A stretch of 64,000 bases of DNA, from the IMG/VR virus record IMGVR_UViG_3300029288_000153, positions 10,002-74,001 of that record; one strand, 5' to 3'. How positions within the stretch are numbered: the stretch's first letter is position 1; each line of letters opens with the position of its first letter. Origin of the DNA: a virus (lineage: Duplodnaviria; Caudoviricetes). The translations under genes were made by a program, and so were the position numbers. This document shows, piece by piece, positions 1 to 64,000 of this stretch. The notes under the pieces are model-generated. The model did no database searches and had not been told where the DNA came from. It worked only from the letters and a program-made list of their open reading frames with translations.

Positions 1-786
1 GTTTTTGGTGGCCGTCAGGGTGGCGGTGGCCGACCCGCGCCCCGAGATTATTTTGGTCCATAGTCGCGCGAACTCGTCAGCGGCCCCCTCCCATACCTCT
101 CCGCCAGCTAGTGTGATTCGGAGCTTCTTGCCTGTCCAGAATCTTAGAGGGTCCGTCTTGTTGGCGGGTTGAAAAAACACCCCCTTGACCCAATTGGTAT
201 TGCACCTATGGGGCATCACCTCAACCATCCAGTTGCCGGGACGCACTATACCTCGCAGAGCGGCGTAGTAGGCTTCGGCGATATCGGCCCGCCCCAACAG
301 TAGACTACGGCCGATGATGCCAACCAGACACCCCGACCCTACCGTGATATTTTGCCCACATAGCTCTTCAAGCTGTCGCCAATTCCATAGAGGCTTACGC
401 TCTGATCCATGTCGCTCAGCCCGCTGCTCAGCTGCGCTGGATAGTCGACACATGGTCTCATAGGCCTGTTGGTCGGCAGCATGAATGGTTAAGTGTCCGT
501 ATTTATGGTACGACGCGTAGGTGCCTTTGTCGTCCTTGGGTATCCCGAACTTAGGCAATATCGGATCGTCGTCGTCGGACCTATAATAGATCTCTTGCCC
601 CAGTATGCTGATTAGATTATTTTTTTGGGCCAGAGCGTATACGGTGGGGCAGTTAGCTAGTGTGCCGTGGTCCGTGCAGGTGGTATACCCGGTCCCCAGC
701 TCTATCTCGCGCCGCATAAAAGCGTCGGGCGTAGAAGCGGTGTCTAGTGATCCTTGATGGACGTGTGGCGACACGAAATTTCTCAT
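1..786 (-). CDS. dnaE: DNA polymerase III alpha subunit, N-terminal PHP domain (partial, runs off window start)
   Basis: Manual translation from ATG 786: MRNFVSPHVH...CTDHG...LGQEIY...GHLTIHAAD...RKP...GSGCLVG...WMVEVMPH. This matches the DnaE PHP motif order (HxH, TDHG, GxE, HL, SGCLxG, ExxxH). Open to base 1, so absent from the ORF track. Confidence 0.85.
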   Translation of the reverse strand, partial: MRNFVSPHVHQGSLDTASTPDAFMRREIELGTGYTTCTDHGTLANCPTVYALAQKNNLISILGQEIYYRSDDDDPILPKFGIPKDDKGTYASYHKYGHLTIHAADQQAYETMCRLSSAAEQRAERHGSERKPLWNWRQLEELCGQNITVGSGCLVGIIGRSLLLGRADIAEAYYAALRGIVRPGNWMVEVMPHRCNTNWVKGVFFQPANKTDPLRFWTGKKLRITLAGGEVWEGAADEFARLWTKIISGRGSATATLTATKN

Positions 787-834
787 ATTAGTTTTGGTCG
801 TCCGATTAAGGGGTATACGGGTCACCGCATGTAC

Positions 835-932
835 GTCTCACTCGACTGGACCGTGAGCAGGTCATTATACCCCCATCATCCCCTATCATATGATAACACG
901 CCCCCAAAAGCTCACTGTCTCACTCGACTGGA
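835..932 (-). repeat. 16-bp direct repeat GTCTCACTCGACTGGA (835-850, 917-932); related 18-bp copy at 1512-1529
   Basis: Exact matches read directly. CTCACTGTCTCACTCGAC is at both 911-928 and 1512-1529. Confidence 0.8.
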
Positions 933-942
933 CTGCTAGTGG

Positions 943-1458
943 TCACCGGAGTTCGTCGATAAGTATGTAGACCCGACCAAGAATCGTCTCGAACTCGTCG
1001 TTGTCGGGCAACGAGGTGGCATGGTGCAATAACTCGTGAGCAAAGGCGGTCTCGGCGCCACGCGTGGGAGCAAAATCCGTGTAGTCCTGCAAGTCCTCTG
1101 ACCATTCATGTTGCCAACCGGCCGACACCTCTATCCATGGATGGTCCTATCCGCTGTGATGATAGCACCCATAAGCCCTAGTGCCGCCGCAATCAAGTAC
1201 GCCGTACGACCATAGGACCACCACCGGGGTGGGGAGGGGGTAGCCGACGACCTGCTCGACGACCTGCTGGATAGCTGCTATGTCGGCGTCGAAATCCTCG
1301 GTCCCAACCCATTCGGGGGCCCCAGAGTCAATCCAAGTACCGACTTGAGGGGTAGACTGGTAGTCGGCCGTGGGGGCTGCATCCGGCTCTCGACCACACC
1401 CAGCAACCAACACGAAGGCGACGAGGATTAGATTGGAGATATTTTTATAGGCGATCAT
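943..1458 (-). pseudogene. Lipoprotein with HExxH (zincin-like) motif, interrupted by one in-frame TAG at 1147-1149
   Basis: ORF 1147-1458 has a lipobox (LVAGC). After TAG the same frame continues DHPWIEVSAGW...AFAHELLHH to the stop at 943. Confidence 0.6.
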
Positions 1459-1464
1459 GACAGT

Positions 1465-1493
1465 AGTATATCACCATCTCCTTGTGTGGTCAA
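1465..1493 (-). promoter_or_regulatory. sigma70-type promoter TTGACC-17-TATACT; leaderless start at ATG 1458
   Basis: Hexamers read directly; 6 nt between -10 and ATG. Confidence 0.75.
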
Positions 1494-1507
1494 GGTCTTA
1501 GTCTTTG

Positions 1508-1783
1508 CTATCTCACTGTCTCACTCGACGGCCTATCTACGATGCGCCCCAACAGGCAGCGCATTTCTTGCAGGATCTCCTGGGCTCTCGCGCCCGATAT
1601 CCCCACGTGCTGCTTAAGTACGTAATATTTTTCGTACGATCGCTCGTACAACTCCAACCACCCCAATACTCGATACGCAAAATCTCGCTCGATCACGGTC
1701 GGCAAGGTGTGGACGTACTCGGCCGCCCGCCTGAGGCATACCAGATGATGGGCCGCGGTCATATTTTGAGCAGCGAGGGTCAT
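1508..1783 (-). CDS. hypothetical protein
   Basis: 91-aa ORF coupled (ATGA overlap) to the upstream gene on the locally coding strand. Confidence 0.6.
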   Translation of the reverse strand: MTLAAQNMTAAHHLVCLRRAAEYVHTLPTVIERDFAYRVLGWLELYERSYEKYYVLKQHVGISGARAQEILQEMRCLLGRIVDRPSSETVR

Positions 1784-2181
1784 CTGCGGGGCTCCCGTAC
1801 CTTAGATATAGCTTTGGCGTTTTTTATGCAGGTGTTTATTTTATTGGTCGCCGCCGTCGTACAAGATCTGATACACGCTCGCCCCACTTCGTTTTTCCTC
1901 GCTGGGGCCGCCGAGCTGCTAATTAGATCCCGATAGGCATCAGCGCATTCGGATATGCACGTCTCGTTGTCTCCCACCGCCCTGTCGACACATCGTTGGG
2001 CGTAGTCGACCGCCGCGGAGGCGTAGATCGCCGACGGAATCAAATAGGCTATTAAGAGGAAGAGGATAAGGAATCGGCTCATGAGGTAGGTGATGGTATA
2101 TTTGGTCGTCGTGTGAATCGTCACCGCTTCGATGGTGGGGCAGTGTCTCGATGTATCTCTTCCTGCAGAAAACCAGAACAT
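1780..2181 (-). CDS. hypothetical Cys-rich protein with hydrophobic/signal-like segment
   Basis: Probable start ATG 2181, 6 nt after -10. Contains FLILFLLIAYLIPSAIYA followed by CxxxC pairs. Confidence 0.55.
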   Translation of the reverse strand: MFWFSAGRDTSRHCPTIEAVTIHTTTKYTITYLMSRFLILFLLIAYLIPSAIYASAAVDYAQRCVDRAVGDNETCISECADAYRDLISSSAAPARKNEVGRACIRSCTTAATNKINTCIKNAKAISKVREPRR

Positions 2182-2187
2182 AACACT

Positions 2188-2216
2188 ACTGTAACACAAA
2201 CACCTGACTTCGTCAA
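2188..2216 (-). promoter_or_regulatory. sigma70-type promoter TTGACG-17-TACAGT (extended -10 TG)
   Basis: Hexamers read directly. Confidence 0.7.
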
Positions 2217-2222
2217 CAGGTA

Positions 2223-3026
2223 TTACGTGCTGATTAGTTTTTGGGTGGCCTCGGAGTGCTTTACTACCACGCCGACCGGCCGGCCAGTAAGCGCAAAATG
2301 CGCGTCTTTGCCGGGCTTCAGTGTCGCGGTGAGCTTGACGGTGGCACCGCGCAGGGCGTCTAATCTACCATTGGGGCCGCACGGCATCGAGTCGAGCAGG
2401 GCCGCCGGAACGGTGCCCCAGGCTAGCCAGATGCCGTCGCCGCATGGCACCTTAACCGTCATCTTGTAGGCGGTTCCGTATGGGGTGTCATAGGCCTTAG
2501 CCGACACCACCACCCCCAAAAAAGTTTGTCGGCCAGTACCGACAGGAGCCACCACCAGTTTCTCGGGGGGTCGCCTTGACTCCTCCGCTAACCTGAGTAC
2601 TAGCGCGATCTGGCGATTTGTGATCTTGCGATACTTAGCAAATCGCACCGCGATGTCGCGGACGATAGGGTGATCGACACATAGGGCGTCTTGTAGCCCC
2701 GGGTTTTGGTCTAGTATACTCTGGCGCTCGACTTCAAGGCGCTCTTCGCGCTCAGCGCTGAGCGCCGCCTTCTTGGTTGCCATCTCATCGTTTTTGTGCC
2801 TACGACGAATCGCTTTAATCTCCGACTTGAGTCCAAAATCTCCGGTCTTATAGACACAGTCGCATCCTACCTTAAACTGTCTATGATCAGTAGAGAGGAT
2901 CAAGTAGATATTCTTAATGCTCGTACCGCAATAATCACAAGATGTCCTCCCCTTATCGAACCCGACCACACGAAAAGGGGCTTCACCGAGGCCGGCTTGC
3001 GAAAAGGGATGGGGGCGGTCGATCAT
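2223..3026 (-). CDS. hypothetical protein with N-terminal Zn-binding motif (CDYC...CDC) and possible C-terminal OB-like fold
   Basis: 267-aa ORF with its own promoter; the fold call is a guess from the beta-strand pattern. Confidence 0.65.
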   Translation of the reverse strand: MIDRPHPFSQAGLGEAPFRVVGFDKGRTSCDYCGTSIKNIYLILSTDHRQFKVGCDCVYKTGDFGLKSEIKAIRRRHKNDEMATKKAALSAEREERLEVERQSILDQNPGLQDALCVDHPIVRDIAVRFAKYRKITNRQIALVLRLAEESRRPPEKLVVAPVGTGRQTFLGVVVSAKAYDTPYGTAYKMTVKVPCGDGIWLAWGTVPAALLDSMPCGPNGRLDALRGATVKLTATLKPGKDAHFALTGRPVGVVVKHSEATQKLIST

Positions 3027-3032
3027 GAGATT

Positions 3033-3061
3033 AATATACGCTACCCATACGAGAATGTCAA
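3033..3061 (-). promoter_or_regulatory. sigma70-type promoter TTGACA-17-TATATT; leaderless ATG 3026
   Basis: Hexamers read directly. Confidence 0.8.
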
Positions 3062-3129
3062 GAGGCGTGTTGGCCGCTATTTTGGGGGTGATTTACTGTC
3101 TCGTTTAGGTGGAATGTGAACAGGGATTA

Positions 3130-3480
3130 TTAACCGCCAGTAACAAACGGACGCAGGGCGGTCCAGATGGCGTCTAGCTCATCATTCGACGCCTTACCCA
3201 ACTTGACTCGATCTATTGCGTCGTCTATACGCACGACACGCCAGACTCGATTAATTTTGGTTTGACGTAGTATTTTATCCACGACCTCAACAGTGAACGG
3301 ACATATCGTCATCGACCTGTCTAGTGTATATTTACTGAGCCTGATCTTGCCGGTTGGCGTGATTTTTGTAACGACGTCGCGACTGTACCAAGCATCTCCT
3401 GTCCGTGTCGTATTCGATATCGCCACTGCATCCCCGACCTTCAAGTTCTTTAGCCACTCACATCGCTCTGTATCAGTCAT
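3130..3480 (-). CDS. hypothetical protein
   Basis: 116-aa ORF with its own promoter. Confidence 0.65.
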   Translation of the reverse strand: MTDTERCEWLKNLKVGDAVAISNTTRTGDAWYSRDVVTKITPTGKIRLSKYTLDRSMTICPFTVEVVDKILRQTKINRVWRVVRIDDAIDRVKLGKASNDELDAIWTALRPFVTGG

Positions 3481-3486
3481 GACTAT

Positions 3487-3515
3487 GATATATCACACCT
3501 CGGTATAGAAGTCAA
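3487..3515 (-). promoter_or_regulatory. sigma70-type promoter TTGACT-17-TATATC; leaderless ATG 3480
   Basis: Hexamers read directly. Confidence 0.7.
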
Positions 3516-3546
3516 CCAGACCATAGGGCGAGTCACAACACTCCAC

Positions 3547-3780
3547 CTACCCAGAAACACAGTCCTCCGATATCATACCCCGAATCTTTCCGACCACTGT
3601 CCGGTACTGCGACTCAACCCAGTCGGATGTTTCGCCTAGCCCTTTGGCGATCATGACGGTGGGGAGTCCGTCGGGGAATTTTTGGATCGCCTCATCGACA
3701 CTATAATGATAACGCCGAAGGAATACGTAGTCGGTTTCTTGGCGGATCATTTGTCGCTGTTCTTCTGTTATGGTGGCCAT
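3547..3780 (-). CDS. small HTH protein resembling a stand-alone sigma70 region 4.2
   Basis: LPTVMIAKGLGETSDWVESQYRTVVGKIRG resembles the TxxEIAxxLGxSxxxV...AxxKLR pattern. Confidence 0.5.
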   Translation of the reverse strand: MATITEEQRQMIRQETDYVFLRRYHYSVDEAIQKFPDGLPTVMIAKGLGETSDWVESQYRTVVGKIRGMISEDCVSG

Positions 3781-3799
3781 ATTGCCCCCTCAGTCGCTA

Positions 3800-4219
3800 T
3801 TATACAACGTTACTTGTAGGACGCTGTGTCCAGCGTTCCAAGGGCACATCGATGATTTCGCCTAATCCTAGTGATTTTGGGCATATATCTTGCAAGTGCT
3901 TTTCGGCAATGGCGAAATGTTCTCGTCTCGCCCGAACTTCGATGGTGGTGGTATTATATAGTTGCCTCGCTGATGTGATTTGTGCACGGTAGCTCCTACG
4001 TCTCTCCGCTGCCGCCGCGTACTCGGGCAGAGATACCACACATCCCTCGTCACAACACCGCACCATCTGCCTCTGCTGTGCGGTTTGCTGATCGACTAGG
4101 TGGACCAAGGCATCGATCTGATTTTTGGCTTTCGCCGCCCGCCCTTCTACTTCGACTAGCGCGGCCGAGAGGGTGTCAACTGTTTTTTTAATCTTAGCAA
4201 TATGGTCGATTTCAATCAT
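3800..4219 (-). CDS. hypothetical coiled-coil protein
   Basis: 139-aa helical ORF; TGA-TATACT (4226-4234) lies 6 nt upstream of the ATG. Confidence 0.65.
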   Translation of the reverse strand: MIEIDHIAKIKKTVDTLSAALVEVEGRAAKAKNQIDALVHLVDQQTAQQRQMVRCCDEGCVVSLPEYAAAAERRRSYRAQITSARQLYNTTTIEVRARREHFAIAEKHLQDICPKSLGLGEIIDVPLERWTQRPTSNVV

Positions 4220-4269
4220 GATCGTAGTATATCATGCCTTAATAGCCTCAGTTAACCGAACCGTCATAT

Positions 4270-5571
4270 CTAAAACTCGCCGTTCCAAGGTCGGATGATT
4301 TTATCTAATGCAGCTGCTTGATCTTGTTTTGGTCCGACCTGAACAAATCGACTGTCTCCTACCAAGAAGTCTGGTGTACTCTCAATCAGATACTGGCCAT
4401 TGCGGCTCGATGGATGCGCGATACTGACCGTAAAAGGATCTGGAGGAATCAGACATCCGTTGGTGCACAGGGCACCTGTGGCCGGGTAAGATAGCATCCC
4501 GACGTGTCCGTGTCCCACAATAAATAAGCGATATGACTCCTTGCCTCGCTGGGTTTCGCCGTCGTTGATGGCCAGCATCTGTGACTCTAGGTGTTCGGTG
4601 TTAAGCGATCTCCCTACGTTGCCTACACTCAGGCAAGTATCGCCGTGGGTAGCGTATACACGCTGTCCGGCGAACGGCGAATATTCCACGAAAGGTGTGC
4701 GAGGAATTTCAACTGTGACGTTATCAATATGAGCCAACGCGGCTTTGATAGCGATGTAGATGTGGGTCGCAAAACTATCCCATTTGTCGTTGATTGCTCG
4801 ATCGGCGTGTACGCCGGGGTTCCGGTCGTGATTGCCGGAGGAGCACAAAATCGCTACCGATCGGTACTGGCTCCCTAGAATTACAAACACCTGATATAGC
4901 AACCAAACAGCGTCAGCCACCTGCTCGGCTAGTTTCGCTCCACTGGCAGATGCGTGAATCAACCCCTTAATCAGATCCCCCAGTAGTAACACAGTCAACT
5001 TGGTCTGTTTCCGGTAATCTCGCTTGAACTCACATACACTCTTAGTCACCCATGCCAGGCGACGCGCCTCCTCGACGGCGCCAAAGCGATGCGGTACCTC
5101 TCTGGGGTCCAAGTTGGATCCCAGATGTAGATCGGATAGTACCAAGGTGACCATCCTCTGTACACTGTCTTTTGGTGCTCTTTTAACACTATACCCAAAG
5201 GCCTTTGGTGCGTGTTTCGTGAACATCCGATTCATCAAATCTTCTAGCCGCGACAAAAACAGATCTTGGCTAGCCAGAGCGTTAATGGCCGATTTGCCGA
5301 TTTTGGCCATTTCCTTGAGTTCTAGCTTCTGTATTGTGTTTACAGACGGCACCGAGGTAAAGAAAGCACTCTTGATAGCGTTGAATCCGCCAATAGAGGT
5401 AACGTATGTCGAGAGTTCACGTAGAGCAGACGTATCAAACGCCTGTTCGGCCCGTAGCCATGTGCGAAACACCCCGTACGGCAAATCGACTGGCTGAATT
5501 TGTTTTCGGACACAGCACTGCGCCATCAGTCCTACTAGTTTTGTGGTCGTATCCGAAATAATTTTTGACAT
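4270..5571 (-). CDS. calcineurin-like metallophosphoesterase
   Basis: Motifs SDLHLG, LGDL, GNHD, THGD, GHGH. Confidence 0.85.
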   Translation of the reverse strand: MSKIISDTTTKLVGLMAQCCVRKQIQPVDLPYGVFRTWLRAEQAFDTSALRELSTYVTSIGGFNAIKSAFFTSVPSVNTIQKLELKEMAKIGKSAINALASQDLFLSRLEDLMNRMFTKHAPKAFGYSVKRAPKDSVQRMVTLVLSDLHLGSNLDPREVPHRFGAVEEARRLAWVTKSVCEFKRDYRKQTKLTVLLLGDLIKGLIHASASGAKLAEQVADAVWLLYQVFVILGSQYRSVAILCSSGNHDRNPGVHADRAINDKWDSFATHIYIAIKAALAHIDNVTVEIPRTPFVEYSPFAGQRVYATHGDTCLSVGNVGRSLNTEHLESQMLAINDGETQRGKESYRLFIVGHGHVGMLSYPATGALCTNGCLIPPDPFTVSIAHPSSRNGQYLIESTPDFLVGDSRFVQVGPKQDQAAALDKIIRPWNGEF

Positions 5572-5671
5572 ACGCTACCTCCGTTGGTGTAGTGATGTAC
5601 TGTAGATTCTCATCGCAACATTGTAACTGCTAGTAGATGTTGCATGAATCATTTCAAGAGGCTATTCGTGT

Positions 5672-6205
5672 TTATTCCGGAGTTGCGGATGTTGCTTCTG
5701 TCAATGCCTTGGCCTTCGAGACAGCGGCAACCTCTTGCTGGTACTCGACCGCTCGCGCTTTATCAACCCGGTAGATCTCGGTAACGGTCAATGTGGCGTT
5801 ATTGTGTTCTACAACATCCCCAACCCTTTTACCCACAAACTTGCCGCGAATATCGGCGGCGATGGCGCGTACCTCGAACTGAGCGCGACGTGTCTTGCTG
5901 TCGGCCCCCACATCGGCACCAACTATCAATGTATCTTCGGTTGACTCTTCGACAGGCTGAAGTACTCCAGCGTCCGCAAGCAACTTGACCCCATTCCCCA
6001 TCTCCGTTTCCTGCTGGTCTTGTCGTTCTTGTCGCAGCCGTAGAATCTCAGCAGTAACCGACTCTTCGCCAAGTAGACTGACGATGGCGGTGAGGACCTC
6101 TACATTGGCGGCCATTGCCTGGCGAACCTCGAACGCCTGAGCGTCTAATTGACCAACAGCCTTCTGCAACTCCTGATATGACTGACGTAGCTTCTTCTCT
6201 TGCAT
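5672..6205 (-). CDS. hypothetical protein: coiled coil plus C-terminal segment resembling GreA/GreB C-domain
   Basis: FVGKRVGDVVEH...LTVTEIY resembles LLGKKVGDxVxV...+xxI; weak similarity. Confidence 0.5.
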   Translation of the reverse strand: MQEKKLRQSYQELQKAVGQLDAQAFEVRQAMAANVEVLTAIVSLLGEESVTAEILRLRQERQDQQETEMGNGVKLLADAGVLQPVEESTEDTLIVGADVGADSKTRRAQFEVRAIAADIRGKFVGKRVGDVVEHNNATLTVTEIYRVDKARAVEYQQEVAAVSKAKALTEATSATPE

Positions 6206-6230
6206 AGTGACTCCTTTGTGGTTTATTGTA

Positions 6231-7004
6231 TTACTGCGTTAACATTGATGCGCCTTCACCATCTATCACTGTCCCTTGCGTCGCTGCCTGCTCCTGGGCT
6301 TTTTGCGCCATCACAGCACTCATCCCGAGGCCCTGCGGCATCCGATACCTTTTAGGTGGCGGGGGTGACGGACGGTTGGCGGCGCTGTCGACGTCGGTTT
6401 TTTTGCGAGGTCGGCCCACCCTACGAACAACCGGGGACGGTGGTGGTGGTTGCGGTGGTTGCGAAGGTGTTATCTGGGGTAGTGGCCGTGAGAGCGATAC
6501 TAAAGGTGCCCTCTGCACGTATGTGGGACGCGTATTTACCTGTCGGCTAATAGGCGGTGCTGATAAATTTTGGGGCTCAACGGGGACGGGTTGTGACTCG
6601 TCACGAGACAACATCTTTTGGGCTAATAGTTTTAGTGCCCCCACTTCTTCGGCCGTGAATGATTCATTTTGAGTGGGGGTTTCTCCGAAAATTTCGTCGA
6701 TACGACGCTGCGCGTAGTTCCAGATTTCATCCTGCACCTGGTTGGCGTAATTATCGCTATCCTCCCCGAATAGCGGTGAGTTCAGTATTTCTTCGTAATA
6801 TTGGGCCATTCGTAGTCGCTGCTCGACCTTATTATTGCGCCGCCTTGTACGTAGCCGTGTCGGTGCGGTTACAGGCGGTCCGGTGACCGCAGGAGCCGAT
6901 ATATATTGCGGATCTTCATACGCGTCTTCCGGCGGCCCCCAGCCCGTCGGTCCATAGCCGTTATTTGACATGATTAGCCCCTTTCTACTACGCCTCACTG
7001 TCAT
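6231..7004 (-). CDS. hypothetical Pro-rich protein (likely start ATG 6971)
   Basis: 257-aa ORF in operon context. Confidence 0.65.
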   Translation of the reverse strand: MTVRRSRKGLIMSNNGYGPTGWGPPEDAYEDPQYISAPAVTGPPVTAPTRLRTRRRNNKVEQRLRMAQYYEEILNSPLFGEDSDNYANQVQDEIWNYAQRRIDEIFGETPTQNESFTAEEVGALKLLAQKMLSRDESQPVPVEPQNLSAPPISRQVNTRPTYVQRAPLVSLSRPLPQITPSQPPQPPPPSPVVRRVGRPRKKTDVDSAANRPSPPPPKRYRMPQGLGMSAVMAQKAQEQAATQGTVIDGEGASMLTQ

Positions 7005-7065
7005 GAACAGATTATTATGTCATATCAGTATGATAACACGACGAAGTGTCAGTGTGCATATATAT

Positions 7066-8724
7066 TTACCCACACGACCCGCCCTTGCCGGCGATATCGC
7101 AAACGTCAGCTTGCTCGTGGAATACTCGCCCAATGTGCGACACGGCGGTGGCATACGACACTACCCCCAGTGGCTGTCCGTCTCTGGCCCCGTCGGGGTA
7201 GACGGTGACGCCCCGTAGCTTGGGCAAATATCGATATAACATATCACCGAACGCCCGCACGGTTGAGTCGTTATTATGTTGCGAGCCCCAAGGGGGGAGG
7301 TTGATCGTGCTCGAAATGCCGTGATCCACGTATCCCTGTATCCAAGCCTGAAAGGCCACCCTGCGTTCAATATTGTCAGCTAATGAATACGCGTCTTCAA
7401 TGGCTTCGGGTCTTATACCCTGATCAATCAGCCTCCTAGCTACCGGATCAACGACATACTCGTAGTTAACCATGTTGCCTTTATAATATCGTCGCCGATA
7501 TGCTGCACAGAATAACGGCTCAATCGATGCGGTGGTCTCGGCCACAATCGACGTCGTACCGTTTGGCGCACACGCTCGGGTCTTTTTGGGTCTCGATATA
7601 TCCCACTCGCTGGCCCATTTATTAGCGACCTGCCCGGAAGTGGCGTATATATCCAACAGCTGTCCGAGTTCATCGTCGGGGCCATATACCTTACTTCGTT
7701 TCAGCAGCCACTCGTGCACTCCCATTACTCCGAGTCCTAGTCGGCGATTTTTGGTGCGCACCTTATCGACGGCTGGGTAGGGGACATCTGAGTACACTGA
7801 CCCCGCCAACAAAAAAGCAGTACCAATATCTACCAGCTCCTGCATGTGAGTTGCATCGCGTACATTGGCTATATTGATCGATCCAAGGTTGCAGATATCG
7901 TCCGTGTCGCAAGACGACACCTCGGCACACGCGTTGCGTAGATCTTCACCGGCGTTGTGTCCGATATCTATCGACAACCCCGGCTCGCCCTTTTTTAAAC
8001 CTTGGCGGATCACCTCCCAGTATACATTTCTGGCCAGCGAATGCTTGGGGTGTTTATCGTTATCATACGCCCGAAAGAAATCGTCATCCAGACATACCGA
8101 TACATTGGTCATATCCAAAGTGGCCGGTGATGCGAAGTCCTTGGACTTCATAGCTCTCACCTCAGGCGACCAATCCTTGATATGGATGAACTTCATGACA
8201 TCGGGATGATCCCACCTTAACCCAGACCATATAGCCGATCGCCTTGCTCCACCTTGCATCACCCATCGTCCAATTTCGTTGATTATATTCATGAGCGCAA
8301 GGGGCCCCGACGACACCCCGCCCGTTTTGCGAATCTTAGCTCCCTCTTCCCTAATAGACGAATAATTGATACCGATTCCGGCACCGGTCATCAAGGCCAT
8401 CATAGAGTTGTGGGCTAAAATAGACCACCCCTCTCGGGAGTCGTCAGCTCTCATAAGCATGCAGTTTTGCACTTGATGTAGCGGCCTACCGGCCGCGTAC
8501 ATATATCGTCCCCCCGGGATAAACTCACGAGCCGCGATAGCTTTTTCGGTGGCATCTACTAATTCACGAGATGCATCCACCGCCCCCAATACATGCTTGG
8601 CGACCCTTTTGGCTAGCTGCCCCCAGGTTTCCTGTACTCCGGATTTAAGGGTCCAGGCGTATCGGAGACGAAATACATTTTGGGCGAACGAGGAGCGAAA
8701 CACGTCTAGATCAGGTCGATTCAT
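7066..8724 (-). CDS. nrdJ: ribonucleotide reductase, class II (adenosylcobalamin-dependent)
   Basis: PGGR, QNC, GAGIG, GGARRSA, DHPD, GEPG, NACAE, CNLGSIN, GLGVMG, APNGT, STINLP, GVTVYPDGAR and a C-terminal Cys pair. No class I YY motif and no NrdB nearby. Confidence 0.88.
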   Translation of the reverse strand: MNRPDLDVFRSSFAQNVFRLRYAWTLKSGVQETWGQLAKRVAKHVLGAVDASRELVDATEKAIAAREFIPGGRYMYAAGRPLHQVQNCMLMRADDSREGWSILAHNSMMALMTGAGIGINYSSIREEGAKIRKTGGVSSGPLALMNIINEIGRWVMQGGARRSAIWSGLRWDHPDVMKFIHIKDWSPEVRAMKSKDFASPATLDMTNVSVCLDDDFFRAYDNDKHPKHSLARNVYWEVIRQGLKKGEPGLSIDIGHNAGEDLRNACAEVSSCDTDDICNLGSINIANVRDATHMQELVDIGTAFLLAGSVYSDVPYPAVDKVRTKNRRLGLGVMGVHEWLLKRSKVYGPDDELGQLLDIYATSGQVANKWASEWDISRPKKTRACAPNGTTSIVAETTASIEPLFCAAYRRRYYKGNMVNYEYVVDPVARRLIDQGIRPEAIEDAYSLADNIERRVAFQAWIQGYVDHGISSTINLPPWGSQHNNDSTVRAFGDMLYRYLPKLRGVTVYPDGARDGQPLGVVSYATAVSHIGRVFHEQADVCDIAGKGGSCG

Positions 8725-9343
8725 CTTTGTCGTTTCCCGTGCACGGCTCGGCGCCGTTCAGATAGGCATGTAGCAGCAAAACGGCATCTGCTATGTCGTC
8801 GTCCTTAGCCAACAGCTCGATGCCGTATAGCTCCCTAACTCGACGTATCGCTACGTGTTTGATCGTGATCTTCCCCGCAATCCCCAATGTCTTTTTGTCT
8901 AGCTTTTGTCCACACGCCTTAGCTCGACGCTTATGTCTACTCAGTTTTGCGTTGCGATTTTTATCTTCTCGCGACATCTTTGTGGCCGTGACCTTCCGCC
9001 ACTCCGAGGTGTTCAGGTACGTTAGTTTGATATCGGTATGTTCTTTGGCAAATGCGTCTAGGAACGCAAAGTGTAGGTACTCTAGCCCCTTCTGAGTAAA
9101 CCTAGATCTAGCTCCGTTTGTCTCTTCTACTACTACTTCATCGATCGGCCGAATTCGCACCTGCTGTATCAACAATTCGGCCATCGCCTTGGCACCTAGA
9201 TAATACCCCCAAGGATGTCTGGCGTAGTCCCTGAGTCGGCGGGGCAAAACGATGACACCGTATTTTAGGGAAGATGGGCCTATGTCGGTATCGATAGAGG
9301 CCCATCCAGTACTAGACGAGATATCGAATGAGAGTAGGCGCAT
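8711..9343 (-). CDS. ruvC: RuvC-like Holliday junction resolvase
   Basis: LLSFDISSSTGWA, VVVEE and DDIADAV form the RNase H-fold acidic tetrad. Confidence 0.8.
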   Translation of the reverse strand: MRLLSFDISSSTGWASIDTDIGPSSLKYGVIVLPRRLRDYARHPWGYYLGAKAMAELLIQQVRIRPIDEVVVEETNGARSRFTQKGLEYLHFAFLDAFAKEHTDIKLTYLNTSEWRKVTATKMSREDKNRNAKLSRHKRRAKACGQKLDKKTLGIAGKITIKHVAIRRVRELYGIELLAKDDDIADAVLLLHAYLNGAEPCTGNDKDEST

Positions 9344-9351
9344 CGGGGTAG

Positions 9352-9660
9352 CTACTGCGCGCCTCTATCCGACAATACGCGTAGCGCAAATTTTGTGCGC
9401 AGCTTAAGCTCCTTTGTTTGTTGCTTGTATGGGTCGTTGCAGGTGTCGTATTCAGCCTTTTTATTGGCCAGATCGACGTCGTTTTCTTTGGCGATCGCCA
9501 AAGCCTCCATCTCCCCAGCCAACATGGAAATACGCTTGTAGATCTGCTCCGTCGAGTCCGCAGCCACCTCGGCCTTGTACTGGTCATCTAAATTCTTGAA
9601 CTTATCTTTGGCGTTGGGGTCGGCCTTTTCGTTTGTGGGGGCACCGAAATTTCGCGTCAT
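9352..9660 (-). CDS. hypothetical coiled-coil protein
   Basis: 102 aa, GGAG RBS. Confidence 0.7.
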   Translation of the reverse strand: MTRNFGAPTNEKADPNAKDKFKNLDDQYKAEVAADSTEQIYKRISMLAGEMEALAIAKENDVDLANKKAEYDTCNDPYKQQTKELKLRTKFALRVLSDRGAQ

Positions 9661-9771
9661 ATATTACTCCTAGTATGGTATAGTATCTACTTCGTTTGTT
9701 TCGCTTGGTTGTACCGTGAGCAGGTCACTGTACATAGAGTGATCATCATAACACGTACTGGGCTGGGCCTG

Positions 9772-11871
9772 CTACATTTCGTATTTAGATTTTTGTCCGT
9801 CGAAGTTGACAACAATTCGTGAATCAAACAGTTCCTGCATTTCACAGCTGTGATCAACCACAAACACAGCCCTATCGACCGAGATGGCTTTTAGTAAATC
9901 AAAGCAAGCTCCCTTGGCTAATGAATCCAGCCCTTCGAAGCATTCGTCGAGAAAAAGGTATCCAGGGAAGACTCCGGTTCTTTCCGCGATGACATCAGCT
10001 AGCGACAGATCAACAGCCAATTCGAGGGCGCTGTACTGCCCCCCGCTTAGTCCATCTCGGGCTGGCACCACATGTCCGTCTTTTTCCACCACCGGGGTGA
10101 TCTCTTGCCGTATCTTACCTGCCCCGGTCTCTCTTTCACAGGCGAATCTAATGGTGGTGTTGCCGACATTAGGGATCAGCGCTAACCTAGCGTTGGCGAG
10201 GTCCGCGATTCGAGCTAGAGTTTCGTCAAAAAGATAAGACAGAAACCCCTTCACCAACACACAGAAATCGCTCTCCAAAGTCACCGCTCGCTCCGCCTCC
10301 TCTACACCTGCTCGCGCCCGCTCAACAGCAGCTACGGCTTTGTTCCTAATTACTAACGCGTCTGTGTAGAATCTCTCAGCTAACGCATTCTCCTTATGGG
10401 CAGCGGCGACCGCCTGTTTGGCGGCAGACACTCGATGCCCTATAGACGATACGGCAATCTGAAGTTCCCCTAGTTGCTGACGGACCTTTTCTTCTTCGGA
10501 GGTAATGACGTTGGCGGCATTAATGTCCCGATCGGCTGCGGCCTGTAGCCGGTGATACTCGCCTTTGGCGTTGGCGACCAACACATCTCTGATCGACTTG
10601 GCGTTGGCGATGCAACTACGTAGCTCCTGTTCCTGTTCTCTGAGAGCGACAGGTACGGGATCAGCGTTCCTTATCTGAGTTACTACAGCGCTGCGCTCCG
10701 CCATCAACCCTTTTAAGGTCTCTACCTGTGCGCGAGCATCTATGGCTTCTGCTATCACTTTTTGCTGTATGGCGATATCATTTTCACATCGATCGATCGC
10801 CGTAATTCGATTAGGATCCCCCGACCAAGAACGATGACACGTAAAGCATATCTCCGACTTCAGCTGCTTTAGTTCGGATCCTGTTTGCGCCAATTGAGAC
10901 ATCGCACCGTCGTGACGATCGATAATCGTCTTCAGTCCACTGACAAGATCAACAACCTCAGCCAATTCTTTTTCGGCACTAACCAAGCTAGCGCGGTGTG
11001 TTGCTTTATATAACTCTACTTGTTTCCGTAGTGCCTGTAACCTCTCCTCCACGTCAGCTACGTCGACAGCTGGTACCTGATCCATATCCGCTTGGGCCTG
11101 TACGATCTTAGGGAACCAGTCGTCGCGAATAAGCTCCACATCTCTAGCATGTTTGGTTGTTAGATGCAGATCAAGGTCCTTGAGCACCTGCATTTGCTTA
11201 TCAAGTAACACCTGCTCTGATTCCAGTGCCACCACACGGGCCTGCAATAGATCGACATCAACCTGTGGTGACTTCGTTGGTTGAGGAGGTATCGCCTCTA
11301 GTAACGTCTGTTGACGGGCTTGGGCCCTGATCGTATCGTCATTCAAGGCGGTCAGCTTTTTAGTTGACTGCTCGATAACGCTCTCAAACCGATCCAGTCC
11401 AAGTAGCTCGGTGAGGAACTGTTTTTTTTCACGGTCCCCCATCGACAAGAATAGTCCCGGGGTTTTTTGCGATCGATACGTCAAGGCCTTTAGAAAACCA
11501 GGCCCAATTCCAAACGCCCCTACCAACCCTTCGCTAATAGACTTAGCTGATGTGTGGGGTTTATCTTCACCTGGCAGTAAAATACTGGCCGGTCTACCGC
11601 GCGTCACCTCCATGCTACCTTTGGCGGTCTCGATTTTTAGCGACACACGCATTGATTCGTCAGTCAACCAACTCCAGCTTTGTAGGGCGGTGGCGGCGAT
11701 GTCGGAATATCCTAGCGCAAACGCTACGCCCTCGGCCAGAGTTGACTTTCCCGCCCCCGACGGCCCGACGATCAGGTGGATGCCTCTAGTAGGCAAGGTA
11801 ATCGTCTGCTCATCTACCACTGACCGAAACGCTCTTAAACTTAAGGACGTCAACGAAAACGATGGAATCAC
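9772..11871 (-). CDS. sbcC: SbcC/Rad50-like ATPase (recombination nuclease subunit)
   Basis: GPSGAGKST, long coiled coil with CFTC zinc hook, LSGGQ, LFLDE, VVDH. Confidence 0.9.
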   Translation of the reverse strand: MIPSFSLTSLSLRAFRSVVDEQTITLPTRGIHLIVGPSGAGKSTLAEGVAFALGYSDIAATALQSWSWLTDESMRVSLKIETAKGSMEVTRGRPASILLPGEDKPHTSAKSISEGLVGAFGIGPGFLKALTYRSQKTPGLFLSMGDREKKQFLTELLGLDRFESVIEQSTKKLTALNDDTIRAQARQQTLLEAIPPQPTKSPQVDVDLLQARVVALESEQVLLDKQMQVLKDLDLHLTTKHARDVELIRDDWFPKIVQAQADMDQVPAVDVADVEERLQALRKQVELYKATHRASLVSAEKELAEVVDLVSGLKTIIDRHDGAMSQLAQTGSELKQLKSEICFTCHRSWSGDPNRITAIDRCENDIAIQQKVIAEAIDARAQVETLKGLMAERSAVVTQIRNADPVPVALREQEQELRSCIANAKSIRDVLVANAKGEYHRLQAAADRDINAANVITSEEEKVRQQLGELQIAVSSIGHRVSAAKQAVAAAHKENALAERFYTDALVIRNKAVAAVERARAGVEEAERAVTLESDFCVLVKGFLSYLFDETLARIADLANARLALIPNVGNTTIRFACERETGAGKIRQEITPVVEKDGHVVPARDGLSGGQYSALELAVDLSLADVIAERTGVFPGYLFLDECFEGLDSLAKGACFDLLKAISVDRAVFVVDHSCEMQELFDSRIVVNFDGQKSKYEM

Positions 11872-12428
11872 GGCACGAATCCTACTTGACCAAAGATCGA
11901 TCTAAAAGCCCATTCGTATGCATTGCCGTAATATAACACTGCTATAGGCTTGGGGATACATGATTTAGCGGGCACCGGCACCTTATTATCGTTGCGAGTC
12001 CAAAACACCACCCTATGACGTAGAAAACAGACCACGGCCTTATCCCAGACCGAATTAAACCAAAAATTAGTCTCCACAGCCGCGGGGACCAGCGCGATCA
12101 CATCACACCCCTTCTGTGACGACTCCTCACACTTTCGTAGCCAATCAGCCATCGACGTGGCTCGCCCCCCACAAATTTCCGGATGAGGGGCAGTGCGTCC
12201 ATACGGTGGGTTAACAAATATCCGTCCCGTCCATGGTTCCGACAGTCCGTCTCTACCGTCCCCGCCCCACGCCCTTGGTCCTGTGTAGGTTTGCTTGGCC
12301 GATACCCACCCCCTCGCGCTACCACAGGGGTCTAAGTCGATTTCCTGAAAGACATCAACCACCTTGTCTATAATCTCGGGTGGTGTAAGCCACGACTGAC
12401 CGGTACTGTCTATGATAGCTCCTGCCAT
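11868..12428 (-). CDS. phage-type DNA N6-adenine methyltransferase
   Basis: WLTPPE, DLDPC, DGLSEPW, FVNPPYG. Confidence 0.85.
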   Translation of the reverse strand: MAGAIIDSTGQSWLTPPEIIDKVVDVFQEIDLDPCGSARGWVSAKQTYTGPRAWGGDGRDGLSEPWTGRIFVNPPYGRTAPHPEICGGRATSMADWLRKCEESSQKGCDVIALVPAAVETNFWFNSVWDKAVVCFLRHRVVFWTRNDNKVPVPAKSCIPKPIAVLYYGNAYEWAFRSIFGQVGFVP

Positions 12429-12457
12429 AGGACCCCTTTTAGATATAATATAACACG

Positions 12458-12709
12458 CTATCGCGTCCGGTAATCGGCGTGTGCTCGCTCGTCGTATAGT
12501 TGTTCCGCGTCCACGTACCGCTCGACGTCCTTAATCATATGCCCCATACGCAGCACCTCCTTGTTATGCAGTGATGGGGCGGTCGGGGTCCGGACACAGA
12601 CTCCATCACAATGCCTACACGGTAGACCTTGATTAGCTTCGGCCGACGTATCGAGCAGGACTTTTTGAATCATGGCACAGTTCTGGCAAGTTAAAATAAA
12701 CAAAGGCAT
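12458..12709 (-). CDS. FmdB-like zinc-ribbon protein
   Basis: MPLFILTCQNC...CRHC. Confidence 0.65.
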   Translation of the reverse strand: MPLFILTCQNCAMIQKVLLDTSAEANQGLPCRHCDGVCVRTPTAPSLHNKEVLRMGHMIKDVERYVDAEQLYDERAHADYRTR

Positions 12710-12739
12710 GGTATGCCCTTCTTGGCGTTGGGCATCTAG

Positions 12740-14575
12740 CTACCAGTGCTCGTTAGCTGTCTCGATAGATGCGTTGCGATCCCAACCTGCAGCCTCGCGA
12801 GCCTCGCAACGCTCTAACTCGGCATCTCGGGGAAACACCACCACCCCACCCAGCGTCCCCAGTAAGGTAGCGATAGAGATACTGTTACGTAGCGCCTCTA
12901 GCACAGCTGGGGTAGCATCGAGGACGCCTGAATGAAATGCGTCGACTGTCTTCCCGTTAGCTGCATCGTATATTTGGGTGCCTACGCCGATTTTTGGTTG
13001 TATGGCGGCTATCTCGTCGGCGTTGAGGCCGACGTTGTTAAGTAGCCTAATCCACGGCTCGTGTAGAGCAGGGACCAGTACCTCATTTACAATGGATAGT
13101 ACATCGGGCTTTTTGCTGTATTGTTTGACTAATAGATGTGTCAGTTTTAGTAACGTCCAGCAACCACCAGGCAACACTCCGCTTTTTAGCGAGCCCTGAA
13201 CTGACCGCACCGCATCGTCACAGCGATCTCGACGCTCCCGAATATCGCCAGTCGACGATCCGACCACAAACAGCTTGGCGATCCCCCCTACTAAACTGGC
13301 TCTGCGCTCTTCAATTAGCCTGCGATCGAGTTCACTAATAGCATTCTTGGACATACCCGCCAGGACCTCGGCTCGTTCAATGACTTCGTCGGGGTCATTG
13401 ACACCGACCAAGGTGGATCGAAAACGCAATGCCTCGAATTCCTTTGCTCTTCCCACCCATGGCAGGTGGTAGACATCTCCTTGGTCGTCTACTTCTATAG
13501 GCCGGGCCGTATCGAACGGCGCCGAGACCGGATCAAAAATTTGAGCGCCAGTTACCGCAGACAAATCGTCCAAAAACATAACCTCGCCGTTCATCAACGC
13601 ACACCGAGGGGTAATCACGGGGTACACCTTTAGCGACCCTTTTGTCCAATTCAGCATCAGCGAGCCTAATACGGCATCGCTAAACCCATGGGCGACCAGC
13701 ACCACCCCAGGGGCTCGTAGCTTCGGCATGTCGGCGATAGCGGGAGATACCCCGGTACCGTTATTGAGGGCATCCTGCAGGATATTAAGCAGCGGCATTG
13801 CTGTGGCGATATCGGTAATCGATCCATTGTATAATACGACACAAGGTTCTTCCAAAAAGACTCGATTATTGCTCTTGTCGTTCATGAACGCGCTCGACCA
13901 TCGCGCCACCGAATCTTCGATCCCCGTAGGAATAGGAAATCCATCTAGTTTTTCGACCTCATACCCAGATGGCCCGCTTTTATCTGATAGACAAATGTTG
14001 CCGTTGTCTCCGATCAGATCAAAACACGACATCACGGCGTCGGCTAATCGTTCTTCGCCGTTCGCCGAGATCAGCGCGACAGAACGGCAGAGTCTACGTC
14101 CTTCTGAGGTAGATATATCCACCTTGGTGGCCCATTCTTTGATTGCTGGCTCGATCGTATCCTCAAAGATCTTTTGAATTGTCTGAACGATTCGTTGTGG
14201 CGGGATCTCTGGGTGACGTGTATGAAACTCTTGAGCGCCGCGCAGTAGCGCATAAGACAAAACCGTCGCGGTAGATGTACCGTCCCCCGCTTCACTGACA
14301 GTACGCACAGCAGCATCCCTTGCCGACTCCATAATCGAATGAGCAACAGGGTTTTGAAACCCTAAATGCTGAAACACGGTTACGCCATCTTTGGTTAGAA
14401 TTGGAGGCAGTGAGAACTCCTGTCGCTCAATCATCACAGGGGATCCACCGGGGCCCAATGTAGCACCTACGATATCAGAGATCGTCTTCATCGTATTTAG
14501 GATGAGTTTATCTAGATCCGGAGAGCGAACCTTCACCAACTTCGCTGCGGCTTGCACTTTTAAATGTGCTGTCAT
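12740..14575 (-). CDS. groEL: chaperonin GroEL-like
   Basis: TLGPGG, TKDGVTV, AGDGTSTAT, GVLPGG, GVLDAT..ALRNSISIA; no GGM tail. Confidence 0.92.
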   Translation of the reverse strand: MTAHLKVQAAAKLVKVRSPDLDKLILNTMKTISDIVGATLGPGGSPVMIERQEFSLPPILTKDGVTVFQHLGFQNPVAHSIMESARDAAVRTVSEAGDGTSTATVLSYALLRGAQEFHTRHPEIPPQRIVQTIQKIFEDTIEPAIKEWATKVDISTSEGRRLCRSVALISANGEERLADAVMSCFDLIGDNGNICLSDKSGPSGYEVEKLDGFPIPTGIEDSVARWSSAFMNDKSNNRVFLEEPCVVLYNGSITDIATAMPLLNILQDALNNGTGVSPAIADMPKLRAPGVVLVAHGFSDAVLGSLMLNWTKGSLKVYPVITPRCALMNGEVMFLDDLSAVTGAQIFDPVSAPFDTARPIEVDDQGDVYHLPWVGRAKEFEALRFRSTLVGVNDPDEVIERAEVLAGMSKNAISELDRRLIEERRASLVGGIAKLFVVGSSTGDIRERRDRCDDAVRSVQGSLKSGVLPGGCWTLLKLTHLLVKQYSKKPDVLSIVNEVLVPALHEPWIRLLNNVGLNADEIAAIQPKIGVGTQIYDAANGKTVDAFHSGVLDATPAVLEALRNSISIATLLGTLGGVVVFPRDAELERCEAREAAGWDRNASIETANEHW

Positions 14576-14617
14576 ATGTTACCTTTCGTCTAGCTCGACT
14601 GGAACGGTCCCTTACAG

Positions 14618-15283
14618 TCAAAATGAAAACACTACTCTCCCTGATAAAATATCATTTACCGGCCCTTCTCCTCGTCGAGCACGAGCCAAGGAGGCTTTGA
14701 CGTATCTTTTACGTAACCGATCTAGTTCCTCTTGTTCCGGGGACACTACCCGAGGTTTACGTATATCGTCAAGTAGCTTTTGGGCGATCTGACGGGCTCG
14801 TTCAACCATCATAGCTGTTTCTATTTCTGTTTTTGTTTCGGCGGCAGAAGAAGACACGTTGATACCACAGGCCGTGTAGTCTGCTGCCCCAAAACCTAGA
14901 ACATCACGCCTAGGAGGTATTTTTATAGCGGTATCTAATCGTTTAGGAGTTTTTGACATCTGCGAGGTAGAGGAGGTGTCGTGATACGAGGATTGCTTGT
15001 AGTTTTTGATTTCATGTCGTGTAAGTCCAAACACGGGGACACGATCGTTTGGACGTATCAGTCGTTTCGAGAACCACCCACCTTCTTGTCGGAAAGCGAA
15101 GGTTGTTTTATTTATCTTGTGGAATTTATTAAGTATTTTAATGTATCGTCGCACTGTCCTAGGCGATACATCTAATTCTTGCGCCAGAAACTTGTCTCCA
15201 GCGTTACACCACCCTCTACGAGCGAGGCTAGATATCAGTATCATACAGCGATTCAGTTGAGTGGAGAGTCTGTTGGATCTCAT
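14618..15283 (-). CDS. winged-HTH protein, candidate replication initiator
   Basis: DKFLAQELDVSPRTVRRYIKIL is an HTH typical of Rep/O-like N-termini. The gene is adjacent to the 84-bp repeats. Confidence 0.55.
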   Translation of the reverse strand: MRSNRLSTQLNRCMILISSLARRGWCNAGDKFLAQELDVSPRTVRRYIKILNKFHKINKTTFAFRQEGGWFSKRLIRPNDRVPVFGLTRHEIKNYKQSSYHDTSSTSQMSKTPKRLDTAIKIPPRRDVLGFGAADYTACGINVSSSAAETKTEIETAMMVERARQIAQKLLDDIRKPRVVSPEQEELDRLRKRYVKASLARARRGEGPVNDILSGRVVFSF

Positions 15284-15349
15284 TTTGATAAGTAGTTGCT
15301 GACGATACTATAACACGGCGTCGAATGAATCACCACAACATCGTAGAAG

Positions 15350-15564
15350 TCCACTGTCCTCTAGATCTGTATTTTAATATATCACGTAGATCTCTATATG
15401 ATCACAGATCTAGCGGCCAAAAACAAGATGGCTGTACCTAAAGAAGGAGGTTATTGGGAGATTTAAATAGCAGTATTTACTCCACTGTCCTCTAGATCTG
15501 TATTTTAATATATCACGTAGATCTCTATATGATCACAGATCTAGCGGCCAAAAACAAGATGGCT
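15350..15564. repeat. two perfect 84-bp AT-rich direct repeats (15350-15433, 15481-15564); candidate replication origin
   Basis: The copies are identical. Each has 4 GATC and an internal 10-bp inverted repeat CTAGATCTGT/ACAGATCTAG. The repeat lies at the strand switch, between divergent TGT-TATAGT elements (15307-15315 minus, 15580-15588 plus). Confidence 0.85.
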
Positions 15565-15619
15565 ATCGATATAGAGGCATGTTATAGTTACGTTAAGGGA
15601 TATGAACACTGCTCACTAG

Positions 15620-16213
15620 GTGGTGTACGAGAAATCTATGTTAATCACATTTATTGGAGTCCCGTGTTCAGGAAAAACCTCGGTGGCATCTCGATTATTC
15701 GCTGACCTCAAGGATCACGGGTTGTCGGTGGAGTTACTAACCGAACAGGCACGCATGTATATTGCGAAAAAAAAATACCGTGAAAAGAACGGGTTTACTG
15801 GGTTGGATACCAATGATCAATTTACTATTATGCGGGAACAGGCTATCAATGAATTAGCTCTAGCAGCTAATTCGTCTTCGATCGTAATAGCAGACTCATG
15901 TGCCCTGTCGGCACTTTTCTACGTTCCTAAATCAGAAATAACTCAGACTGCTATCTGTTTAGCTAGACGGATGGCTCCTAGGTATAGTCTAATATTCCGC
16001 TGTGCGGCTGTTGTGCCGGGAATTAACTATGATCCCTTGCGAATACATAGCTACGAAGAGTCAATCGCCCTGGAGCCTAGAATTGACGATGTGTTGGCTC
16101 TAGCGCGAGTAAACGACGATCGGATCGTGCGATTATATGGCGATAACAACACTCGCGCCCTAGATGCCGGTCGTATAACTACTGCTTTGATATATGAGGA
16201 GTTCAGGCGTTGA
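15620..16213 (+). CDS. NadR/AAA_28-like P-loop kinase/ATPase
   Basis: ITFIGVPCSGKTS, EQARMYI, VIADSC. Confidence 0.75.
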   Translation: MVYEKSMLITFIGVPCSGKTSVASRLFADLKDHGLSVELLTEQARMYIAKKKYREKNGFTGLDTNDQFTIMREQAINELALAANSSSIVIADSCALSALFYVPKSEITQTAICLARRMAPRYSLIFRCAAVVPGINYDPLRIHSYEESIALEPRIDDVLALARVNDDRIVRLYGDNNTRALDAGRITTALIYEEFRR

Positions 16214-17751
16214 AATTGATTATTACGTCATCAACCCCCGCTGAGTTGACCGTGACGGAGGCCACGGAGTCTGATTTGTCTACCTTAAGATCCTTGTTGA
16301 CTTTTCGTGATCGTCAGGTTGAATTTCTGGTCTCGAAACATAAACGGAACAGAAGGTGGAGGGATTCTGCAACCGAAACCTGGAAGAGTAAGTTAGATGA
16401 TTTGACAGGTCAGATCACTCGATGTTTGTTGCTCTCCGATGATTCAGGCAGATGGTATACCTACGTTGGTCTGGCCTCGTATATTCAACAAGCCATGCCG
16501 GGGACAGTAGTAGAAAATCAAGTACAATACCCGGTCCCCGCACCTGTCGCTTGGGAGCATGTACCTAAGTATTCTCCTCGCTATTATCAGTCAGAGGCCA
16601 AAGCGGCGCTTTGGGTCACCAGACACGGCGCAATCAGTATGCCAACAGGATCTGGTAAGTCGTATATAATTAGTGAGCTGTGTCGTGATTTAGGAGTGAG
16701 GGCTGTAATCATGGCCCCTACTACCAGTATTGCTCGACAGTTATATTGCGACTTTTTGTCGCTGTTTGGTAAGAAAAATGTTGGTCTGTATGGCGACGGA
16801 AAAAAAGAAATTGGCAAGAGATTTACTATCGGCATAGCGGCAAGTTTAACTAGAGTTGAGATTGGGTCGGAGGCGTGGAATTTTTTCTCGAACAGCGATT
16901 TGGTTATCTGCGATGAATCTCACCTACTACCAGCCACCACCTTTGAGCACGTATGTATGGGGCTATTACGCACCGCCCCTTATCGTTTTTTTGTTTCGGC
17001 CACTCAAATGCGCACGGATGGTGCCGAGCTATTGTTAAGGGGTATAGTTGGTGATATCGTTTACCGGAAAGAATTCCAAGAGCTAGTGGACGAGGAATTC
17101 TTAGCTAAGCCTCATTTTGTTATGGCGCGGATCCCCTCAACTCACCCTTATCACGGAGACGATGCATTAAAGATGTCGCAGCATCACCTATTGTACAATA
17201 AGCGTATAATTGAACATGCGGGGCGTCTAATTAACGGGATGGCCAAGCAAGGCAAGAGGGTGCTGGTGTTGATAGATGAAATTGCTCAATTTGCTGCACT
17301 GCTACCTCAGTTGCGTGTACAGGTAGGGTTTGCACATGGAGGTTGCACGGCCGTAAATCGAGATTCGGTACCCGGGGAATATCGTAAATCCGATCCTCAG
17401 GCTTTGGTGCGAGCGTTCGACGCCGGTGAATTGCCTGTGCTCGTTGGGACTAGCTGTATTGGCATTGGTACGGATATCCGCTCTCCCGAGGTTGTGGTGT
17501 TTTTGCAAGGAGGAATGAGCGAAATACAGGTCACGCAGGCGCTGGGCAGAGGCACTCGGCGGGGGTATGTATATCCCGACGGTCATACCAAGTCGGATTT
17601 TTTATTTGTGGACTATGCCCCCGTGGTTCAGAATGGACACTATCAGGATGGTGTCGGTAAGATGTCCTCGGTATATCGACACGCATTGGCGCGATCGAAG
17701 ATTTACGAGCAGATATATCCCAATTCGCTGAAGTGGGTGCAATATGACTAA
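16210..17751 (+). CDS. superfamily 2 DExH helicase (UvsW-like)
   Basis: PRYYQ, PTGSGKS, DESH, SAT, QALGRGTR. Confidence 0.9.
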   Translation: MKLIITSSTPAELTVTEATESDLSTLRSLLTFRDRQVEFLVSKHKRNRRWRDSATETWKSKLDDLTGQITRCLLLSDDSGRWYTYVGLASYIQQAMPGTVVENQVQYPVPAPVAWEHVPKYSPRYYQSEAKAALWVTRHGAISMPTGSGKSYIISELCRDLGVRAVIMAPTTSIARQLYCDFLSLFGKKNVGLYGDGKKEIGKRFTIGIAASLTRVEIGSEAWNFFSNSDLVICDESHLLPATTFEHVCMGLLRTAPYRFFVSATQMRTDGAELLLRGIVGDIVYRKEFQELVDEEFLAKPHFVMARIPSTHPYHGDDALKMSQHHLLYNKRIIEHAGRLINGMAKQGKRVLVLIDEIAQFAALLPQLRVQVGFAHGGCTAVNRDSVPGEYRKSDPQALVRAFDAGELPVLVGTSCIGIGTDIRSPEVVVFLQGGMSEIQVTQALGRGTRRGYVYPDGHTKSDFLFVDYAPVVQNGHYQDGVGKMSSVYRHALARSKIYEQIYPNSLKWVQYD

Positions 17752-18802
17752 AAAACAGTATAGTAGCGAGCATTTTTTGTCGTTTGTGTCAAGTTTAGGT
17801 GGGTTGTTAGATGGAGAGAAAAACACAGAGGAGTTTCAGAAAAAACAAGTAGAAACCTTATTTAAGGCGGAGAGGAGTTTTCGGCGTGCGTTGATTTGTC
17901 ATCCTTCGGGCGCCGAGGTGTATCAAGCGTTTATTGATCATATTATGATACGCCAGCGTAATATATTACGAGCCCGGGTGTACTTTCGGGAGCGCGATGT
18001 CCGTTTCAAAAAAGATATTGCCCCTATTTTACGTGCCCGCAAGTTTCGGCGACTATTTCGTTTCGACATTAACTATCAGTTTATTAAGTTTGCTTTGGGG
18101 TGTCGTCAGTGGTCCGAAGATGCTCAGTCCCGGAAGCTTCTAAAGTTAGCCGATAAGGCCATAGCGGCTCGCAATTGTTTGATTCAGAGTAATATCCCGT
18201 TGGCGATCTCCCGGGCTCGGTTGTTTTTTAGTCGATCTCGGGGAGGACATCATACGTTTCTAGATCTACTTCAGACCGCGGTGGGGGGGATGTGTTCGGG
18301 GGTCGACAAATATTGCGGTAGCTACACGCCCGTGTTTCGGGCCGTATTGATCGGTCGCATGCTTGGCGACCTATTAGAAGCCAACAGCGATACTTTGGCT
18401 CATCTGTTCCCGGCCGATAAGCGTCGACTATATCGAGCGAGGAAGATTGCGGCCGGGCTGCGCGAGGGTCTAGACAACGTGGACTGCTTGGAGCTGACCA
18501 AGTTGTTGAATGACGAGGAACTAGCCAAGGGGGAGCCCCCAACCAGCGCAAATGATTTAGTTGCGCTAGTCAACGCGGCCACCGTGATCTTGGCCAGTAC
18601 TCTGCCGTCGGGGGAGGACGATGATGGTCATTCGACGAGTTTCATTGAGGCATATCCAGACAGTTCCGACCCGGCCGACGTTATGTTGGAAAAAGCAGAA
18701 TCTAGACATCGGGTTGCTGAGGCCATAAAAAAGCTGCCGTTGGTGGACCGTAAGTTGTTGCGCTTGAAAGGGATCGATCTGGCGGCTATCGCGTCGTCGT
18801 GA
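17744..18802 (+). CDS. phage sigma70-family factor lacking region 4.2 (candidate late sigma)
   Basis: RNCLIQSNIPLAISRAR...FLDLLQTAVGGMCSGVDKY aligns with RpoD regions 2.1-2.2. The protein ends just after a region 4.1-like segment (IKKLPLVDRKLLRLKG). Confidence 0.75.
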   Translation: MTKKQYSSEHFLSFVSSLGGLLDGEKNTEEFQKKQVETLFKAERSFRRALICHPSGAEVYQAFIDHIMIRQRNILRARVYFRERDVRFKKDIAPILRARKFRRLFRFDINYQFIKFALGCRQWSEDAQSRKLLKLADKAIAARNCLIQSNIPLAISRARLFFSRSRGGHHTFLDLLQTAVGGMCSGVDKYCGSYTPVFRAVLIGRMLGDLLEANSDTLAHLFPADKRRLYRARKIAAGLREGLDNVDCLELTKLLNDEELAKGEPPTSANDLVALVNAATVILASTLPSGEDDDGHSTSFIEAYPDSSDPADVMLEKAESRHRVAEAIKKLPLVDRKLLRLKGIDLAAIASS

Positions 18803-18848
18803 TATAGTAGTAGTGGGGTGTTGCGGTAATTAAATCATAGAGGATGCC

Positions 18849-19178
18849 ATGGTATTTCGGACAGTCAATAAAGATATAGCATGTAGCCCGTTTCCTACTC
18901 ACGCTATTGAACCTGCGATCAGTAAGAGCGGATTCATCACCGCGGCCCCTAGGGCCACAATGTGTGCCTTGACCGTACGAGCCGAGTACATGCCACTGGA
19001 CTTGCAGCGAGGTGATGTTGTTTTTGTCCCCTTGGAGTTCGCGAATTCGGTTTGGGGCAAGAGGCGTATTTCTGTCTTGGGGCTCGACGAGTTCATATTG
19101 GTTCCCGCCGAACAGATCTGTGTGATTCAGAAACACGAACAGGCCCGTCCGCTTCCCACTAGGGAGGCGAGTGAATAG
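18849..19178 (+). CDS. GroES-like co-chaperonin (divergent)
   Basis: RTVNKDIACSP..SKSGFIT..MPLDLQRGDVVFV..DEFILVPAEQICVI parallels GroES RPLHDRVIVK..SAGGIVL..KPLDVKVGDIVIF..EEVLIMSESDILAI. Confidence 0.55.
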   Translation: MVFRTVNKDIACSPFPTHAIEPAISKSGFITAAPRATMCALTVRAEYMPLDLQRGDVVFVPLEFANSVWGKRRISVLGLDEFILVPAEQICVIQKHEQARPLPTREASE

Positions 19179-20163
19179 ATATTTGATTGTAGGTGATGTA
19201 CACGCCAAGGTCGACGATCTTGACGATTGTCGACATCTACAGGAGCTGATCCGGACAGTGGAGTCCACGGAAAATCCCGATGCCACTATATTTCTAGGCG
19301 ATCAGTTCGACGCCTTCGCCTTAAAAAATGTGATAGTAGAGCGCTGGTGGATGGATATGTTGGAGGATGGTCGTAAGAGGTACCTGTTGATGGGCAACCA
19401 TGATCGCCCCGGCGACTCTGCGGCTGTAGGTAATGCCCTACAGGCTCACCGGGATCGAGCTGTCGTGGTCGATGTTCCGGTCGTGGTCGGAGACGTAGCT
19501 TTGTTGCCTTTTTATTTTTGTGCTGCTGATTTTGTGGCGGCGTGTTGTACGCCTGACGTGTTGCGAGCCAAAACGATATTCGCTCATCAGAGCTTTTTGG
19601 GGGGGCGATTTGAGTCTGGGATTCCCATCGATCAGCGCACTGATCCGTCGGCTGTCGAGCCCGGGGCTGTGCCACAGCAGTGTGTGATTAGTGGGCATAT
19701 TCATGCTCCTCAGAGTGTTGGCAAAGTGTGGTATCCTGGGGCTCCTCGGTGGCGAAATAACGTCTCCGACGCTAATTGTGAGCGCTACATCTACTTGGTT
19801 TCGTTTGATGTGGGGGTGCCTAAGGGGATAAAAAAATTCTCGACCGGTGAGGTGTGTCGGCGGATGTGGCGTGTGGAGGATACTGAGGGCGTATGTGAGG
19901 TGTCGGATCTGCCCGGTCGACCAACTGATCGATTTGTGGTGGATATTACCGGCACGGCAGCGTATATTGAGCGACAAAAGAAAAAATGGTCGTCGCCAGG
20001 GGTCAGAATCAGGGCTTTTCAAACAGATCGACCCGGACCAAAATTGTCTGAGTCTCAAGGTGTAGAGGCGGCGTGGAATAAGTGGATGTCGGAGTACTCC
20101 CCAAAGCACGGATCGTCGCTAGAGGCGCTCCGTCGATTAGCAATAGAAAGGTTGTCGCCGTGA
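19171..20163 (+). CDS. sbcD: SbcD/Mre11-like nuclease
   Basis: GDVH, LGDQFD, GNHD, AHQ, SGHIH; partner SbcC is present in the window. Confidence 0.85.
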   Translation: MNRYLIVGDVHAKVDDLDDCRHLQELIRTVESTENPDATIFLGDQFDAFALKNVIVERWWMDMLEDGRKRYLLMGNHDRPGDSAAVGNALQAHRDRAVVVDVPVVVGDVALLPFYFCAADFVAACCTPDVLRAKTIFAHQSFLGGRFESGIPIDQRTDPSAVEPGAVPQQCVISGHIHAPQSVGKVWYPGAPRWRNNVSDANCERYIYLVSFDVGVPKGIKKFSTGEVCRRMWRVEDTEGVCEVSDLPGRPTDRFVVDITGTAAYIERQKKKWSSPGVRIRAFQTDRPGPKLSESQGVEAAWNKWMSEYSPKHGSSLEALRRLAIERLSP

Positions 20164-20651
20164 ATGATGTACTTGATACCCCCGATGCAAAGGCTCAGTT
20201 GTTGCTGGCAAAGGATTTGACTCGACGGACAGGGATTTTGGTTGAGGCCCAGATAACGCAGCTACGTATTTGGCCTATGGTGTCGTTTGATGATGTTTCA
20301 GATGTAGAGATCAATCCTTTGGATGTGGAAACTAAGACTATCCACTATCTGTGGCGTGTGCGAAAGGTTCCGTCCGGCGCCGATCTGATGCGTCGAGCTG
20401 AGCAGTTAGGGGGGTGGGTACGATCGCTGTTAGGGGATGACTGGAAAATAAATATTAAAATCAAGCAAAAAAAGGGCGGGCCCGGAAGGTTGATATGGAA
20501 CGGGCAGCGGAAGGTGGCTTTGTCGAATGAAGAAGGTGAAGGACGAGTCGAAGGAAAGTATGGGGCGGCGATGGTAGGATATAAGCGATATCGACTGCGC
20601 GAGAAAGACGCCATAGACGCCGTCGAGGAAGATAAGGTAGATTGGCTATGA
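20160..20651 (+). CDS. hypothetical protein
   Basis: Probable GTG start overlapping the sbcD stop (GTGA). Confidence 0.6.
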   Translation: MNDVLDTPDAKAQLLLAKDLTRRTGILVEAQITQLRIWPMVSFDDVSDVEINPLDVETKTIHYLWRVRKVPSGADLMRRAEQLGGWVRSLLGDDWKINIKIKQKKGGPGRLIWNGQRKVALSNEEGEGRVEGKYGAAMVGYKRYRLREKDAIDAVEEDKVDWL

Positions 20652-20775
20652 CACGATCTGTTATCAGGTGGCTATGTACTATGGTGTTTAGTGTTGGTGG
20701 TTGGTGTGAGCGAGATTCGTGGCTAGGAAGATGGTGCGATAAAACGTGGGTCTCTTTAGCTTCGAGATATTTTCG

Positions 20776-20782
20776 TAATCTA
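20776..20782 (+). promoter_or_regulatory. TAATCTA motif, candidate phage late promoter
   Basis: Recurs upstream of many structural genes (see findings). Confidence 0.6.
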
Positions 20783-20803
20783 AATAAATCAAGGAGGTAG
20801 TAT

Positions 20804-21079
20804 ATGGAATACGTCGATCAATCGAACGTATCGGAGTATTGTAAGTGTATAAGGAGTACTGGAATAGATAGGCGGATTCAGCGTGTAGATCTCCGCGATT
20901 CCGATGAGGGGGCGTGGGCGTTTTTTTTGCCGACCTTATATGTCATCAAGAGGAATACGTGGGAGTGTTTCCGGTATCGGTTGGTTTTGTGTGTAGGATT
21001 CTGGGAGATTCGCGTCGGGGTCGGTCGAATCGACCACGACGCCCCCGGTGACTCGTCAGAAGCCGACGAAAGATGGTAA
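20804..21079 (+). CDS. hypothetical protein
   Basis: AGGAGG RBS, 91 aa. Confidence 0.6.
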   Translation: MEYVDQSNVSEYCKCIRSTGIDRRIQRVDLRDSDEGAWAFFLPTLYVIKRNTWECFRYRLVLCVGFWEIRVGVGRIDHDAPGDSSEADERW

Positions 21080-21714
21080 AAGAGGTGTCGATGCGTAACG
21101 ACTTGCCCACGGTCCAGTCGACTGAGACGGCGGTTGGTAGGATAGGTAGGGCGCTAGATCGTCTCAGTGTAGATGAGCGGTCGATTTACGATCGATTTGT
21201 TCATATTGGTGGTCGAGAGCTATCTGCTGACGCTGCGGCTAGGCTATATGGGCTGTATTTGCAGGGGGTGTCGTGTGAGGATATCAGCAGATTGAATCCG
21301 GCTGTCGATTTGGCCACCGTGTTGGCCGCGAGAGTGCGATACAACTGGGACGAACGTAAGGATGTATATGTCGGCGATTTGATGGCTTACACGGGCGACG
21401 CAGTGCGTCAGACCGCTGCCGAGACCGTGCAATTGTTGGGGCTGATGGTCGCGGCAGCCAGCAAAAAACACGGGGACGCGCTGAAACGTTATCTGGCTAC
21501 CGGCGATGAGTCAGTATTGGGGGAGTTTGATATTAAGACCATCAGGCAATTTCGAGATGTAGTCGAGATGATGGTGCGGATCACGGGGGGGGACAGCAAG
21601 AGGCAAGTGGTTATTGCTAGATCGATCCAGCCCGAGGCTCCTGTGTTGTCTGTGCAAGGTCGCCGGCTAAGTCCAGGGGAGGCTGACTCAATTCGAAGCG
21701 CCAATATGAAGTAG
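21073..21714 (+). CDS. putative terminase small subunit
   Basis: Helical HTH-like 213-aa protein immediately upstream of terL; the call rests on synteny. Confidence 0.5.
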   Translation: MVKEVSMRNDLPTVQSTETAVGRIGRALDRLSVDERSIYDRFVHIGGRELSADAAARLYGLYLQGVSCEDISRLNPAVDLATVLAARVRYNWDERKDVYVGDLMAYTGDAVRQTAAETVQLLGLMVAAASKKHGDALKRYLATGDESVLGEFDIKTIRQFRDVVEMMVRITGGDSKRQVVIARSIQPEAPVLSVQGRRLSPGEADSIRSANMK

Positions 21715-21716
21715 TC

Positions 21717-23630
21717 ATGTTAGATCCCCAAATCCAGCTAGAGCGCCGTCTCTTATTGACCCCGTGCGCCTCCAAGGAGGGGCTACGGAATTGGCTTATT
21801 ACCTATTTGGATATTGATCTGCCTGATCAAATTGTAGATCCTGACAGTAACTCCACCCCCTTGGGGGCGCTGTGGCAGATGTATAGCGCCATGCTGCGTC
21901 GCGATACGGGGTTCTATCGTCGAGTGTTGATGTACGCAGCCCGAACGGCCTGGAAGACGGTGCTGTTGTCGTTACTAGAGCTTCTGGGTCTACTACATCT
22001 AGATAGATCGAGTTGTCATCTAGCGGCTCAAGAGGACCAGGCACAGAAGGCACAGAGATACTTGCGGGCGTATTTGAGTCGGCCTGGGCTCGATGAGCTA
22101 AATGCCGGGAACAATAAAAGGACCCTGGCGGTGGCATTCGCAGAGCATAAGGAAACTGGCGATATCCTGACCCAGCAAGAATATAAGGACCTAGAGCGAG
22201 CGGAACGCAAAAAATACTGGCACTACGCCAGGTATGTTAAGGTGCTAGTCGCGACAATGAGCGGTACCAACAGTGAGCATCAGTCGCTGCTGCTCATCGA
22301 CGAAGCTGAGTTGATAGCCAACCCCCACGCCTACGATGAAGCTAAGATGATCCCCGAGGATCAGCGGTCGGTGAAGGGCGAGCTACAGCCGCCTCTGACT
22401 GTTATTACTTCGTCCCGTAAATTTTCTCAAGGGATTGTGCAGCGAGAAATCGACGAATCAGAAAAGACCGGTACCGCCATTTGGCATTGGGGGATCTTGG
22501 ACGTGACCCAGCGCTGTCCCGATCGGATGTGCCGACCGGATTTAGATACAGCTAAAATATGGGTCAATGACGAAGAGTTGGTGGCTGTTACTGCTGAAGG
22601 TTACGAAAAGCTAACAGAGATGGACCCCAAAAAGGCTGGCGAATACGCGCAAGTGGAGGTGTCGGGTGGGTGCGTGGGGTGTTTTATCGCGCCGGCCTGT
22701 AAGGGGCGCTTGGTTCGGGTGACCGATCGCGCCAGGCTATTGAAGCGTATTGATGACACGATCGGGAAGTTTCGTGATACCTCGGTCGAGCTAGCTCAGT
22801 GTCAGTTGTTATCCCGCAAGCCAGGTAACTTCGGCGGTATTTATCGATTCTTTTCTCGGTCAAAACACATGCTGTCTGTCTCGGAGATGTGGGAGACGAT
22901 CACTGGCGATGTGATGCCATCGAGCTTGCCGCGCACCAAGGAATCGATCATTCAGCTGCTGATTAGTAGGGGGTGCCGTTGGGTTGCGGGGATGGATTTT
23001 GGATTCTCACACTTATTTGCGGTGTGTTTGTTTGCTGTGGACGGTCGCCGAGCATTTCTGATCGACGCCTTTGAGGTAGGTGGTTTGGAGCTATTGCAAA
23101 AAATTGCCCTTTGTGATCGTCGAATCAAGCGGTATAACCCAATCTGTTGGCCCGATGTCGCTTACCCATCAGATATCGCTAGTTTTCGTCGATGCGGTTA
23201 TCGTATGATGCCCACCAAGAAAGATGTACTGCCCGGAATCGATGCCGTGCGCGCTAAGTTGAGCCCGGCCGGAGGTGCTGATCCGGAGATGTTTATGCTG
23301 CGGGGCGATGTGGCCGGAGACCTGCTGGCGCGGCGGATCGAAGGATATAAATGGAAGCTGAACGGAGCCGGGGATGCCACCGACATCCCCGACGAAACCG
23401 ACGATGATCTCGATGACGCGGTGAGGTACGCTATTTACAATACATTTCGACCTGCGGGGAAGGTGGTGGTGTCTCGGGATGCGCCAGAGATAGCCGTGCC
23501 TCGTCCTGGTGCGGTCCCTAGGACGTGGATGACAGAGGAAATTCAAGCGCGTATCGGCGGTGGCTCGACGGTGGATGAAGGGGTCCCCGCGAAAATACGT
23601 AAAGGTGGCTTTTTCTTTGATGCCACGTGA
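21717..23630 (+). CDS. terL: terminase large subunit
   Basis: Deviant Walker A ARTAWKT, Walker B LLLIDEAE, nuclease GMDFGFSH and DDLDDAVRY. Confidence 0.88.
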   Translation: MLDPQIQLERRLLLTPCASKEGLRNWLITYLDIDLPDQIVDPDSNSTPLGALWQMYSAMLRRDTGFYRRVLMYAARTAWKTVLLSLLELLGLLHLDRSSCHLAAQEDQAQKAQRYLRAYLSRPGLDELNAGNNKRTLAVAFAEHKETGDILTQQEYKDLERAERKKYWHYARYVKVLVATMSGTNSEHQSLLLIDEAELIANPHAYDEAKMIPEDQRSVKGELQPPLTVITSSRKFSQGIVQREIDESEKTGTAIWHWGILDVTQRCPDRMCRPDLDTAKIWVNDEELVAVTAEGYEKLTEMDPKKAGEYAQVEVSGGCVGCFIAPACKGRLVRVTDRARLLKRIDDTIGKFRDTSVELAQCQLLSRKPGNFGGIYRFFSRSKHMLSVSEMWETITGDVMPSSLPRTKESIIQLLISRGCRWVAGMDFGFSHLFAVCLFAVDGRRAFLIDAFEVGGLELLQKIALCDRRIKRYNPICWPDVAYPSDIASFRRCGYRMMPTKKDVLPGIDAVRAKLSPAGGADPEMFMLRGDVAGDLLARRIEGYKWKLNGAGDATDIPDETDDDLDDAVRYAIYNTFRPAGKVVVSRDAPEIAVPRPGAVPRTWMTEEIQARIGGGSTVDEGVPAKIRKGGFFFDAT

Positions 23631-23680
23631 TCTAGTTGAGAGAGACCGGTCCGGTTGAATGAGGTGTTGGCCGTAATCTA

Positions 23681-24703
23681 TTGCCTATACTGATTGGCCC
23701 GCGACAGGTCAGTAAGAGAAAGAACGAAGAGATTATGCTCCTAGCTAACGTAGTAGAAAAAGTTTTGTTTTATGAGGATGTCGAAAACTCCACCAATCCG
23801 CAACGTAAGGTTGTGGACTGGTCACGTAGTGCCACAGGGCTACCTTTCGAGGAGGTTCGATCAGAACGGTTTTTGTTACAAGTGGGAGGTACCAAGACTT
23901 TAGAGCCGGACGTAGGGGTCGTTGATTTGTCGGCCACTCCGGTGGATATTGCGCCAGCGCCAGGTAAGCAGACATGGGTTCAGATCAGAGGGGCGTTCGC
24001 AACAAATCCCTGGGCGAGTGCTTTGGCGGTTGCTGGTCAGCTATTGACCGCCACTCTACAGCCTGATGGTTCCTTGTTGTTGACGGGGGCGGGGTTGGGT
24101 GCGTTGACCTCTGTCAGGCCCGGCGATCGACTGTATCTATCTGGCGCCGACTATGGAGATGCCGGTGCGTTTTCGACGGCCAACCAGGGGATCTGGGGGG
24201 TGGTGTCGATCGGTGTCGGGGTAACCTTGCGACGGGTCTATGCTGAGGATGTGACAGGTGTTACGGAGACCGTCACGACCGTTGGTACAGGAGACATCCA
24301 ACACCTGCCCGAGTCTCTGCGGCCTCAATGGGCTTTTATTCGCGGCCTATATGGGTATGCTGGCGTGAAGCTGATTACGGCGGCTGTATCTGGTTGGGTG
24401 GCTATTGCCGACGAAGCGCAGTTTGCTGATGCGGTTGGGGTGACGTTGGATTGTTTAGTGGTGGTACCTAGGTATATAGCGTATGTGCGAGTGGAAACCG
24501 ATAAGCCGGTTACTGTAGTGGTTGGTGACGTCGGGGTATCTGCTAATGAGATCAGCTTGCTGCCGGTGTCGTCTGGGGCACCTGGATGGTATGAGGGGTT
24601 TGCGTTTGGGACTAGCCTGGCGATCACCAATGCGGGCGGATACGATAGTGCTACAATTAATTGTATCTATGCTTTTTCTAGTAGCGGCTTGTCCACGGTC
24701 TAG
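23681..24703 (+). CDS. putative virion structural protein (likely ATG start 23736)
   Basis: Beta-rich protein lying between terL and portal, preceded by TAATCTA at 23674-23680. Confidence 0.6.
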   Translation: MPILIGPRQVSKRKNEEIMLLANVVEKVLFYEDVENSTNPQRKVVDWSRSATGLPFEEVRSERFLLQVGGTKTLEPDVGVVDLSATPVDIAPAPGKQTWVQIRGAFATNPWASALAVAGQLLTATLQPDGSLLLTGAGLGALTSVRPGDRLYLSGADYGDAGAFSTANQGIWGVVSIGVGVTLRRVYAEDVTGVTETVTTVGTGDIQHLPESLRPQWAFIRGLYGYAGVKLITAAVSGWVAIADEAQFADAVGVTLDCLVVVPRYIAYVRVETDKPVTVVVGDVGVSANEISLLPVSSGAPGWYEGFAFGTSLAITNAGGYDSATINCIYAFSSSGLSTV

Positions 24704-24717
24704 CGGAGTAGCGAACT

Positions 24718-26763
24718 ATGAGCAAACGATCTGTGGTGTCGGAAATACTATCAGCTATGCCGACTGGCATACGCCCCCCCGATAAGCGCACCCCTTTGGA
24801 TATCAATAGTCGCTCGGGGTTGCGTAATGTGTTGGATCAGAGATATTTGGCTAAGGGGGAGATGCCCGACAGTTCCCTGAATAAGACTATGGTGGTACCT
24901 AGGGACTCAAACACATTAGAGAAGTCGTTCAGAAAATTTTTGGACGGCCCCGAGGATTCGATCGAGCGGCTGGCCTTCGAGAGAGATCCACAGCGTATCT
25001 CAGAGTTTGCTGGCCTCTATCGACCTAAAATAGCGCTTATACCCGACACGCTACTCAAGCGAGCTGCTATCCAGGATGATCTGGTAGCGGCAATTGTCCA
25101 CACTCGCTGTAATCATTTATCTCAGCTGGGCAGGAAGCAACCGAATCGACACTCCAAAGGGTTCGTGATGGAGATCGATACGGATATTGACGCGTCATTG
25201 GACGACGCGCAGAAAAGGAAGCTGCAGGATCGGATTAACAGAGCCGAGAGATTATTGCTGACTTGTGGACACACTAAAGGGTGGGGGAAGCAAGATAGGT
25301 GTTCGTTTGCGGAATATCTCTACTTATCTACTCGCAATGCGGTGGTGGTGGGGCGTACCGCTACCGAGGTGATCAGTGTCCCGGATAAAAACGATCCCAC
25401 CAAACGTGTATTTCACTCTTTTCGACCTACTGATGCGGGGACTATCTACTATGCGGCGCCGTATCGGGACGCCCAGGAGGCGGTCAGGCAGCAGGCCAGG
25501 ATACTACTAGCACAACTAAAAAACGAGAAGTTGGTAGAGGATAAATTCATCAACGACGAGTATGCGTGGGTGCAGGTGATTGAGGGTCGCCCCACGCAGG
25601 CGTTTTCGTCGGATGAGATGTTGGTACAGAATTTTTACCCTGTGACTGACCTCGAACTACAGGGTTATCCCCTTACGCCGCTGGACACGGCGTTGACCGC
25701 TGTTACTACACACCTGAATATTTCGTCGCATAATAAGCTGTACTTTCAGTACGGCCGGGCTGCGAGGGGGATGTTGGTTATTAAGAGTCAAGACGTTGAC
25801 GCCGAAGTGGTCCAGGCAGTTAAACAGCAATTCAACGCCTCGATTAATTCGGTCTCAAATAGTTTTCGTATGCCATGTTTTGGGATCTCGCCTGACGATG
25901 AAATCACCTGGCAGCCAATCGATCAGGGATCGAGAGATGCAGAGTTTCAGTTTTTATCTGACTCAAACGCCCGTACTATTCTAGCCGCGTTTCAAATGAG
26001 TCCTGAGGAGTTGCCTGGGTACCAGCATCTTTCACGGGGCACCAGCAACCAGGCGCTGTCTGAGTCAAATAACGAGTATAAATTGACAGCTGCTCGTGAC
26101 GTTGGGATTCGTCCCCTGGTGGCCAAGATCGAAGACCACCTTAATGACTCGTTATTGCCTCTGATCGATCCGGAATTGGCCAAGATTGTTAAGATTCGTC
26201 TAGTAGGTTTGGACGTAGACGACCAAGAAAAAGAGAGTGTGCGCCTCCAGCAGGATATGGGCGTGCACATGACCTACGACGAGGTACTAGGAAAGGTCGA
26301 AAAAGACCCGTTGGGGAAGGATCTATGCGGCGGATTCCCTTTGAATCAGCAGGTGATGGCGTATGTCGAGAAGTATATGACATTCGGCGAGATCTTAGCA
26401 AAGCTTCGAGGGGTCAAGGGAGCTGATAAGGATCCGTCGTTGCAATTTTATCAAAATCCCGCTTGGTTGCAGTTTTATGGGTTACAAGCGCAACAGCAAG
26501 CGCAACAGGCGCCCCCCGGACAGCCCGGACAAAACAAGCAGTCGTCTGACGGGCAGGGCGGTGGAGAGTTGGGGAGCGCGGTAGATCAGTTGGGGGCGAT
26601 GCTGGGGAAATCCGAAGGGTTCCGAGGTACACTCAAGGCCCATCAGGCTAAGCTCAATCGATACATCATGGACACTTTTCAGGCCGAGACGGTTAAGCTT
26701 GTAAGTGAAATTGCGGACATCGCCGATATTCATAAGCCGCAGCCGCCTGTTGAGAAGAAATAA
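24718..26763 (+). CDS. portal protein
   Basis: HNKLYFQYGRAARGMLVIK...FNASINSVSNSFRMP...ITWQPI...DAEFQ...AFQMSPEEL pattern of SPO1/Twort-type portals; follows terL. Confidence 0.85.
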   Translation: MSKRSVVSEILSAMPTGIRPPDKRTPLDINSRSGLRNVLDQRYLAKGEMPDSSLNKTMVVPRDSNTLEKSFRKFLDGPEDSIERLAFERDPQRISEFAGLYRPKIALIPDTLLKRAAIQDDLVAAIVHTRCNHLSQLGRKQPNRHSKGFVMEIDTDIDASLDDAQKRKLQDRINRAERLLLTCGHTKGWGKQDRCSFAEYLYLSTRNAVVVGRTATEVISVPDKNDPTKRVFHSFRPTDAGTIYYAAPYRDAQEAVRQQARILLAQLKNEKLVEDKFINDEYAWVQVIEGRPTQAFSSDEMLVQNFYPVTDLELQGYPLTPLDTALTAVTTHLNISSHNKLYFQYGRAARGMLVIKSQDVDAEVVQAVKQQFNASINSVSNSFRMPCFGISPDDEITWQPIDQGSRDAEFQFLSDSNARTILAAFQMSPEELPGYQHLSRGTSNQALSESNNEYKLTAARDVGIRPLVAKIEDHLNDSLLPLIDPELAKIVKIRLVGLDVDDQEKESVRLQQDMGVHMTYDEVLGKVEKDPLGKDLCGGFPLNQQVMAYVEKYMTFGEILAKLRGVKGADKDPSLQFYQNPAWLQFYGLQAQQQAQQAPPGQPGQNKQSSDGQGGGELGSAVDQLGAMLGKSEGFRGTLKAHQAKLNRYIMDTFQAETVKLVSEIADIADIHKPQPPVEKK

Positions 26764-27569
26764 TGACCCCTCGGCTTAGTCGTGGAGCTATCAAGGTTAT
26801 TGAAGCTAAGATCGACGGAATGTATGATCGGCTACTCAATAGGCTACTAGGTACCTGTTCTCCGCATAAATCTCTGTTTATGTCGGTGGATCCATTCTTT
26901 TCTGTGCCAGGTCTCTATGCTCAGGCGGTGTCGGAGGAGGGTGGTGCGGTGGATCGTGATTTGGTGCAGGGGCTATCGGATGTGGTGTCTCATATTACCG
27001 ACAAGCAGCGCTCCGAAAGTAAGGCGATCACTATTCGTAAGATCCAAGCCATCTTGGAGGATGTTAAGGCCGGTAGGATAGAGCCCCAAAACTTCAAGAA
27101 TCATTTAGAAAGTGAGCTGATCGATACTTGGGGGAGAGTGTCGAGCAACGTCGAGCGCATTGTGGATACTGAAACCCAGCACGCCATGACCATTGGGCTA
27201 CGTGAAGGGATAAGTCAAATAAATGCCGTACGGGGCATCGTTGATCCAGTATTGGTTTTCGTGGTAAAGAACGATCAGGCTTTGTGTGATGAATGCCGGC
27301 GTGTCCATTTATTGGACGACGGACATACGCCTAGGGCGTGGTACCAATCTGAGGTGTCGGCGGATTATCATCATCGAGGTGACAACGTTCCGTCGTTCCA
27401 TCTCATGCACCCACATTGTCGATGTGTTATGGGTACTATTTTACCAGGATTTGGTCTAGATGGTAATGGCCGCATCACCTTTATTGCAGATGGATTCTCG
27501 GAGCTAGATTTCCAGCGCACAACGGGCGGTGGTGGCGGGGTGGAGGCGCGTCGCCGGTGGAGGGGGTAA
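26763..27569 (+). CDS. MuF / SPP1 gp7-like head morphogenesis protein
   Basis: RIVDTETQHA, LCDEC, HPHCRC; follows portal. Confidence 0.8.
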   Translation: MTPRLSRGAIKVIEAKIDGMYDRLLNRLLGTCSPHKSLFMSVDPFFSVPGLYAQAVSEEGGAVDRDLVQGLSDVVSHITDKQRSESKAITIRKIQAILEDVKAGRIEPQNFKNHLESELIDTWGRVSSNVERIVDTETQHAMTIGLREGISQINAVRGIVDPVLVFVVKNDQALCDECRRVHLLDDGHTPRAWYQSEVSADYHHRGDNVPSFHLMHPHCRCVMGTILPGFGLDGNGRITFIADGFSELDFQRTTGGGGGVEARRRWRG

Positions 27570-27621
27570 TCTAAGTAGAGTGGTTGTGGCGTCTAATCTG
27601 TAAGCCAGCGGAGAAAACTAT

Positions 27622-28305
27622 ATGATGAACCTGAAGAGGGTGTCGCAGATTAGCCGGGCGTTGACGGCCGATGGTGCTAGTGGATTTGTGCGCGTGGCGA
27701 CGCCAAATCCTTTTGTGGTGGGCATGACCGTAAATCTGACATCGGCTGGCCCTGCTGTATTAGGTTTACAGATTTCAGATATCAAAGGGGTGGGAGGCAG
27801 TACCGACGTGGCCGTGTACCTTATTGATCCAGCCACTCAGGCGGCCTACGACGCTTCGGCGTACACCACCCTACTGACATCTCTGATCATTGCTCCTGCT
27901 CAGACCCTTTGGTACGAGGTCGGGGTAGATGGCGTGGTTCCCACACCGTTTACTGATCTACAGATGCGGTCTATTATGGACGCCATCTTGCCGGCGTCAT
28001 TGTCGGGTGGGGTAACCGACGCTCAGCTACAAGTTACCCTAAACAAGTACGTGTATCCGGTATTAGGGGCAAATCTCTATCTGGCTATCTCTACTGTCGA
28101 CGCTTCTGTGTCGGTGGGGGCAGGATCGTACTTGATGATGAGCACCGTTGATGTGTCTTTTGCGGATGGCGTCGAGCCGACCTTGGGGCAGTCTAAATTG
28201 TTGGCGGCTAAAATTTACGTGCCCTGTAGATGGGCGTCGACCACCACGGTACACTTCAAGACATCGGCGGGCACCGGAACGGTATTTCTCTGGCCCTGTA
28301 CCTAA
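27622..28305 (+). CDS. putative virion protein, N-terminal domain paralogous to 31068-31832
   Basis: Shared segment DPxTxxxxDASAYTTxLxSxxxxPxQTLWY. Confidence 0.65.
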   Translation: MMNLKRVSQISRALTADGASGFVRVATPNPFVVGMTVNLTSAGPAVLGLQISDIKGVGGSTDVAVYLIDPATQAAYDASAYTTLLTSLIIAPAQTLWYEVGVDGVVPTPFTDLQMRSIMDAILPASLSGGVTDAQLQVTLNKYVYPVLGANLYLAISTVDASVSVGAGSYLMMSTVDVSFADGVEPTLGQSKLLAAKIYVPCRWASTTTVHFKTSAGTGTVFLWPCT

Positions 28306-28314
28306 GGGGATTAG

Positions 28315-29094
28315 ATGCGTCTGATTTCCGCACCAGCCACGGTCCTACATGCCCCGTTCACTACCTTTGGGGCGTCGGTGCCGGAAGACGGTAACTGCGT
28401 TTCACATGTGACGTTTCCTGGTGGCTCTATCTACGATAGTAAAGGGAACATGTGGACGCAGATAGGGGCCGTGCCTCAGGTAGCAACCTCTCAGCTGTAT
28501 CCGTTGGGTTTTGGGGCTGCTAGTAGGTCCGGGGCGGGGCCATTTACTTCGAGTGTTAACTATTTTCAGCTCGACCCTTTGGGGACCGGTACCGATGTGC
28601 TAGATTTTGCTGGTGACTTTTTGGGGGTGGCGGTGTTTCGGCCTACCGCTGTGCCAACCGGTGTTCTGGTTTCGAACGGGCTATATCAAGTAGATGGTTA
28701 TTACCTGCAGTTTTCGGGGTTGACCTTAAGCTTGGTGCAGAGTCAATCCGGCGAGGCTGATTTGCAGTCGGTGGGGGGCTGTGATGCCGACGCTATCAAC
28801 GTGGTGTGTTTTGGGCGGGTAGGGGCGAATAATATAATTAAACTCAATCTTAATGGTCTTATCTCGGGTGTTGGGAAAACTATTACCCCAGCAACCACCC
28901 GGCCTGCTCGTATTGGTGTATATGGAGATGGTGGATCGGCTACTTCTAGCACCGTCTACGAGCTGTATTTTACCACTACGACACCTACCGATGCTCTCTG
29001 TATTAATATTGTCAATCATGTATTTCAGCAGCAGGGGACTATGGGCGAGGCGTTGATTGTTGCTAGGGCCATATGTGGGAGCTACGAGATATGA
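28315..29094 (+). CDS. LamG/concanavalin-like beta-sandwich virion protein
   Basis: G/S/T-rich beta pattern, FLGVAVFRP, INVVCFGR, ARIGVYG. Confidence 0.55.
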   Translation: MRLISAPATVLHAPFTTFGASVPEDGNCVSHVTFPGGSIYDSKGNMWTQIGAVPQVATSQLYPLGFGAASRSGAGPFTSSVNYFQLDPLGTGTDVLDFAGDFLGVAVFRPTAVPTGVLVSNGLYQVDGYYLQFSGLTLSLVQSQSGEADLQSVGGCDADAINVVCFGRVGANNIIKLNLNGLISGVGKTITPATTRPARIGVYGDGGSATSSTVYELYFTTTTPTDALCINIVNHVFQQQGTMGEALIVARAICGSYEI

Positions 29095-30134
29095 CGGTTG
29101 TTTATTCACCGATTGACGGTATTCGCGTTAACGAAAAAGGGGTGCTAGTAGAATCCAGTCGCACTAACTCAATTTTGCAGTCGCAGTCGCTCGCCACCTC
29201 TCCTTGGGGCGTTGCGCATGTTACTGTCGCTGATCCAACGGTGACCAATAATACCGTTGATGTACTAGCCCCTGACGGGACCCAGACGGCCACCAAGGTG
29301 ATTCTTCCGGCCGTGGCGGCTGGGGAGATGTCGTCGATACAACAGACGTTTACGGCTACGGCTACGGCATGGTCGGCTTCGATTTGGCTTCGGACCGCCA
29401 CCGGGACAGCAACGGTGTTTTTGCATCTCATTACAGGAGCAACGATCAAAACTGTGCAGTGCAATGTAACTAGTGATTGGACTAGGATCTCGCTCAACGC
29501 CCAGACCCTTACAGCTGCAACGTGGATCTACGAGCTAGGGGTTGATTGTGTAAACGGAGACGCGGAGCAACCGGCACAGACCGTTTACGCCTGGGGGGCC
29601 CAGTGTGAGCTAGGAGCATTTGCGTCGAGCTATATTTATACGGTGGCCGGGACACAAAATCGCCCAGCTGATATGGTATCTGTTGTGAACCCATTGTGTA
29701 ACTGCGATGATACTTGGATGATTGGCGGAACATTTACCCCGTACGTAGGATCTGCATGGAGTGCGGTCAGTTCTTCGACTATGTTGTGGGGCGTAAATGT
29801 TGGGACCGGCGCAAATACTGCGTACTTCTACCTCAACGGAACCAATTTGGCGTTTACGGTTCGCGACGTCAGCAATAATGCCAAAACTATTGCCGCTACT
29901 TTTAGCTGGACGACCGGCCAGATCACCAAACAGATATTTGCTAGTAACACCCGAGGGTTACTAGAGATATGGGTTGAAGGGGTGTCGGTGGGCAGTGTGT
30001 CCGGGACCGGAACGGGGATAATCAGTACCTGGCCATCTGCTATTGCGATCGGTCGCACGGGGACCGGTAGTCATTTTAATGGCTATGTGCGTGATTTCAA
30101 GATCGCACGACATGCGGATATAGCTAGGTTATAG
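29091..30134 (+). CDS. tail fibre / carbohydrate-binding module protein
   Basis: GVLVESSRTN...WGAQCELGAFASSYI...RPAD motif common in phage fibres, plus a LamG-like C-terminus; ATGA coupling at 29091. Confidence 0.65.
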   Translation: MTVVYSPIDGIRVNEKGVLVESSRTNSILQSQSLATSPWGVAHVTVADPTVTNNTVDVLAPDGTQTATKVILPAVAAGEMSSIQQTFTATATAWSASIWLRTATGTATVFLHLITGATIKTVQCNVTSDWTRISLNAQTLTAATWIYELGVDCVNGDAEQPAQTVYAWGAQCELGAFASSYIYTVAGTQNRPADMVSVVNPLCNCDDTWMIGGTFTPYVGSAWSAVSSSTMLWGVNVGTGANTAYFYLNGTNLAFTVRDVSNNAKTIAATFSWTTGQITKQIFASNTRGLLEIWVEGVSVGSVSGTGTGIISTWPSAIAIGRTGTGSHFNGYVRDFKIARHADIARL

Positions 30135-30197
30135 CTGTGAGCGTGATATTGTATATGTATGCGTTGAGTACCTAACCTTCCAACCGGCGGATCTGCG

Positions 30198-30803
30198 ATG
30201 AAAAAAATAACGGCAATTATCTTTAGTTTGTTTTTTGCGGTAGTCGCCCACGCCGTTGAGCCGGTGGTCGGCGTGATCCACGTAGAGTCGGAGTTTACTA
30301 GCGTGTTAGTATCGATGGTGGACTCGGAGCTAGCACAGGCCAAGGCCGCATCGGCAACGTCGTTGATAGTGTTGATCGACTCCCCCGGTGGAGGAATGGG
30401 GAGTATGCTCAAGGTCATCAAGGCGATATCTGATACGAAACTACCTACGGTATGTATTGTCGGCAACCAAGCAGCGTCGGCAGCGTTTGTCTTGTTGCAG
30501 TCGGAGGCCTGTACGGTTCGGATTGTTCGACCTTATTCTGTGTTGCTGGCGCATCTTGCTCGCTCGGCTGATGATACGCCGGCTAACGTCACAGAACTAG
30601 AGGAGAGGATCACGGATCTGAAACTATACGATCGGGTTATTGCGCTGCGGGTTTGTGGCCGAATAGGGATGACCCCAGATGAATATCTCAGCAAACTACA
30701 AAACGGCGATTGGGTCTCGTTGGGTGAGGATGCGGTGGCTAATCATCTAGCAGATAAGGTTATCCCCGGTGGCGTTGTGGTACAGATTGGGCCTCGATCG
30801 TAA
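30198..30803 (+). CDS. ClpP/crotonase-fold serine peptidase with Sec signal peptide
   Basis: MKKITAIIFSLFFAVVAHA signal; LIDSPGG, AASAAF (Ser), LLAH (His), GDW..EDAV..LADKV. Confidence 0.75.
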   Translation: MKKITAIIFSLFFAVVAHAVEPVVGVIHVESEFTSVLVSMVDSELAQAKAASATSLIVLIDSPGGGMGSMLKVIKAISDTKLPTVCIVGNQAASAAFVLLQSEACTVRIVRPYSVLLAHLARSADDTPANVTELEERITDLKLYDRVIALRVCGRIGMTPDEYLSKLQNGDWVSLGEDAVANHLADKVIPGGVVVQIGPRS

Positions 30804-30837
30804 TAGTAGATGTAGGGATCGACGAAGAGGAGGCGAT

Positions 30838-31041
30838 ATGGCGTTAGGACGGAAGTCGCAATACGCACTCACGGCGGCCTGGTTGCTCACGATGGGGTGG
30901 CTCTTGCAGGCTGCCTTGGTGGCCCTGCAGGATCAGTTTGGCACCTGGATGGCGGCCATATTGGCCATCTACGGCGGCCTGGTAGGAGCACACACGGCCA
31001 CTGACATGAAAAACGGTGCCCGACAGGACCCCACCAACTAG
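30838..31041 (+). CDS. small two-TM membrane protein, possible holin
   Basis: GAGGAGG RBS before ATG 30838; two hydrophobic helices and a charged C-terminus. Confidence 0.5.
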   Translation: MALGRKSQYALTAAWLLTMGWLLQAALVALQDQFGTWMAAILAIYGGLVGAHTATDMKNGARQDPTN

Positions 31042-31067
31042 ATTGTACGCCGCTGTGTTGTTGTGTT

Positions 31068-31832
31068 ATGGTATCTAAGGTACCGTGCGACGATATATTC
31101 AGTATCAGTAGAGGGGGTCCGGTGATTCGGATTAAGAGGTTGCCCCCCACGACAAAACAACTAGTTGACGATGGGTCTCTCGGGTATGTTCGTGTGGAAG
31201 ATGCGACAGGGCTAGCGCAGGGTGCTCAAGTCACGTTGAGTGCCGGTGTTTTGTCGGCGTCTGGTCTGAAAATTGTCGAGTTCAAGGGGGTGGCTGGACA
31301 ACCTAATGTAGAGATCCGGATTGTTGATCCGGTGACTGGCAGTGACTTCGACGCCTCAGCGTACACGACCGCATTGCAATCTGAGTTATTCGTCCCCGAG
31401 CAGACCTTGTGGTATGGGTTAGGTGATGAGGTGTACTCGGACGATGACGTGGCTGCGGTGTTTCGTGCTATACTACCTGCTGGCCCAGGTGTAGCCAGTA
31501 ACGTTGCGATCACCAACTTCCCTCCTCAACAACATGTTATTGTCGATGCCGGCGGTTCGTCTGTGGCTACGCCAAGTACAGTGATGGTATCGACCTCGGC
31601 GGTAACCTTGTTGCCTACGAACCTGCAGCGGCGAGGTGCGAGTATCTACAATGATAGTACAGGTACGTTGTATATTCAGGTGGGGGGTGAGGCGCCCGGC
31701 CCGCTATCTTTTGCTGCGAAGTTGTTCCAGGATGATTATTTTACTAGTGAATTTGACTATACGGGAATCATCCGGGGCATATGGAGTGGTGGTGAAGGCG
31801 AAGCTAAGATCGTGGAGTATAATCGGCCATGA
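31068..31832 (+). CDS. putative virion protein (paralogue of 27622-28305 plus a C-terminal beta domain)
   Basis: See paralogy above; C-terminal RRGASIYNDS..TLYI...YTGIIRGIW. Confidence 0.65.
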   Translation: MVSKVPCDDIFSISRGGPVIRIKRLPPTTKQLVDDGSLGYVRVEDATGLAQGAQVTLSAGVLSASGLKIVEFKGVAGQPNVEIRIVDPVTGSDFDASAYTTALQSELFVPEQTLWYGLGDEVYSDDDVAAVFRAILPAGPGVASNVAITNFPPQQHVIVDAGGSSVATPSTVMVSTSAVTLLPTNLQRRGASIYNDSTGTLYIQVGGEAPGPLSFAAKLFQDDYFTSEFDYTGIIRGIWSGGEGEAKIVEYNRP

Positions 31833-32050
31833 CCTTATTGGAGCAGTGGTGTATTCCTGTACGTTGTGGTCAATGTGGGGCGGTGGCCAGAATCAAGGCG
31901 TCAAATGTGGTGCGTTGGGATGATAGTTATCGGTGGAGATGTGTTGGGTGTCGGGGTTGGGGGGCGGTGGTCGTGCGTATACCGCTTTGTGTGCGGAGGG
32001 CGGCCAAGTCGCTGTCGATATGGCAGAGAATTAGGCGCCTATGGGGTTAG
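31829..32050 (+). CDS. small zinc-finger protein
   Basis: CGQC...CVGC; ATGA-coupled. Confidence 0.45.
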   Translation: MTLLEQWCIPVRCGQCGAVARIKASNVVRWDDSYRWRCVGCRGWGAVVVRIPLCVRRAAKSLSIWQRIRRLWG

Positions 32051-32429
32051 TTCGGTCGAATAGATTCAAAAACTTGGATCTAACCATCCCTGTGACCTGT
32101 GAGCTAGGGTGCGTGGTAGGGGATGTAGTGTATATGGTGGATTCTCGTATCGTTGCCCGAGTTGACCCTTTGTTGTACGCTAAGATGCCGGCCGCGGGGG
32201 TGATGATTGCGGTAAGCGGTGTCGATGGGGTGTTGGCCACCGGTGGGGTGATATATGGCATTTACAGCGGTTTGATCCCCGGGGGGTGTATTATGCGGGA
32301 GTAAATCACCGTCCTGTCTTGCTATCGACCCTCCAGGAGAGCCAGCGTCCGTTTTGCCAGCAATTGGGGGTGGCGGTGGCAGAAGATTCCTTGGGTATAC
32401 TTCTAGGAGTGTCGATTTCAAGGTTATGA
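32041..32429 (+). pseudogene. head-fibre/cement-like protein split by a -1 frameshift at C4G6 (32277-32286)
   Basis: Frame 0 stops at 32304. The -1 frame continues GVYYAGVNHRPVLLSTL...QLGVAVAEDSLGILL, which aligns with paralogue 32790-33341 (PYYLGHAGDPVLATAL...KVGYAKNATDLYIKI). Confidence 0.65.
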
Positions 32430-32472
32430 CGAGATGCAATCTACGATGTAGCTACCCGTACCTCAACGGAGT

Positions 32473-32787
32473 GTGACCATGAAGCGCCGGCTATCAAATA
32501 TTGATCGGTTAAGTGTTCTGCGGTGCGACGCCGAAATTCGTGCGGTCAACGCCAAGCGGGCTTTAGTGGTTCATTCGTTGACTCAGTACTTAAGGGACAT
32601 CGACCCCAACGGAGTAGTTAAAGGGATGGAGACCGAGTTGGCGTCTTTGCTAACAGAGAAGGAGAGGTGGCAAGGGGAATACAAGGCGGTATTGGAGAGG
32701 GTGCTTGTAAAAACTGGAATAAATCTAACGAGCTACACCTTTGATGATTGTACTGGGGAGCTTAGCTCAATGACGGAGGAAAGGTAA
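32473..32787 (+). CDS. hypothetical coiled-coil protein
   Basis: 104 aa in the structural block. Confidence 0.6.
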   Translation: MTMKRRLSNIDRLSVLRCDAEIRAVNAKRALVVHSLTQYLRDIDPNGVVKGMETELASLLTEKERWQGEYKAVLERVLVKTGINLTSYTFDDCTGELSSMTEER

Positions 32788-32789
32788 TT

Positions 32790-33341
32790 ATGGCGACTAG
32801 AAAATTTCTGTGGCAGAACCTCGGCGATGGCTCGGGTTTTGTTTATTCCGAGGATGGGCTCACTGCGGCCGATGAGGTGGACGTGCAGGGGGCGGGAATT
32901 ATTAATCTCAGGGCTCCTGTGGCCGACCAGGATGCGGCCACAAAAAAATATGTAGACGATTTGGTCGACGAAAACATGCAGTCGGCCGTTCAGCTTGATG
33001 TCGAGCTGACTGCCGCTGGCGCGGTGCCCGCTAAGAAGATCGTGTATTTTAGTGACAACGATGCGGTCAGCGTCGCAGATAGCAGTGACGCAGCTAAGGT
33101 GGGGGCGATCGGTTTCGCTTTGGCTGCTATCGCCGATACGGAAACGGGGACCATCCGACAGGCGGGGGTCGTTGAGGGGGTGTTGACGGGCGCCACTGCG
33201 GGTAGGCCTTATTACCTAGGCCACGCCGGGGACCCAGTACTAGCCACCGCCCTGGCCAACGGCGATAGGATCATTAAGGTTGGATACGCCAAGAACGCCA
33301 CCGATCTATATATCAAGATCGACGACGTTGGGAAGAAGTAA
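32790..33341 (+). CDS. head-fibre/cement-like virion protein
   Basis: PVADQDAATKKYVDD, then IVYF..AVSVAD..AIGFA..GVVEG..PYYL..VGYA. Confidence 0.65.
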   Translation: MATRKFLWQNLGDGSGFVYSEDGLTAADEVDVQGAGIINLRAPVADQDAATKKYVDDLVDENMQSAVQLDVELTAAGAVPAKKIVYFSDNDAVSVADSSDAAKVGAIGFALAAIADTETGTIRQAGVVEGVLTGATAGRPYYLGHAGDPVLATALANGDRIIKVGYAKNATDLYIKIDDVGKK

Positions 33342-33346
33342 TAGCA

Positions 33347-33952
33347 ATGGCGCTCTACCGGCCGCTCCGACTGGACGGGGGTGACGACGCCTTGGCGGAG
33401 TATCCGGTTCCTATTAACCCTGCGGCGGATCAAATCGCCGCCGCAGGGTTTTATCCACAGTACGGTACTGGATTTGATTTGAGCGCGGGGGTTACCCGGG
33501 ATTTTACTGGTCGTCTGATGTTGGGCGACGATTTAACAGGCAATTGGCCCTTGCTGAACCTGTTGCAGTTGACGTCCTTCGCTGAAGTGACCTCGGATGT
33601 TTCGACCTCGTCTGTCGACTGGGTCGATTTGCTGACCGTCAATATTAAGACAGTGGTCAATCAAAACGTCTACTTATTGGCCGTGGCGACGTTTGGAATG
33701 GACGCGGCCAATAAGATGACGTACTTTAGGGTGTTGTTTGATGGGCGAGTCTGTCGTGGTGCGGGGGCCAGGTATCCCGGTACCCCCGCAACCACAGTGT
33801 CTATTTTAAGTCAAGTCGTACACCCCCGTGCCGACGCTCATACTGTCACCTTGCAGTGGAAGGTGGGGTCAAGTAAAGCTCGTATACGGCCCGTAACCAT
33901 CCCCGATGCCGAGAGTTGTTCGTTGCTGGCGTTGGCTGTTGGGTCGCTGTGA
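33347..33952 (+). CDS. putative virion/fibre protein
   Basis: Beta-rich 201 aa in the structural block. Confidence 0.6.
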   Translation: MALYRPLRLDGGDDALAEYPVPINPAADQIAAAGFYPQYGTGFDLSAGVTRDFTGRLMLGDDLTGNWPLLNLLQLTSFAEVTSDVSTSSVDWVDLLTVNIKTVVNQNVYLLAVATFGMDAANKMTYFRVLFDGRVCRGAGARYPGTPATTVSILSQVVHPRADAHTVTLQWKVGSSKARIRPVTIPDAESCSLLALAVGSL

Positions 33953-33998
33953 TTTGTGGTATGTGTTCTAGCGGCAATCTAACTACAGGCGTGTCGCG

Positions 33999-36890
33999 TT
34001 GGTATCTGCGAGGTCATCGATGAGCTTGGTTATATATGGGGTTATCGGTAGTGAGGCGATTGATTCTTCGTCCGAGATGTTGTCGGTCAAGGGGTGTGAT
34101 ATCTCCACCCTTGCTCAAAGCGGTGTGCTAAATTACGAGCACGTTGGCAATGAGGACGGGTCGTTTAATTCTATAATCGGTAAATGTATCAAAGCAAAGA
34201 AGATTTATTCGTCCTCTGATTGTGAGGACAGCAACGAAGAAAAATGTTGGGCGGCCACCGGAGTGCCTTTTATTTATGGGGTGTTTCGTCTTTTTGATGG
34301 TGCTGGCCATCCCAATGCGGTAGCGGCTGCTGCGATAATGAGAGATCAGGCGGCTCATGGCGAGGATCAAATCCTACGTCTGAGTATTGAAGGCAACACC
34401 TTAGAGTCTAAGGACGGGGTCTTGGTTTCCACGATTGCCAAAAACGTGGCTTTGACTAAGGCTCCGTGTAACAAGACCGCCATTACGGGGATTGTCGGCG
34501 ACCCTCAAAAGGAAATGTCGGAGGACGGTGATCTATCTGATATTCTAGCTACCAAAAAAGGTGGAGATCTCAATATCCGGTTGTCGTCGGTCCCTTTTAT
34601 TTATGCGCCGTACGAAGAACCTCTTGATGCGATCGATGCCTTTGTTGTGAACGCCAAAAGGGTAATTGAGTTGGCGAAAGCCATGACGGCCGGTGGGGAC
34701 AATGTAGCTCCCTCTTCGTTGACGGGCGGTAGCGCTCTGATGCGCGAGGACCTTGGCGGCGACCAACGGAAGCGTCTGATTGCTGTTTGCAAGGCCGCTC
34801 TACGAGATCACAACCCTATGGTACATGGGCCATTTAGGCGGTTTTTGAAAAGTTTATTGCCAGAAGTCAGTGATGAGTTTTTGGATAGATTTCAGGAGGT
34901 TGCTGACGATCTCGATGTCAAGGCTAAGCTAAATTATTTACGCAAGGACGAGGGCGATCTGTCCGTTGAGAAGATGTTGAACGCGGCCAAAGATGATGCC
35001 TATGTCCGTCGAGATCTAGCTCGACACCCCAAGTTGCCGCCGGAGCTAATGCCTCAATTGGCGCAGGACAAAGACGAAGGTGTCCGTCGATACCTAGCCC
35101 TACACCCCCAGTTGCCGCCGGCAGCGATGTCTCAATTGGCGCAGGATTCAAGCGAATATGTCCGTCGAAATCTAGCCCAACACCCCAAGTTGCCGCCGGA
35201 GCTAATGCCTCAATTGGCACATGATGAAGACAAATATGTTCGCCAAAATCTAGCTGGACATCCCCAGTTGTCGCCGGAAGCGATGTCTCGGTTGGCACAT
35301 GATGAAGACAAATATGTTCGCCAAAATCTAGGTGGACATCCCCAGTTGCCTCCAGAGCTGATGTCTCGGTTGGCGCAGGACAAAGACGAAGGTGTCCGTC
35401 GAAATCTAGGTCGACATCCCCAGTTGCCTCCGGCAGCGATGTCTCAATTGGCGCAGGACAAAGACGAATATGTTCGCCAAAATCTAGCCAAACACCCCCA
35501 GTTGCCTCCAGAGCTGATGCCTCGGTTGGCGCAGGACAAAGACGAAGGTGTCCGTCGAAACCTAGCTCGACACCCCAAGTTGCCGCCGGCAGCGATGTCT
35601 CAATTGGCGCAGGATTCAGACGAAGGTGTCCGTCGATACCTAGCCCTACACCCCCAGTTGCCTCCAGAGCTGATGTCTCGGTTGGCACAGGATTCAAGCG
35701 AATATGTCCGTCGAAATCTAGCCCAACACCCCCAGTTGCCGCCGGAGCTGATGCCTCAATTGACGCAGGACAAAGACGAAGGTGTCCGTCAATACCTAGC
35801 TCGACACCCCCAGTTGTCGCCGGAAGCGATGTCTCGGTTGGCACATGATGAAGACAAATATGTTCGACAAAATTTAGCTGAGCACCCAAACCTGTCGCCG
35901 GAAGCGATGTCTCGGTTGGCGCAAGACGAAAACGAAGATGTTCGCCAGTGGGTGTTTGAGTGGCATAATCCCGACCAATTAACCAAAGAGCACGTGAACG
36001 TCAAATACAATACCACCAAGCTCCGTAAGATTCGTGATCACATTTTGGCTCAGGGGAAGACTGAGATGTCTCCCAAAGACCTCCCTCCGGGGGACTGGAG
36101 TGTGGGGCGTGTGTCTTCGGGAAACATCTCAGCACAGAAGATCCAAGAACACATCGACCGGATGTCTGCGACTAGGTTTACTATCAGTCATGGCACCTGG
36201 GCAGGTGCCCAACGGCACTCTGGGGAGTCGTCCAAGGTTTTCCAAGTCGGGTTGTCGACTGACACTATCCAGAAACTGAAGGCCGCCGGTGTCTATGGGT
36301 CGTTCCGGAAGATCTATGACGAAAACGTAACCGACGCCCATCCCCATGGGCCGTCGGGAATCGGGTGGGTTAGGTGGACGGGCGATCAAAAGGGTGTTCA
36401 CATCGACGAGGTACAGTCTGATATCGGCCGGCAATTCGGCAAATACAAAGAAGCCTCTTCGGATAAGCAACCCCTTGTTCCCGACGAACACCGCCAGAAG
36501 ATCAAGGCGATTGTTTTCAGTGACCGACACCCCAACGAGGTGCTACACGAAGCCTTTCAACAACACTTACGTGACCGAGGGTGGATAGACACGCCGGTAC
36601 ACACATGGACACCCGAAACCAAAGCGCCCCTGTCCTCTTTGGATGCCAATAAACCGATCCCCGGTCACATGCAAGTAACATACCGGGATATCCCAAAGAA
36701 GATGGGCTGGGAGGAAGGGCGGTATGGTTCGTTGCCGACGCAGAAAAACAAAAAGCTAAAGGATAGTACGACCGTCGGTGACGCGGTGAGAAAAGCGGAG
36801 GAGCAGGTCGTAGGGGTGAACTGGCCTGATGTTTTTGTAAACGTGTCTGCATCAGAAATAATACGAAACGCGAGTATCCGTTATGGATAA
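33999..36890 (+). CDS. prohead (capsid maturation) protease fused to LRV repeats and a C-terminal DEVQSD domain
   Basis: N-terminal D-x-x-x-E, LNYEH (His), IIG, LSIEG (Ser at 34383), NVALTKAPCNKTA matches SPO1/Twort-type prohead proteases. Twelve 26-aa repeats follow. Confidence 0.85.
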   Translation: MVSARSSMSLVIYGVIGSEAIDSSSEMLSVKGCDISTLAQSGVLNYEHVGNEDGSFNSIIGKCIKAKKIYSSSDCEDSNEEKCWAATGVPFIYGVFRLFDGAGHPNAVAAAAIMRDQAAHGEDQILRLSIEGNTLESKDGVLVSTIAKNVALTKAPCNKTAITGIVGDPQKEMSEDGDLSDILATKKGGDLNIRLSSVPFIYAPYEEPLDAIDAFVVNAKRVIELAKAMTAGGDNVAPSSLTGGSALMREDLGGDQRKRLIAVCKAALRDHNPMVHGPFRRFLKSLLPEVSDEFLDRFQEVADDLDVKAKLNYLRKDEGDLSVEKMLNAAKDDAYVRRDLARHPKLPPELMPQLAQDKDEGVRRYLALHPQLPPAAMSQLAQDSSEYVRRNLAQHPKLPPELMPQLAHDEDKYVRQNLAGHPQLSPEAMSRLAHDEDKYVRQNLGGHPQLPPELMSRLAQDKDEGVRRNLGRHPQLPPAAMSQLAQDKDEYVRQNLAKHPQLPPELMPRLAQDKDEGVRRNLARHPKLPPAAMSQLAQDSDEGVRRYLALHPQLPPELMSRLAQDSSEYVRRNLAQHPQLPPELMPQLTQDKDEGVRQYLARHPQLSPEAMSRLAHDEDKYVRQNLAEHPNLSPEAMSRLAQDENEDVRQWVFEWHNPDQLTKEHVNVKYNTTKLRKIRDHILAQGKTEMSPKDLPPGDWSVGRVSSGNISAQKIQEHIDRMSATRFTISHGTWAGAQRHSGESSKVFQVGLSTDTIQKLKAAGVYGSFRKIYDENVTDAHPHGPSGIGWVRWTGDQKGVHIDEVQSDIGRQFGKYKEASSDKQPLVPDEHRQKIKAIVFSDRHPNEVLHEAFQQHLRDRGWIDTPVHTWTPETKAPLSSLDANKPIPGHMQVTYRDIPKKMGWEEGRYGSLPTQKNKKLKDSTTVGDAVRKAEEQVVGVNWPDVFVNVSASEIIRNASIRYG
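35004..35939 (+). repeat. 12 tandem 78-bp coding repeats (LRV/HEAT-like, VRxxLAxHPxLPPxxMxxLAxDxDxx)
   Basis: Counted directly from the translation and DNA. Confidence 0.92.
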
Positions 36891-38916
36891 TGACAAGTTG
36901 ATGAGTGCTTCGTTAGATGCCGCTCGCCGTGGTGATTGGCAGAGGGCCATCGATCTGGCCAGACAGGTGCCTAAAAATTGGGACGTCTGGCAACAATTCC
37001 CGTCGATCGCGTTAGGTGACGAAGGGCAGGGGGCGGGGCTCCCTGATAGCGCCGTACACGCCATCATGGATGTAATCCCACAACAAAATCTGCTTGGATT
37101 TCTCTACGAATATTCCACTAACCTACCGCCGACGGCCGGGGTGGAGGTACTTGGTAGAGTGGCCGATGCCGCAAAGGAAGACTATCTAACTACAGATAAC
37201 GTGACCCAGCACCCAAACTTCAAACTCGACCCTCACTCTAAGGCCCTAAAAAACGCCAGTGACTTCTGGGCAACATACGAGACGGAGGTAGGTGCTCATC
37301 ATTTTGCGGTGGTGAAGAGTCTGTTCACCGGCCGCCCCGAGGAAGTGGTGGATCATAGAGGTCAATCCGGTTCATCTGAGCAGCATATTCATCTGCTGCC
37401 TGATCTATCCGTATATGCCCAAGAGGTACAGCGCGCTGTATTACACGACGCCAATGATCGAGGGCATCAGATCAGGTACTTCGGCGCCGAGCCTCATATT
37501 AAGGTGTATCGCGGTGTTGGTGGCCGATACGCGGCGGAGATAAGTAAGGCAGCCAACTATGATCCGGTAAGCGGTAAGGTAGACGGCAAGAATTTACGTA
37601 TTCCAACATCCCACTTGACCTCGTGGTCGACCGACCCTACGCTGGCTCATCGTTTTGCTACCACGCGAGCTACCGACCAAGAGACGGCGAACCGACCTGA
37701 ACATCAGGTCGGTGTAGTGGTAGAAAAATGGATGCCGGTTAAGAATATTTTACACTCAGGATATCATACCGTGGTGCCCAGTCAGAATCATCCACATGCA
37801 GACGAGGAAGAGTTGGTGTTCGGCCATATGAACGAACATGTCAAGGTACCAACCACCTCCATACATTTTTTATCGCAACCTACATCGGAGCAGGGCTATC
37901 AGTACCCGTGGGGGTCGAAACGTGGGGTGGCTCGTCCGAGCCCCTCGACGGCATCAAGGTCCCCGGGGGCACTTCACAAAGACGAACAAGATACCAAGGA
38001 GCCTTATTGGTGGCATGGGACACCTAGTGGCGACATGAGGGGTGGATCGACGGGTCTTCATATCGGAACCAAGAAGGCCGCCACCGAGGCCTTAACGGCT
38101 CGTATCGGACACCCCGTGGAGGGTAGTTGGGATGGCACCAGGGAGTACGGTAAGACCCTGTTGGCCGGGAAAAAGACGTTACGGGCTCGTGGTATCTATC
38201 CCACCGGATATAGTGCCGAGTTGGCGCCTGAAGAGGATTTTTACGCCGATTCCATGCCACGGTTTTCGACCGACGTGCCAATGCTGCCTACGCATAAGCC
38301 TATAATATTTCCTGTCGCGATAGTAGGTAAGATGTCCAACACTCCACAGACACCTCATGCAGACTTTGCGGCCAATAGCAGGATGAAATCAGCTTTGCAG
38401 CGAGGTGTGGCTCGTAGGGGGTACTACTACGCCAACATTGGCGAGGACGCAGGAAATATCAGCGCGGTGCTACCTGGTCCCGAACACGTGCGGCGGCTTG
38501 ATGGGTTAGGCAAGTCAGAGGTGGAAATCGACCCCCACGTGGTGGTGGCCATTGTGGCCCAAGATGGACTGGGGCGTATCCTATGGGGGCGGAAGCGGAG
38601 CAACAAAAAATGGTGTGTGCCGGCCGGTCACGTAAATTTAAACGAACATCCGGTGGATGGAGCCAAGAGGGAGCTGGGTGAGGAGACCGGTTTGATCCCT
38701 CGGCAGATGTGGTTGGTGGGGAGCGGGAATACCGCCGATGGGTCCATTTACGTCTACTACTGCGTGGTGGACGGTACTGTCACGCTCGCGCACGATCCAG
38801 ACAACGAATTCGCACAGCTGATTTGGGTGGATTGTCTACGTGGTTTGCCCGACTTTATTCGGATGAATCTAGCGCACGCGCCCGATCTGGTCTGTGAGTT
38901 GATGGGGTGGCAGTAG
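36883..38916 (+). CDS. multidomain virion-type protein: R-S-E ART-like + HGT ART-like + NUDIX hydrolase
   Basis: VYRG..TSWS..DEEELV; WHGT..GLHIGT..YYYANIGEDAGNIS; perfect Nudix box GHVNLNEHPVDGAKRELGEETGL. Confidence 0.8.
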   Translation: MDNDKLMSASLDAARRGDWQRAIDLARQVPKNWDVWQQFPSIALGDEGQGAGLPDSAVHAIMDVIPQQNLLGFLYEYSTNLPPTAGVEVLGRVADAAKEDYLTTDNVTQHPNFKLDPHSKALKNASDFWATYETEVGAHHFAVVKSLFTGRPEEVVDHRGQSGSSEQHIHLLPDLSVYAQEVQRAVLHDANDRGHQIRYFGAEPHIKVYRGVGGRYAAEISKAANYDPVSGKVDGKNLRIPTSHLTSWSTDPTLAHRFATTRATDQETANRPEHQVGVVVEKWMPVKNILHSGYHTVVPSQNHPHADEEELVFGHMNEHVKVPTTSIHFLSQPTSEQGYQYPWGSKRGVARPSPSTASRSPGALHKDEQDTKEPYWWHGTPSGDMRGGSTGLHIGTKKAATEALTARIGHPVEGSWDGTREYGKTLLAGKKTLRARGIYPTGYSAELAPEEDFYADSMPRFSTDVPMLPTHKPIIFPVAIVGKMSNTPQTPHADFAANSRMKSALQRGVARRGYYYANIGEDAGNISAVLPGPEHVRRLDGLGKSEVEIDPHVVVAIVAQDGLGRILWGRKRSNKKWCVPAGHVNLNEHPVDGAKRELGEETGLIPRQMWLVGSGNTADGSIYVYYCVVDGTVTLAHDPDNEFAQLIWVDCLRGLPDFIRMNLAHAPDLVCELMGWQ

Positions 38917-38970
38917 TCGGTACGTGCCGCCGTGTTATAATGATGATGCGGGCTACCGACAAGGAGACGT

Positions 38971-39249
38971 ATGTTGGAAATGAACATAAAAATCTACGAC
39001 AACGGTAGGGTTTGTCGGTTTTTTGGCACAGAGCGCGAAATGGAGACCAAATTACGTCATATGTTCCCGACTGAAACCCAAAATGTTCGGGGATTAATTG
39101 GCTGTGTGGATGCGATTACTCAAGGTGGGTTCGCTGAGGTCGAGGTAGAGAATTGGCACGAACCCCCCGAGCGGAACGTGTTGCCTGAGGACTATCTTAC
39201 ATCTGACTCGGGAGATGATCCTTGGGTCCGGGAAGGGGACCGAGAGTAA
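38971..39249 (+). CDS. hypothetical protein
   Basis: GGAG RBS; TGT-TATAAT just upstream. Confidence 0.6.
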   Translation: MLEMNIKIYDNGRVCRFFGTEREMETKLRHMFPTETQNVRGLIGCVDAITQGGFAEVEVENWHEPPERNVLPEDYLTSDSGDDPWVREGDRE

Positions 39250-39301
39250 TCTGAGATGCGTTGTCCGATAGGCGAAAGTGCCGCGATGTAATCTAATCAA
39301 C

Positions 39302-42300
39302 ATGGCCCTCAAGCCGACCACCCTTTCAGTCACCGAGTTGGACCCTCAGCAAATTGCTTCCAGGGTGGTAGATCAAGTCGATCAATCTACTAAGTACCGT
39401 ACCACAGATCCTACGCAAGAGCGGGAGTTTACGGCCCGAAAGAAACCCGCCCCAATCTATAGCCCTCATGATATAGACGAAGCCCCCGACGAAGCCCCAA
39501 ACCAAGGCATTGAGTACCCGGCGATATGGAAACAGAAGGCTTCGCTGACCCCCACGCAGTTAGTTATTGCCCATAAGTTGATGGGGCATATGTCGTCTTC
39601 CACCCCTCTTTCTGCGCCAGATCTATATCGAGCCTACAAGCATTCACCACAAACCCCCGCCTCCGTTTTTTTGAAGTACTCCGTGCATCGGATCAACCAT
39701 CTAGACGACTACGGCGATCCTCGAAAGGCACATGATTTAGATAAACAGTTCTTGGGGTTGGTGCAGAGAGGCAAGGCTGAGGATAAAAATGGTCATGTGT
39801 CTGTTTCGGATCTACACGGCTGGACACGCCGCCACGCCGCCAGGATTATTCCCGAGATACTAGCGATCCGAGATAAACATCAAAAACACATCTTAAGAGG
39901 TATTGGGTTAAATGTCCGGTCGATCAACGGCCAACCTCATGTGGCTCTGACCAGAGGGTTGGAGTCAGATTTTATGAGCGACGAGCATCCACTATCTAGT
40001 CACGCGGATAAGCCAGAAACTGGATTCGGTTTATGTATGCACCATAGTTGGGTACCGGTACGTGATCTATGGTATTCGTTTGATTTAGGAACAAAATATA
40101 GTACGGGGAATATGGGCCCTGAGGACGAATATCTGATATCCAATACGTTACCTAGGTATCAGGCAACTCCCAATGACGTCACGATGGGGCGCATTAAGCC
40201 TTATACATTAGATAGCGGTGTTGGCGTTCCTGAGAGCGAGTATGCGTACGACTCTGATACTGATCAGCAATTAGCCGCCAAGGTAAATGCGTTGCCGGCG
40301 GATACCTCCTCGGCTCTCGATGGGTTGTTAAATCAGATATATCAACTCCCAAATGCAGGTGCGGCCGTTTACGAGGCGGTCAAAAAAAAGCTCCCGAACT
40401 TCCACCATATTAAAAGTGACTACTATTGCTATAAATGGTATCCGCGCGAAGAGATCATGCGCGACTACGGCAATGTCGTTGATATAGCCCGTGCCGAACC
40501 TTTACAGAACCCCAATCTGACTTCACAGGATTTAGACAAATTAAGTCGGGCTGTATTAAATCCGAGTTTGCTTCGCCCCGAGTCGCACCCGGATCCCGAA
40601 AGGGCTAAGAGAGATGTCATTTTAGAGTGGATGCGGCATCCATCCATGACCTCACATGTCTTAGAACGTACATGGAAGAACACTCCGTCAAGCAATCCTC
40701 TTCGAAGTCGGTTATTGGAATCACCTCTAGCTACCCCCGTGATGCTACAGGAGGTAACTGACCAGATCGATGACGATAAAGACAACGATCACGCGGTTAC
40801 GTCTTTATTGGGGGTCGTCCGCAACCCCCATCACACTGAAAAGCATGGACAGGTGGCATATGATTGGGCGGTGCGACATGGATTATTCGACGATACGGCG
40901 ATAGTAGGCGGTTTGCATGCTATAGTCACCGCCGCCAAGTTGCCGATTCAGACTGTTCGCCAGATGGCGGACAAACAGGATACGTTTGCAGGTAGGCAAG
41001 TACTCAAGAGATACGTTTCCTTCAATCCCCGCGCCGCCCCTAATATAGCACAGCTCGCTGTTGAAGGAAAAGTTTCTCGTGAACATCTGAATTCAAGATT
41101 GACATCCCTCCGTAAGCTCGAATCAGAGCTACAGATGCCATATCTACGGATGTTACTAGATGGCGACGTGGCGAATATTAAGAAGCTAAAAGCGAATGTG
41201 TCAGGGCGCGATGCTTATGATGTGGCGATTAATTCTAGTTTGACTCCGGAGTCGATCAGATTGTTGAGTCACTATCCGATTAAAAGTGTTCGCAACGCGT
41301 TATTTCACAACAAATCCGTATTGCCCGAGCAGATCAAAGAAGCGTTTCCAAAGGAGCTACCGTTTCCTCAGCCCCCTACCCTACTGGCCCCCCTACCCTC
41401 AACTGGCGATCCTATTGCTGATGAGATAGCCGCTGCGTATTATAGCCGCAAGGCCTACGAGGATCAAAGGAACAAGAAACATTTAATCAAACCTCTGCCG
41501 CCTGATCTTGCGAAGTCTGATGTGGATATGTGGCGAGCGCAGGTCCGCGAGTGGTTGGCCGACCAGGAAGTGAAAGGGTACTACCTGGTAGTTGATCAAG
41601 AGCATGCCACTAATATAGTACGAGATCAAGCTATTGAACCGCAGTTTACCGATAGGTTGTTGGAGGGGGAGGCGATTTTTGCGCACAGAGCCTCTCCTGT
41701 ATTTATCGGCAATTGGCACCTGACCGCTCATCCGGATGACGTGTTGGTTTATTTCGAGACTTCTAGTCAACCTCAACAACAAGGTGACGAGTACTACTGG
41801 ACTGCTCGGATTCCAATCGAGAACGCTCGTATAGTCGATGTGGCCACGCCGCTGGCTAAGTTTCAAACGCCGCTTATGTTCCCGGGGTTGGGAATATCAG
41901 ACGATCGTCGTGAAACCAAGATTATACAAACACCTACGGAACGCAAAGGTGTGGCGAGAGCTGCTGCCGCACAGGCGGTACGAGAAAATCAGGTCGGGGA
42001 TGTGTCGTTTGATCCTCAAGTTAACATTAAAATAGCCAATAGGGCCTATGGTCGTTATCGGAAATTAGTGACTGAGGGATCTTCTCCTGAAGGGGTGACC
42101 TTCGAGGGGGTGGCGGGGGTAGGTCATCCGGGTTTTGGCATTAAAAAACAGGATAGAGAGCGAATCCCAGGAGCCGGATCTGGACAGTCTGCTATATCCA
42201 TTGCCGTTGTGCCTGCCCAAGACAACGCGGGGGACAAGGGGGTTCCGGCCACGGTAGTCCACGAAAATCTACATCGTATTTTTTCGCGGGTGCAACATCG

Positions 42301-43870
42301 TCATGGCACGTCGGCCCGAAACACACTAGCAACGAATCTGCTATACGCCCTACCACAAGACACCCGAGAGGCGATATCGGAGCATATGTTATATCAAAGA
42401 ACCGACCTGCCTCCTGGGCCTGGGTGGGATGAGGAAGCGCTGACCATGTTGGGATCGTACTTGAATGACCCAAAGGCTCGCAGATCGTTTCACGACAAAC
42501 AACAGCACTCCCCTGAGCAAGAGCAGCAATTTTCGGAGAAGATGAAGCGAGCATATAAGACCCTACACGCTATCTCGGGAACTGTACACGAAGGGTGGTT
42601 ACATCGCTTGCGTCCGTGGCTACATAAAGGGCAAGGTGAAGTGCCGGCCCATCAGCTAATTGACGTGGATTTAGGCAAATCGGACTCTATCGGGTTCATT
42701 TTATCGGACGAAAAGGTGTTTGGGGCCGGCGAGGAGTCGGCTGCTAATATGTTGTTGGGGCATAATAAGCACCACGATGTTGCCGTGGCGGCGGCTATGT
42801 TTTTGGTGGGTCGCAGCCGCTTGCCCGACGACGACGCATTTCGTACTGCCATGCGGGTCTATGATGGAGACTACGAGAGTGCTGCATTGTTCTCGGTGGG
42901 GCTAACTAACTCCACAGAGAATCTGCGAGCCCTAAGGGCCGCTATTGAGTTAGGTGAGTTCGATAAGACACTATCTAAGTCCGAGTATCCAACGACGCGC
43001 ATTGGGTCCGTGGGGGCCGGTACAGTAGACGCACAAGATACTGCCAATCAAGTAGCCAGAGGGGTGACGGCCGGTTTGGTGCGAGCACTTCATCTCCGTG
43101 GCAAGCATTCGGCCGGCGCCACGGCGGTGCGTGATCCTCAGACAGGTGGTGTCTGGCTACTTAAGCCAGCTGCCAATAAGCCTAGTCCAGCTAAGGGGAT
43201 TAGAGAAGACCCGTCCAGTCAGTCTGAGCGCGAGGCGGCTTTTTGGCATTGTGCTCAGGTAATGGGTTTGGAGAGGTATATGCCTCGCTGTGACCTATTA
43301 GTAGTCGACGGACATAAAGTAGCGGCCATCAAGCTGTTAGGCGATAGGTGGCATGGTTTATCGGAGCGCGACAAGGCGGTTGCAAATAGAGCTGTAGAGA
43401 TTCTGACTCCATATTTGCAACGTGGAGATGTGCATCGGTTCGCGATTATGGATTGGGTGCTGGGCCAGGTAGATAGGCACGGACAAAACATCCTGACAAC
43501 CAACCATGCTATTGCGTTGATCGACGAGGGGTCTACGTTTGCTGCCGCGGGCTTCAATCCGGGCTGCGATACTAAGTCGTTCGTCCCTTATTATCTTAGA
43601 GTATTTGCTCCGAGTGGTTTTTCTACAAAAAACCCCGACGATCGGGCGCGTGGTTTACCTGTGCTGGAACACGAGGTTGATGCACAGGTGCGTCAATGGG
43701 TCAAGAATATCGATCCCGCTACGCTATTAGAAACAATGTCTCGATACGGGATCGGCGCCGTTGCGCAGAAAGCGGTATTATCGCGGCTCGACGCCCTACA
43801 ACACGCCACCGTGTCGTCGATTAGCTCGTATGTCAATCAATTGTGGTGTGGTGTTCACTCCCACGATTGA
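39302..43870 (+). CDS. ~1520-aa polyvalent virion-type protein: ART-like, HEAT/LRV-like, HExxH peptidase and PI3/4K-HipA-like kinase
   Basis: LTRG..LSSH..PEDEYL; VVHENLH..DEEAL; WLLKP..EREAA..DRHGQN..IDEG. TAATCTA lies 6 nt before ATG 39302. Confidence 0.8.
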   Translation: MALKPTTLSVTELDPQQIASRVVDQVDQSTKYRTTDPTQEREFTARKKPAPIYSPHDIDEAPDEAPNQGIEYPAIWKQKASLTPTQLVIAHKLMGHMSSSTPLSAPDLYRAYKHSPQTPASVFLKYSVHRINHLDDYGDPRKAHDLDKQFLGLVQRGKAEDKNGHVSVSDLHGWTRRHAARIIPEILAIRDKHQKHILRGIGLNVRSINGQPHVALTRGLESDFMSDEHPLSSHADKPETGFGLCMHHSWVPVRDLWYSFDLGTKYSTGNMGPEDEYLISNTLPRYQATPNDVTMGRIKPYTLDSGVGVPESEYAYDSDTDQQLAAKVNALPADTSSALDGLLNQIYQLPNAGAAVYEAVKKKLPNFHHIKSDYYCYKWYPREEIMRDYGNVVDIARAEPLQNPNLTSQDLDKLSRAVLNPSLLRPESHPDPERAKRDVILEWMRHPSMTSHVLERTWKNTPSSNPLRSRLLESPLATPVMLQEVTDQIDDDKDNDHAVTSLLGVVRNPHHTEKHGQVAYDWAVRHGLFDDTAIVGGLHAIVTAAKLPIQTVRQMADKQDTFAGRQVLKRYVSFNPRAAPNIAQLAVEGKVSREHLNSRLTSLRKLESELQMPYLRMLLDGDVANIKKLKANVSGRDAYDVAINSSLTPESIRLLSHYPIKSVRNALFHNKSVLPEQIKEAFPKELPFPQPPTLLAPLPSTGDPIADEIAAAYYSRKAYEDQRNKKHLIKPLPPDLAKSDVDMWRAQVREWLADQEVKGYYLVVDQEHATNIVRDQAIEPQFTDRLLEGEAIFAHRASPVFIGNWHLTAHPDDVLVYFETSSQPQQQGDEYYWTARIPIENARIVDVATPLAKFQTPLMFPGLGISDDRRETKIIQTPTERKGVARAAAAQAVRENQVGDVSFDPQVNIKIANRAYGRYRKLVTEGSSPEGVTFEGVAGVGHPGFGIKKQDRERIPGAGSGQSAISIAVVPAQDNAGDKGVPATVVHENLHRIFSRVQHRHGTSARNTLATNLLYALPQDTREAISEHMLYQRTDLPPGPGWDEEALTMLGSYLNDPKARRSFHDKQQHSPEQEQQFSEKMKRAYKTLHAISGTVHEGWLHRLRPWLHKGQGEVPAHQLIDVDLGKSDSIGFILSDEKVFGAGEESAANMLLGHNKHHDVAVAAAMFLVGRSRLPDDDAFRTAMRVYDGDYESAALFSVGLTNSTENLRALRAAIELGEFDKTLSKSEYPTTRIGSVGAGTVDAQDTANQVARGVTAGLVRALHLRGKHSAGATAVRDPQTGGVWLLKPAANKPSPAKGIREDPSSQSEREAAFWHCAQVMGLERYMPRCDLLVVDGHKVAAIKLLGDRWHGLSERDKAVANRAVEILTPYLQRGDVHRFAIMDWVLGQVDRHGQNILTTNHAIALIDEGSTFAAAGFNPGCDTKSFVPYYLRVFAPSGFSTKNPDDRARGLPVLEHEVDAQVRQWVKNIDPATLLETMSRYGIGAVAQKAVLSRLDALQHATVSSISSYVNQLWCGVHSHD

Positions 43871-44240
43871 TGAGTTGAGGTAGTTTCGGGGAAGACGATA
43901 CGATATGGAGGAGCGCCAGGGCCTCAGCTGAGCATCTGTTTTCTGCCCAGTTTATTATTTGACCTTGAGGTAGCCCCAACATGCGCTCAATATACGCCAA
44001 AGGACATCTTTTTTGAGTGAATAAGTCGATGATTTTGAGTAACGCTGTTTGTCGGGCCTTGGCTATGGCTTTGTTGATCTTGTTGTCGTTTACGTGTCTG
44101 AAATCGCCTGTCAGCGAGCAGTCGCGACATATATTGATTGTTTCGCGATATCTTACGGTGCTGGCTATGGGCACTTGCAATATCGTATCCGTGTAGGATG
44201 TAGATATCGACGTGGACCGACATCCGGGGCATTGTGTCAT
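43833..44240 (-). CDS. MqsA/YgiT-like zinc-finger + HTH protein (orphan antitoxin-like)
   Basis: CPGC...CRDC, then LAYIERMLGLPQGQIINW...ALALLHIV..SPKL; probable start ATG 44240. Confidence 0.65.
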   Translation of the reverse strand: MTQCPGCRSTSISTSYTDTILQVPIASTVRYRETINICRDCSLTGDFRHVNDNKINKAIAKARQTALLKIIDLFTQKRCPLAYIERMLGLPQGQIINWAENRCSAEALALLHIVSSSPKLPQLINRGSEHHTTID

Positions 44241-44260
44241 TTGATTTGATCGTGAGCAGG

Positions 44261-44569
44261 TCATTTGCGTCTCCACTTCATCATCGCGTCGGCAATCTGA
44301 TAGGCGCGGCCTACGATGGTGTCGGCGTATGGATCGACATGAGATACGGCATTTGCGTCAGTGACGATTCCTTGCATGGCTATCTCGGCGATCCGGTCCC
44401 GCTGTCCCGGTGCCAACGGATGCTCAGAGCACCACCAGTCGGCATATCGATTCACTCCGTGTTCGGCCTGTAGCACCAGCGCGTGATGACACTCACCTGG
44501 CCGTGAAACACCTAAGGAGATCCAATATGGGCACGTATCACAGCGCAACTGCGGATTAGATTCAGCCAT
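44261..44569 (-). CDS. hypothetical phage protein, Cys/His-rich N-terminus
   Basis: CDTCPYW..GECHH..WCSEH plus the RDRIAEIAMQG...AYQIADAMM motif common in phage ORFs. Confidence 0.7.
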   Translation of the reverse strand: MAESNPQLRCDTCPYWISLGVSRPGECHHALVLQAEHGVNRYADWWCSEHPLAPGQRDRIAEIAMQGIVTDANAVSHVDPYADTIVGRAYQIADAMMKWRRK

Positions 44570-44657
44570 TAGTCAATCCCGTCTCGGTGAGTTTCATGTT
44601 GTTGGTATCTTTATCTTGTTTGGTTAGGCCCCAAACATTACATATGTCGATATTATA

Positions 44658-44825
44658 TCACGATCCTTTGAGTTGGAGGTAGATTTTCAACGCAAAAAAT
44701 AATATCCCCAGTCCGGCCGCGTATATTAAGATGCGCCAAGTGAACTTACGACTCCAAATTAACCCAGCGATCACCACAGCAACGCCGCACCCCGGTATGG
44801 CCCAATTAGGTAATATGAAATCCAT
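44658..44825 (-). CDS. 55-aa two-TM membrane protein (not in ORF track)
   Basis: GGAG RBS; MDFILPNWAIPGCGVAVVIAGLIWSRKFTWRILIYAAGLGILFFALKIYLQLKGS. Confidence 0.6.
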   Translation of the reverse strand: MDFILPNWAIPGCGVAVVIAGLIWSRKFTWRILIYAAGLGILFFALKIYLQLKGS

Positions 44826-44849
44826 ACTATTTGGCTCCGTGTAGGGTAT

Positions 44850-45242
44850 CTACATAAATCTAGGGTACGTCCAGACGAGCTTGTCGGCGCCTTGAGGTGT
44901 CATTGGCGCGTATTGGCTTAAGTTGCTGATCATGTATTGAACAGCCACCGGATTAGCGGAGTGTAGGATGAGTTTACGGGGCCACATCAATAACCCATCC
45001 CTCTCCTGCGCAGTGATTAGTCGCTTTATTATTTCCCGCCCCTCGTTTTCGAGCCCAGGTACTCCGAGGTCGTTGTCGAGCGAGCAGGTGTCGACGTTGT
45101 AAGTGCACAGTAGCTCCCAGCACTCATCTACCGTCTTAACGCTCCAGCATTCCTTCACCGTCTTAGGATCATAGAACCCTTTTGGGGGCGTACGTTCGTC
45201 GTCCAGGTAGACGGCTATGAGATGTGTCCTGTACGTAGTCAT
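44850..45242 (-). CDS. cyclic-phosphate-processing receiver-like domain protein
   Basis: VYLDDER.PP, SLDNDLG, LHSANPV. Confidence 0.75.
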   Translation of the reverse strand: MTTYRTHLIAVYLDDERTPPKGFYDPKTVKECWSVKTVDECWELLCTYNVDTCSLDNDLGVPGLENEGREIIKRLITAQERDGLLMWPRKLILHSANPVAVQYMISNLSQYAPMTPQGADKLVWTYPRFM

Positions 45243-45898
45243 GGTTGGCTAAAGGCGAGAGCCCTGGTGGTTTTTGTGATTATCACCTTTTCTATGTTTT
45301 GTACAGTGGATCTACTTACCCCGTATTTCGTAGATAGGATCCCAAGATCGGTCGGATTATAAGACAGCAGACGACCGTACACTACCTCTCGACACAGGTT
45401 GGCGTCATATCTACTACGATGCCCCTTAGTCAATCGATCTATCACTCCGCATAAGGTACGGCGCAAGTGGGCGGCTCGATCCTGTTTGATTGCCGCATCT
45501 TCGGGGGTGTCTTCGGGGGACGTCGTAGACTCAAAATAGGATCTAGCTCCGTCGCTGCTCGTGTCGTCTATCGATACGTCGGCCTGGGCTTTTGTTCGTA
45601 CATTGCGTACCACGCAGGAGGAGCCGGCGCATCGGTATCGCTGGATGTAGGTGCGTACCCACTGAGCCGCGTAAAAGCGGAACTGCAGCCCTTTGGCGGG
45701 ATTAAAGTTTGGAATAACATCCCTAATGATCGTCATTCTGCCCACTTGAGCCAGATCCTCTCGTTCACTGGATGGGCACTTGGTTTTGGCTACTATGGCG
45801 GCGATATCTCGCTCGCAGTACTTGATCAGCGCTTCGACGGCTCGTTTGTTGCCTGCCTTGGCTGCGCAGGCGAGGCGGTTTTGGTCGTTGGGGGTCAT
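45239..45898 (-). CDS. second sigma70-family factor (regions 2 and 4)
   Basis: AKAGNKRAVEALI, EREDLAQVG, FNPAKGLQFRFYAAQWVR, KYGVSRSTVQNIE. Confidence 0.8.
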   Translation of the reverse strand: MTPNDQNRLACAAKAGNKRAVEALIKYCERDIAAIVAKTKCPSSEREDLAQVGRMTIIRDVIPNFNPAKGLQFRFYAAQWVRTYIQRYRCAGSSCVVRNVRTKAQADVSIDDTSSDGARSYFESTTSPEDTPEDAAIKQDRAAHLRRTLCGVIDRLTKGHRSRYDANLCREVVYGRLLSYNPTDLGILSTKYGVSRSTVQNIEKVIITKTTRALAFSQP

Positions 45899-45908
45899 GG
45901 TTGGTCCT

Positions 45909-47060
45909 TTATTCGGGCTGCCGTATACGCAGCCCTACGGGGAAACGAGGGATGCCGCGTGCGCTTAGATTTTGATATTGCACCGTCAACATCTTACCGA
46001 CTACTAGGCTCGGGGTCAAGAGGAATATTTTAAGATCCTCCATGTTACCTTTTAGTTTGACGCTGAACCGGTCCTTTGCGCCGGTCTCGCAGATAAACAC
46101 GGCCTTGTCGGCCATCGTCCCTCTACCCGCTTCCACCCCCACTACTCTGTATTCAGAGTCTTGCATCTCCTTGACTTTCTGCAGATTGTAGCTACGTTTG
46201 TGTTCGTACCCCCCTTGGCTGTTGCGAATCATACATCCTTCGTATCCTTTACTTAAGGATTCCTGGAAAAATTCTAGTAGTTGGTCTTCGTCGTGTACCA
46301 AAAATGTCGGCGCCAGTAAAACCACAGAACCGCTGGCGGGGAGGTGATGTTTCAGATATTCCGACCGCTCGGCGAACGAACACGGCTGTATGACGTCGTA
46401 TATATGATAGTGGATCATCTCCGCGTCGGGTTGGTTGGGGTGATCCTTACGAATCAAAGACGTTATTTTTTCAAAATCGGCGCGGAGCTGATGGTTGTAG
46501 CCCTCGCCATCGAGGAAATGTTCGCCGACGGGGAATAGTCGCTCGCAGGCTCGTTGGATGTGAACTAGCGAGTGGATTGGCTTGCGGGTGCGACTCCACA
46601 GTGTGCACTGTCCGTCTTTAATATGGGCGATAATTCGTAGTCCGTCGTATTTGTATTGCACAAACGCAGGGTAGGTGATCTTAGCTGCGTGGTCGCGGTA
46701 TTTATGGGCTAGCATGGGGTCAGCTCCGCCTTTGATGAGCGCGGAGCGTTCGCCGGCCAAAGCGGCCTCGCGGGTCAATACGTATTTCTTGTTTTTCTGT
46801 TGCTTGGTCCAACGAGCCTCTGCCTCAAAGGCAGCTTGTTGTTGGGGGGTGGTTTCGTTTTTTCTGCCGATATTCTTCCCATCAGCAATGATATCGGTAG
46901 TGCGTTGTGTCGCCCCACCCTCCTGGCCCCAGGAGGTAATGATCGAGGTATCGTCGGTGGCGATATTCCATACGATAATCGCCCCGGTGTCGGAAAGTTT
47001 GTAGAGGGTAGGTAGGTTCATTGTTGATCTGTGTGTCGTTTGAGGGGTTAAATACAGCAA
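45909..47060 (-). CDS. ATP-dependent DNA ligase with N-terminal WGR-like region
   Basis: QYKYDGLR, LDGEG, YHIYD, EGCMIR, YEHKRS..LQKVK, PRFPV. Confidence 0.9.
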   Translation of the reverse strand: MLYLTPQTTHRSTMNLPTLYKLSDTGAIIVWNIATDDTSIITSWGQEGGATQRTTDIIADGKNIGRKNETTPQQQAAFEAEARWTKQQKNKKYVLTREAALAGERSALIKGGADPMLAHKYRDHAAKITYPAFVQYKYDGLRIIAHIKDGQCTLWSRTRKPIHSLVHIQRACERLFPVGEHFLDGEGYNHQLRADFEKITSLIRKDHPNQPDAEMIHYHIYDVIQPCSFAERSEYLKHHLPASGSVVLLAPTFLVHDEDQLLEFFQESLSKGYEGCMIRNSQGGYEHKRSYNLQKVKEMQDSEYRVVGVEAGRGTMADKAVFICETGAKDRFSVKLKGNMEDLKIFLLTPSLVVGKMLTVQYQNLSARGIPRFPVGLRIRQPE

Positions 47061-47069
47061 TTATATCTG

Positions 47070-47582
47070 CTAGGCCTGTTTGGTAAAGAATCGAACTGCC
47101 GCCGCCACCGCATCGGCGGGTAATATCAGCTCGCTCAAGTCAGCGCCGCAATCTTGGCAGGTGGTGTAGTGTACTACGTCTCCGATCTTAAAGTAGTCGC
47201 TATGTGAACAATATTCCGGGTCGTTGTCGATCGACCATTCGGATCCGAGTTGTCGATCAATCGACAACATACCTATTTTTTCGGAGTGTCGGCGGGCGTA
47301 CCCCATCCCCGTCGATTCGCCTCGATCTGTGTAGAAGGCCCGGAATCCTCCGACTTGGTGAAATATCTCAGCGGTACGGAACCCCGCCTCGATGCCGGCG
47401 GTGCGTTGGGTGGGGTCGGTGTCGTCTAGGGCTCCAGGGTAAAATCCGTGCGACGCGTACGGTACTTCGCCGCGCTGCAGGCAGTCCAGGATACAGGCGT
47501 GTAGGTAGGCGATATTACGGCGATAATGGGCGGGGTTCCTCCCTGCGTACGGGCTTTCGACTATCACAGCTCTGTGGTCCAT
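47070..47582 (-). CDS. DUF4406-like (nucleoside deoxyribosyltransferase-fold) protein
   Basis: VIVESPYAG..RGEVPYASH..LDD..QRTAGIEAG; AGGAG RBS before ATG 47582. Confidence 0.65.
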   Translation of the reverse strand: MDHRAVIVESPYAGRNPAHYRRNIAYLHACILDCLQRGEVPYASHGFYPGALDDTDPTQRTAGIEAGFRTAEIFHQVGGFRAFYTDRGESTGMGYARRHSEKIGMLSIDRQLGSEWSIDNDPEYCSHSDYFKIGDVVHYTTCQDCGADLSELILPADAVAAAVRFFTKQA

Positions 47583-47646
47583 AAGGCTCCTTAGGTTTCG
47601 ATACAACGATTACAGGCGACCATACTATTACGTATCGTCGTGTGGT

Positions 47647-47675
47647 AGAATACCATACCCCATCGGAGATGTCAA
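47647..47675 (-). promoter_or_regulatory. sigma70-type promoter TTGACA-17-TATTCT; a second, TTGATA-16-TACAAT, at 47699-47726
   Basis: Hexamers read directly; they drive the 43.8-47.6 kb island. Confidence 0.75.
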
Positions 47676-47750
47676 GTCGTCGATTACTTCACAGCTTGAT
47701 TGTAACACGCTCGGCTAGAATATCAAAGGCCCGCTCTAATCTATCAACAT

Positions 47751-48548
47751 ATGGCGACTACGACCAGCGTGGTGGGGATTTTTCAGGGGGAGATTATTAT
47801 TCGATCGGCCCTCTCGTTGGCTTTGCGGGAGCTGCGCGAGGTCCCTAGTTTGATCGACGATGCGTTGGCCTCTTTGCCTCAGGACGATATCACCGCCGGC
47901 AAGTATGGGTCCAAGACCATCGAGGAGTGCCGGCGGTGGTTCCTGGGTACTCCTATACCCATACGATTCGGACTGTCGCTAAATCAGATTGTATCCCCTT
48001 TGATTGCGATTGAGAGTAGTGGTGGCGATGAGGCGGAATCTACGATCGGTGACGTGGATTATGACGTCAGCGAAGACGATCCTTATTTCGATGAGCACGG
48101 TCGTTCCTTGGCGTCAGTTCACGCCCGGGAGTCGTATCAGGTGGTTATGTTGGTGCAAGGTGAACCCGAGCTTCTCTTGTTTTTGTCTACGTTAGTGCGA
48201 TTCGGTTTTCTACGTCACAAAGAAGATTTATTGGATGCCCGGGGGGTCACTCGGGTAACGTGGAGTATGGGGCCGTTTAGTGCCATGAATGGCATACCAG
48301 GACGGGAAAATTTTTTCACCCAGAATCTCCGAATCAACTGCTATGTGCGTCATAGTTGGCCGGTCCCCACGGCTGAGACAGCTATTATCACCAGTATCCC
48401 CGCTCAAACGCTTAATGCCATGTCGGTGCATACAGACGGCACGGCTACCAGTCGCCCCGTCACTCCGTCAGAACCTCCTGGCGGTGTCACCTTGAATCTA
48501 ACGGACTGGGGAGAACGCGACATATCTTCAGGGCGTATCGTGAGATAG
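47751..48548 (+). CDS. putative neck/tail-completion protein
   Basis: Structural context; TAATCTA at 47737-47743. Confidence 0.5.
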   Translation: MATTTSVVGIFQGEIIIRSALSLALRELREVPSLIDDALASLPQDDITAGKYGSKTIEECRRWFLGTPIPIRFGLSLNQIVSPLIAIESSGGDEAESTIGDVDYDVSEDDPYFDEHGRSLASVHARESYQVVMLVQGEPELLLFLSTLVRFGFLRHKEDLLDARGVTRVTWSMGPFSAMNGIPGRENFFTQNLRINCYVRHSWPVPTAETAIITSIPAQTLNAMSVHTDGTATSRPVTPSEPPGGVTLNLTDWGERDISSGRIVR

Positions 48549-48563
48549 CGCGGTAATCTATTC

Positions 48564-48887
48564 ATGGGAGATCGCATGTTACCTAAGATCACAGACAAGC
48601 AGCTGCAATATAAGAAACGCATCGGAACGTGTCATGGTAATCCGGTAATGGAAATGTGTACCAGCGGTGGTCTCTATATAGTGGCCGTAAGAAAAAACAA
48701 CGCCGTCGAGGTGATGGGAACCGGTCCTCATAGGGCCGTGGCAAGATTTATCGCCAAAAAAAAAGAACCCACCATGCTGATCACTGAGTTGTCGAAGTCA
48801 GATTGGATCGATCGGCCCTCGATTGATAGCGTCCTCGCCAAATATGAGGCTTTGACCGATGCCATCAACGGATCCCTAGTGACGTAA
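48564..48887 (+). CDS. putative virion protein
   Basis: TAATCTA at 48554-48560; contains TELSKSD. Confidence 0.6.
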   Translation: MGDRMLPKITDKQLQYKKRIGTCHGNPVMEMCTSGGLYIVAVRKNNAVEVMGTGPHRAVARFIAKKKEPTMLITELSKSDWIDRPSIDSVLAKYEALTDAINGSLVT

Positions 48888-49723
48888 TGTCAGACAAAAA
48901 ACACACGTTTCATTCTCTGCTATCTTCCGTGTTGCCTGACGAGGCGGTGGGGCTTGATCCCGTTGCTTTTGATGCTCTGGTACGCGGAAAAGGAGTTCCA
49001 TTCCTACATCAACGAGCCATTCCGTGTCCGTCTGGTTTGATAGATGAAGGAGACGTGCATCGGGTACAGGCATGTCACCTAGGGTGTAGTGGGGGGTTTT
49101 TGTTCCGCGATATAGGGCGAGTTACTGTAGTTTTCACTTCGAATACTACAGATCCTCGTCGTTTGGATGAGGGGTTTTTTGATGGCTCTATGGCAATGGT
49201 GACATTTCCTCGATTCTACGATGATCCCAGCGACAAGAGGGTGATGGTGCATCCTTTTGATCGGCTATACCTAACGCAGAGAGATCTGCTGGTAAGTACA
49301 TGGGATAAGACCCATCGTCGTAACGATGGCCTACCCGACAAAGGGAAGTTTCCTTTTCGTATTATCGATCACCTAATCGACTCTCACGGCGCCTGGTGGT
49401 CCCAGGACGTGGATTATGACGTTGTCGGTGGCGCGTTAGTGTGGCGCGAAGGGCGTGGGCCTATTCCGGGTACCGTTTATTCGATTTACTATCAGTATGA
49501 ACCATATTTTATCGTAGATCGACTCCTACATGAAATACGGGTCATCCCCGTCCAGGACTATATCAACACTGACGAGATCCGTATGGAGCGTCTGGCGTTT
49601 GGCGCGGTGTTGACGCGTGAAAACGTGTTTGAATCCCAGCAGCAGGACGATCAGGCGGTGCGCGGGGATCGACGTCGTCAGCCTCGTCCCATAGATACCC
49701 CCGAACCTCAAGACGACTTCTGA
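48887..49723 (+). CDS. putative head-closure/neck protein
   Basis: FDALVRGKG..FLHQRAIPCP..C..C pattern seen in SPO1/Twort-like neck proteins. Confidence 0.6.
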   Translation: MSDKKHTFHSLLSSVLPDEAVGLDPVAFDALVRGKGVPFLHQRAIPCPSGLIDEGDVHRVQACHLGCSGGFLFRDIGRVTVVFTSNTTDPRRLDEGFFDGSMAMVTFPRFYDDPSDKRVMVHPFDRLYLTQRDLLVSTWDKTHRRNDGLPDKGKFPFRIIDHLIDSHGAWWSQDVDYDVVGGALVWREGRGPIPGTVYSIYYQYEPYFIVDRLLHEIRVIPVQDYINTDEIRMERLAFGAVLTRENVFESQQQDDQAVRGDRRRQPRPIDTPEPQDDF

Positions 49724-49757
49724 TTGTAATCTACTTTGAGGTAATATAGGGAACACT

Positions 49758-50660
49758 ATGAACATCGACAATATCGACCACTTCCTTCAATCAGCTTTGG
49801 GCACTGAGGCATTTCGGGCGCTCCACAAGGCTACTGATCGATCCTGCGCCCTGCAATCTGTGGTAGGTACTCGGGCTATATTTGGGTGGCTGTCGCTGTG
49901 TTCCCGTTACGGCTTTGACGGTGCTTTGCCGGGGTTATCGGGGTCCTATTTTTATCTGCGCAAGAACCATGATAGTACCTTTACGGGCCAGATCAATCTA
50001 CATAAGACCCACTATGAATTCGATGCCGTGACTTTACCTCACGTGGCCGCCGGATTGAGTGTGGCTCTAGGGGTTGATCAGGCACCTGATAGTGACCTCA
50101 AGGACTCGGCCCTGGCCGCCTTAGGGCAAAATTTAGATCTACTGCTTAAGGCTCAGGTGATCAAGGATACTAATTTACCAAACAATGACGCTTGCCCCAA
50201 GTGTGGCGGAAATAATATTAAATTGGCGATGATCGGCGAGCCGGTCAACGTATGCCAAGACTGTGACAAGAAATGGGCCGTGGAGGATGAGCTAGATAAA
50301 AATCAAGGGCAAGCTACGGCTCCGGGGGCGCCTGCGAGTTTCAACCCCCCGATCGGTGCCGTAGGAACCGGCAGCAACGAAGGGTTCACTGCCCCTAAGG
50401 GCAGTCAGTCTAAACGCTCAAAAAAGAAAACTGTAGTAGCGAAGCTGTCTTTGGCGGAGAGTACATCTAAGTGTACTGTATGTGGATCTCCCCAGATGAG
50501 AGGAGATAACTTTACGGGGTGTTATTGTTTGCGATCGTTAGCTAAGGGGGCCGAGGTGGTGGGCGTGGACGAGCAGGGGTACTCGGTGAGCTTCGATCCT
50601 GATATCTGGAGTCAAGACGATGTATCGTTAATGCTAGATATTGTCAGAGAGGGGCGATAA
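49758..50660 (+). CDS. putative virion protein with two zinc ribbons
   Basis: CPKC..CQDC, CTVC..CYC; TAATCTA at 49727-49733. Confidence 0.6.
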   Translation: MNIDNIDHFLQSALGTEAFRALHKATDRSCALQSVVGTRAIFGWLSLCSRYGFDGALPGLSGSYFYLRKNHDSTFTGQINLHKTHYEFDAVTLPHVAAGLSVALGVDQAPDSDLKDSALAALGQNLDLLLKAQVIKDTNLPNNDACPKCGGNNIKLAMIGEPVNVCQDCDKKWAVEDELDKNQGQATAPGAPASFNPPIGAVGTGSNEGFTAPKGSQSKRSKKKTVVAKLSLAESTSKCTVCGSPQMRGDNFTGCYCLRSLAKGAEVVGVDEQGYSVSFDPDIWSQDDVSLMLDIVREGR

Positions 50661-51074
50661 ATGACCAAGCAGCCATTAATGTGGTTGGGTCACCCCGTTC
50701 GCGACTCCGAGCATATCAACTCACTGGAGCTTAATGCGGCCATCAATCAATATCACCACGGGATGAGTAGGGCCGATGCGGAAGCTCGGGTGAAGGACGA
50801 GGATCGTCGTGATAGGCATCTTAGGGCGGCAGCCCACCACTTCGAAGGTCTTCGCGCAGCCAATGCGGTTGGGTCCGAAGATGACGCCAAGCGGCATCAT
50901 GAAATGTACTCGATGCACCTACGAGTTTTAGGTCTAGAACCAAACGGACCGGTGCCCATTGAGATACAGCGCTATCGAGACGCCGAGACGCATCGCCGCG
51001 CCTATGCGTATAAAGGGCACTCCGACGATCAATTGCTGGCGGATGGCGCCAAAAAGAATGTTGGAGACAGGTAA
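50661..51074 (+). CDS. hypothetical His-rich helical protein
   Basis: 137 aa, operonic. Confidence 0.6.
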   Translation: MTKQPLMWLGHPVRDSEHINSLELNAAINQYHHGMSRADAEARVKDEDRRDRHLRAAAHHFEGLRAANAVGSEDDAKRHHEMYSMHLRVLGLEPNGPVPIEIQRYRDAETHRRAYAYKGHSDDQLLADGAKKNVGDR

Positions 51075-52552
51075 TGCCACAATTAACTATCAGTGCTGTT
51101 TCGAATATCTCAACGGAGATCGAGCGTCAATTACAGCACGATCACCCCGAAGAGGCAGCGCGGACCAGCCAAGGTATTTCGGCTGCCAATATGGTGGTGG
51201 AGAGTTGGGCGCTGCAGAGTCACGGTAAAATTATCTCGCAAGATGGAGCTAGTTTTACGATCGAAATCCCCGCCGCCTATCTCGAAGAGTTGGCGGAAAT
51301 CATAGAGCGCATTGAGGGTGTTAGTGGTAGTGAATATGCGGTAGGGGTAGGAGCGGATGCCGGCGAGGCTATTGTGGCTCGACGGGTCGCCGAGCAGCGC
51401 GGGGGGTCTCGAAATATCGTGCTATATACGCCAGATATTCACAGCGAAATCGAGGACGACATAAAGGATTCCGAGTCCGACATATTCGATGGTGAAATGA
51501 ATAAGGCGGAGGAGCAGAGACGCCCCGGCGAGGCCACCCAGGTGGTTAGGGGCGAGGTATCGCCGCTACACACGCAACCCTCCCCTCCGCCTAGTCCGTC
51601 GATCAGCGCCGACCCCCACGCCCCTCCGTCAGGTGATCGGCAGTCAGCTCCGGAACCGTCTGAACAGGATCTGGTTGGGGCCATTGGGCAAGTATTAAGT
51701 CAATTCAAACAACAGGTTCCGTTTTTTGAGCAGCAAGTCAAGTCAGCGAATCGACCAGCCTACGATGCTGTGATGGGGTTGGTCCAAGGGTTGATTGCTC
51801 TAGCTCAACAGTTAGTAGGTAATCCAGCAACGAACGAGGATGTAGGTGAGGCGGTACAAAAAGCTGAGGACGATATGCGTAGGTCTACTGGACGGCGTAA
51901 TCATCGATGTAGTCGGTGTGGCAACTTGGTGTCTGTGTTGAAGGACGGTCGAGTGGAAGCACATCTACACAGGCAGCTACGATCTAGCACCTTGTCGCCG
52001 TGTGACGGCGAAGCGGCGCTGCCCGTTAAAAAATCTGAGACCTCTAAGGTGGAGATCGATCCATCGAAGCCGCTGCCTGATTCCGATGCATTACGTAAGC
52101 TATTCGATTGGGCCCGGGATAGTATTATGCAACGCGGTGAGGAGGATTGGGGGGCCGATTTGTTCCGGGAGTTCCCTACAGGATTCGAGCACGAGCGTAG
52201 TGAACATCCTCATTTAGACGACCACGACACGGCGCTTACTACCATCCAACACCTCAAAGAGGATCCTAATTACTACACCAAGATTCAACACATGGAGGAG
52301 TCGGGGGTGTTGGGAAAAGAAGAGGTTGGGCGACATAGAGTGGTGCTACCTGTCGGTAGTCGCGGCGTGGGGGCCAAGGGGAATAGTATTAAGGTTCTTG
52401 AGCCAACTACAGGAAAAACCGCTTGGCACCAGATGGGTGCTGGCTGCAAACTGAGCGCCGACGGCCACCCTATTAGCACCAAAGTGACGGAGTGTGGTAG
52501 CGCCGACACGCCTGAACACCGAGCTGCTGCGGCTGGGTTAGTTGGTAGGTAG
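51074..52552 (+). CDS. modular protein: degenerate GGDEF/palm-like N-terminus, zinc ribbon, DUF5661-like domain
   Basis: SQGI..WA..HGKIISQDG..IP..AVGVG..EA..A..Y; CSRC; FEHERSEH..TIQHLKEDPNYYTKI. Confidence 0.55.
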   Translation: MPQLTISAVSNISTEIERQLQHDHPEEAARTSQGISAANMVVESWALQSHGKIISQDGASFTIEIPAAYLEELAEIIERIEGVSGSEYAVGVGADAGEAIVARRVAEQRGGSRNIVLYTPDIHSEIEDDIKDSESDIFDGEMNKAEEQRRPGEATQVVRGEVSPLHTQPSPPPSPSISADPHAPPSGDRQSAPEPSEQDLVGAIGQVLSQFKQQVPFFEQQVKSANRPAYDAVMGLVQGLIALAQQLVGNPATNEDVGEAVQKAEDDMRRSTGRRNHRCSRCGNLVSVLKDGRVEAHLHRQLRSSTLSPCDGEAALPVKKSETSKVEIDPSKPLPDSDALRKLFDWARDSIMQRGEEDWGADLFREFPTGFEHERSEHPHLDDHDTALTTIQHLKEDPNYYTKIQHMEESGVLGKEEVGRHRVVLPVGSRGVGAKGNSIKVLEPTTGKTAWHQMGAGCKLSADGHPISTKVTECGSADTPEHRAAAAGLVGR

Positions 52553-52756
52553 TTGAGGGTCGGATAATTCTAGATCGTATCTGATCGACGGAGTTGGTAG
52601 GTTTCGCTTCACCTCGCCCTGATTATCGAACCATCCCTGTGCGTCTACCCAGGTGACTCCGTCGTCTCCTTGGTGTGCATCTGGATGCCGATCGGGTTTG
52701 AGGCAGGTCTGCAGGTATATGCCGTCGTTGAAACGATTATAGCAGCGCTTGGTCAT
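52538..52756 (-). CDS. small hypothetical protein
   Basis: 72 aa downstream of the RNA ligase on the same strand. Confidence 0.45.
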   Translation of the reverse strand: MTKRCYNRFNDGIYLQTCLKPDRHPDAHQGDDGVTWVDAQGWFDNQGEVKRNLPTPSIRYDLELSDPQLPTN

Positions 52757-52856
52757 TTTTGTCGCCCCAATATTCGACTAAGGCTAGTGTGCCGATCGAT
52801 GACAGGTCCATATTAGATCTCGTAAGTTATGAGACAAGGCAGAGAAAAATCCGTTA

Positions 52857-53972
52857 TCAATGCAACTCCTTGGTGGCGCCTTTGCGGAGCTTGTATGCCT
52901 GGGAGACGTATTTCAGCACCACCCTCCCGAACCCCGTTGAGTAGCGGGTCGTCGCTGGCTTGACCACCACTCCTTCTCGGATTTGTTGTGAGGCCAGCTG
53001 GCTCTGCCCTTCCACTAATGACCGTAACATGTCTGCATCAAAAGGGCCATCGTTTAATACCGGCACGGTATCGAGTCCAAGCTGTTGGCAAATTTGGACT
53101 ACGTTATCCCATCCTAGCCAGGTGCCGGTATCCATGTCGTAGATGTCGAATACGCGAAACCACACCTGACCAGGAGATGCCTGGTAGGTAAGGTCTTGTA
53201 CGTTTCCGAAGATTTCGCCGTAAATGGCCAGCCCTTTGGCGATCGCAGCACGTAATCGATCTTGTAGGGCGTATTGACGAGCTATCAACCAGTATAGGTT
53301 TTCTTTGCGTACTGGAGTGGCCACCGGTCGCCGGGTTAGCGTACGCCACATAGAAAATAGCCGCCAGCGCCATGATGGCGGGGCCAGGGGGTCGCGCCAG
53401 AAACAATTATGCGATCCGACGTAGAATTTCTTGTCGACGTACGCAAAGCGCGCCTGAGTTCCATGTAGCTTTTCGGTGACGATCACGCGCTCTAGCGGTA
53501 TCATTAGTTCTGGGTGTGTATTATATGGCTCGATGTCATAGCGCGGGATGCATGTGGGGGTTTTTTCTTGTTGGGATGTCCCTTTAAGGGATCTATTCTT
53601 GGTTTTGGTGCCACCCCATCCTTCCGGCACTTCGTCTTCGTATTTGACGATGCCTAGGATTTTAGATACGTCTTTCTGTGGGTATGTTTGGTGAAGGGGC
53701 AGGATGGAGATGGGGAGTAGAAGCCCTTCGGAATACACGCCTCGTAGCCGACGAGCCTTGATTCGTCGGTGGTCGCCGAGGAATTCGGTGCCCGGCACCG
53801 AGGCGGGCACCACTGACTCCACGGGCACATAGATGGCTAGATCCCCGGACCGAAAATCTCCGGTGCGAATAACTACATTCTCGCCGTACACCGTCACTAC
53901 GCTGAGGTTGTCGGCGTTGGGGTGTGGTAACACTTCCCCGACAGAGATAATTGGGCAGGCGAATTTACTCAT
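52857..53972 (-). CDS. ATP-dependent RNA ligase (DRB0094/Rnl2-like) with N-terminal OB-like domain
   Basis: PHPNADNL..GDLAIYVP; VTEKLHGT; YGEIFG; FDI; REGVVVKP; LKYVS..Y. Confidence 0.88.
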   Translation of the reverse strand: MSKFACPIISVGEVLPHPNADNLSVVTVYGENVVIRTGDFRSGDLAIYVPVESVVPASVPGTEFLGDHRRIKARRLRGVYSEGLLLPISILPLHQTYPQKDVSKILGIVKYEDEVPEGWGGTKTKNRSLKGTSQQEKTPTCIPRYDIEPYNTHPELMIPLERVIVTEKLHGTQARFAYVDKKFYVGSHNCFWRDPLAPPSWRWRLFSMWRTLTRRPVATPVRKENLYWLIARQYALQDRLRAAIAKGLAIYGEIFGNVQDLTYQASPGQVWFRVFDIYDMDTGTWLGWDNVVQICQQLGLDTVPVLNDGPFDADMLRSLVEGQSQLASQQIREGVVVKPATTRYSTGFGRVVLKYVSQAYKLRKGATKELH

Positions 53973-54041
53973 TGGTTTCCTTGTATCTCAATTGATTAGA
54001 TCATGAGCGAATATGATACTCTGACTATAACACATGTTCTG

Positions 54042-54440
54042 CTACACGCGGGGGGCGGGGGCGGTTGGTGGACCCGTTTTGTGGACCCGTACATAGATCC
54101 ACCTAATCTTGGCTCCTGGGGGGAGCGATATCGCACCTTCGGGTAGTCGCGGTCCATTGTACTGCGCGACTAAGATCTCGTCACCTGCTAGCAGCGACGT
54201 GGTCACCCTACGCACCTCGATAGGCTGATCGAGCATGGTGGTCAGGAGCTGCGCCGTGTCTGCGTGGCCTACACATGATGTGAACCCACCGTCGATCGAC
54301 CAATTATGAAGCATCAAGCAAGCGTCTGTGATGCTGCCCACCTGTCGGCACTCTAGCCACCGAGTAACTCCGCATGTCGATAGGTCGTCCAGCATCCCCA
54401 GGCTGATGGCGTTTGCGATATACCGCATTTTATTCTCCAT
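54042..54440 (-). CDS. acrIII-1: AcrIII-1 family (DUF1874) anti-CRISPR ring nuclease
   Basis: YIANAISLGML..SCVGHADTAQLL..RRV..L..GD.ILVAQ..PRLPEG, matching SIRV1 gp29 YLANAFSINML..SIGHDST..NRV..LYVVQ..RLEEG; the catalytic GH is retained. Confidence 0.88.
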   Translation of the reverse strand: MENKMRYIANAISLGMLDDLSTCGVTRWLECRQVGSITDACLMLHNWSIDGGFTSCVGHADTAQLLTTMLDQPIEVRRVTTSLLAGDEILVAQYNGPRLPEGAISLPPGAKIRWIYVRVHKTGPPTAPAPRV

Positions 54441-54461
54441 TTCGTTTGAGTCAGTTTATCC

Positions 54462-54519
54462 GGCCCACGGGAATCTCCGATCTGTCAGCGACTCCTGTAG
54501 GCGCCCAAAGGTGAGGGCG
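54462..54519 (-). repeat. structured intergenic element, copy F (P4 degenerate)
   Basis: Core CGCCTACAGGA at 54493-54503. Confidence 0.85.
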
Positions 54520-54527
54520 ATCACGCT

Positions 54528-54944
54528 CTACTGCGCAATGGTCCAGGTCTTGTCACCTACGACGATGTTGTGGACCGACCATATAACATCGCCAGCTCTA
54601 GAAAATCCGTCTGATCCATGGACGATCCATCGGCCCGGACCTACCCTATACCCCTTGGGCTCCCTCTCTCCCCACGTCGCGGTATTGCCGCTCCCGCGTC
54701 GCGCCCATCCCTTTCCCCGACTAAGTAATTCGTACCGGTGGTGCGGCAGTACGATTGTAGATCCGCGACTCAGTCTCGGGGCACCCGCAAGACGAGCAAA
54801 TATCTCGTCACTTACGATCGGGTGTGCGATCGTAAGTGACTCCGTCCGTGCCGTGCTGATGTCGTGGATCCCGAGTCGGGCGATTCTGCCCTCTACGGTC
54901 TCGGTTTCGGTCGTCATGATTTCATCTCCCTGTGTCGTCGTCAT
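54528..54944 (-). CDS. hypothetical protein (array cassette)
   Basis: Leaderless ATG 54944 or RBS-led ATG 54917. Confidence 0.7.
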   Translation of the reverse strand: MTTTQGDEIMTTETETVEGRIARLGIHDISTARTESLTIAHPIVSDEIFARLAGAPRLSRGSTIVLPHHRYELLSRGKGWARRGSGNTATWGEREPKGYRVGPGRWIVHGSDGFSRAGDVIWSVHNIVVGDKTWTIAQ

Positions 54945-54950
54945 ATATAA

Positions 54951-54979
54951 AGTCTACCATATATAAACCACAGTGTCAA
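54951..54979 (-). promoter_or_regulatory. sigma70 promoter TTGACA-17-TAGACT with extended -10
   Basis: Hexamers read directly. Confidence 0.85.
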
Positions 54980-54997
54980 GTGGCTTTAAAGATTAAT

Positions 54998-55045
54998 GTC
55001 TTACCGACGCCATTGGTAGATCCTGTAGGCGCCCACTCAACGGGT
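54998..55045 (-). repeat. structured intergenic element, copy E (3-prime truncated)
   Basis: Core at 55021-55031. Confidence 0.75.
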
Positions 55046-55317
55046 GGAGTTACGGGGGGCAACTAGTTCGTCCCACGACCGGAGCACGGTCTCGGGTACG
55101 ATCGCTGATCCCATCTGGGAATCGACCCACTCCCCGTCCGAGCCCCCCCGTGACAGCGCGCGGCTTCGAGGCGCGCTACCCGAGTCTGCTCCTTGCGCGC
55201 CAAATGCTCTAGTGCCCGACTGCGCGCCCAATCTCGCACGTCCGCCACCGGGATGGTGTCCGTCGGATCACTGCCGAGCAGTCCTTCCGCCAGTAAATGT
55301 GCCTCATGGTCATTGCT
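55037..55317 (-). pseudogene. possible degraded or frameshifted small gene (G7 tract at 55143-55149)
   Basis: No clean start. Two partial frames (55063-55317 and 55037-55231) are each protein-like on one side of the tract. Confidence 0.3.
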
Positions 55318-55698
55318 TCACCCATCCTTTTTGGCATGCATCACTGCAATTTGCCGAGAGTCCGAATCGCTGAAGTCAGCATCCTGCAGGTCAGCGCCAC
55401 GGAGGTCGGCGTCCCGCAGGTTGGACTCGGTGAAGTCCACGCCACACAGGCTCGCGCAGCTGAAGTCGGCGTCCCGCAGGTCAGCGCCGCGGAGGTCCAC
55501 GCCACGCAGGCTTGCATGACGGAGGTCAGCGACCCGCAGGTCAGTGTAGCTGAGGTCAGCGTAGCTGAAGTCCAGGCCCCGCAGGTCAGCGCCGCGGAGG
55601 CACTCACCTGACCAATTCAGTGGTTGTCCCGTGTCGTGATTCTCCAGCCAGAGCTGATGTGCATCGTACTCGATTTGATGTTTCACTGAGAGTTTCAT
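55318..55698 (-). CDS. pentapeptide repeat protein
   Basis: Repeats such as LRGAD LRGLD FSYAD LSYTD LRVAD; GGAGG RBS. Confidence 0.9.
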   Translation of the reverse strand: MKLSVKHQIEYDAHQLWLENHDTGQPLNWSGECLRGADLRGLDFSYADLSYTDLRVADLRHASLRGVDLRGADLRDADFSCASLCGVDFTESNLRDADLRGADLQDADFSDSDSRQIAVMHAKKDG

Positions 55699-55713
55699 GT
55701 GATGCCCTCCTGT

Positions 55714-55790
55714 TGGGCCCTATTGCCCACAGGGTGTGTCGACTCACCGTCGACACGTCCTGTAGGCGCCTTACTCCTGCTCCGCGCCCG
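55714..55790 (-). repeat. structured intergenic element, copy D
   Basis: Core at 55758-55768. Confidence 0.9.
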
Positions 55791-55792
55791 GA

Positions 55793-56191
55793 TTAGGTGA
55801 CAATCGATGGCGGAGGCAATCCTCGGCGATAGTCGCCTAGGTAGTTATACTCCGAGTCGTAAGCGCACCACATTGGGGCGCCCAAGAAGGAATAATCTCC
55901 CGCCCATCGCTCCCACGCAGCGGCCCGGACAGACTCCCGCGTCAGGGCGTCTGCGGGTCGGACGCGACCATGCAGACACTCCATGCCCGCTGCGCCACAT
56001 ATGGCGCATCGTTTATACTGCGCGTGACACTCCGCAGTATGCCCTGGCGCCACTGGCCGATATGCGTTTCGCGGGTCTCCTGTACACCCTGGACACCTGC
56101 CCGCGAACGTGAGCCAGCGGCGATGGGCCGGCTCCGCCGCCTGTAGCTCTGCCCCCAACGCGTCGTCGATCGGGTGTGCGTATTCCACCAT
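55793..56191 (-). CDS. hypothetical Cys-rich protein (array cassette)
   Basis: CPGC, HxxxC, CAIC, ECLH; GAGGAG RBS. Confidence 0.7.
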   Translation of the reverse strand: MVEYAHPIDDALGAELQAAEPAHRRWLTFAGRCPGCTGDPRNAYRPVAPGHTAECHAQYKRCAICGAAGMECLHGRVRPADALTRESVRAAAWERWAGDYSFLGAPMWCAYDSEYNYLGDYRRGLPPPSIVT

Positions 56192-56204
56192 ATTGTCTCC
56201 TCAT

Positions 56205-56272
56205 CGGGCTCCACTGCCCGCGGGGAGGCTCGATCGTCGAGCCGTCCCGTAGGCGGGCGCGCGAGGCGCCCG
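56205..56272 (-). repeat. structured intergenic element, copy C (compensatory variant)
   Basis: Core CGCCTACGGGA at 56245-56255. Confidence 0.85.
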
Positions 56273-56285
56273 GGGGATCAGTCTC

Positions 56286-56528
56286 CTATCGGGCTCTCGT
56301 AGCCTGGATAGCCTGCATGATCTCCATAGATCCTCCATCTGCGTGGAGAAATGCTAGGCGATAGAGCGCCTCTTTTCCACCATCCTGGAGGATGATCACG
56401 TAGTTTTTGCGTTTCACGGCGTCATGGTCCCGCCAATCTGGCGTGCGCCCCTCAAGCCGCTGCACATCCTCGATGCGCGCGAGCCGTTTGATTAAGACCG
56501 TGCCCCCGGACCGTTCGTAGATCGCCAT
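56286..56528 (-). CDS. hypothetical protein (array cassette)
   Basis: GAGGAG RBS, 80 aa. Confidence 0.7.
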   Translation of the reverse strand: MAIYERSGGTVLIKRLARIEDVQRLEGRTPDWRDHDAVKRKNYVIILQDGGKEALYRLAFLHADGGSMEIMQAIQATRAR

Positions 56529-56542
56529 ATTGTGCTCCTCGT

Positions 56543-56614
56543 CGGGCCCTTTTGCCCGCAGGAATCTGTCACCGTCAGTGACCGACTCCTGTAGGCGCCC
56601 CTCCGCAGAGGGGC
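56543..56614 (-). repeat. structured intergenic element, copy B
   Basis: Core at 56587-56597. Confidence 0.9.
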
Positions 56615-56620
56615 GGGGGG

Positions 56621-56896
56621 CTAGTCCGCGACCGGTCTACCGCCGGGTGTGATGATGCCAGCGGCACGGAGATCGGAGAGGACGGCGGCGGAGAGATCAC
56701 GGTCGAAGGGGGACCCAAAATTGTCAGCCGTGAACCAATGCCGGCGAAGCGCAGGACAATCATCGTCATCACAACCGTAACCGCATGAGCATCCGGGATC
56801 GGTGTAGTCTACCAACTCGGCTCCGTGTTGTTGTGCGATCAGAGCGGCCCGCCTGCCAAGATGGCCACGCCCTGAACCAAACAGAAATTCTGACAT
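56621..56896 (-). CDS. hypothetical protein with CxCxxxC..C..HW cluster (array cassette)
   Basis: AAAGGA RBS, 91 aa. Confidence 0.7.
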   Translation of the reverse strand: MSEFLFGSGRGHLGRRAALIAQQHGAELVDYTDPGCSCGYGCDDDDCPALRRHWFTADNFGSPFDRDLSAAVLSDLRAAGIITPGGRPVAD

Positions 56897-56909
56897 AATG
56901 TCCTTTCAT

Positions 56910-56980
56910 CGGGCCCTTTTGCCCGCAGGGTGTGTCGACTCACCGTCAACACGTCCTGTAGGCGCCCCTCTGGAGAGGGG
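56910..56980 (-). repeat. structured intergenic element, copy A
   Basis: Core at 56954-56964. Confidence 0.9.
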
Positions 56981-56985
56981 TACAA

Positions 56986-57189
56986 TCAGTTTTTGGCGGC
57001 GGCTCGCTTCATAGTGTAGCGAACCAGCAAGGGGATGTCAAGACAGAAGATCGATAGGATCCATATATAGCCGATATATCTCAAGGCGGTTACGTCAGTG
57101 AATGCGACCAACAAGCCCGCCAGGGCAAGCTCGACTCCGACGATAATCAGATGCGACAACCTAGGAATACTGTTTAGTTTTGGAAGCAT
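56986..57189 (-). CDS. small two-TM membrane protein (first gene of the array)
   Basis: Two hydrophobic helices. Confidence 0.6.
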   Translation of the reverse strand: MLPKLNSIPRLSHLIIVGVELALAGLLVAFTDVTALRYIGYIWILSIFCLDIPLLVRYTMKRAAAKN

Positions 57190-57228
57190 GGAGGGGTCCT
57201 ATTAGAGGTGAGTGTGTCGTACAGGCAA

Positions 57229-57257
57229 ACTATAACACAGCCGGTCTAGGATGTCAA
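57229..57257 (-). promoter_or_regulatory. sigma70 promoter TTGACA-17-TATAGT (extended -10) driving the array
   Basis: Hexamers read directly. Confidence 0.85.
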
Positions 57258-57273
57258 AGGGTAATCTATTAAT

Positions 57274-58149
57274 ATGTCTGACATCATCTGCCAACTAGAT
57301 TTCGGCGAAGTCAAGAGCATCGCCAAGGACCTCGTAGCACTAGATGCCGAGGTACGCAAGAGGGCGGGGGATTTGGCCTCGCAGGCTCACCTACATTTAC
57401 TAGAGCTAGCTCAACAAAACCTACATACCACCCGACAGACCTACGTGGACGCTCTACGGTCGGTTGAGGAGGTGTCCCCTGGGGTGTTCGTGATCGTGTT
57501 AGATAAGTCCGCGCTGTGGATCGAAGACGGCATGGAAACCCATGAAATGATTGACGATTTACTTAAGAATAACGCCAAAACATCTAAGTCCGGGTCGCGC
57601 TATAAGGTGATTCCGTTTGATATTGGTCGGGGCGGGGCCAGCCAGTCACCCGGGCAAAACGCATTAAACCAAGCCTTGCGCGCAGAACTAAAGAAACGGG
57701 GGATAAAATACAAAGGAATCGAGCGCAACCCCGATGGGTCCCCCAAAATAGGCCTGCTACATAGTTTCAATATTTCCCGCACTCCGATTCGTCCGGCTGG
57801 TACCGCCGGTAAGCCTGGGTGGGGAAAAGGGGCAGTTGGAGACGTGATGGCAGGACCGGCGAACCCAGGAGAGTTGTCTGGAATTCCGCTGTTGCACGGC
57901 GTGCGCATCTATCAACATGCCCTACAAAAACCGACTGGCGAGCCTGAATTCAATAAACAAGGGCACCAAAAGGCGACGCGCAACATCACCACCTTTCGTG
58001 TCGTGTCGTCGACCCAGAAGGGTACGGGCAAGTGGGTGCATCCTGGACTGACACCTCGACTGTTTTTTGAAAAAACAGAAACCTGGGTCGAGAACCAATG
58101 GGAACAGCACGTGCTTCCTGATATTTTATCTCGTCTGACCCGAGATTAG
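57274..58149 (+). CDS. putative neck/tail-completion protein (HK97 gp10-like)
   Basis: TRQTYVDAL..LDKSALWIEDG..RYKVIPF..FRVVS..WVHPG; TAATCTA at 57262-57268. Confidence 0.55.
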   Translation: MSDIICQLDFGEVKSIAKDLVALDAEVRKRAGDLASQAHLHLLELAQQNLHTTRQTYVDALRSVEEVSPGVFVIVLDKSALWIEDGMETHEMIDDLLKNNAKTSKSGSRYKVIPFDIGRGGASQSPGQNALNQALRAELKKRGIKYKGIERNPDGSPKIGLLHSFNISRTPIRPAGTAGKPGWGKGAVGDVMAGPANPGELSGIPLLHGVRIYQHALQKPTGEPEFNKQGHQKATRNITTFRVVSSTQKGTGKWVHPGLTPRLFFEKTETWVENQWEQHVLPDILSRLTRD

Positions 58150-58352
58150 TCTCGCTCAACCGGTAAGAAGCGCACATAGAACCGCTGTCGTGACTGCGAC
58201 AATAACCAGATAAGGTACCCGTCGATCGTTATGGGGTCGCTTGATTCGGAAATTATTTCGGCGGTATGGCAGAGACGATATCTCGATTTCGGGATAAGGA
58301 AGTATTGGGAACATAGAGGTCTCTTGTGTGGTTAATGAACATCCTCGTCTAG

Positions 58353-58380
58353 ACTATAACATACCTAACTAGAATGTCAA
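58353..58380 (-). promoter_or_regulatory. sigma70-type promoter TTGACA-16-TATAGT
   Basis: Hexamers read directly; a possible ~52-aa membrane ORF lies downstream, near 58160-58320. Confidence 0.6.
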
Positions 58381-58401
58381 GCGTAATCTAGCTATCAGCA
58401 C

Positions 58402-59760
58402 ATGGAAACGTCTATATCGCCGCTACAAGCCCCCGACTCTGCCGGGTCTTCTGTCGATCCAGGGAGTCGCGATGTCGATGCGTCGACCGCTGCCCAGCAG
58501 ATTATTGCGTCGGCCGTGGATGCCTATTACGGTATCTTACTCGATTTGCGGAAGCGTGAGACCCAGCATCTAATAAGCAAAAATCGACTGCGTAGAGACA
58601 TTTCGGCTCAGCAAGATACCACTCCATCTAACCCCCACTCAGGAAATATTGGAGTTGATAGCGCAACACGGAAGGCGGAGAAACCAATGAAACTCCATGA
58701 GCTGCTGAAGTCCCAGGGTACCAAGCTACCGACGACCAAAAAGGCCGAGTTCCCTACTACCAATCGGTTTAGCCGGAAATTGGCGGGTATCCGAGAGCAG
58801 GGGCAGAAGGACAGCACTTCGTCGCCGCAGAATGTCACCGGTATGATCTCTAAGTCGATCTTTAAGCGTATGGCCGACATGAGCAAGCAGGAGTTTTTTA
58901 TTGACCTAAAGACCCCCTCTGACTCTCAGAAGAGACTTAAAGAGGTTCACCCCGTCCGGGAGGCCAAGGTGCCGTTTGGTGATTTTACGTCCAAGGCGAT
59001 TGAGTGCTCGGCTTGTGGAGGTAAGATTACAGAGAACCAGCCTAAGCCGATCAAGAGCCAGAGCGCAGACGAAAACAGTATAGTAGAGGGCAGTGTTGGA
59101 GTTACCGACAGCAAAAACGACCTCATCGCCAAGGCGGCTCTCTTGTATCACGCCAAGAAGGCGCAAGAGAAATACGACAAGGCCAAGCCGGGCTCGGTGG
59201 AGTATAGTTTATTTGAAGAGAGCGCCCCCAAGGTATTACATCCCGACGACAAAAAAAATCAATCTCCAAAAAAGAAAATCGCCAAGGCGGCTGCGGCGAT
59301 GTCGGCCCCTAAGGCCCCTACGGCCCCCGGGATGGGAAGCCCTAAGTTGAGTGGTGGGGCCCCGACCAAACCTCCGACCTCCACCGCCACGGCCAACACC
59401 ACCGCCAACACGATAGGGAAGGCAGAGGAATCCCCCGAGGCCTCAAAGTGTAAGCAATGTGGACGCGTAGGCAAGAAGATAGTAACCAAAGCTATCCTCC
59501 CTTTTTCCGAGCAAAAAGGCGCCCAGGCGGCGGCGATGGGGGTCCCTCAGGGTTCTCAATCTGAGCAGCGAGCTGTCCCGCATGATCCTAGTGATTACGA
59601 CCCTGACCTGTATCGACCTACCGGCCCCGTCAAGTCTGGGCTGCTCACCCAAGAGGAGTTCAACCAAGCTGGGGCTACCATGCCTGGGCTAGGGGTCACA
59701 CCTCGGCCTGCTCAGCCAATTCGCAGCCCGGCTGTCCATCGCAATGTTCGGTATAAGTAA
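58402..59760 (+). CDS. low-complexity putative internal head/scaffold-like protein with multiple [LIV]xK[SA] motifs
   Basis: LLKS, ISKS, IAKA (x2), IGKA, VTKA; CSAC, CKQC; TAATCTA at 58384-58390. Confidence 0.6.
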   Translation: METSISPLQAPDSAGSSVDPGSRDVDASTAAQQIIASAVDAYYGILLDLRKRETQHLISKNRLRRDISAQQDTTPSNPHSGNIGVDSATRKAEKPMKLHELLKSQGTKLPTTKKAEFPTTNRFSRKLAGIREQGQKDSTSSPQNVTGMISKSIFKRMADMSKQEFFIDLKTPSDSQKRLKEVHPVREAKVPFGDFTSKAIECSACGGKITENQPKPIKSQSADENSIVEGSVGVTDSKNDLIAKAALLYHAKKAQEKYDKAKPGSVEYSLFEESAPKVLHPDDKKNQSPKKKIAKAAAAMSAPKAPTAPGMGSPKLSGGAPTKPPTSTATANTTANTIGKAEESPEASKCKQCGRVGKKIVTKAILPFSEQKGAQAAAMGVPQGSQSEQRAVPHDPSDYDPDLYRPTGPVKSGLLTQEEFNQAGATMPGLGVTPRPAQPIRSPAVHRNVRYK

Positions 59761-59843
59761 CGGTCCTAATCTAACAGAAGACGCACCGAGGCGTATATAA
59801 TGGCCTGCTCACGGCTAGATAATAATGAGACAGGAGATAAGAA

Positions 59844-62279
59844 ATGACAATCCAATATGTCGATCAGGACGGAACACTCGTCATCCCCGGTGGATACGCT
59901 AAATGGAGTGTATCGCCATCTAATAACGGGCTGGCGACTCGGGGCGTGGTGTGTCTGGTTGGTGAGGCCGCAATGGGCAACTCCTACTCTGAAGAGGAGA
60001 GCGGACTAGGTGGTGCGTCGTTTGGTCCCGGGCAGTTCAAGTCCGTGGCCCTCCAGTACGGGTCCGGTCCTTTGGTAGATGCGTTTCGGGTGGCCTGCAA
60101 CCCCTCTAGGGATCCTGCTATTCGCGGAGCCCCCACCAGGATCATTTGCGTAAAGACCAATACTGGCACAAAAGCTACCGGTACGTTTACGGGCGCCTAT
60201 GCGGTGGCTAGGGCCAAGTCGGCGGGTGCCTGGGGCAATCTAATCAGCTGTCAGGTTACTGCCGCTGTCGCCGAGGTGGTTCCGTCGATTACGTCTGGAT
60301 TTATCTATTTGGATGACACTGAATCAATCTCCTTGGCGGCCAATGGTGGTACCGCGGTGGTGTTGGATGTGACCGGCATCACCCCGGCGGCGTTTGTAAC
60401 CGACAACGCAGCCGCGCTCGCGGCGGAAGATATTGCCCTTACGGGCGGAGTTAAGAGCCAGCCAGCACTTGGGCTGGTCATGGTGACAGCTGGGGTGGTG
60501 GCTGTCGGCAATGTGATTACTATTTCATTGACCGGAGGCACCTGGTCGTCTCAGCCAGCTACTGGCGCGATCTTGGAGATTGCCGACACGTCACCGATTA
60601 CTGGTGGTAGTAATCAGAACTCGGGGCAGTACATCGTGACTTCGTCTAGCACCACCGGATTGGTGGCCACTAAGATTATCGACCTGGACGGCGCCACCCT
60701 GACCCCTCCCGTAACGATCGCTCCTGGGGCGACTGCTGACGTGGGCCTTCTCGATGCCTATTCGCAGCTAGTGTTCACCAATGCTGCCGCCGATGTGCCT
60801 GGCCTAGGTCGAACATTGACGCTATACCGAGATGGTACTTCGGCTAGTGCCCATTTGTTCCAGTCTGCCACGCCGGTTACCGCCAGTCAATTTATTACTT
60901 CCACCACCGAGGCGGCTAGGAATATTCTGGTCAACCGCAGCGTGGATTCGCTGTCTGAGTCTTTCCGAGTCGGCGGCAATATTGTTATGTCGATTGGGCG
61001 GGTAGGGGTGTCGGCCATTCCGGTTGTCGTAGGCGCGGTTGATATCAACTTCAACAGCTCGGAATTTGTCATCGTCAAGACCGACCTCGCCACCTTAGGT
61101 GACCTGGCGGCCAGGATCAACGCGCAGCCCAACTGGTACGCGACCGTTCCCGCCGCATTCCGATCTTTGCCTCTTAGTGTTTTGGATCAGGGAACATTTG
61201 ATGCTCGTCAAAATGGCGTCGTATCTACCGGCCCGGCACGAGTTAAGAAAGACGCCTACGACGTAGCCGCCAAGCTGGCGACCTCGCGGGGTATCGAGTT
61301 AGTCACCGCCCCCACGGCGGGCATGCCGGCGGTACAGGCTACGTTTTTCTTGGCGGGCGGCGCAAAAGGGGCAACCACTGACCTAGCCGTTGCGGCTGCC
61401 TTGGAAGCCGCTGGACAGACTCGTTGTAACTTTGTTGTGCCTTTGTTTGCTAGGGATGCGACTAGCGATATTGCTGATGGACTCACTGACGCGGCGTCCA
61501 CATATACGATCGATGGTATCAACTCTTATGTGTCCGAGCACGTCACCGCCTATAGCAAATTTAAAAAGAGGCGACCACGTCAAGGTTTCTGCTCCAAAAA
61601 GACCACCTTTGCCTTAGCCCAAACCGCTGCTCAGACTTTGGCTAATCCTCGGTTGTTGATGGGGTTCCAGGATGTCGTAGCTCTCGGCGCCAATGGGACT
61701 CAGTGGTTCCAGCCTTGGATGGGGTCGGTGGTGGCGGCGGGCATGCAGGCGGCCGGATTTTACCAGCCAGTTTTCAACAAGGCGATTGCGATCACCGGCG
61801 TGACTCAGGCGGCTGGAGATTTTGATTGCCAAGATGACGATCAGGTCGAAGTTGCCCTGTCGGCTGGCCTGAGCGTAATCCGCGAACGTGATGGAGGTGG
61901 GTTTGCTTTTGTCTCTGACCAGACCACCTACACGGTCGACGGTAATTTCGTCTATAATTCTGTACAGGCACAGTATATCAGCGACCTGATCTCCCAGACG
62001 GTCGCTCAGAGGATGGAGTTAGCTTTTGTGGGGCGAAGCTTCGCTGACGTGTCAGCGTCGGCCGCCTTGTCATACCTGAAAGGCATCATGGCCGATCTGA
62101 AGCGACTCAAACTCATCACAAGCAGTGACGATGCGGTGGAAGGGTACCGCAATGCGGTCATCACCATCTCGCCGCCGGCTATGAGGGTCAGTGCCGAGGT
62201 GAAGATCGCGTCGGGGTTGTACTTCTGTGTCGTAGATTTTTTGATGTCGGAAACCACGCAGGTTGCGTCGCAAGGGTAA
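59844..62279 (+). CDS. contractile tail sheath protein
   Basis: IPGGY..GVVCLVGEA..G..YGSGPLVDA; C-terminal VQAQYISD..FVG..S..L..L..ITSS..GY..VI; precedes the tube gene. Confidence 0.88.
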   Translation: MTIQYVDQDGTLVIPGGYAKWSVSPSNNGLATRGVVCLVGEAAMGNSYSEEESGLGGASFGPGQFKSVALQYGSGPLVDAFRVACNPSRDPAIRGAPTRIICVKTNTGTKATGTFTGAYAVARAKSAGAWGNLISCQVTAAVAEVVPSITSGFIYLDDTESISLAANGGTAVVLDVTGITPAAFVTDNAAALAAEDIALTGGVKSQPALGLVMVTAGVVAVGNVITISLTGGTWSSQPATGAILEIADTSPITGGSNQNSGQYIVTSSSTTGLVATKIIDLDGATLTPPVTIAPGATADVGLLDAYSQLVFTNAAADVPGLGRTLTLYRDGTSASAHLFQSATPVTASQFITSTTEAARNILVNRSVDSLSESFRVGGNIVMSIGRVGVSAIPVVVGAVDINFNSSEFVIVKTDLATLGDLAARINAQPNWYATVPAAFRSLPLSVLDQGTFDARQNGVVSTGPARVKKDAYDVAAKLATSRGIELVTAPTAGMPAVQATFFLAGGAKGATTDLAVAAALEAAGQTRCNFVVPLFARDATSDIADGLTDAASTYTIDGINSYVSEHVTAYSKFKKRRPRQGFCSKKTTFALAQTAAQTLANPRLLMGFQDVVALGANGTQWFQPWMGSVVAAGMQAAGFYQPVFNKAIAITGVTQAAGDFDCQDDDQVEVALSAGLSVIRERDGGGFAFVSDQTTYTVDGNFVYNSVQAQYISDLISQTVAQRMELAFVGRSFADVSASAALSYLKGIMADLKRLKLITSSDDAVEGYRNAVITISPPAMRVSAEVKIASGLYFCVVDFLMSETTQVASQG

Positions 62280-62312
62280 TGGCCCCCTAGAGGACAAGAA
62301 GGAGATTTAACT

Positions 62313-62807
62313 ATGGCAGTCTCAAAAACTATGCATGGCGCCCGAGCCATCATTTGGGCGGGTAGCACTCCACTAGGGATCTTTAACCAATGCTCGTACG
62401 GGCGAAATTACGACATCACCCCCGTCTATCTAATTGGTCGGGTCACCGCTGCTGAGTTGGTCTACACGGGCGCTGAGGTGATCACTGTTTCCTGCTCGGG
62501 GTTCCGGGTCATGGGGCATGGTCCGTTTGCGAGTGTTGATCCTACAGGTAATGGGCTAGTTCCAAAGTTGCAGAATATCCTAAACACCGAAGATATCACA
62601 CTTAGCCTACATGATCGTCTTGAGCCTGATCCCGACAAGGGGACTATCATGGTTCTGACTAACGTCAAGGCTCAGGGATTCCAATCGTCGGTGTCGGCGA
62701 GATCGATTCAGGATTTGGCACTCACCTTTATGGGCATCCATCTTTCTGATGAGTCAGGGGCGCAGGAAGAGGCGCCGGGTGCGGTCGATTTGCCGGCAAC
62801 GGAATAA
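62313..62807 (+). CDS. tail tube protein
   Basis: SKTMHGARA..LGIFNQCSYG..PVYLIGR..ELVYTG..SCSGFRV; follows the sheath gene. Confidence 0.8.
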   Translation: MAVSKTMHGARAIIWAGSTPLGIFNQCSYGRNYDITPVYLIGRVTAAELVYTGAEVITVSCSGFRVMGHGPFASVDPTGNGLVPKLQNILNTEDITLSLHDRLEPDPDKGTIMVLTNVKAQGFQSSVSARSIQDLALTFMGIHLSDESGAQEEAPGAVDLPATE

Positions 62808-62875
62808 TCCGGCTTCTTAGGATCCAAAACAAACACGTACAACGATAAATCCCGATCTGGGTGAGTGGAGATACA

Positions 62876-64000
62876 ATGGCTCGAAACGAAAAAATTATTC
62901 GCCTAGGCAAAGCAATCGAGGATAGTCTAGTCCTTCAGGGGTTGGATGTGGTGGTCTCCTACGACGCCTCCAATGACCTGTATATGACAATCGCTGACTC
63001 GGGGCCCGCCCCCGTAAATGCAATCGTAAAACTAGACAAGATTGCCCAGCTGGGGAACAACCAGACCAACCCCGTCACCGGGATAGCGAATGACGTCTAT
63101 ACCCCACATGTGATCAAGCTTGGCTTTGGTGCCTTGGCGGCGGCGAACGGAACCTATACGATTGGTGATGATCTAATAGCTGGCGATAAGGCGACGATCG
63201 ATAGCAATGACTTTGCGGCCGTTGATAGCGGTGCGGTAGGTGATGAGTGGAATATTATAGGCACCAAGGCAACTGGATCGGCCACCCTTCTGTCTGGTCT
63301 TACCGCTGGCGATGCAGTCGCTGCGGCCAATGTGCTGACTATTAACACGCATGGGTTTACTGCCAAAAACTCAGGTGCGGCCGGCGATGAGTTCGACATT
63401 GTCGGTACCCCAGCGGTCGGCACCGTCCAGGTGGGCGCAGACTTAATTGCCGGCGACAAAGTGACGATTGACGGACATGATTTTGTGTCGATCGATAGCG
63501 GGGCGGCCGGCGATGAATTCAATATTACGGGCACGTACGGTGGAGGCACGGTGGAGCTTTTGGCTGCCCTGACCGCCGGAGACGCCCTGGTGGCCACCAA
63601 TGACGTGATCGTTGGTGGAGTTGCCTTTACTGCCAAGAATAGCGGGGCGGGTGCAAACGAATTTAATCTGGTCGGTACCCCGGCTTCTGAGGATTTGACC
63701 GTTGGAGCAAATCTGACCGCCGGCGATACCGCGATAATCAACGGAGTGACCGTTACGGCGGTAGATAGCGGTGCGGTAGGTGATGAGTTCGACATTGTCG
63801 GCGTACCAGCTGCTAGCACGGTTCAATGCGCTGGGGTAGTAGACACCAACACGGTGCTACTGGGAGGCGTCACGTTAACGGCCACTGTGGCGACCCAAGA
63901 TGCCACGAATTTCATTGTGGGAATTAGCGACACCGAGACGGCAACTAACCTCTGCACTACCATTGCCGCCAACCCCACCTTATCAGCTCTGGTCACCGCC
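62876..64000 (+). CDS. G/A/D/T-rich repetitive virion protein (partial, runs off window end)
   Basis: GGAG RBS, ATG 62876, 375 open codons: MARNEKIIRLGKAIEDS... with at least five LxAGD..(I)xG..F....SGAxGDEFxIxG repeats. Confidence 0.75.
   Translation, partial: MARNEKIIRLGKAIEDSLVLQGLDVVVSYDASNDLYMTIADSGPAPVNAIVKLDKIAQLGNNQTNPVTGIANDVYTPHVIKLGFGALAAANGTYTIGDDLIAGDKATIDSNDFAAVDSGAVGDEWNIIGTKATGSATLLSGLTAGDAVAAANVLTINTHGFTAKNSGAAGDEFDIVGTPAVGTVQVGADLIAGDKVTIDGHDFVSIDSGAAGDEFNITGTYGGGTVELLAALTAGDALVATNDVIVGGVAFTAKNSGAGANEFNLVGTPASEDLTVGANLTAGDTAIINGVTVTAVDSGAVGDEFDIVGVPAASTVQCAGVVDTNTVLLGGVTLTATVATQDATNFIVGISDTETATNLCTTIAANPTLSALVTA

Follow-up and report, generated by a model that had tools for sequence, protein, structure and literature searches.

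An uncultured Mx1-like myovirus probably packs enzymes as polyproteins into its head, where the capsid-maturation protease would cut them apart

How phages convert polyvalent proteins into working parts has been an open question since these proteins were first described (Iyer, Burroughs, Anand, de Souza and Aravind 2017), and the usual guess is self-cutting by zincin-like peptidases, which were proposed there as the main route of processing (PMC5512222). A different answer is suggested by a locus in virus record IMGVR_UViG_3300029288_000153, of which we analyzed positions 10,002 to 74,001 (64,000 nucleotides, hereafter the window). The virus is an uncultured myovirus related to Myxococcus phage Mx1, and the window covers about 45% of its genome. 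Three consecutive large ORFs of 963, 677 and 1530 aa were read in an earlier note on this DNA as head-packed polyproteins cut after Lys. The ORFs are present as described, all motifs listed for them were found at the nucleotides given, and every computational test that we ran came out in favor of the core idea, so that we consider it probable that the enzymes enter the head as polyproteins, which the capsid-maturation protease then splits into separate working parts.

24718-26763, + strand: portal protein, 47% identical to the Mx1 portal
33999-36890, + strand: 963-aa ORF (ORF call; P0004), a polyprotein of protease, spacer and cargo
36883-38916, + strand: 677-aa ORF (ORF call)
39278-43870, + strand: 1530-aa ORF (ORF call), starting at GTG 39278, with an alternative start at ATG 39302

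The database gene call for the first ORF (P0004) starts at ATG 34020 and yields 956 aa, and the start of the 677-aa ORF overlaps the stop of the 963-aa ORF by 8 nt, which we counted in favor of joint packaging. The order terminase, portal, MuF-like and protease gene is syntenic with that leading to the 'putative prohead protease' of Mx1, and the three cargo ORFs are flanked by the portal and MuF-like genes and by further structural genes (sheath at 59844-62279). All three lie among virion or late phage genes, and each polypeptide carries at least two unrelated effector-type domains. They resemble polyvalent proteins, which are multi-enzyme chains (ART, NUDIX, kinase, zincin, GGDEF, GNAT) whose genes neighbor virion genes and whose delivery together with the DNA is predicted (PMC5512222), but differ from them in having an N-terminal peptidase and a defined site at the junctions. 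The fragment lacks both the capsid gene and the scaffold gene of the phage, and capsid and scaffold sites are therefore known from relatives only.

The N-terminal unit of the 963-aa protein comprises the following features, in which arrows mark cuts, whether predicted or annotated.

34020-34523, + strand: assemblin-fold prohead serine protease core, approximately residues 8-175 (AF2, fold match, catalytic residues)
34140-34142, + strand: catalytic His48, invariant in alignments
34383-34385, + strand: catalytic Ser129, invariant in alignments
34671-34682, + strand: site 1, L225-A-K227↓A228, predicted self-release site, with K in 71/74 homologues (96%)
34680-34937, + strand: copy of the capsid N-terminal arm (AMTAGGDNVAPSSLTGGSALMRED) and helical spacer, residues 228-313 (alignment, AF2)
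34938-34952, + strand: site 2, L314-R-K316↓D-E, end of the conserved N-terminal unit (homologue column, homology end points)

The reading of the N terminus as a prohead protease is supported by fold, catalytic residues and homology to SPO1. The AF2 model of the core (pLDDT above 95) has the assemblin fold, matching T4 gp21 (5jbl_B) at Z 10.6 (rmsd 2.9, 125 aligned) and herpesvirus assemblins at Z 7-9.2, with the next unrelated rows at Z 5. H48, within N[YWF]EH, and S129, within S[IV]EG, are invariant together with E131 and G132 in alignments of 60 and 74 homologues. SPO1 gp3.2, a head maturation protease, is 26% identical (pairwise BLASTP E = 5e-6), its NFDH and FSVEG aligning with NYEH and LSIEG, and the window protease is a distant homologue of the SPO1 head protease. 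A Pfam scan of the 963-aa protein matched no protease family, a profile search of the protease against PDB sequences gave no match, and the match to phrog_1028 ('head maturation protease') was restricted to residues 20-51 (E = 0.0088). The protease family comprises 778 clusters, nearly all of them uncultured, and most members are 600-1950 aa long, with the protease fused N-terminally to variable enzyme cargo (kinase, GGDEF, NUDIX). This layout recalls herpesvirus pUL26, in which an N-terminal assemblin of the same fold is self-released from a C-terminal part that takes the protease into the procapsid; in the herpesvirus protein, however, scaffold makes up the C-terminal part and cutting is at Ala↓Ser, whereas here that part consists of enzymes and repeats.

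The Lys of site 1, right where the assemblin-type domain ends, is conserved, and K227↓A228 aligns column for column with the A511 capsid cut K23↓S24, an annotated mat_peptide, the RefSeq record of A511 giving mature Cps from residue 24 (ALK↓SFTTG). That position also aligns with the capsid N-termini of SPO1 (ALNK↓ALEAG) and of five Mx1-like phages (L.K↓A[LM]E.G), the counterpart in the 963-aa protein being ELAK↓AMTAG; likewise, SPO1 PLDK↓SLEAGY aligns with window ELAK↓AMTAGG and with the capsid N-termini. The claim that this protease family cuts after Lys is borne out by the annotation in the A511 capsid protein and by its alignment with site 1 and the Mx1-like capsid N-termini. The window protease thus has the homology, the C-terminal K↓[SA] site and the capsid N-arm copy of the SPO1/A511 lineage (Herelleviridae), in which the protease domain, portal and capsid protein are homologous, the capsid N-terminus is cut after Lys, the protease is followed by K↓S/A and an arm copy, and the scaffold is rich in [LIV]xKS. 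Unlike the stand-alone 256-aa protease of SPO1, that of the window forms the N-terminus of an enzyme-bearing protein, and neighboring polyvalent proteins reuse its site between modules. The arm copy is the sole one in the window genome and, together with the spacer, is a candidate capsid-targeting segment. Farther along, 158 of 196 homologues have [LIVMF]xK within 4 aa of the column of site 2, a cluster of 188 homology end points lies beside the site at residue 311, and the segment is disordered in the AF2 model.

Beyond site 2, the cargo of the 963-aa protein and the whole of the 677-aa protein are divided as follows.

34986-35963, + strand: array of ~11 LRV/HEAT-like repeats (Pfam PF01816 E = 2.6e-55; PDB 1lrv)
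35979-35990, + strand: junction L661-T-K663↓E664; homology of the next module begins at residue 666
35994-36779, + strand: module 666-927, containing DEVQSD803, 39% identical to P0148 residues 274-568
36786-36800, + strand: junction V930-R-K932↓A-E; module homology stops at residue 927
37237-37881, + strand: R-S-E type ADP-ribosyltransferase-like domain, residues 119-333 (AF2 pLDDT 85-97, fold, motifs)
37972-37986, + strand: junction L364-H-K366↓D-E, inside a 39-residue disordered linker (334-372, pLDDT below 50)
37999-38508, + strand: mobile module B, residues 373-542 (homologues; AF2)
38506-38520, + strand: junction L542-G-K544↓S-E; AF2 confidence falls at residue 543
38533-38913, + strand: NUDIX hydrolase domain, Nudix box intact at residue 582 (Pfam PF00293 E = 4.4e-15)

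The earlier calls of an LRV array and of a NUDIX domain agree with the Pfam matches, the latter also with the intact box. Module 666-927, whose homologue in P0148 is joined to GGDEF, gave weak GNAT-like leads in an atlas search. In the 677-aa protein a helical domain (residues 1-114) precedes the ART-like domain, which matches ART folds at Z 5.5-6.5 (C3bot2 at Z 6.5; C3stau2, C2-I, Vis, Certhrax and HopU1 at Z 5.9-6.3) and carries the motifs YRG209, SWST247 and EEEL308; of three domains previously called ART-like, this one stands on fold and motifs, and the other two were not confirmed, the second module of the 677-aa protein giving weak leads as an ART. That second module, module B, recurs at varied positions in ~28 other polyvalent proteins, frequently beside ART-PolyVal, and homologues of the 677-aa protein carry ART-PolyVal, MuF, InPase and PBECR5 domains. 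Homology end points around the K366 linker cluster at residues 344 and 376, and 30 cluster at residue 540 near K544.

In the 1530-aa protein the motif recurs between further modules.

39596-40180, + strand: module 107-301, formerly called ART-like, 39% identical to P0162 residues 1156-1353
41507-41521, + strand: junction L744-A-K746↓S-D, after a Pro-rich stretch (sequence only)
41852-41863, + strand: L859-A-K861↓F862, N-terminal edge of the zincin module (P0235 repeat copies)
41861-42640, + strand: HExxH (zincin-like) module, residues 862-1121, with HENLH at residue 995 (homology, motif)
42671-42685, + strand: junction L1132-G-K1134↓S-D (homology breakpoints)
42971-42985, + strand: junction L1232-S-K1234↓S-E, before the kinase core; kinase-only homologies begin at residue 1237
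42986-43867, + strand: PI3/PI4-kinase-like / HipA-like kinase domain (DRHGQN1399, IDEG1415; Pfam, motifs)

The HExxH motif proposed for this protein is present, and the kinase call is upheld by its two motifs and a PI3_PI4_kinase match (PF00454, E = 0.0023) that is subthreshold here and above threshold in homologues; the domain is 35% identical to the Mx1 'kinase', which has ALKKGE at the position aligned with the K1234 junction. Around K1134, zincin homology stops at 1108-1126 and helical-plus-kinase homology begins at 1144-1159. The site at K746 has neither a homology breakpoint nor other independent boundary support, which counts against our reading. LAKF at 41852 falls outside the pattern under which it was first listed; P0235 holds four copies of the zincin module, every one beginning with LEK[TAF], and VKSE, NKAEE or LKSE precedes three of the four.

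As first written, the motif [LIVM]-x-K-[SADE] turned out not to be enriched, with 13 sites against 10.6 expected from shuffles and 4.1 per 1000 aa versus 3.2 in the rest of the genome (Fisher p = 0.26), a frequency that would suit chance or a by-product of Lys/Ala/Glu-rich linkers. The stricter L-x-K-[SD]-[ED] (also given as L-x-K-[SAD]-[ED]) speaks against chance, occurring six times against 0.26 expected (0 of 2000 shuffles reach six), with three sites in the other 19.8 kaa of the genome (p = 4e-4). Four loose-motif matches that had gone unlisted, two from the 963-aa protein (LTKA152, VCKA263) and two from the 677-aa protein (VVKS143, ISKA220), all lie within confidently folded elements. In independent material, 111 dereplicated cargo regions scanned position by position, L.K[AS]E occurs 42 times forward versus four times reversed, five to nine times when shifted or permuted and three times with Arg at P1, and the site columns are conserved in 70-190 homologues. 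Some results pull the other way. LAKAM, LTKEH and LAKFQ in the window are off consensus, D at P1' (LRKDE, LHKDE) is outside the residues preferred by the family, 40 of the 111 cargo regions have no site, and a matrix trained on site 2 discriminates poorly across the genome, with 23 of its 40 best matches in the late block that holds 47% of residues; trained on site 2 of other genomes, it gives V930-R-K932↓A-E the genome's best score. Overall, chance is already disfavored and we regard it as very improbable.

Of 424 homology end points, 244 are no farther than 15 aa from one of the ten sites, compared with 44 +/- 50 for random positions, and homology breakpoints and AlphaFold, each independently, bear out the claim that the motifs stand at module boundaries. 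For the 677-aa protein, AF2 places both sites in or at disordered linkers and non-consensus matches in helices. Unrelated module combinations (P0204, P0205, P0206, P0162, P0235) have NKKSE, LKKDE, VKKSE, LSKSD, VKSE, NKAEE and LKSE at their junctions, the LSKSD of P0162 lying 15 aa upstream of its homologue of module 107-301. A motif so placed might still be an uncut linker or docking element, binding for example scaffold or the capsid interior, in polyvalent proteins that work intact, as the N4 virion RNA polymerase does as a multidomain protein. Site 1 is modeled by AF2 within a predicted helix, which counts against cutting there, and some polyvalent proteins are transferred unprocessed (PMC5512222). 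We nevertheless find an uncut element unlikely given that a maturation cut is annotated at the corresponding, homologous position of A511 Cps, that the sites, in disordered linkers, coincide exactly with the borders of mobile modules, and that the cargo regions show a protease-like, position-specific signature from P3 to P2' (P3 L 5.1x, P1 K 5.1x, P1' A 7.4x and S 6.1x, P2' E 7.6x).

If the motif is cut, the protease of the 963-aa protein is one of several peptidases that could do so. The window also encodes the zincin-like module of the 1530-aa protein and a ClpP/NfeD-like ORF in the late region (30198-30803), both potential cutters that weigh against our reading; the repeated L-E-K-[TAF] starts in P0235 and the argument for metallopeptidase autoprocessing of polyvalent proteins (PMC5512222) favor the former, and the latter finds a parallel in another phage lineage (P0222, P0225, P0208), where, in records that gave no DNA to search for an assemblin-type gene, a ClpP-like gene was the only protease gene seen within 10 kb of motif-bearing polyvalent proteins. 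Against either cutter, head proteins of SPO1 and of Mx1-like phages carry the same motif: it marks the N-terminus of the capsid protein (the cut annotated in A511) and recurs in scaffolds and in portals, including two conserved candidate sites, close to either end of the protein, that align in the portals of the window, Mx1 and L005.

24847-24861, + strand: portal candidate site YLAK46↓GE
26602-26616, + strand: portal candidate site MLGK631↓SE

The scaffold-like proteins of Mx1, L004, L005, L006 and L014 hold four to five sites each and the SPO1 scaffold eleven [LIV]xKS, and the strict sites of Mx1 number seven in head and cargo proteins versus none in other proteins (p = 0.006). Moreover, SPO1 has the motif but no ClpP-like gene, Mx1 has its ClpP-like gene in the replication module, and the ClpP-like ORF of the window is not orthologous to it, L005 has none between its MuF-like and protease genes, and 96% of the family keep site 1 precisely where the assemblin-type domain stops. 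Cutting by another peptidase is accordingly improbable in our judgment, and the conservation of the motif in relatives together with the A511 annotation supports the assemblin-type protease as the putative cutter of capsid and scaffold proteins.

We infer cleavage itself, the packaging of the 677- and 1530-aa proteins, ejection and enzyme targets, and propose the following course of events. An assemblin-fold protease of the SPO1/A511 lineage would cut after Lys in [LMVI]-x-K↓[ASGD]-[ED]. In the 963-aa protein, laid out as protease, self-release site K227↓A228, capsid arm copy, helical spacer, K316↓D and cargo, the arm copy and spacer would bring protease and fused cargo into the assembling prohead. 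Inside, the protease would trim capsid, scaffold and portal proteins and would also cut the 963-, 677- and 1530-aa polyvalent proteins at the same motif in their intermodule linkers, releasing the LRV array, module 666-927, the ART-like domain, module B, the NUDIX domain, the zincin-like domain and the kinase, which may stay inside the head and pass into the host along with the DNA, ready to act as effectors. Packaging in the head is supported by the covalent fusion of cargo to an enzyme active within proheads and by the fusion, in relatives, of this protease to kinase, NUDIX and GGDEF modules resembling those of the unfused ORFs. The products might instead be cut and never delivered, serving as core or scaffold-like material to be broken down and expelled from the head, or as enzymes acting late in the producing cell; the scaffolds of this lineage, with their many sites, are presumably destroyed, and the LRV array and helical spacer could be structural. 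Yet the NUDIX, kinase and ART-like modules keep intact catalytic motifs, the sites are spaced by module-sized intervals, unlike the dense spacing in scaffolds, and modules of these kinds characterize T4 Alt and the polyvalent proteins delivered by virions (PMC5512222), so that we hold this alternative to be rather unlikely.

Delivery after in-head processing has precedents. The T4 system of gp21 with IPI-III and Alt likewise uses an assemblin-fold protease, gp21 being the best structural match here. T4 cuts at L/I-x-E, which removes a short N-terminal targeting peptide from single-domain proteins, whereas in the window the predicted cut follows Lys, between several enzyme modules of one chain, and the protease is fused to cargo. 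The T4 prohead protease processes head-packed proteins, including an ADP-ribosyltransferase, that are later injected (PMC5512222 and general knowledge). T4-type internal proteins with an L/I-x-E targeting peptide were considered for the window and rejected, as the sites have Lys at P1, Arg or other residues are not enriched there, and the arm copy is confined to the 963-aa protein; no N-terminal targeting peptide was recognized in the 677- or 1530-aa proteins. In phiKZ and SPN3US, an unrelated phage lineage with a different motif, the cleavage motif reportedly ends in Glu, and we know of no protease-cargo fusion. Three reports on these phages (PMC5694885, PMC7411985, PMC10052503) describe a similar principle, many head-internal, host-entering proteins being processed at a short motif by the prohead protease.

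The locus and the 778-cluster family point to a capsid maturation protease that recognizes the same short site between cargo modules. Whether Mx1-like phages in general follow an in-capsid polyprotein strategy, with the arm copy as entry ticket and a linker code, [LMVI]-x-K↓[AS]-E, that allows modules to be swapped between genes and phages and still be released separately, is a proposal that we see as evenly poised. If true, the motif would predict the mature ends of thousands of uncharacterized anti-host or anti-defense modules in hundreds of uncultured phage lineages, a cleavable motif would explain free domain shuffling, and the arrangement would suggest a natural way of loading proteins of choice into phage heads.

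Mx1 itself is a cultured phage, and Myxococcus xanthus, its host, is amenable to genetic work.

The three ORFs considered here lie on a 74-kb viral record (CheckV completeness 45%), which shares with the 169-kb Myxococcus phage Mx1 a syntenic set of genes for a helicase, sigma-like protein, phosphoesterase, large terminase, portal (47% identical to that of Mx1) and MuF-like protein, and in which a sheath gene at 59844-62279 marks the phage as a myovirus.

33999-36890, 963-aa ORF, prohead protease with fused cargo
36883-38916, 677-aa ORF, unfused polyvalent protein
39278-43870, 1530-aa ORF, unfused polyvalent protein

In the database, the 963-aa ORF is called from ATG 34020 (956 aa), and its start codon is uncertain; ATG 39302 may be an alternative start of the 1530-aa ORF. 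The stop of the 963-aa ORF and the start of the 677-aa ORF overlap by 8 nt (36883-36890), which suggests coupled translation. A block at 27622-33952, missing at the same position in Mx1 and in L005 (a locus of a relative), encodes two paralogous proteins (227 and 254 aa), a 353-aa Laminin_G_3/tail-like protein, a 183-aa fibre-like protein and a ClpP/NfeD-like ORF of 201 aa (30198-30803), and could represent an accessory module, for decoration or fibres, with its own protease.

Over residues 1-308, the 963-aa protein shares 38% identity with the N-terminus of the 'putative prohead protease' of Mx1 (1239 aa); among 50,697 cultured-phage records, Mx1 alone has a homologue of this domain. As a single-protein query against viral contigs the domain returned zero relatives, and its family was reached by protein searches, not by the viral-contig scan: an exhaustive search gave representatives of 778 clusters, 727 of them at E < 1e-10. 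Most are 600-1950 aa long, with the protease domain at the N-terminus, and their C-terminal parts vary, with PI3/PI4-kinase-like, GGDEF and NUDIX domains among them. His48, Ser129, Glu131 and Gly132 are invariant in the homologue alignments. Neither Pfam nor PHROGs had a significant protease-family match for the domain, and the family profile found no meaningful match among PDB sequences; as curated profiles were blind to it, fold comparison was needed. The AlphaFold model, with core pLDDT above 95, matched T4 gp21 best (Z 10.6, rmsd 2.9 over 125 residues), followed by herpesvirus assemblins at Z 7-9, with unrelated folds at Z 5. A pairwise comparison with the SPO1 head maturation protease gave 26% identity and aligned the His and Ser motifs of the two.

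The earlier note had proposed that [LIVM]-x-K-[SADE] linkers separate the domains of these ORFs, and that the polyproteins are cut in the head and injected. Every motif coordinate it listed is correct, although one entry, LAKF, falls outside its own definition. As originally written, the motif occurs at chance level (13 matches versus 10.6 in shuffles; 4.1 per 1000 residues in the three ORFs versus 3.2 in the other 87), and four matches missed from that list sit within confidently folded elements of the AlphaFold models. The narrower L-x-K-[SD]-[ED] occurs six times in the three ORFs versus 0.26 expected, and three times in the other proteins (19.8 kaa), including once near the portal C-terminus; because it was refined on the same data that gave its enrichment, the weight rests on independent tests in head proteins, module boundaries and cargo regions.

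Neither the Mx1 capsid protein nor PF05065 recovered a capsid gene from the window's own record, and the only match to the Mx1 capsid query was residues 221-252 of the 963-aa ORF, where the protease is followed by ELAK|AMTAGGDNVAPSSLTGGSALMRED (bar, predicted cut after Lys), which copies the capsid N-terminus. Mx1 (LRK|AMEAGNFNAKPSTLVQGSAMQIED) and four relatives from metagenomes (L.K|ALE.G) show this arrangement too, as does SPO1 in both the capsid protein (ALNK|ALEAGH) and the protease (PLDK|SLEAGY). For Listeria phage A511, the mat_peptide line of RefSeq NC_009811 starts the mature capsid protein at residue 24, after EDALK; the cut is taken from that line, literature searches having yielded no confirming text. 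The original paper on this cut is said to be that of Loessner and Scherer in 1995. The A511 Lys and K227 of the 963-aa protein share one alignment column, and 71 of 74 homologues keep K227. The conserved N-terminal unit ends in another site, L314-x-K316-[AD]-E, with [LIVMF]xK found within 4 residues of the K316 column in 158 of 196 homologues. In Mx1 and in four relatives, each scaffold-like protein encoded directly upstream of the capsid gene has 4-5 sites; 11 [LIV]xKS motifs occur within the 244 aa of the SPO1 scaffold, and aligned sites near both portal ends are common to the window, Mx1 and L005. Across the Mx1 region examined, all seven strict sites belong to head or cargo proteins (p = 0.006). 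In SPO1 (1916-3420 of its locus, for protease and scaffold), the protease repeats some 32 residues of that phage's capsid N-terminus directly after a K|S site. Such a capsid-arm copy may serve the SPO1-type protease lineage generally as a targeting device.

Placement at module boundaries was assessed with modules defined by BLAST of the three ORFs against all fetched proteins, without reference to the motif. The ten sites considered are K227, K316, K663 and K932 (963-aa protein), K366 and K544 (677-aa protein) and K746, K861, K1134 and K1234 (1530-aa protein). Within 15 residues of them lie 244 of 424 homology end points, compared with 44 +/- 50 when sites are placed at random; the end points are not mutually independent, but their clusters agree nonetheless. 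In the 963-aa protein the conserved N-terminal unit stops at about residue 311, and K663 and K932 bound a module (666-927) shared with the homologous protein P0148, where it occurs together with GGDEF. The 677-aa protein comprises module A, ending at 332-351, a mobile module B (376-540) and NUDIX from 551, with K366 and K544 in the two gaps. In its AlphaFold model, residues 1-333 and 373-542 are folded, the disordered linker between them contains LHK|DE, and confidence drops exactly at LGK|SE. K861, K1134 and K1234 coincide with module edges in the 1530-aa protein, in which a zincin-like module spans 859-1121 (with four copies in the homologous protein P0235), helical-plus-kinase homology begins at 1144-1159 and kinase-only homology at 1237. 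Junctions of other module combinations in unrelated proteins read NKKSE, LKKDE, VKKSE, LSKSD, VKSE, NKAEE and LKSE.

Pfam matches confirm both the LRV array and NUDIX, the latter with its Nudix box intact; the HExxH motif is present in the 1530-aa protein, as are the kinase catalytic-loop motifs, and homologues of the kinase pass the Pfam threshold. In the 677-aa protein an R-S-E type ART-like domain (motifs YRG, SWST, EEEL) spans residues 119-333, matching C3, C2-I, Vis, Certhrax, HopU1 and ART2.2 at Z 5.5-6.5. Foldseek with the whole 677-aa model gave zero significant matches; a wide VIA structure search matched residues 119-343 to ARTs consistently, if only moderately well, and left module B and the NUDIX part unplaced. 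Module B has weak ART-PolyVal, TNT and PARP leads and adjoins PF18760 in homologues, and the 963-aa module 666-927 has weak GNAT leads. Residues 107-301 of the 1530-aa protein form a putative ART region, for which a comparison with the ART-like domain of the 677-aa protein did not establish paralogy. When the last 826 aa of the 1530-aa protein served as query for homologues, a single protein was returned. The metagenomic P0235 (1375 aa) consists of four tandem zincin-like modules, all with HExxH and each beginning L-E-K-[TAF], then a helical-plus-kinase unit. On a Mu-like phage contig (L009, 6165-11818), a Portal_Mu portal is fused to an InPase domain (1278 aa), and the next gene encodes a MuF-InPase protein that includes module B and lacks any L-x-K-[SAD]-[ED] site. 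Module B is loaded in another way there.

Sequence specificity was measured on a set of 111 cargo regions (81.6 kaa) with no more than 5% of 5-mers in common. Scans position by position favoured L at P3 (5.1-fold; M, V and I 2-3), K at P1 (5.1-fold; next residue 2.0), A (7.4-fold) and S (6.1-fold) at P1', and E at P2' (7.6-fold). L.K[AS]E occurred 42 times, versus 4 for the reversed pattern, 5-9 for shifted or permuted patterns and 3 for an Arg version, which rules out a composition effect of Lys/Ala/Glu-rich linkers. A site-2 matrix trained on other genomes separated late from early proteins poorly.

The most economical reading is that an SPO1/A511-type protease and its fused cargo enter the prohead, probably via the capsid N-arm copy and a helical spacer, where the protease would cut itself, the capsid, scaffold, portal and polyvalent proteins at one motif, and that the freed modules would then be delivered with the DNA, like T4 Alt and internal proteins. 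We infer that the 677-aa and 1530-aa proteins are also encapsidated, because of their shared sites, the 8-nt overlap and the kinase- or NUDIX-protease fusions in relatives. Cutting by the ClpP/NfeD-like ORF is unlikely: three motif-bearing polyvalent proteins do come from a lineage in which a ClpP-like gene was the only protease gene seen within 10 kb, but the entire motif system is found in SPO1, which has no ClpP-like gene, L005 has none between its MuF-like and protease genes, and the strong ClpP homologue of Mx1 (6702-7265 of its locus; E = 1.4e-34) is not orthologous to that of the window and lies among replication genes, beside the primase-helicase gene and apart from the head genes. As to whether motif-bearing polyvalent proteins go together with the Mx1-type protease, two motif-free homologues, in Mu-like and SU10-like phages, have no such protease within 10 kb.

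In T4, internal proteins are processed by the head protease, and the cleavage motifs of T4 and phiKZ/SPN3US are other than the Lys motif described here. Three papers describe prohead-protease-processed internal or ejection proteins in phiKZ/SPN3US (PMC5694885, PMC7411985, PMC10052503). Polyvalent proteins and their likely delivery have also been described (PMC5512222), with assemblin-like peptidases 'always' C-terminal and no junction motif given. That study proposed processing by zincin-like peptidases, and the zincin-like module here is an alternative candidate for cutting the motif. Literature searches returned no description of a protease-cargo motif system in Mx1 or its relatives; the proposed system is well supported by comparative sequence evidence.

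Motif matches also occur elsewhere in the window. A sigma-like 352-aa protein (17744-18802) has four high-scoring matches (ELAKGE, LFKAER, LEKAES, FKKDI), and its Mx1 orthologue is without a strict site; these may be chance, or a hint of processing. Two low-complexity, Lys/Ala/Glu-rich late proteins with CxxC pairs (492 aa, 51074-52552; 452 aa, 58402-59760) carry several x-K-A-E matches (MNKAEE, VQKAED, IGKAEE, TRKAEK, TKKAEF) and are candidates for further substrates or internal proteins.

Follow-up and report, generated by a model that had tools for sequence, protein, structure and literature searches.

A probable horizontally assembled accessory island with repeated folded RNA elements in an uncultured relative of Myxococcus phage Mx1

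Here, we describe a 4.7-kb block of small genes in an uncultured relative of Myxococcus phage Mx1. We put at about 60% the probability that this block is an accessory island, assembled horizontally and expressed early, which was inserted in reverse between two late virion genes that adjoin in Mx1. Its genes are interspersed with copies of a previously undescribed folded RNA and belong to at least two promoter-led operons, the second of which may act as a counter-defense module. All coordinates refer to the window, the stretch of 64,000 nucleotides that we analyzed within a 74-kb virus record. A single figure points to the host of this phage, namely the 39% identity of its tail sheath to that of Mx1.

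Location and origin of the island

The block lies on the minus strand, reversed between two plus-strand virion genes. The original prediction placed it antisense inside the late region and listed eight ORFs; all eight are present on the minus strand, and the plus-strand flanks are indeed virion genes, with phrog_1004 and the tail sheath at 59844-62279. In Mx1, the homologs of 51074-52552 and 57274-58149 lie next to each other on one strand. Since the late flanking genes thus adjoin directly in Mx1, the block is an insertion. The raised GC content of its element-rich half, 0.56-0.70 at 55.0-56.7 kb against 0.525 genome-wide, suggests horizontal acquisition. Across the stretch of the block that holds a truncated copy of the RNA element, GC content drops from ~0.66 to ~0.5, and we regard this copy as the mark of a junction within the island.

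Promoters and transcription

The promoter that had been proposed to head the series (P1, minus strand, 57257-57229) is real: it reads TTGACA-17-TATAGT, has an extended -10 with an upstream TG and matches the consensus at 11 of 12 positions. It does not stand by itself, however. A second consensus promoter (P2, minus strand, 54979-54951; TTGACA-17-TAGACT with TG) lies directly upstream of the 138-aa ORF, so that the block comprises at least two operons. There is also a weaker promoter-like site on the same strand (52765-52736), ahead of a possible ninth ORF of 72 aa (52538-52756, minus strand), which was called as a gene in one source only. The coding status of this ORF is uncertain, and it has no Pfam, PHROG or NCBIfam family match. 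A neighboring one-gene unit on the minus strand (58156-58380) consists of a twin of P1 (58380-58353) and a 52-aa ORF with a C-terminal hydrophobic segment.

The window contains six strong TTGACA-N16-18-TAnnnT sites, every one of them on the minus strand (1.15 expected by chance). A minus-strand block begins at each of five of these sites, and one of the blocks encodes a phage sigma factor, which makes these promoters plausibly an early class served by the host RNA polymerase. It is from this promoter consensus that we read the expression of the island as early, and the host RNA polymerase would transcribe it, starting at two or more consensus extended -10 promoters.

Genes of operon 1

Operon 1, led by P1, would encode five proteins and end in a decayed cassette. 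Its first gene (56986-57189, minus strand, as are all the genes below) specifies a small basic membrane protein of 67 aa (pI 9.7) with two hydrophobic segments. This protein was present on three contigs, has one near-identical relative and matches no Pfam, PHROG or NCBIfam family. The next gene (56621-56896) belongs to a conserved phage family and encodes a 91-aa protein with four Cys and an RHWF motif. We matched 15 proteins of this family (14 without the query), which share 45-65% identity with the query in alignment A6. Three of the Cys are invariant and the fourth is found in at least 90% of members; the protein probably binds metal. Despite a confident AF2 model (pLDDT 86.7), neither fold nor sequence searches returned a match.

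The 80-aa ORF that follows (56286-56528) has a GAGGAG ribosome-binding site upstream and is an orphan, without a homolog among 5.8 billion clusters. Its GC content at codon positions 1/2/3 is 0.65/0.41/0.67, and it is probably coding. A resemblance to Tad2 (TM 0.48) came from a model with a pLDDT of 0.43 and is unusable as a lead. The 132-aa Cys/His-rich protein with seven Cys (55793-56191) has just two real homologs, P0056 (52% identity) and P0057, and searches of the protein atlas and the PDB were uninformative. The last intact gene (55318-55698) encodes an acidic pentapeptide-repeat protein of 126 aa (pI 4.7; PF00805, E = 1.8e-24) that falls under the cut-off of all named NCBIfam subfamilies, including Qnr and MfpA. 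Between it and P2 lies the decayed cassette (55063-55313), two short overlapping frames without a coding signature and with flat GC content at codon positions 1/2/3 (0.68/0.66/0.69).

Genes of operon 2

Operon 2, led by P2, would encode a conserved basic protein, an AcrIII-1 ring nuclease and a DRB0094-type RNA ligase. The first ORF spans 138 codons (54528-54944), but its start is most likely the second ATG at 54917, giving a product of 129 aa (54528-54917), as indicated by a GGGAG ribosome-binding site and by agreement with the N-termini of homologs. The family has 34 matched proteins (33 without the query), with 43-69% identity to the query and 20 invariant columns in alignment A4. The AF2 model (pLDDT 95.9) consists of three N-terminal helices and a beta-sandwich. 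Foldseek searches of this model against the PDB and BFVD gave no match, nor did a PDB sequence search, and the top VIA-align hit (Z = 5.4) was a generic Ig-like match.

The identities previously given to the other two genes were upheld. The DUF1874 ORF (54042-54440, 132 aa, most likely starting at 54428) scores 33.3 bits against PF08960 (STIV_B116-like; cut-off 26). Aligned with AFV3-109, STIV B116 and SIRV1 gp29, its product shows the GH and RLxEG motifs and retains the catalytic His. Its closest cultured-phage relative, at 36.8% identity, is the DUF1874 protein of phage THSA-485A, which blocked cA4-dependent type III CRISPR in experiments (10.1101/778746). By homology, we consider the island protein a credible anti-CRISPR ring nuclease that would destroy cyclic tetra-adenylate, the alarm signal on which type III CRISPR systems rely. 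The RNA ligase (52857-53972, 371 aa) is ATP-dependent and of the DRB0094 type, with 157.2 bits against TIGR02306 (cut-off 151.15), a match to phrog_968 (E = 5.6e-52), an RNA_ligase domain (PF09414) and an N-terminal OB domain (PF21189). To our knowledge, no anti-defense role has been demonstrated for ligases of this type. RNA ligase 1 is listed as an anti-defense protein that restores damaged molecules (10.1101/2025.06.06.658234). The island ligase would reseal RNA cut by defense nucleases, with end-healing enzymes supplied from elsewhere. It is this pairing, a ring nuclease destroying cA4 and a ligase resealing RNA, that would make operon 2 a counter-defense module.

A folded RNA element between the genes

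The original prediction described gene-plus-palindromic-site units. This cassette-like modularity is real, and the sites are copies of a structured element of ~90 nt, five full and one truncated, each placed between a stop codon and the next ribosome-binding site. The full copies, all on the minus strand, lie at 56892-56987 (covariance-model score 81.1 bits, fold z-score -4.2), 56526-56620 (84.3 bits, -4.0), 56186-56278 (67 bits), 55696-55791 (76.4 bits, -4.3) and 54436-54526 (64.1 bits), the last with a diverged 3' part. The apical stem of the third copy is a variant that is also present in L010, L027, L007 and L008. The truncated copy (55021-55050, minus strand) keeps the first hairpin and the invariant GGCGCCTACAGGA, and the alignment places its break inside the main hairpin. 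A covariance-model search found no full copy in the rest of the 74-kb record.

The element comprises a hairpin just past the stop codon, an irregular hairpin of 16-20 bp with conserved arms and a covarying tip, and a small hairpin beside the ribosome-binding site; all 11 element copies have the same main hairpin. Fold z-scores range from -2.8 to -4.3. Pairing holds in 83.8% of cells, compared with 40-60% when the partners are slid, and compensatory changes occur at seven pairs. Covariation scores 0.231, shuffling gives 0.141, and none of 500 shuffles reached the observed value. The element folds best as sense-strand RNA, the strand on which its conserved G-U pairs occur.

We also found the element in four higher-GC phages of ~38 kb (estimated 56-96% complete) and in a few metagenome contigs, again between unrelated small genes. 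Apart from the element, these four phages have nothing in common with the island; they carry weak relatives of just four ORFs of the record, all of them outside the island. With so little in common among the carriers, a host factor is the likelier reader. Most likely, the element would serve as a signal for mRNA processing, stabilization and translation start that is read by such a factor, comparable to the RNase III sites that separate the early genes of T7. Cleavage by RNase III is suggested by analogy, and a sequence-specific binder would fit the conserved arms at least equally well. Since the element borders unrelated genes in phages that are themselves unrelated, it may also have supplied the homology for swapping in gene cassettes.

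Alternative explanations

What kind of island this is can be read in other ways. In the main inference of the original prediction, the whole block is a dedicated anti-defense island, in which most of the uncharacterized 67-138-aa proteins would newly be recognized as inhibiting CRISPR, CBASS, Thoeris or similar systems. Known anti-defense genes do cluster, AcrIII-1 and an RNA ligase sit in the block behind early-looking promoters, the block is inserted relative to Mx1, its small proteins match no housekeeping family and the pentapeptide protein is acidic, like DNA mimics. What stands of this proposal is a promoter-led, probably early accessory insertion with AcrIII-1 beside the ligase; nothing marks the other ORFs as inhibitors. 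The pentapeptide match aside, none of them matches a Pfam, PHROG, NCBIfam or PDB entry by sequence, none resembles a characterized anti-defense protein in sequence, and the confident models of the 129-aa and 91-aa proteins returned no known fold or anti-defense match. The homologs of these two proteins occur in ordinary early or replication settings, with no other island gene or known anti-defense gene nearby, and both families are unusually conserved (43-69% identity), unlike typical fast-evolving protein-binding inhibitors. Moreover, the block includes an orphan ORF and a decayed cassette. We find this reading possible but doubtful, and we treat the operon 1 proteins and the 129-aa protein as anti-defense candidates only. 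An unlikely account goes the other way, making the block a generic early or 'moron' region whose DUF1874 protein has a role other than anti-CRISPR. Cellular ring nucleases are also found among DUF1874 proteins, and SIRV2 gp37 had no anti-CRISPR activity in native infection and inhibited a host methyltransferase; in that native-system study, the DUF1874 protein, expressed late, did not work as an anti-CRISPR (10.1101/2023.01.10.523387). The island protein, however, retains the catalytic His and has the validated THSA-485A protein as its closest cultured-phage relative, and the consensus host-type promoter ahead of its gene removes the objection of late timing.

The repeats, too, could be explained differently. 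That they act as DNA, as regulator-binding sites controlling transcription of the block in the manner of stoperators or mycobacteriophage extended start-associated sequences (ESAS), would account for the highly conserved arms and the invariant 13-mer. The ESAS of cluster K likewise precede the starts of non-structural genes and are inverted repeats whose spacers vary, and their describers read them as DNA-binding sites (PMC3203893). We judge this improbable, since the apical stem covaries and changes length with pairing kept, neither of which a DNA site needs, and the conserved G-U and A-C positions would be mismatches on the opposite strand. Every copy is also oriented as its gene, and we found no protein common to all carrier phages. 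The suggested integron-like array, in which the repeats would be attC-type sites for a site-specific recombinase encoded elsewhere, draws on the promoter followed by gene-plus-repeat units, on unrelated genes flanked by the same repeat in unrelated phages and on the truncated repeat at a composition junction. The observation that the window has no integrase extends to the whole 74-kb record, in which we found no tyrosine recombinase (55% of the genome is missing from this record). We found no association of the R' GTTRRRY and R'' RYYYAAC cores with the repeats, which include the next gene's translation signals and have their G-U pairs on the sense strand. The four 38-kb carriers, for their part, share with this phage no island gene and no protein able to serve as a recombinase. 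We therefore consider the integron mechanism largely refuted and very improbable.

Comparison with known systems

The predicted island ring nuclease belongs to the same Pfam family as the AcrIII-1 proteins of SIRV1 (gp29), STIV (B116) and THSA-485A, and it aligns over most of the solved proteins with GH and RLxEG kept. It differs in a Pro-rich C-terminal tail of ~25 residues and in being encoded by a large Mx1-like myovirus.

The element resembles the RNase III signals of T7 (e.g. R1.1; PMC6121014) in predicted fold, the basis on which we liken two RNAs that are unrelated in sequence. Both are structured RNAs of ~60-90 nt between consecutive genes of an operon with a strong host-type promoter, both include an irregular hairpin that spans about two helical turns and contains an internal loop, and in both the upstream message would retain the hairpin at its 3' end. 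The island element differs in its extra flanking hairpins, in the very strong conservation of its arms and in being common to unrelated phages.

In the PeSL cassettes of T4-like phages, short conserved regulatory repeats similarly border small variable genes in plastic regions, and it was proposed that otherwise unrelated sequences undergo homologous exchange at these repeats (PMC4122927); the truncated element copy at the GC junction of the island is a further likeness. Each PeSL unit, however, consists of an early promoter and a terminator-like stem-loop, whereas the island has two or three promoters for the whole block and its repeat contains neither a promoter nor a U-tract. The SAS/ESAS repeats of cluster K mycobacteriophages are likewise tied to non-structural gene starts in one orientation, with a GGG...CCC motif near the ribosome-binding site and, upstream, an inverted repeat whose spacer varies (PMC3203893). 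The island element has another sequence, its GGGC...GCCC is distinct from the ribosome-binding site, at a distance of ~12-20 nt from the start codon, and its inverted repeat, unlike the ESAS arms, covaries as RNA. Integron cassette arrays also have a promoter at one end, followed by serial gene-plus-repeat units with unrelated cargo. The island is without their integrase and attC core motifs, and its repeat appears instead to fold as a sense RNA that includes translation signals.

An inserted block of minus-strand genes

Between about 52.5 and 57.3 kb, every convincing ORF lies on the minus strand and the neighbours are plus-strand virion genes, which bears out the original prediction of an island antisense within the late region. 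Its ORF list and promoter were likewise found to be correct when ORFs, family matches and a promoter scan were re-examined. The parent IMG/VR record, of which the window is part, is 74 kb long and estimated to be 45% complete. Its sole cultured relative is Myxococcus phage Mx1, with a tail-sheath identity of 39% over the full length. The Mx1 homologues of the late genes on either side of the island (51074-52552 and 57274-58149) abut on one strand, which makes the 4.7-kb block an insertion when compared with that phage.

The late protein bordering the island at 51074-52552 (plus strand, 492 aa) has a weak N-terminal match to mCpol, the minimal CRISPR polymerase (E 3e-4, sub-cut-off), and another weak N-terminal match to DUF5661; its Mx1 counterpart is 468 aa long (OR576727.2, 33963-35369). 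For the flanking 291-aa protein, a single-protein locus search of IMG/VR turned up no close relatives.

Promoters, operons and start sites

The island had been described as a series headed by one strong promoter. That promoter, P1, is present as described (57257-57229, minus strand; TTGACA-17-TATAGT with an extended -10 TG), but a second consensus promoter, P2 (54979-54951, minus strand; TTGACA-17-TAGACT with TG), lies inside the island, immediately upstream of the ORF first listed as 138 aa, and there are therefore at least two operons rather than one. Genes for proteins of 67, 91, 80 and 132 aa and a pentapeptide-repeat protein follow P1; the '138-aa' ORF, a DUF1874 gene and an RNA ligase gene follow P2. 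The '138-aa' ORF has a better start at 54917, giving 129 aa, with a GGGAG ribosome-binding site and agreement from the N-termini of its homologues; a better start for the DUF1874 gene is at 54428. A weaker promoter-like site is found at 52765 on the minus strand.

Across the 64-kb window, TTGACA-N16-18-TAnnnT occurs six times against 1.15 expected by chance, always on the minus strand, and five of the six sites head minus-strand gene blocks. One such block, at 44850-47606, holds a sigma-70-family factor, a DNA ligase and a cREC domain. We infer that these sites probably serve as the early promoters of this phage, read by the host polymerase. A near twin of P1 (58380-58353, minus strand) precedes a single 52-aa ORF with a C-terminal hydrophobic segment on the far side of the late gene 57274-58149; the two make up a one-gene insertion between two late genes (58156-58380, minus strand).

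Island genes with assigned families

The DUF1874 protein matches PF08960 with 33.3 bits (gathering cut-off 26, E 5.3e-8) and phrog_5063 with E 3.6e-12. It aligns with AFV3-109, STIV B116 and SIRV1 gp29 over most of its length, keeps the RLxEG loop motif and has the catalytic histidine, its VGH lying opposite the IGH of the SIRV1, STIV and AFV3 proteins; His47 of SIRV1 gp29 is the absolutely conserved catalytic histidine (10.1101/778746). Its best cultured-phage match is the DUF1874 protein of phage THSA-485A (36.8% identity, E 1e-11), which was shown to abolish cA4-dependent type III immunity (10.1101/778746). The island protein can thus be assigned to AcrIII-1, for which cA4 cleavage and type III inhibition are predicted by homology. 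A DUF1874 homologue that is expressed late had no anti-CRISPR action in native infection (10.1101/2023.01.10.523387); the island gene lies 0.5 kb downstream of a consensus host-type promoter, and it is predicted to be expressed early. A single-protein locus search of IMG/VR found no close relatives of the protein, and no island gene has a homologue adjoining the acrIII-1 gene of THSA-485A. An AcrIII-1 gene beside an RNA ligase is now documented in an Mx1-like uncultured phage, the first Mx1-like example.

The 371-aa ligase exceeds the equivalog cut-off for DRB0094-type RNA ligases (TIGR02306; 157.2 bits against 151.15), contains PF09414 (E 1e-33) and an N-terminal OB domain (PF21189, E 1.6e-12), and shows the KxxG lysine motif in its translation (EKLHG). 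T4 RNA ligase 1 is listed among anti-defence proteins, as one that restores damaged molecules (10.1101/2025.06.06.658234); by analogy, the island ligase, which belongs to a different family, may do likewise. The minus-strand block at 44850-47675, under the same type of promoter (47675-47647), encodes a DUF7768 protein, an ATP-dependent DNA ligase, the sigma-70-family factor and, at 44850-45242, a cREC_REC protein. The cREC_REC 'cyclic-phosphate processing receiver' domain (PF20274, E 1e-18) is linked to RNA repair, and this protein could work with the island RNA ligase.

The pentapeptide protein matches PF00805 in three stretches (E 1.8e-24), with tandem A(D/N)LXX repeats; within the family it is generic, being short and acidic (pI 4.7). 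Membership of the gyrase-protecting Qnr and MfpA subfamilies was considered and rejected, all their models scoring 23-36 bits against cut-offs of 240-500; action as a DNA mimic is possible but unsupported, and we found no report in the literature of pentapeptide-repeat proteins as phage anti-defence factors.

Small proteins without assigned families

The 67-, 91-, 80-, 132-, 129- and 72-aa proteins have no match in Pfam, PHROGs or NCBIfam, and sequence and profile searches of the PDB returned nothing meaningful for the 129-, 91-, 80- and 132-aa proteins. By tblastn, the '138-aa' and 132-aa ORFs have no match in 50,697 phage records. Two of the proteins nevertheless define families. The 129-aa family comprises 34 matched proteins, including the query's own cluster, at 43-69% identity to the query, with 20 invariant columns, many of them Arg, Trp and Gly (alignment A4); its relatives are on phage or plasmid-like contigs, beside VapE-like, Rep_1, portal and methylase genes. 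The 91-aa family comprises 15 matched proteins, including the query, at 45-65% identity to it, with an RHWF motif and four conserved cysteines, of which three are invariant and one is present in at least 90% (alignment A6); its relatives are found in small-ORF arrays beside SNF2 helicase or lysis genes.

Structure prediction and a Foldseek search, proposed as a check on the small ORFs, gave confident models but no fold match for these two families. The 129-aa model (pLDDT 95.9) has three helices and a beta-sandwich; nothing in PDB or BFVD matches at E <= 0.001 (best E ~0.1), and the best VIA-align hit, Z 5.4, is a generic Ig-like sandwich. For the 91-aa model (pLDDT 86.7), Foldseek again has nothing at E <= 0.001, its best E being 0.2, and the highest VIA-align Z is 5.4.

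The 132-aa ORF has two real relatives and only vague zinc-ribbon leads in the protein atlas. The 80-aa ORF is an orphan for which no relatives were found, with coding-like codon-position GC and a good ribosome-binding site; a Tad2-like assignment from a structural row of the atlas (TM 0.48) was rejected, the model having a pLDDT of 0.43 and no Pfam support. Also discarded was a plus-strand 212-aa ORF at 54328-54966, an antisense shadow of the 129-aa gene whose 'homologues' are reverse strands of that family.

The proposal that the whole block is an anti-defence island is right for AcrIII-1, given its family score, histidine and identity to the THSA-485A protein, and plausible for the RNA ligase, but unproven for the other genes. 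The gene neighbourhoods of the 129- and 91-aa homologues did not support it: no island gene was found co-occurring with another outside this phage, so that the label 'candidate inhibitor' derives from position alone. For both families, the high conservation is more in keeping with an enzyme, a protein that binds a ligand or one that partners conserved host machinery than with an inhibitor that evolves fast and targets a defence protein by binding. One known anti-defence gene in a cluster did not suffice here to assign its neighbours. The 129- and 91-aa families are the best-founded candidates for screening, being well conserved, confidently modelled, without a fold match and in a defined genomic setting.

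A structured intercistronic RNA element

The palindromic sites of the original prediction are copies of a folded element of about 90 nt. A covariance model finds five full copies, all on the minus strand, at 56892-56987, 56526-56620, 56186-56278, 55696-55791 and 54436-54526, and no others in the 74 kb; alignment adds a truncated minus-strand copy at 55021-55050. Every copy extends from just past a stop codon to the ribosome-binding site of the next gene. A GC-rich hairpin after the stop codon is followed by an irregular hairpin of 16-20 bp. The arms of the latter, GCCUACRGG and CCYGYGGGC, hardly vary, and its apical stem differs in sequence and length with pairing kept. Last comes a small GGGC...GCCC hairpin, which forms in competition with the base of the main stem.

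Single copies have fold z-scores of -2.8 to -4.3. In an alignment of 11 copies, which was fitted to the model and so leans towards structure, 83.8% of paired cells are standard pairs, against 40-60% with the partners slid; seven pairs show compensatory changes, against 3.7 in shuffles; and the covariation score is 0.231, which none of 500 shuffles reached, against 0.141 in shuffles. Independent single-sequence folds agree with the consensus structure. A role at the RNA level is favoured because of the conserved G-U pairs and the fixed orientation. Over 52000-58600, no relevant Rfam covariance model matches at E up to 10.

The element in other phages

When pattern matches were scored with the covariance model, the element emerged in four IMG/VR phages, each about 38 kb long, with a GC of 0.57-0.63 and an estimated completeness of 56-96%, as well as in a few short contigs from metagenomes, always between unrelated small genes and in the same order of stop codon, element, ribosome-binding site and ATG. 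Among the 77 pattern matches of the metagenome scan, seven loci have places, ten in all, that the model accepts at E <= 0.001, and two of these loci duplicate the contigs G001 and G004. The element is absent from Mx1, and a relaxed DNA pattern run on genome contigs gave only single chance matches in GC-rich genomes, which are uninformative.

The island genes have no homologue in the other element-bearing phages. Elsewhere in the record, only four ORFs have weak relatives in the four carriers, among them DUF7768 (47070-47606; 42% identity, G002) and a 259-aa protein (28315-29094; 35% identity, G003). This argues against a dedicated phage-encoded reader of the element and for a host factor. In the ~38-kb carriers, an intercistronic hairpin of another type, beginning CCCGGGCGATCTCCGGATCGCCC, likewise occupies the position between stop codon and ribosome-binding site (loci L002, 4430-4530; L007, 1448-1544; L008, 4478-4569; L202, ~440-540), so that structured intercistronic signals seem to be a general habit of this phage group.

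At 55.0-56.7 kb, the half of the island that is rich in elements, GC is 0.56-0.70, compared with a genome value of 0.525. The truncated copy closes this half, after a decayed cassette and before P2. The decayed cassette, within 55021-55313 (minus strand), consists of two short overlapping frames without the codon-position GC signature, and the truncated element follows at the usual spacing. We infer that a higher-GC phage was probably the source of this segment and that the exchange took place at the element.

The element is real, rare and undescribed, and it is tied to cassette-like gene turnover. It is a new structured RNA family with clear covariation, no Rfam entry and a presence in unrelated phages, and it could explain how small accessory genes can still be expressed after shuffling. 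We put at about 0.2 the probability of the broader reading that it marks an undescribed class of 'RNA-punctuated' mobile gene cassettes, in which the 129- and 91-aa families would be new factors for counter-defence or host manipulation. On this reading, a small accessory gene would carry its own folded intercistronic signal, and by processing, stabilisation and ribosome loading the signal would allow any recipient operon to express the gene. The signal would also give unrelated phages of one host group the homology needed for exchange.

Comparison with known systems

The likeness to an integron cassette array, noted in the original prediction, holds for the layout but not for the mechanism. 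The reported lack of an integrase in the window extends to the whole 74-kb record, ~45% of the phage, where PF00589 found no tyrosine recombinase with positive controls. In 4.8 kb, the attC cores R'' (RYYYAAC) and R' (GTTRRRY) each occur one to three times on either strand, and their positions do not coincide with the repeats. Membership is rejected because there is no tyrosine recombinase, the cores are not associated with the repeats and the repeats include translation signals.

Three phage systems come closer. In T7, the 60-nt R1.1 signal between genes 1.0 and 1.1 folds into a hairpin that has an internal loop (PMC6121014), and all 11 element copies have an irregular intercistronic hairpin, ~20 bp long and also containing an internal loop; cleavage as at the T7 RNase III signals may be suggested by analogy. 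PeSL repeats mediate cassette exchange in T4-like phages (PMC4122927), and each PeSL unit is an early promoter with a terminator-like stem-loop, whereas promoter-like sites in the island occur only at 57257, 54979 and, more weakly, 52765, none of them in an element, and no U-tract follows any element. The SAS of cluster K mycobacteriophages is the 13-bp GGGATAGGAGCCC, located 3-7 bp upstream of the start codon (PMC3203893); the related-looking GGGC(N4-6)GCCC of the element lies ~12-20 nt upstream, with a separate ribosome-binding site. The element belongs to none of these systems; the T7 RNase III sites, PeSL and SAS/ESAS are its closest analogues.

Follow-up and report, generated by a model that had tools for sequence, protein, structure and literature searches.

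A covarying intergenic element at the boundaries of exchanged phage gene cassettes, and its possible role as a portable mRNA leader

The window, meaning the whole stretch of 64,000 nucleotides analyzed, belongs to a 74-kb contig of an uncultured phage and carries an array of small accessory genes on its minus strand, to which all the features below belong. A sigma-70-type promoter (TTGACA-17-TATAGT, 11/12; 57229..57257) heads the array and is followed by g1 (56986..57189), a hydrophobic protein of 67 aa from the conserved backbone, whose leader contains no element. Downstream lie g2 (91 aa; 56621..56896) and g3 (80 aa; 56286..56528), both without a known family, g4 (132 aa; 55793..56191), a Cys-rich ORFan whose sole match among 5.8 billion proteins was itself, g5 (126 aa; 55318..55698), a pentapeptide-repeat protein, and g7 (138 aa, or 129 aa if translation starts at the second ATG; 54528..54944), again of no known family. 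The two remaining genes encode a DUF1874/STIV B116-like protein (g8, 54042..54440; PF08960, 5e-8; PDB 2j6b and 2j85) and an RNA ligase, which is the last product of the operon (g9, 52857..53972). The DUF1874/STIV B116-like family includes the AcrIII-1 ring nucleases. A second sigma-70-type promoter (10/12; 54951..54979) is predicted to drive g7-g9. The three best promoter-like sites of the region (10-11 of 12) are located outside the elements described below, with a weak site (9/12) starting in the degenerate tail immediately 3' of copy F. Since the promoter-like sites are all on the coding strand, antisense RNA is unlikely. No terminator-like site was detected on the minus strand. The GC content of the array reaches 57-59% compared to about 52% for the genome, which suggests import.

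Within this array we observed six copies (A to F) of an intergenic element of approximately 70-90 nt, each placed after a stop codon and ahead of the following start, as the original prediction had proposed. All six contain the core GCCUACRGGA, which has no other occurrence in the 74-kb contig. Using a core-containing 12-mer and allowing up to two mismatches, we recovered six minus-strand matches (ending at 56965, 56598, 56256, 55769, 55032 and 54504), five of them exact and one with a single mismatch. The nine other matches all carried exactly two mismatches, were scattered on both strands and were as numerous in shuffled sequences, and no additional exact copy was present in the whole 74-kb record. 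Only copies A to D are complete. Element A (56910..56980, subtype I, 82.6 bits) is composed of a hairpin P1 (56980-56965), the core (56964-56954), a P2/P3 hairpin (56958-56926) and a last hairpin P4 (56925-56910), with the start codon of g2 located 13 nt past P4. Element D (55714..55788, subtype I, 67.4 bits) is near-identical to A and has a P1 loop of 14 nt. In element B (56543..56614, subtype II, 76.8 bits), P2 runs into P3 as a single helix of about 14 bp, and the P3 of element C (56205..56271, subtype III, 73 bits) is common to copies in the unrelated phages L008 and L057. Element E (55021..55047) is truncated to a short P1 and the core, after which come unrelated sequence and the second promoter, and element F (54463..54518, 62.1 bits) kept P1, the core and a long subtype II hairpin and lost P4. 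The g8-g9 junction has no element.

We then analyzed the fold. For A, B and D folded alone, the minimum free energy structure is exactly the three-hairpin fold (z-scores of -4.55, -5.62 and -5.60, respectively; 0/200 shuffles as stable), and the single-copy z-scores range from -3.1 to -5.6, F being at -3.13. Across 15 copies from this and other phages, both sides change in 14 of the 22 pairs, a count that none of 500 shuffles attained; 88% of the cells are paired, compared to 71% in shuffles and 36-50% in slid controls. RNAalifold independently found P1 and a long hairpin with 12 compensatory pairs. These results confirm a covarying structured element, in which P1 and P2/P3 are well supported and P4 is mostly invariant. 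The expected P2 pairs, CAGG:CCUG in A, B and D and CGGG:CCCG in C, were retrieved, as was the change of P1 and P3 sequences among copies with conservation of their pairing. The compensatory change proposed for P4 stood in part: the closing pair is C-G in A-C and U-A in D, but the U-A of D is polymorphic and sister strains have C.A at this place. Two further proposals lost support. In the RNAalifold consensus, the core and the invariant GYGGGC form a basal stem for a long bulged hairpin of 13-18 bp, with 1x1 and 2x2 internal loops and with P4 excluded, so that the core is probably not simply single-stranded as first described. Pairing of CCU(A) with the P4 loop as a pseudoknot amounts to 3 bp at most, does not covary and competes with this basal stem. 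The wobble pairs (11 G.U versus 9 A.C) do not identify the folded strand. In 10 of the 15 copies the antisense strand gives the more stable long hairpin (summed energies of -395 kcal/mol for antisense versus -367 kcal/mol for sense), and a single-stranded DNA hairpin is therefore possible.

The position of the element relative to genes is constrained. The 15 full copies, the truncated E and three divergent copies are all co-oriented with their flanking genes, with a stop codon on one side and a start codon on the other for every copy. The element starts a few bases past the upstream stop codon, and the distance from the end of P4 to the ATG is 13-15 nt in 8 of 12 copies, despite differing Shine-Dalgarno sequences. 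We also considered an insulator keeping the Shine-Dalgarno unpaired and rejected it, the predicted accessibility being 0.51 with the native and 0.51 with the shuffled element, although a few start codons were mis-picked.

To evaluate the distribution of the element, we scanned IMG/VR, JGI metagenomes and 185,579 species genomes for the motif, and found true copies in about eight contigs only. Besides the window, these are approximately seven uncultured GC-rich phage contigs with 1-3 copies each, beside genes unrelated to those of the window. Between most carrier contigs, the element is the only nucleotide similarity, and P3 subtypes are common to unrelated phages. About 25 bases are invariant across phages without shared genes, the longest invariant run being of about 15 nt, and the P1 and P3 sequences are free to vary. 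No trans-acting protein common to all carriers was found by tblastn, and searches through the RNA ligase and DUF1874 genes returned no close relatives. Among the species genomes, the motif scan gave 115 pattern matches, chance-like or in coding sequence, none with P1 plus P3, which led us to reject a chromosomal repeat of the REP/BIME type. Searching the cultured phages of INPHARED with a 3.3-kb query and with two single elements returned pentapeptide-gene and chance matches only. In agreement with the original prediction, which could name no known riboswitch or ribozyme, positions 50000-64000 had no Rfam 15 match at E<=1 in a cmscan run with permissive filters. The REP-type GTAG motif, CsrA-type GGA sites, nut boxA/boxB and tRNA-like ends, judged by eye, did not fit. 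Taken together, these results establish that the element is real and undescribed.

The check proposed for relatives, whether genes are gained or lost exactly at the element, was positive in a set of five sister-strain contigs (L222-L226), each compared with the window. L225 and L226, in which g1 is identical, show 99.9-100% identity to the window until 4 nt inside P1 of A and then diverge, an unstructured 62-nt leader standing after g1 instead of the element. In L223, divergence starts 5 nt before P1 of C, and P2-P4 of element D are deleted between two ACAGGA repeats; the element is thus dispensable at some junctions. L224 carries a chimeric B/C element and has lost g3. In L222, divergence reaches 24% for g5 and 5% for g3, with at most 0.5% for g4, g7, g8 and g9. 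For the pair G003-G004, homology begins at the first base of P1. Overall, in six independent comparisons the breakpoints fall at or inside elements: at the 5' edge of P1 in three cases, directly after the core in two and inside P4 in one. Divergence between the aligned strains is cassette-wise, and the comparisons show that the element travels with its downstream gene and marks the site of cassette exchange, deletion and replacement, among strains and among unrelated phages.

The putative action of the element is most likely on messenger RNA. Our leading interpretation, which we hold tentatively and at somewhat less than even odds, is a portable intercistronic mRNA leader, acting in processing or stability, that doubles as a homology patch for cassette shuffling. 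On the message, the GC hairpin P1 would be followed by either of two alternatives, the long bulged hairpin based on the pairing of the core with GYGGGC, or the shorter P2/P3 hairpin together with P4. A host endonuclease of the RNase III type, specific for double strands or for structure, would cleave the early polycistronic message within the long hairpin or beside it. P1 would then cap the 3' end of the upstream message, and the remaining hairpin or hairpins would cap the 5' end of the downstream message just before its Shine-Dalgarno, so that an acquired gene may be expressed independently of its neighbours. The conserved blocks would at the same time serve as homology patches for recombination. 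In the early region of T7 and T3, the host polymerase transcribes an operon that contains anti-defence genes and whose cistrons are separated by RNase III sites, a family of bulged hairpins resembling one another. The element is likewise an intercistronic bulged hairpin in an early polycistronic operon run from sigma-70-type promoters, with anti-defence genes, conserved internal loops and variable upper stems. It differs by its shorter hairpin, an extra upstream P1 and a competing P4, and there is no sequence similarity to the T7/T3 sites. The covarying fold, the constrained position relative to genes, the conservation beside unrelated genes and the breakpoints at cassette boundaries favour a portable leader of this kind. 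Against it count the dispensability at some junctions, wobble pairs that do not point to a strand, the stability of the antisense hairpin, the unchanged Shine-Dalgarno accessibility and a hairpin that, at 13-18 bp, is shorter than expected of a classical RNase III substrate.

The shuffling part of this interpretation has a parallel in the PeSLs (promoter-early stem-loops) of T4-type phages, in which a sigma-70 promoter is fused to a terminator hairpin (Arbiol 2010, PMC2839356; Comeau 2014, PMC4122927). As with PeSLs, a short conserved intergenic motif is repeated among small non-essential genes, as in the hyperplastic region of myoviruses, indels and replacements between close relatives are bounded by the motif (here L222-L226 versus the window), and a gene is lost when the copies on either side of it recombine. 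The proposed analogy was therefore borne out for the indels bounded by the element and not for the architecture: the element has neither an internal promoter nor a U-tract or intrinsic terminator, and it is a leader of about 70-90 nt inside an operon, with two or three covarying helices.

It is also conceivable, though rather unlikely, that the element acts primarily as DNA, its conserved blocks and hairpin promoting recombination through fork stalling, template switching or mini-circles, so that cassettes made of the element and a gene spread between co-infecting phages with a secondary effect on RNA. The breakpoints of the six comparisons, the chimeric B/C copy, the P3 subtypes shared by unrelated phages, the import suggested by the GC content and an antisense hairpin at least as stable as the sense one all agree with this. 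However, a recombination patch needs neither the 13-15 nt spacing to the start codon nor strict co-orientation with genes, covariation indicates selection on the hairpin itself, for which exchange driven by homology has no need, and no recombinase is consistently present. Because the breakpoints occupy three or more positions, this is not a site-specific system. The layout, with conserved outer boxes around a variable paired centre in an imperfect junction palindrome, recalls integron attC sites and CALINs, as do the small same-strand genes behind one promoter and the gain and loss of cassettes. Nevertheless, the element is not an attC site, contrary to an analogy raised at the outset. It lies upstream of its gene whereas attC lies downstream; when both strands of 15 copies were searched by regular expression, R'' (RYYYAAC) and R' (GTTRRRY) boxes never occurred as a pair, three copies having one incidental match outside the hairpin; and the breakpoints at the P1 5' edge, after the core and inside P4 differ from a single fixed crossover point. 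An IntI-type tyrosine recombinase (PF00589) is absent from the 74-kb record of the window (about 45% complete) and from 3 of 4 carrier records, the lone match being an ordinary phage integrase.

We consider it unlikely that the element is an operator, on RNA or DNA, whose invariant core and GGGC-N6-GCCC hairpin are bound by a protein of the host or the phage, or by a small RNA, that tunes translation or transcription of the accessory genes. The parallel would be the Cluster A stoperators or the SAS/ESAS of Cluster K mycobacteriophages, the latter sharing with the element a GGG..CCC-clamped, purine-rich motif before the starts of non-structural genes, Shine-Dalgarno-like in the loop, with an inverted repeat upstream, a single orientation and unrelated genes (PMC3203893). 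The bases kept invariant across phages without common genes favour such a regulator, but the carriers have no protein in common and pairing within a helix can account for the core in full. The element also lacks the SAS sequence: SAS has a 13-nt consensus, is itself the ribosome-binding site and lies 3-7 nt from the start (PMC3203893), whereas P4 has another sequence, stops 13-15 nt short of the ATG and precedes a distinct Shine-Dalgarno. In addition, ESAS half-sites were reported not to covary (PMC3203893), unlike the helices of the element, which are also unrelated to them in sequence.

More improbable is a new kind of device that marks cassette boundaries autonomously, either a protein-independent self-cleaving RNA excising the message of each accessory gene or a folded single-stranded DNA site for a putative, possibly host-encoded, recombinase. 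In the latter case, if true, lytic phages would possess an integron-like platform for anti-defence genes without IntI or attC. A new small self-cleaving ribozyme that cuts the accessory-gene messages apart without protein appears very improbable: three helices around invariant junction nucleotides, a possible weak pseudoknot, a repeated phage-borne occurrence and the lack of an Rfam match would suit it, but the base of a hairpin is the simpler account of the junction, neither F nor the divergent copies have P4, and tertiary contacts show no covariation. Lastly, an RNA decoy against host defence (a CRISPR-repeat or antitoxin mimic), in line with the DUF1874 gene in the array and the several copies on one early transcript, is highly unlikely, because contiguous conservation of at most about 15 nt is below any CRISPR repeat, P1 and P3 vary freely, other phages have only 1-3 copies and the 185,579 genomes gave scattered chance-like single matches with none array-like.

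Phage accessory regions have the fastest turnover of anti-defence genes, yet only in very few phage groups are the sequences that enable this turnover known. The element described here has covarying helices, occurs in phages that are otherwise unrelated and coincides with breakpoints that could be placed within a few bases in one natural population. It offers a concrete model of how ORFans and anti-defence genes, including a DUF1874 (AcrIII-1-like) gene, may be packaged for both expression and exchange. A covariance model of the element could be used to probe metagenomes for such islands and, if the RNA is cleaved, the element would represent a compact natural cistron separator.

The repeated element first noticed on the minus strand is real. 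A 12-mer containing its core, GCCUACRGGA, has six minus-strand matches within 2.5 kb (five exact, one with one mismatch); all remaining matches in the window carry two mismatches and do not exceed the shuffle expectation in number, and no further exact copy was found elsewhere in the 74-kb record. Copies A to D are complete, with a hairpin P1, the core, a P2/P3 hairpin and P4 (GGGC-N6-GCCC), then a Shine-Dalgarno sequence and ATG. Copy F (54463..54518) has lost P4, and copy E is reduced to a short P1 plus the core, with unrelated sequence carrying a sigma-70-type promoter downstream.

These copies belong to an array of small minus-strand genes with a GC content of 57-59%, compared to about 52% for the genome. 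The window covers bases 10002-74001 of the IMG/VR virus record, which has an estimated completeness of about 45% and contains a tail-sheath gene, and the phage is therefore myovirus-like. Promoter 1 (57257-57229, minus strand, TTGACA-17-TATAGT) precedes genes g1, g2, g3, g4, g5 (pentapeptide repeat, 55318-55698, minus strand) and a short g6; promoter 2 (54979-54951, minus strand) precedes g7, g8 (DUF1874/STIV B116-like; PDB 2j6b and 2j85) and g9 (RNA ligase), all on the minus strand. Both promoter regions (57229-57290 and 54951-55010, minus strand) have in common an upstream AT-rich block, AGACAT..TAAT, plus TTGACA, which suggests paralogous promoter modules. Near its 3' end, g1 itself contains a third promoter-like site (10/12), at 57041-57013 (minus strand). 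In the stretch that separates g5 from element E (55063-55337, minus strand), two frames hold short ORFs that overlap (33-42 aa and 61 aa); the matching region of the sister-strain contig L222 has one 93-aa gene call and 20 gap columns, a possible frameshift or indel polymorphism. Across the window, GATC, with 452 copies, and CGATCG, with 54, appear over-represented by rough expectation, and HIP1 (GCGATCGC), with only 2 copies, is not.

The covarying structure that had been predicted was borne out in 15 copies aligned to a covariance model: 88% of cells were paired compared to 71% in shuffles, both sides changed in 14 of 22 pairs, none of 500 shuffles reached the observed score, and a slid-partner control gave 36-50% pairing. 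Compensatory pairs were found in P1 (5/6) and P2/P3 (8/11), and these two helices are well supported by the alignment. The three-hairpin fold was the MFE structure of A, B and D folded in isolation (52-86% of the ensemble); z-scores were -3.1 to -5.6 for A-D and F, the five copies folded in this way. P4 is mostly invariant, and the one compensatory pair it has, in D, appears as C.A in sister strains. The core, thought to be single-stranded, was instead paired by RNAalifold with the equally invariant GYGGGC. The long hairpin that results has a 1x1 loop, which is conserved, as well as a 2x2 loop, and its formation excludes P4. With natural flanks included, the MFE picks the long hairpin or the P4 fold, each in about half of the copies. 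Upstream stop codons (window 56986, 56621, 56286, 55793, 55063 and 54528, plus relatives) are TAG in 13 of 16 copies, compared to 26% among the long ORFs of the window (binomial P ~7e-6, the copies not being independent); UAG/GUAG of the stop could pair with CUA/CUAC of the core across P1.

Five sister-strain contigs from other samples, obtained by exact-protein look-up of g4 (a Cys-rich ORFan) and g1, provided the decisive new evidence, and gene gain or loss at the element, the check proposed at the outset, was seen among them. L225 and L226 match the window at 99.9-100% identity on the sheath side, through g1 and as far as 56977, four bases into P1 of element A (56910..56980); past this point they have a CA-rich leader of 62 nt that lacks the element, then two different genes. 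A common translation-initiation block (GA-rich Shine-Dalgarno sequence, then ACC ATG ACG A) is found ahead of unrelated genes in more than one phage (L225 4205-4275, L226 493-560, L007 ~5150, L087 ~1430). L225 and L226 have this leader in common and diverge immediately beyond the first codons, and it is therefore a second type of recombination joint. In L223, the gene upstream of C differs and identity with the window begins five bases before P1; in its element D, P2-P4 is precisely deleted between two ACAGGA repeats, so that the core AGGA becomes the ribosome-binding site of g5. L224, without g3 and with a different upstream gene, has a chimeric element directly before g4, B-like in P1, core and P3 and C-like starting with the P4 loop. 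Collinear with the window, L222 diverges from it cassette-wise (g5 24%, g3 5.3%, g4, g7, g8 and g9 0-0.5%), with elements C, E and F identical. The difference in g5 beside almost identical neighbours suggests that the allele was replaced or has diversified rapidly. Breakpoints occupy three or more different positions.

Motif scans, then the covariance model R1, recovered true copies in no more than a handful of other uncultured contigs: G001-G004 (IMG/VR phages of 33-39 kb), the L057 contig, and L087 and L090 from metagenomes, with 1-3 copies in each. Three more divergent copies (L031b, L033b, L090b) have a core with GCCCAC. The element was not found in 50,697 cultured-phage records, in 185,579 species genomes or in Rfam; the family is new. 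Carrier contigs are GC-rich, with no flanking genes in common with the window, and the element accounts for all nucleotide similarity between most of them. The few P3 subtypes cross phage boundaries (as in window C, matched by L008 and L057, and window B and F, matched by L007b). The homology of G003 and G004 begins with P1's first base and runs into the downstream gene. Taken together with the strain variants, this start of homology indicates that the element behaves as the 5' boundary of an element-plus-gene cassette. The gene 3' of the element (L031 1209-1604 versus L033 3388-4473) encodes 361 aa in G004; the G003 version has lost ~780 bp internally, and its frame consequently stays open across the next element, a divergent one. 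A second repeat family occupies the same kind of position in GC-rich relatives (L007 ~4440-4520, minus strand; L087; L031 1442-1532; L033 4474-4559; L219). It comprises, in order, a P1-like hairpin whose stem contains GATC, another kind of long hairpin and a Shine-Dalgarno sequence; the G003 copy lies upstream of an HNH-AP2 homing-endonuclease gene.

A hairpin acting at the DNA level is possible. Wobble counts are near-equal (11 G.U, 9 A.C) and do not assign the folded strand, and the long hairpin is more stable antisense in 10 of 15 copies because the conserved A.C mismatch turns into G.U on that strand. Membership in PeSLs was rejected on promoter and terminator, and in SAS/ESAS on sequence and position. 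An attC-type site, proposed initially, was rejected on three defining features, one being the breakpoint positions.

Element and genes are co-oriented in every copy, copies are confined to stop-start gaps, in 8 of 12 copies P4 is separated from the ATG by 13-15 nt although Shine-Dalgarno sequences differ, the element travels with its downstream gene, and promoter-like sites occur on the coding strand only. These features link the element, at the mRNA level, to expression of the gene downstream. For these reasons we favour a portable intercistronic leader, which would either be processed or stabilise flanking messages. Three points go against a simple version of this reading: certain natural junctions are without the element, the predicted accessibility of the ribosome-binding site was not improved by it, and a hairpin could act at the DNA level. 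Such a leader would follow the logic of T7 early RNase III sites, with a putative cleavage step and nuclease. As in PeSLs, where motif conservation supplies homology for cassette shuffling (PMC2839356, PMC4122927), the conserved sequence of the element also supplies homology for the shuffling of cassettes.
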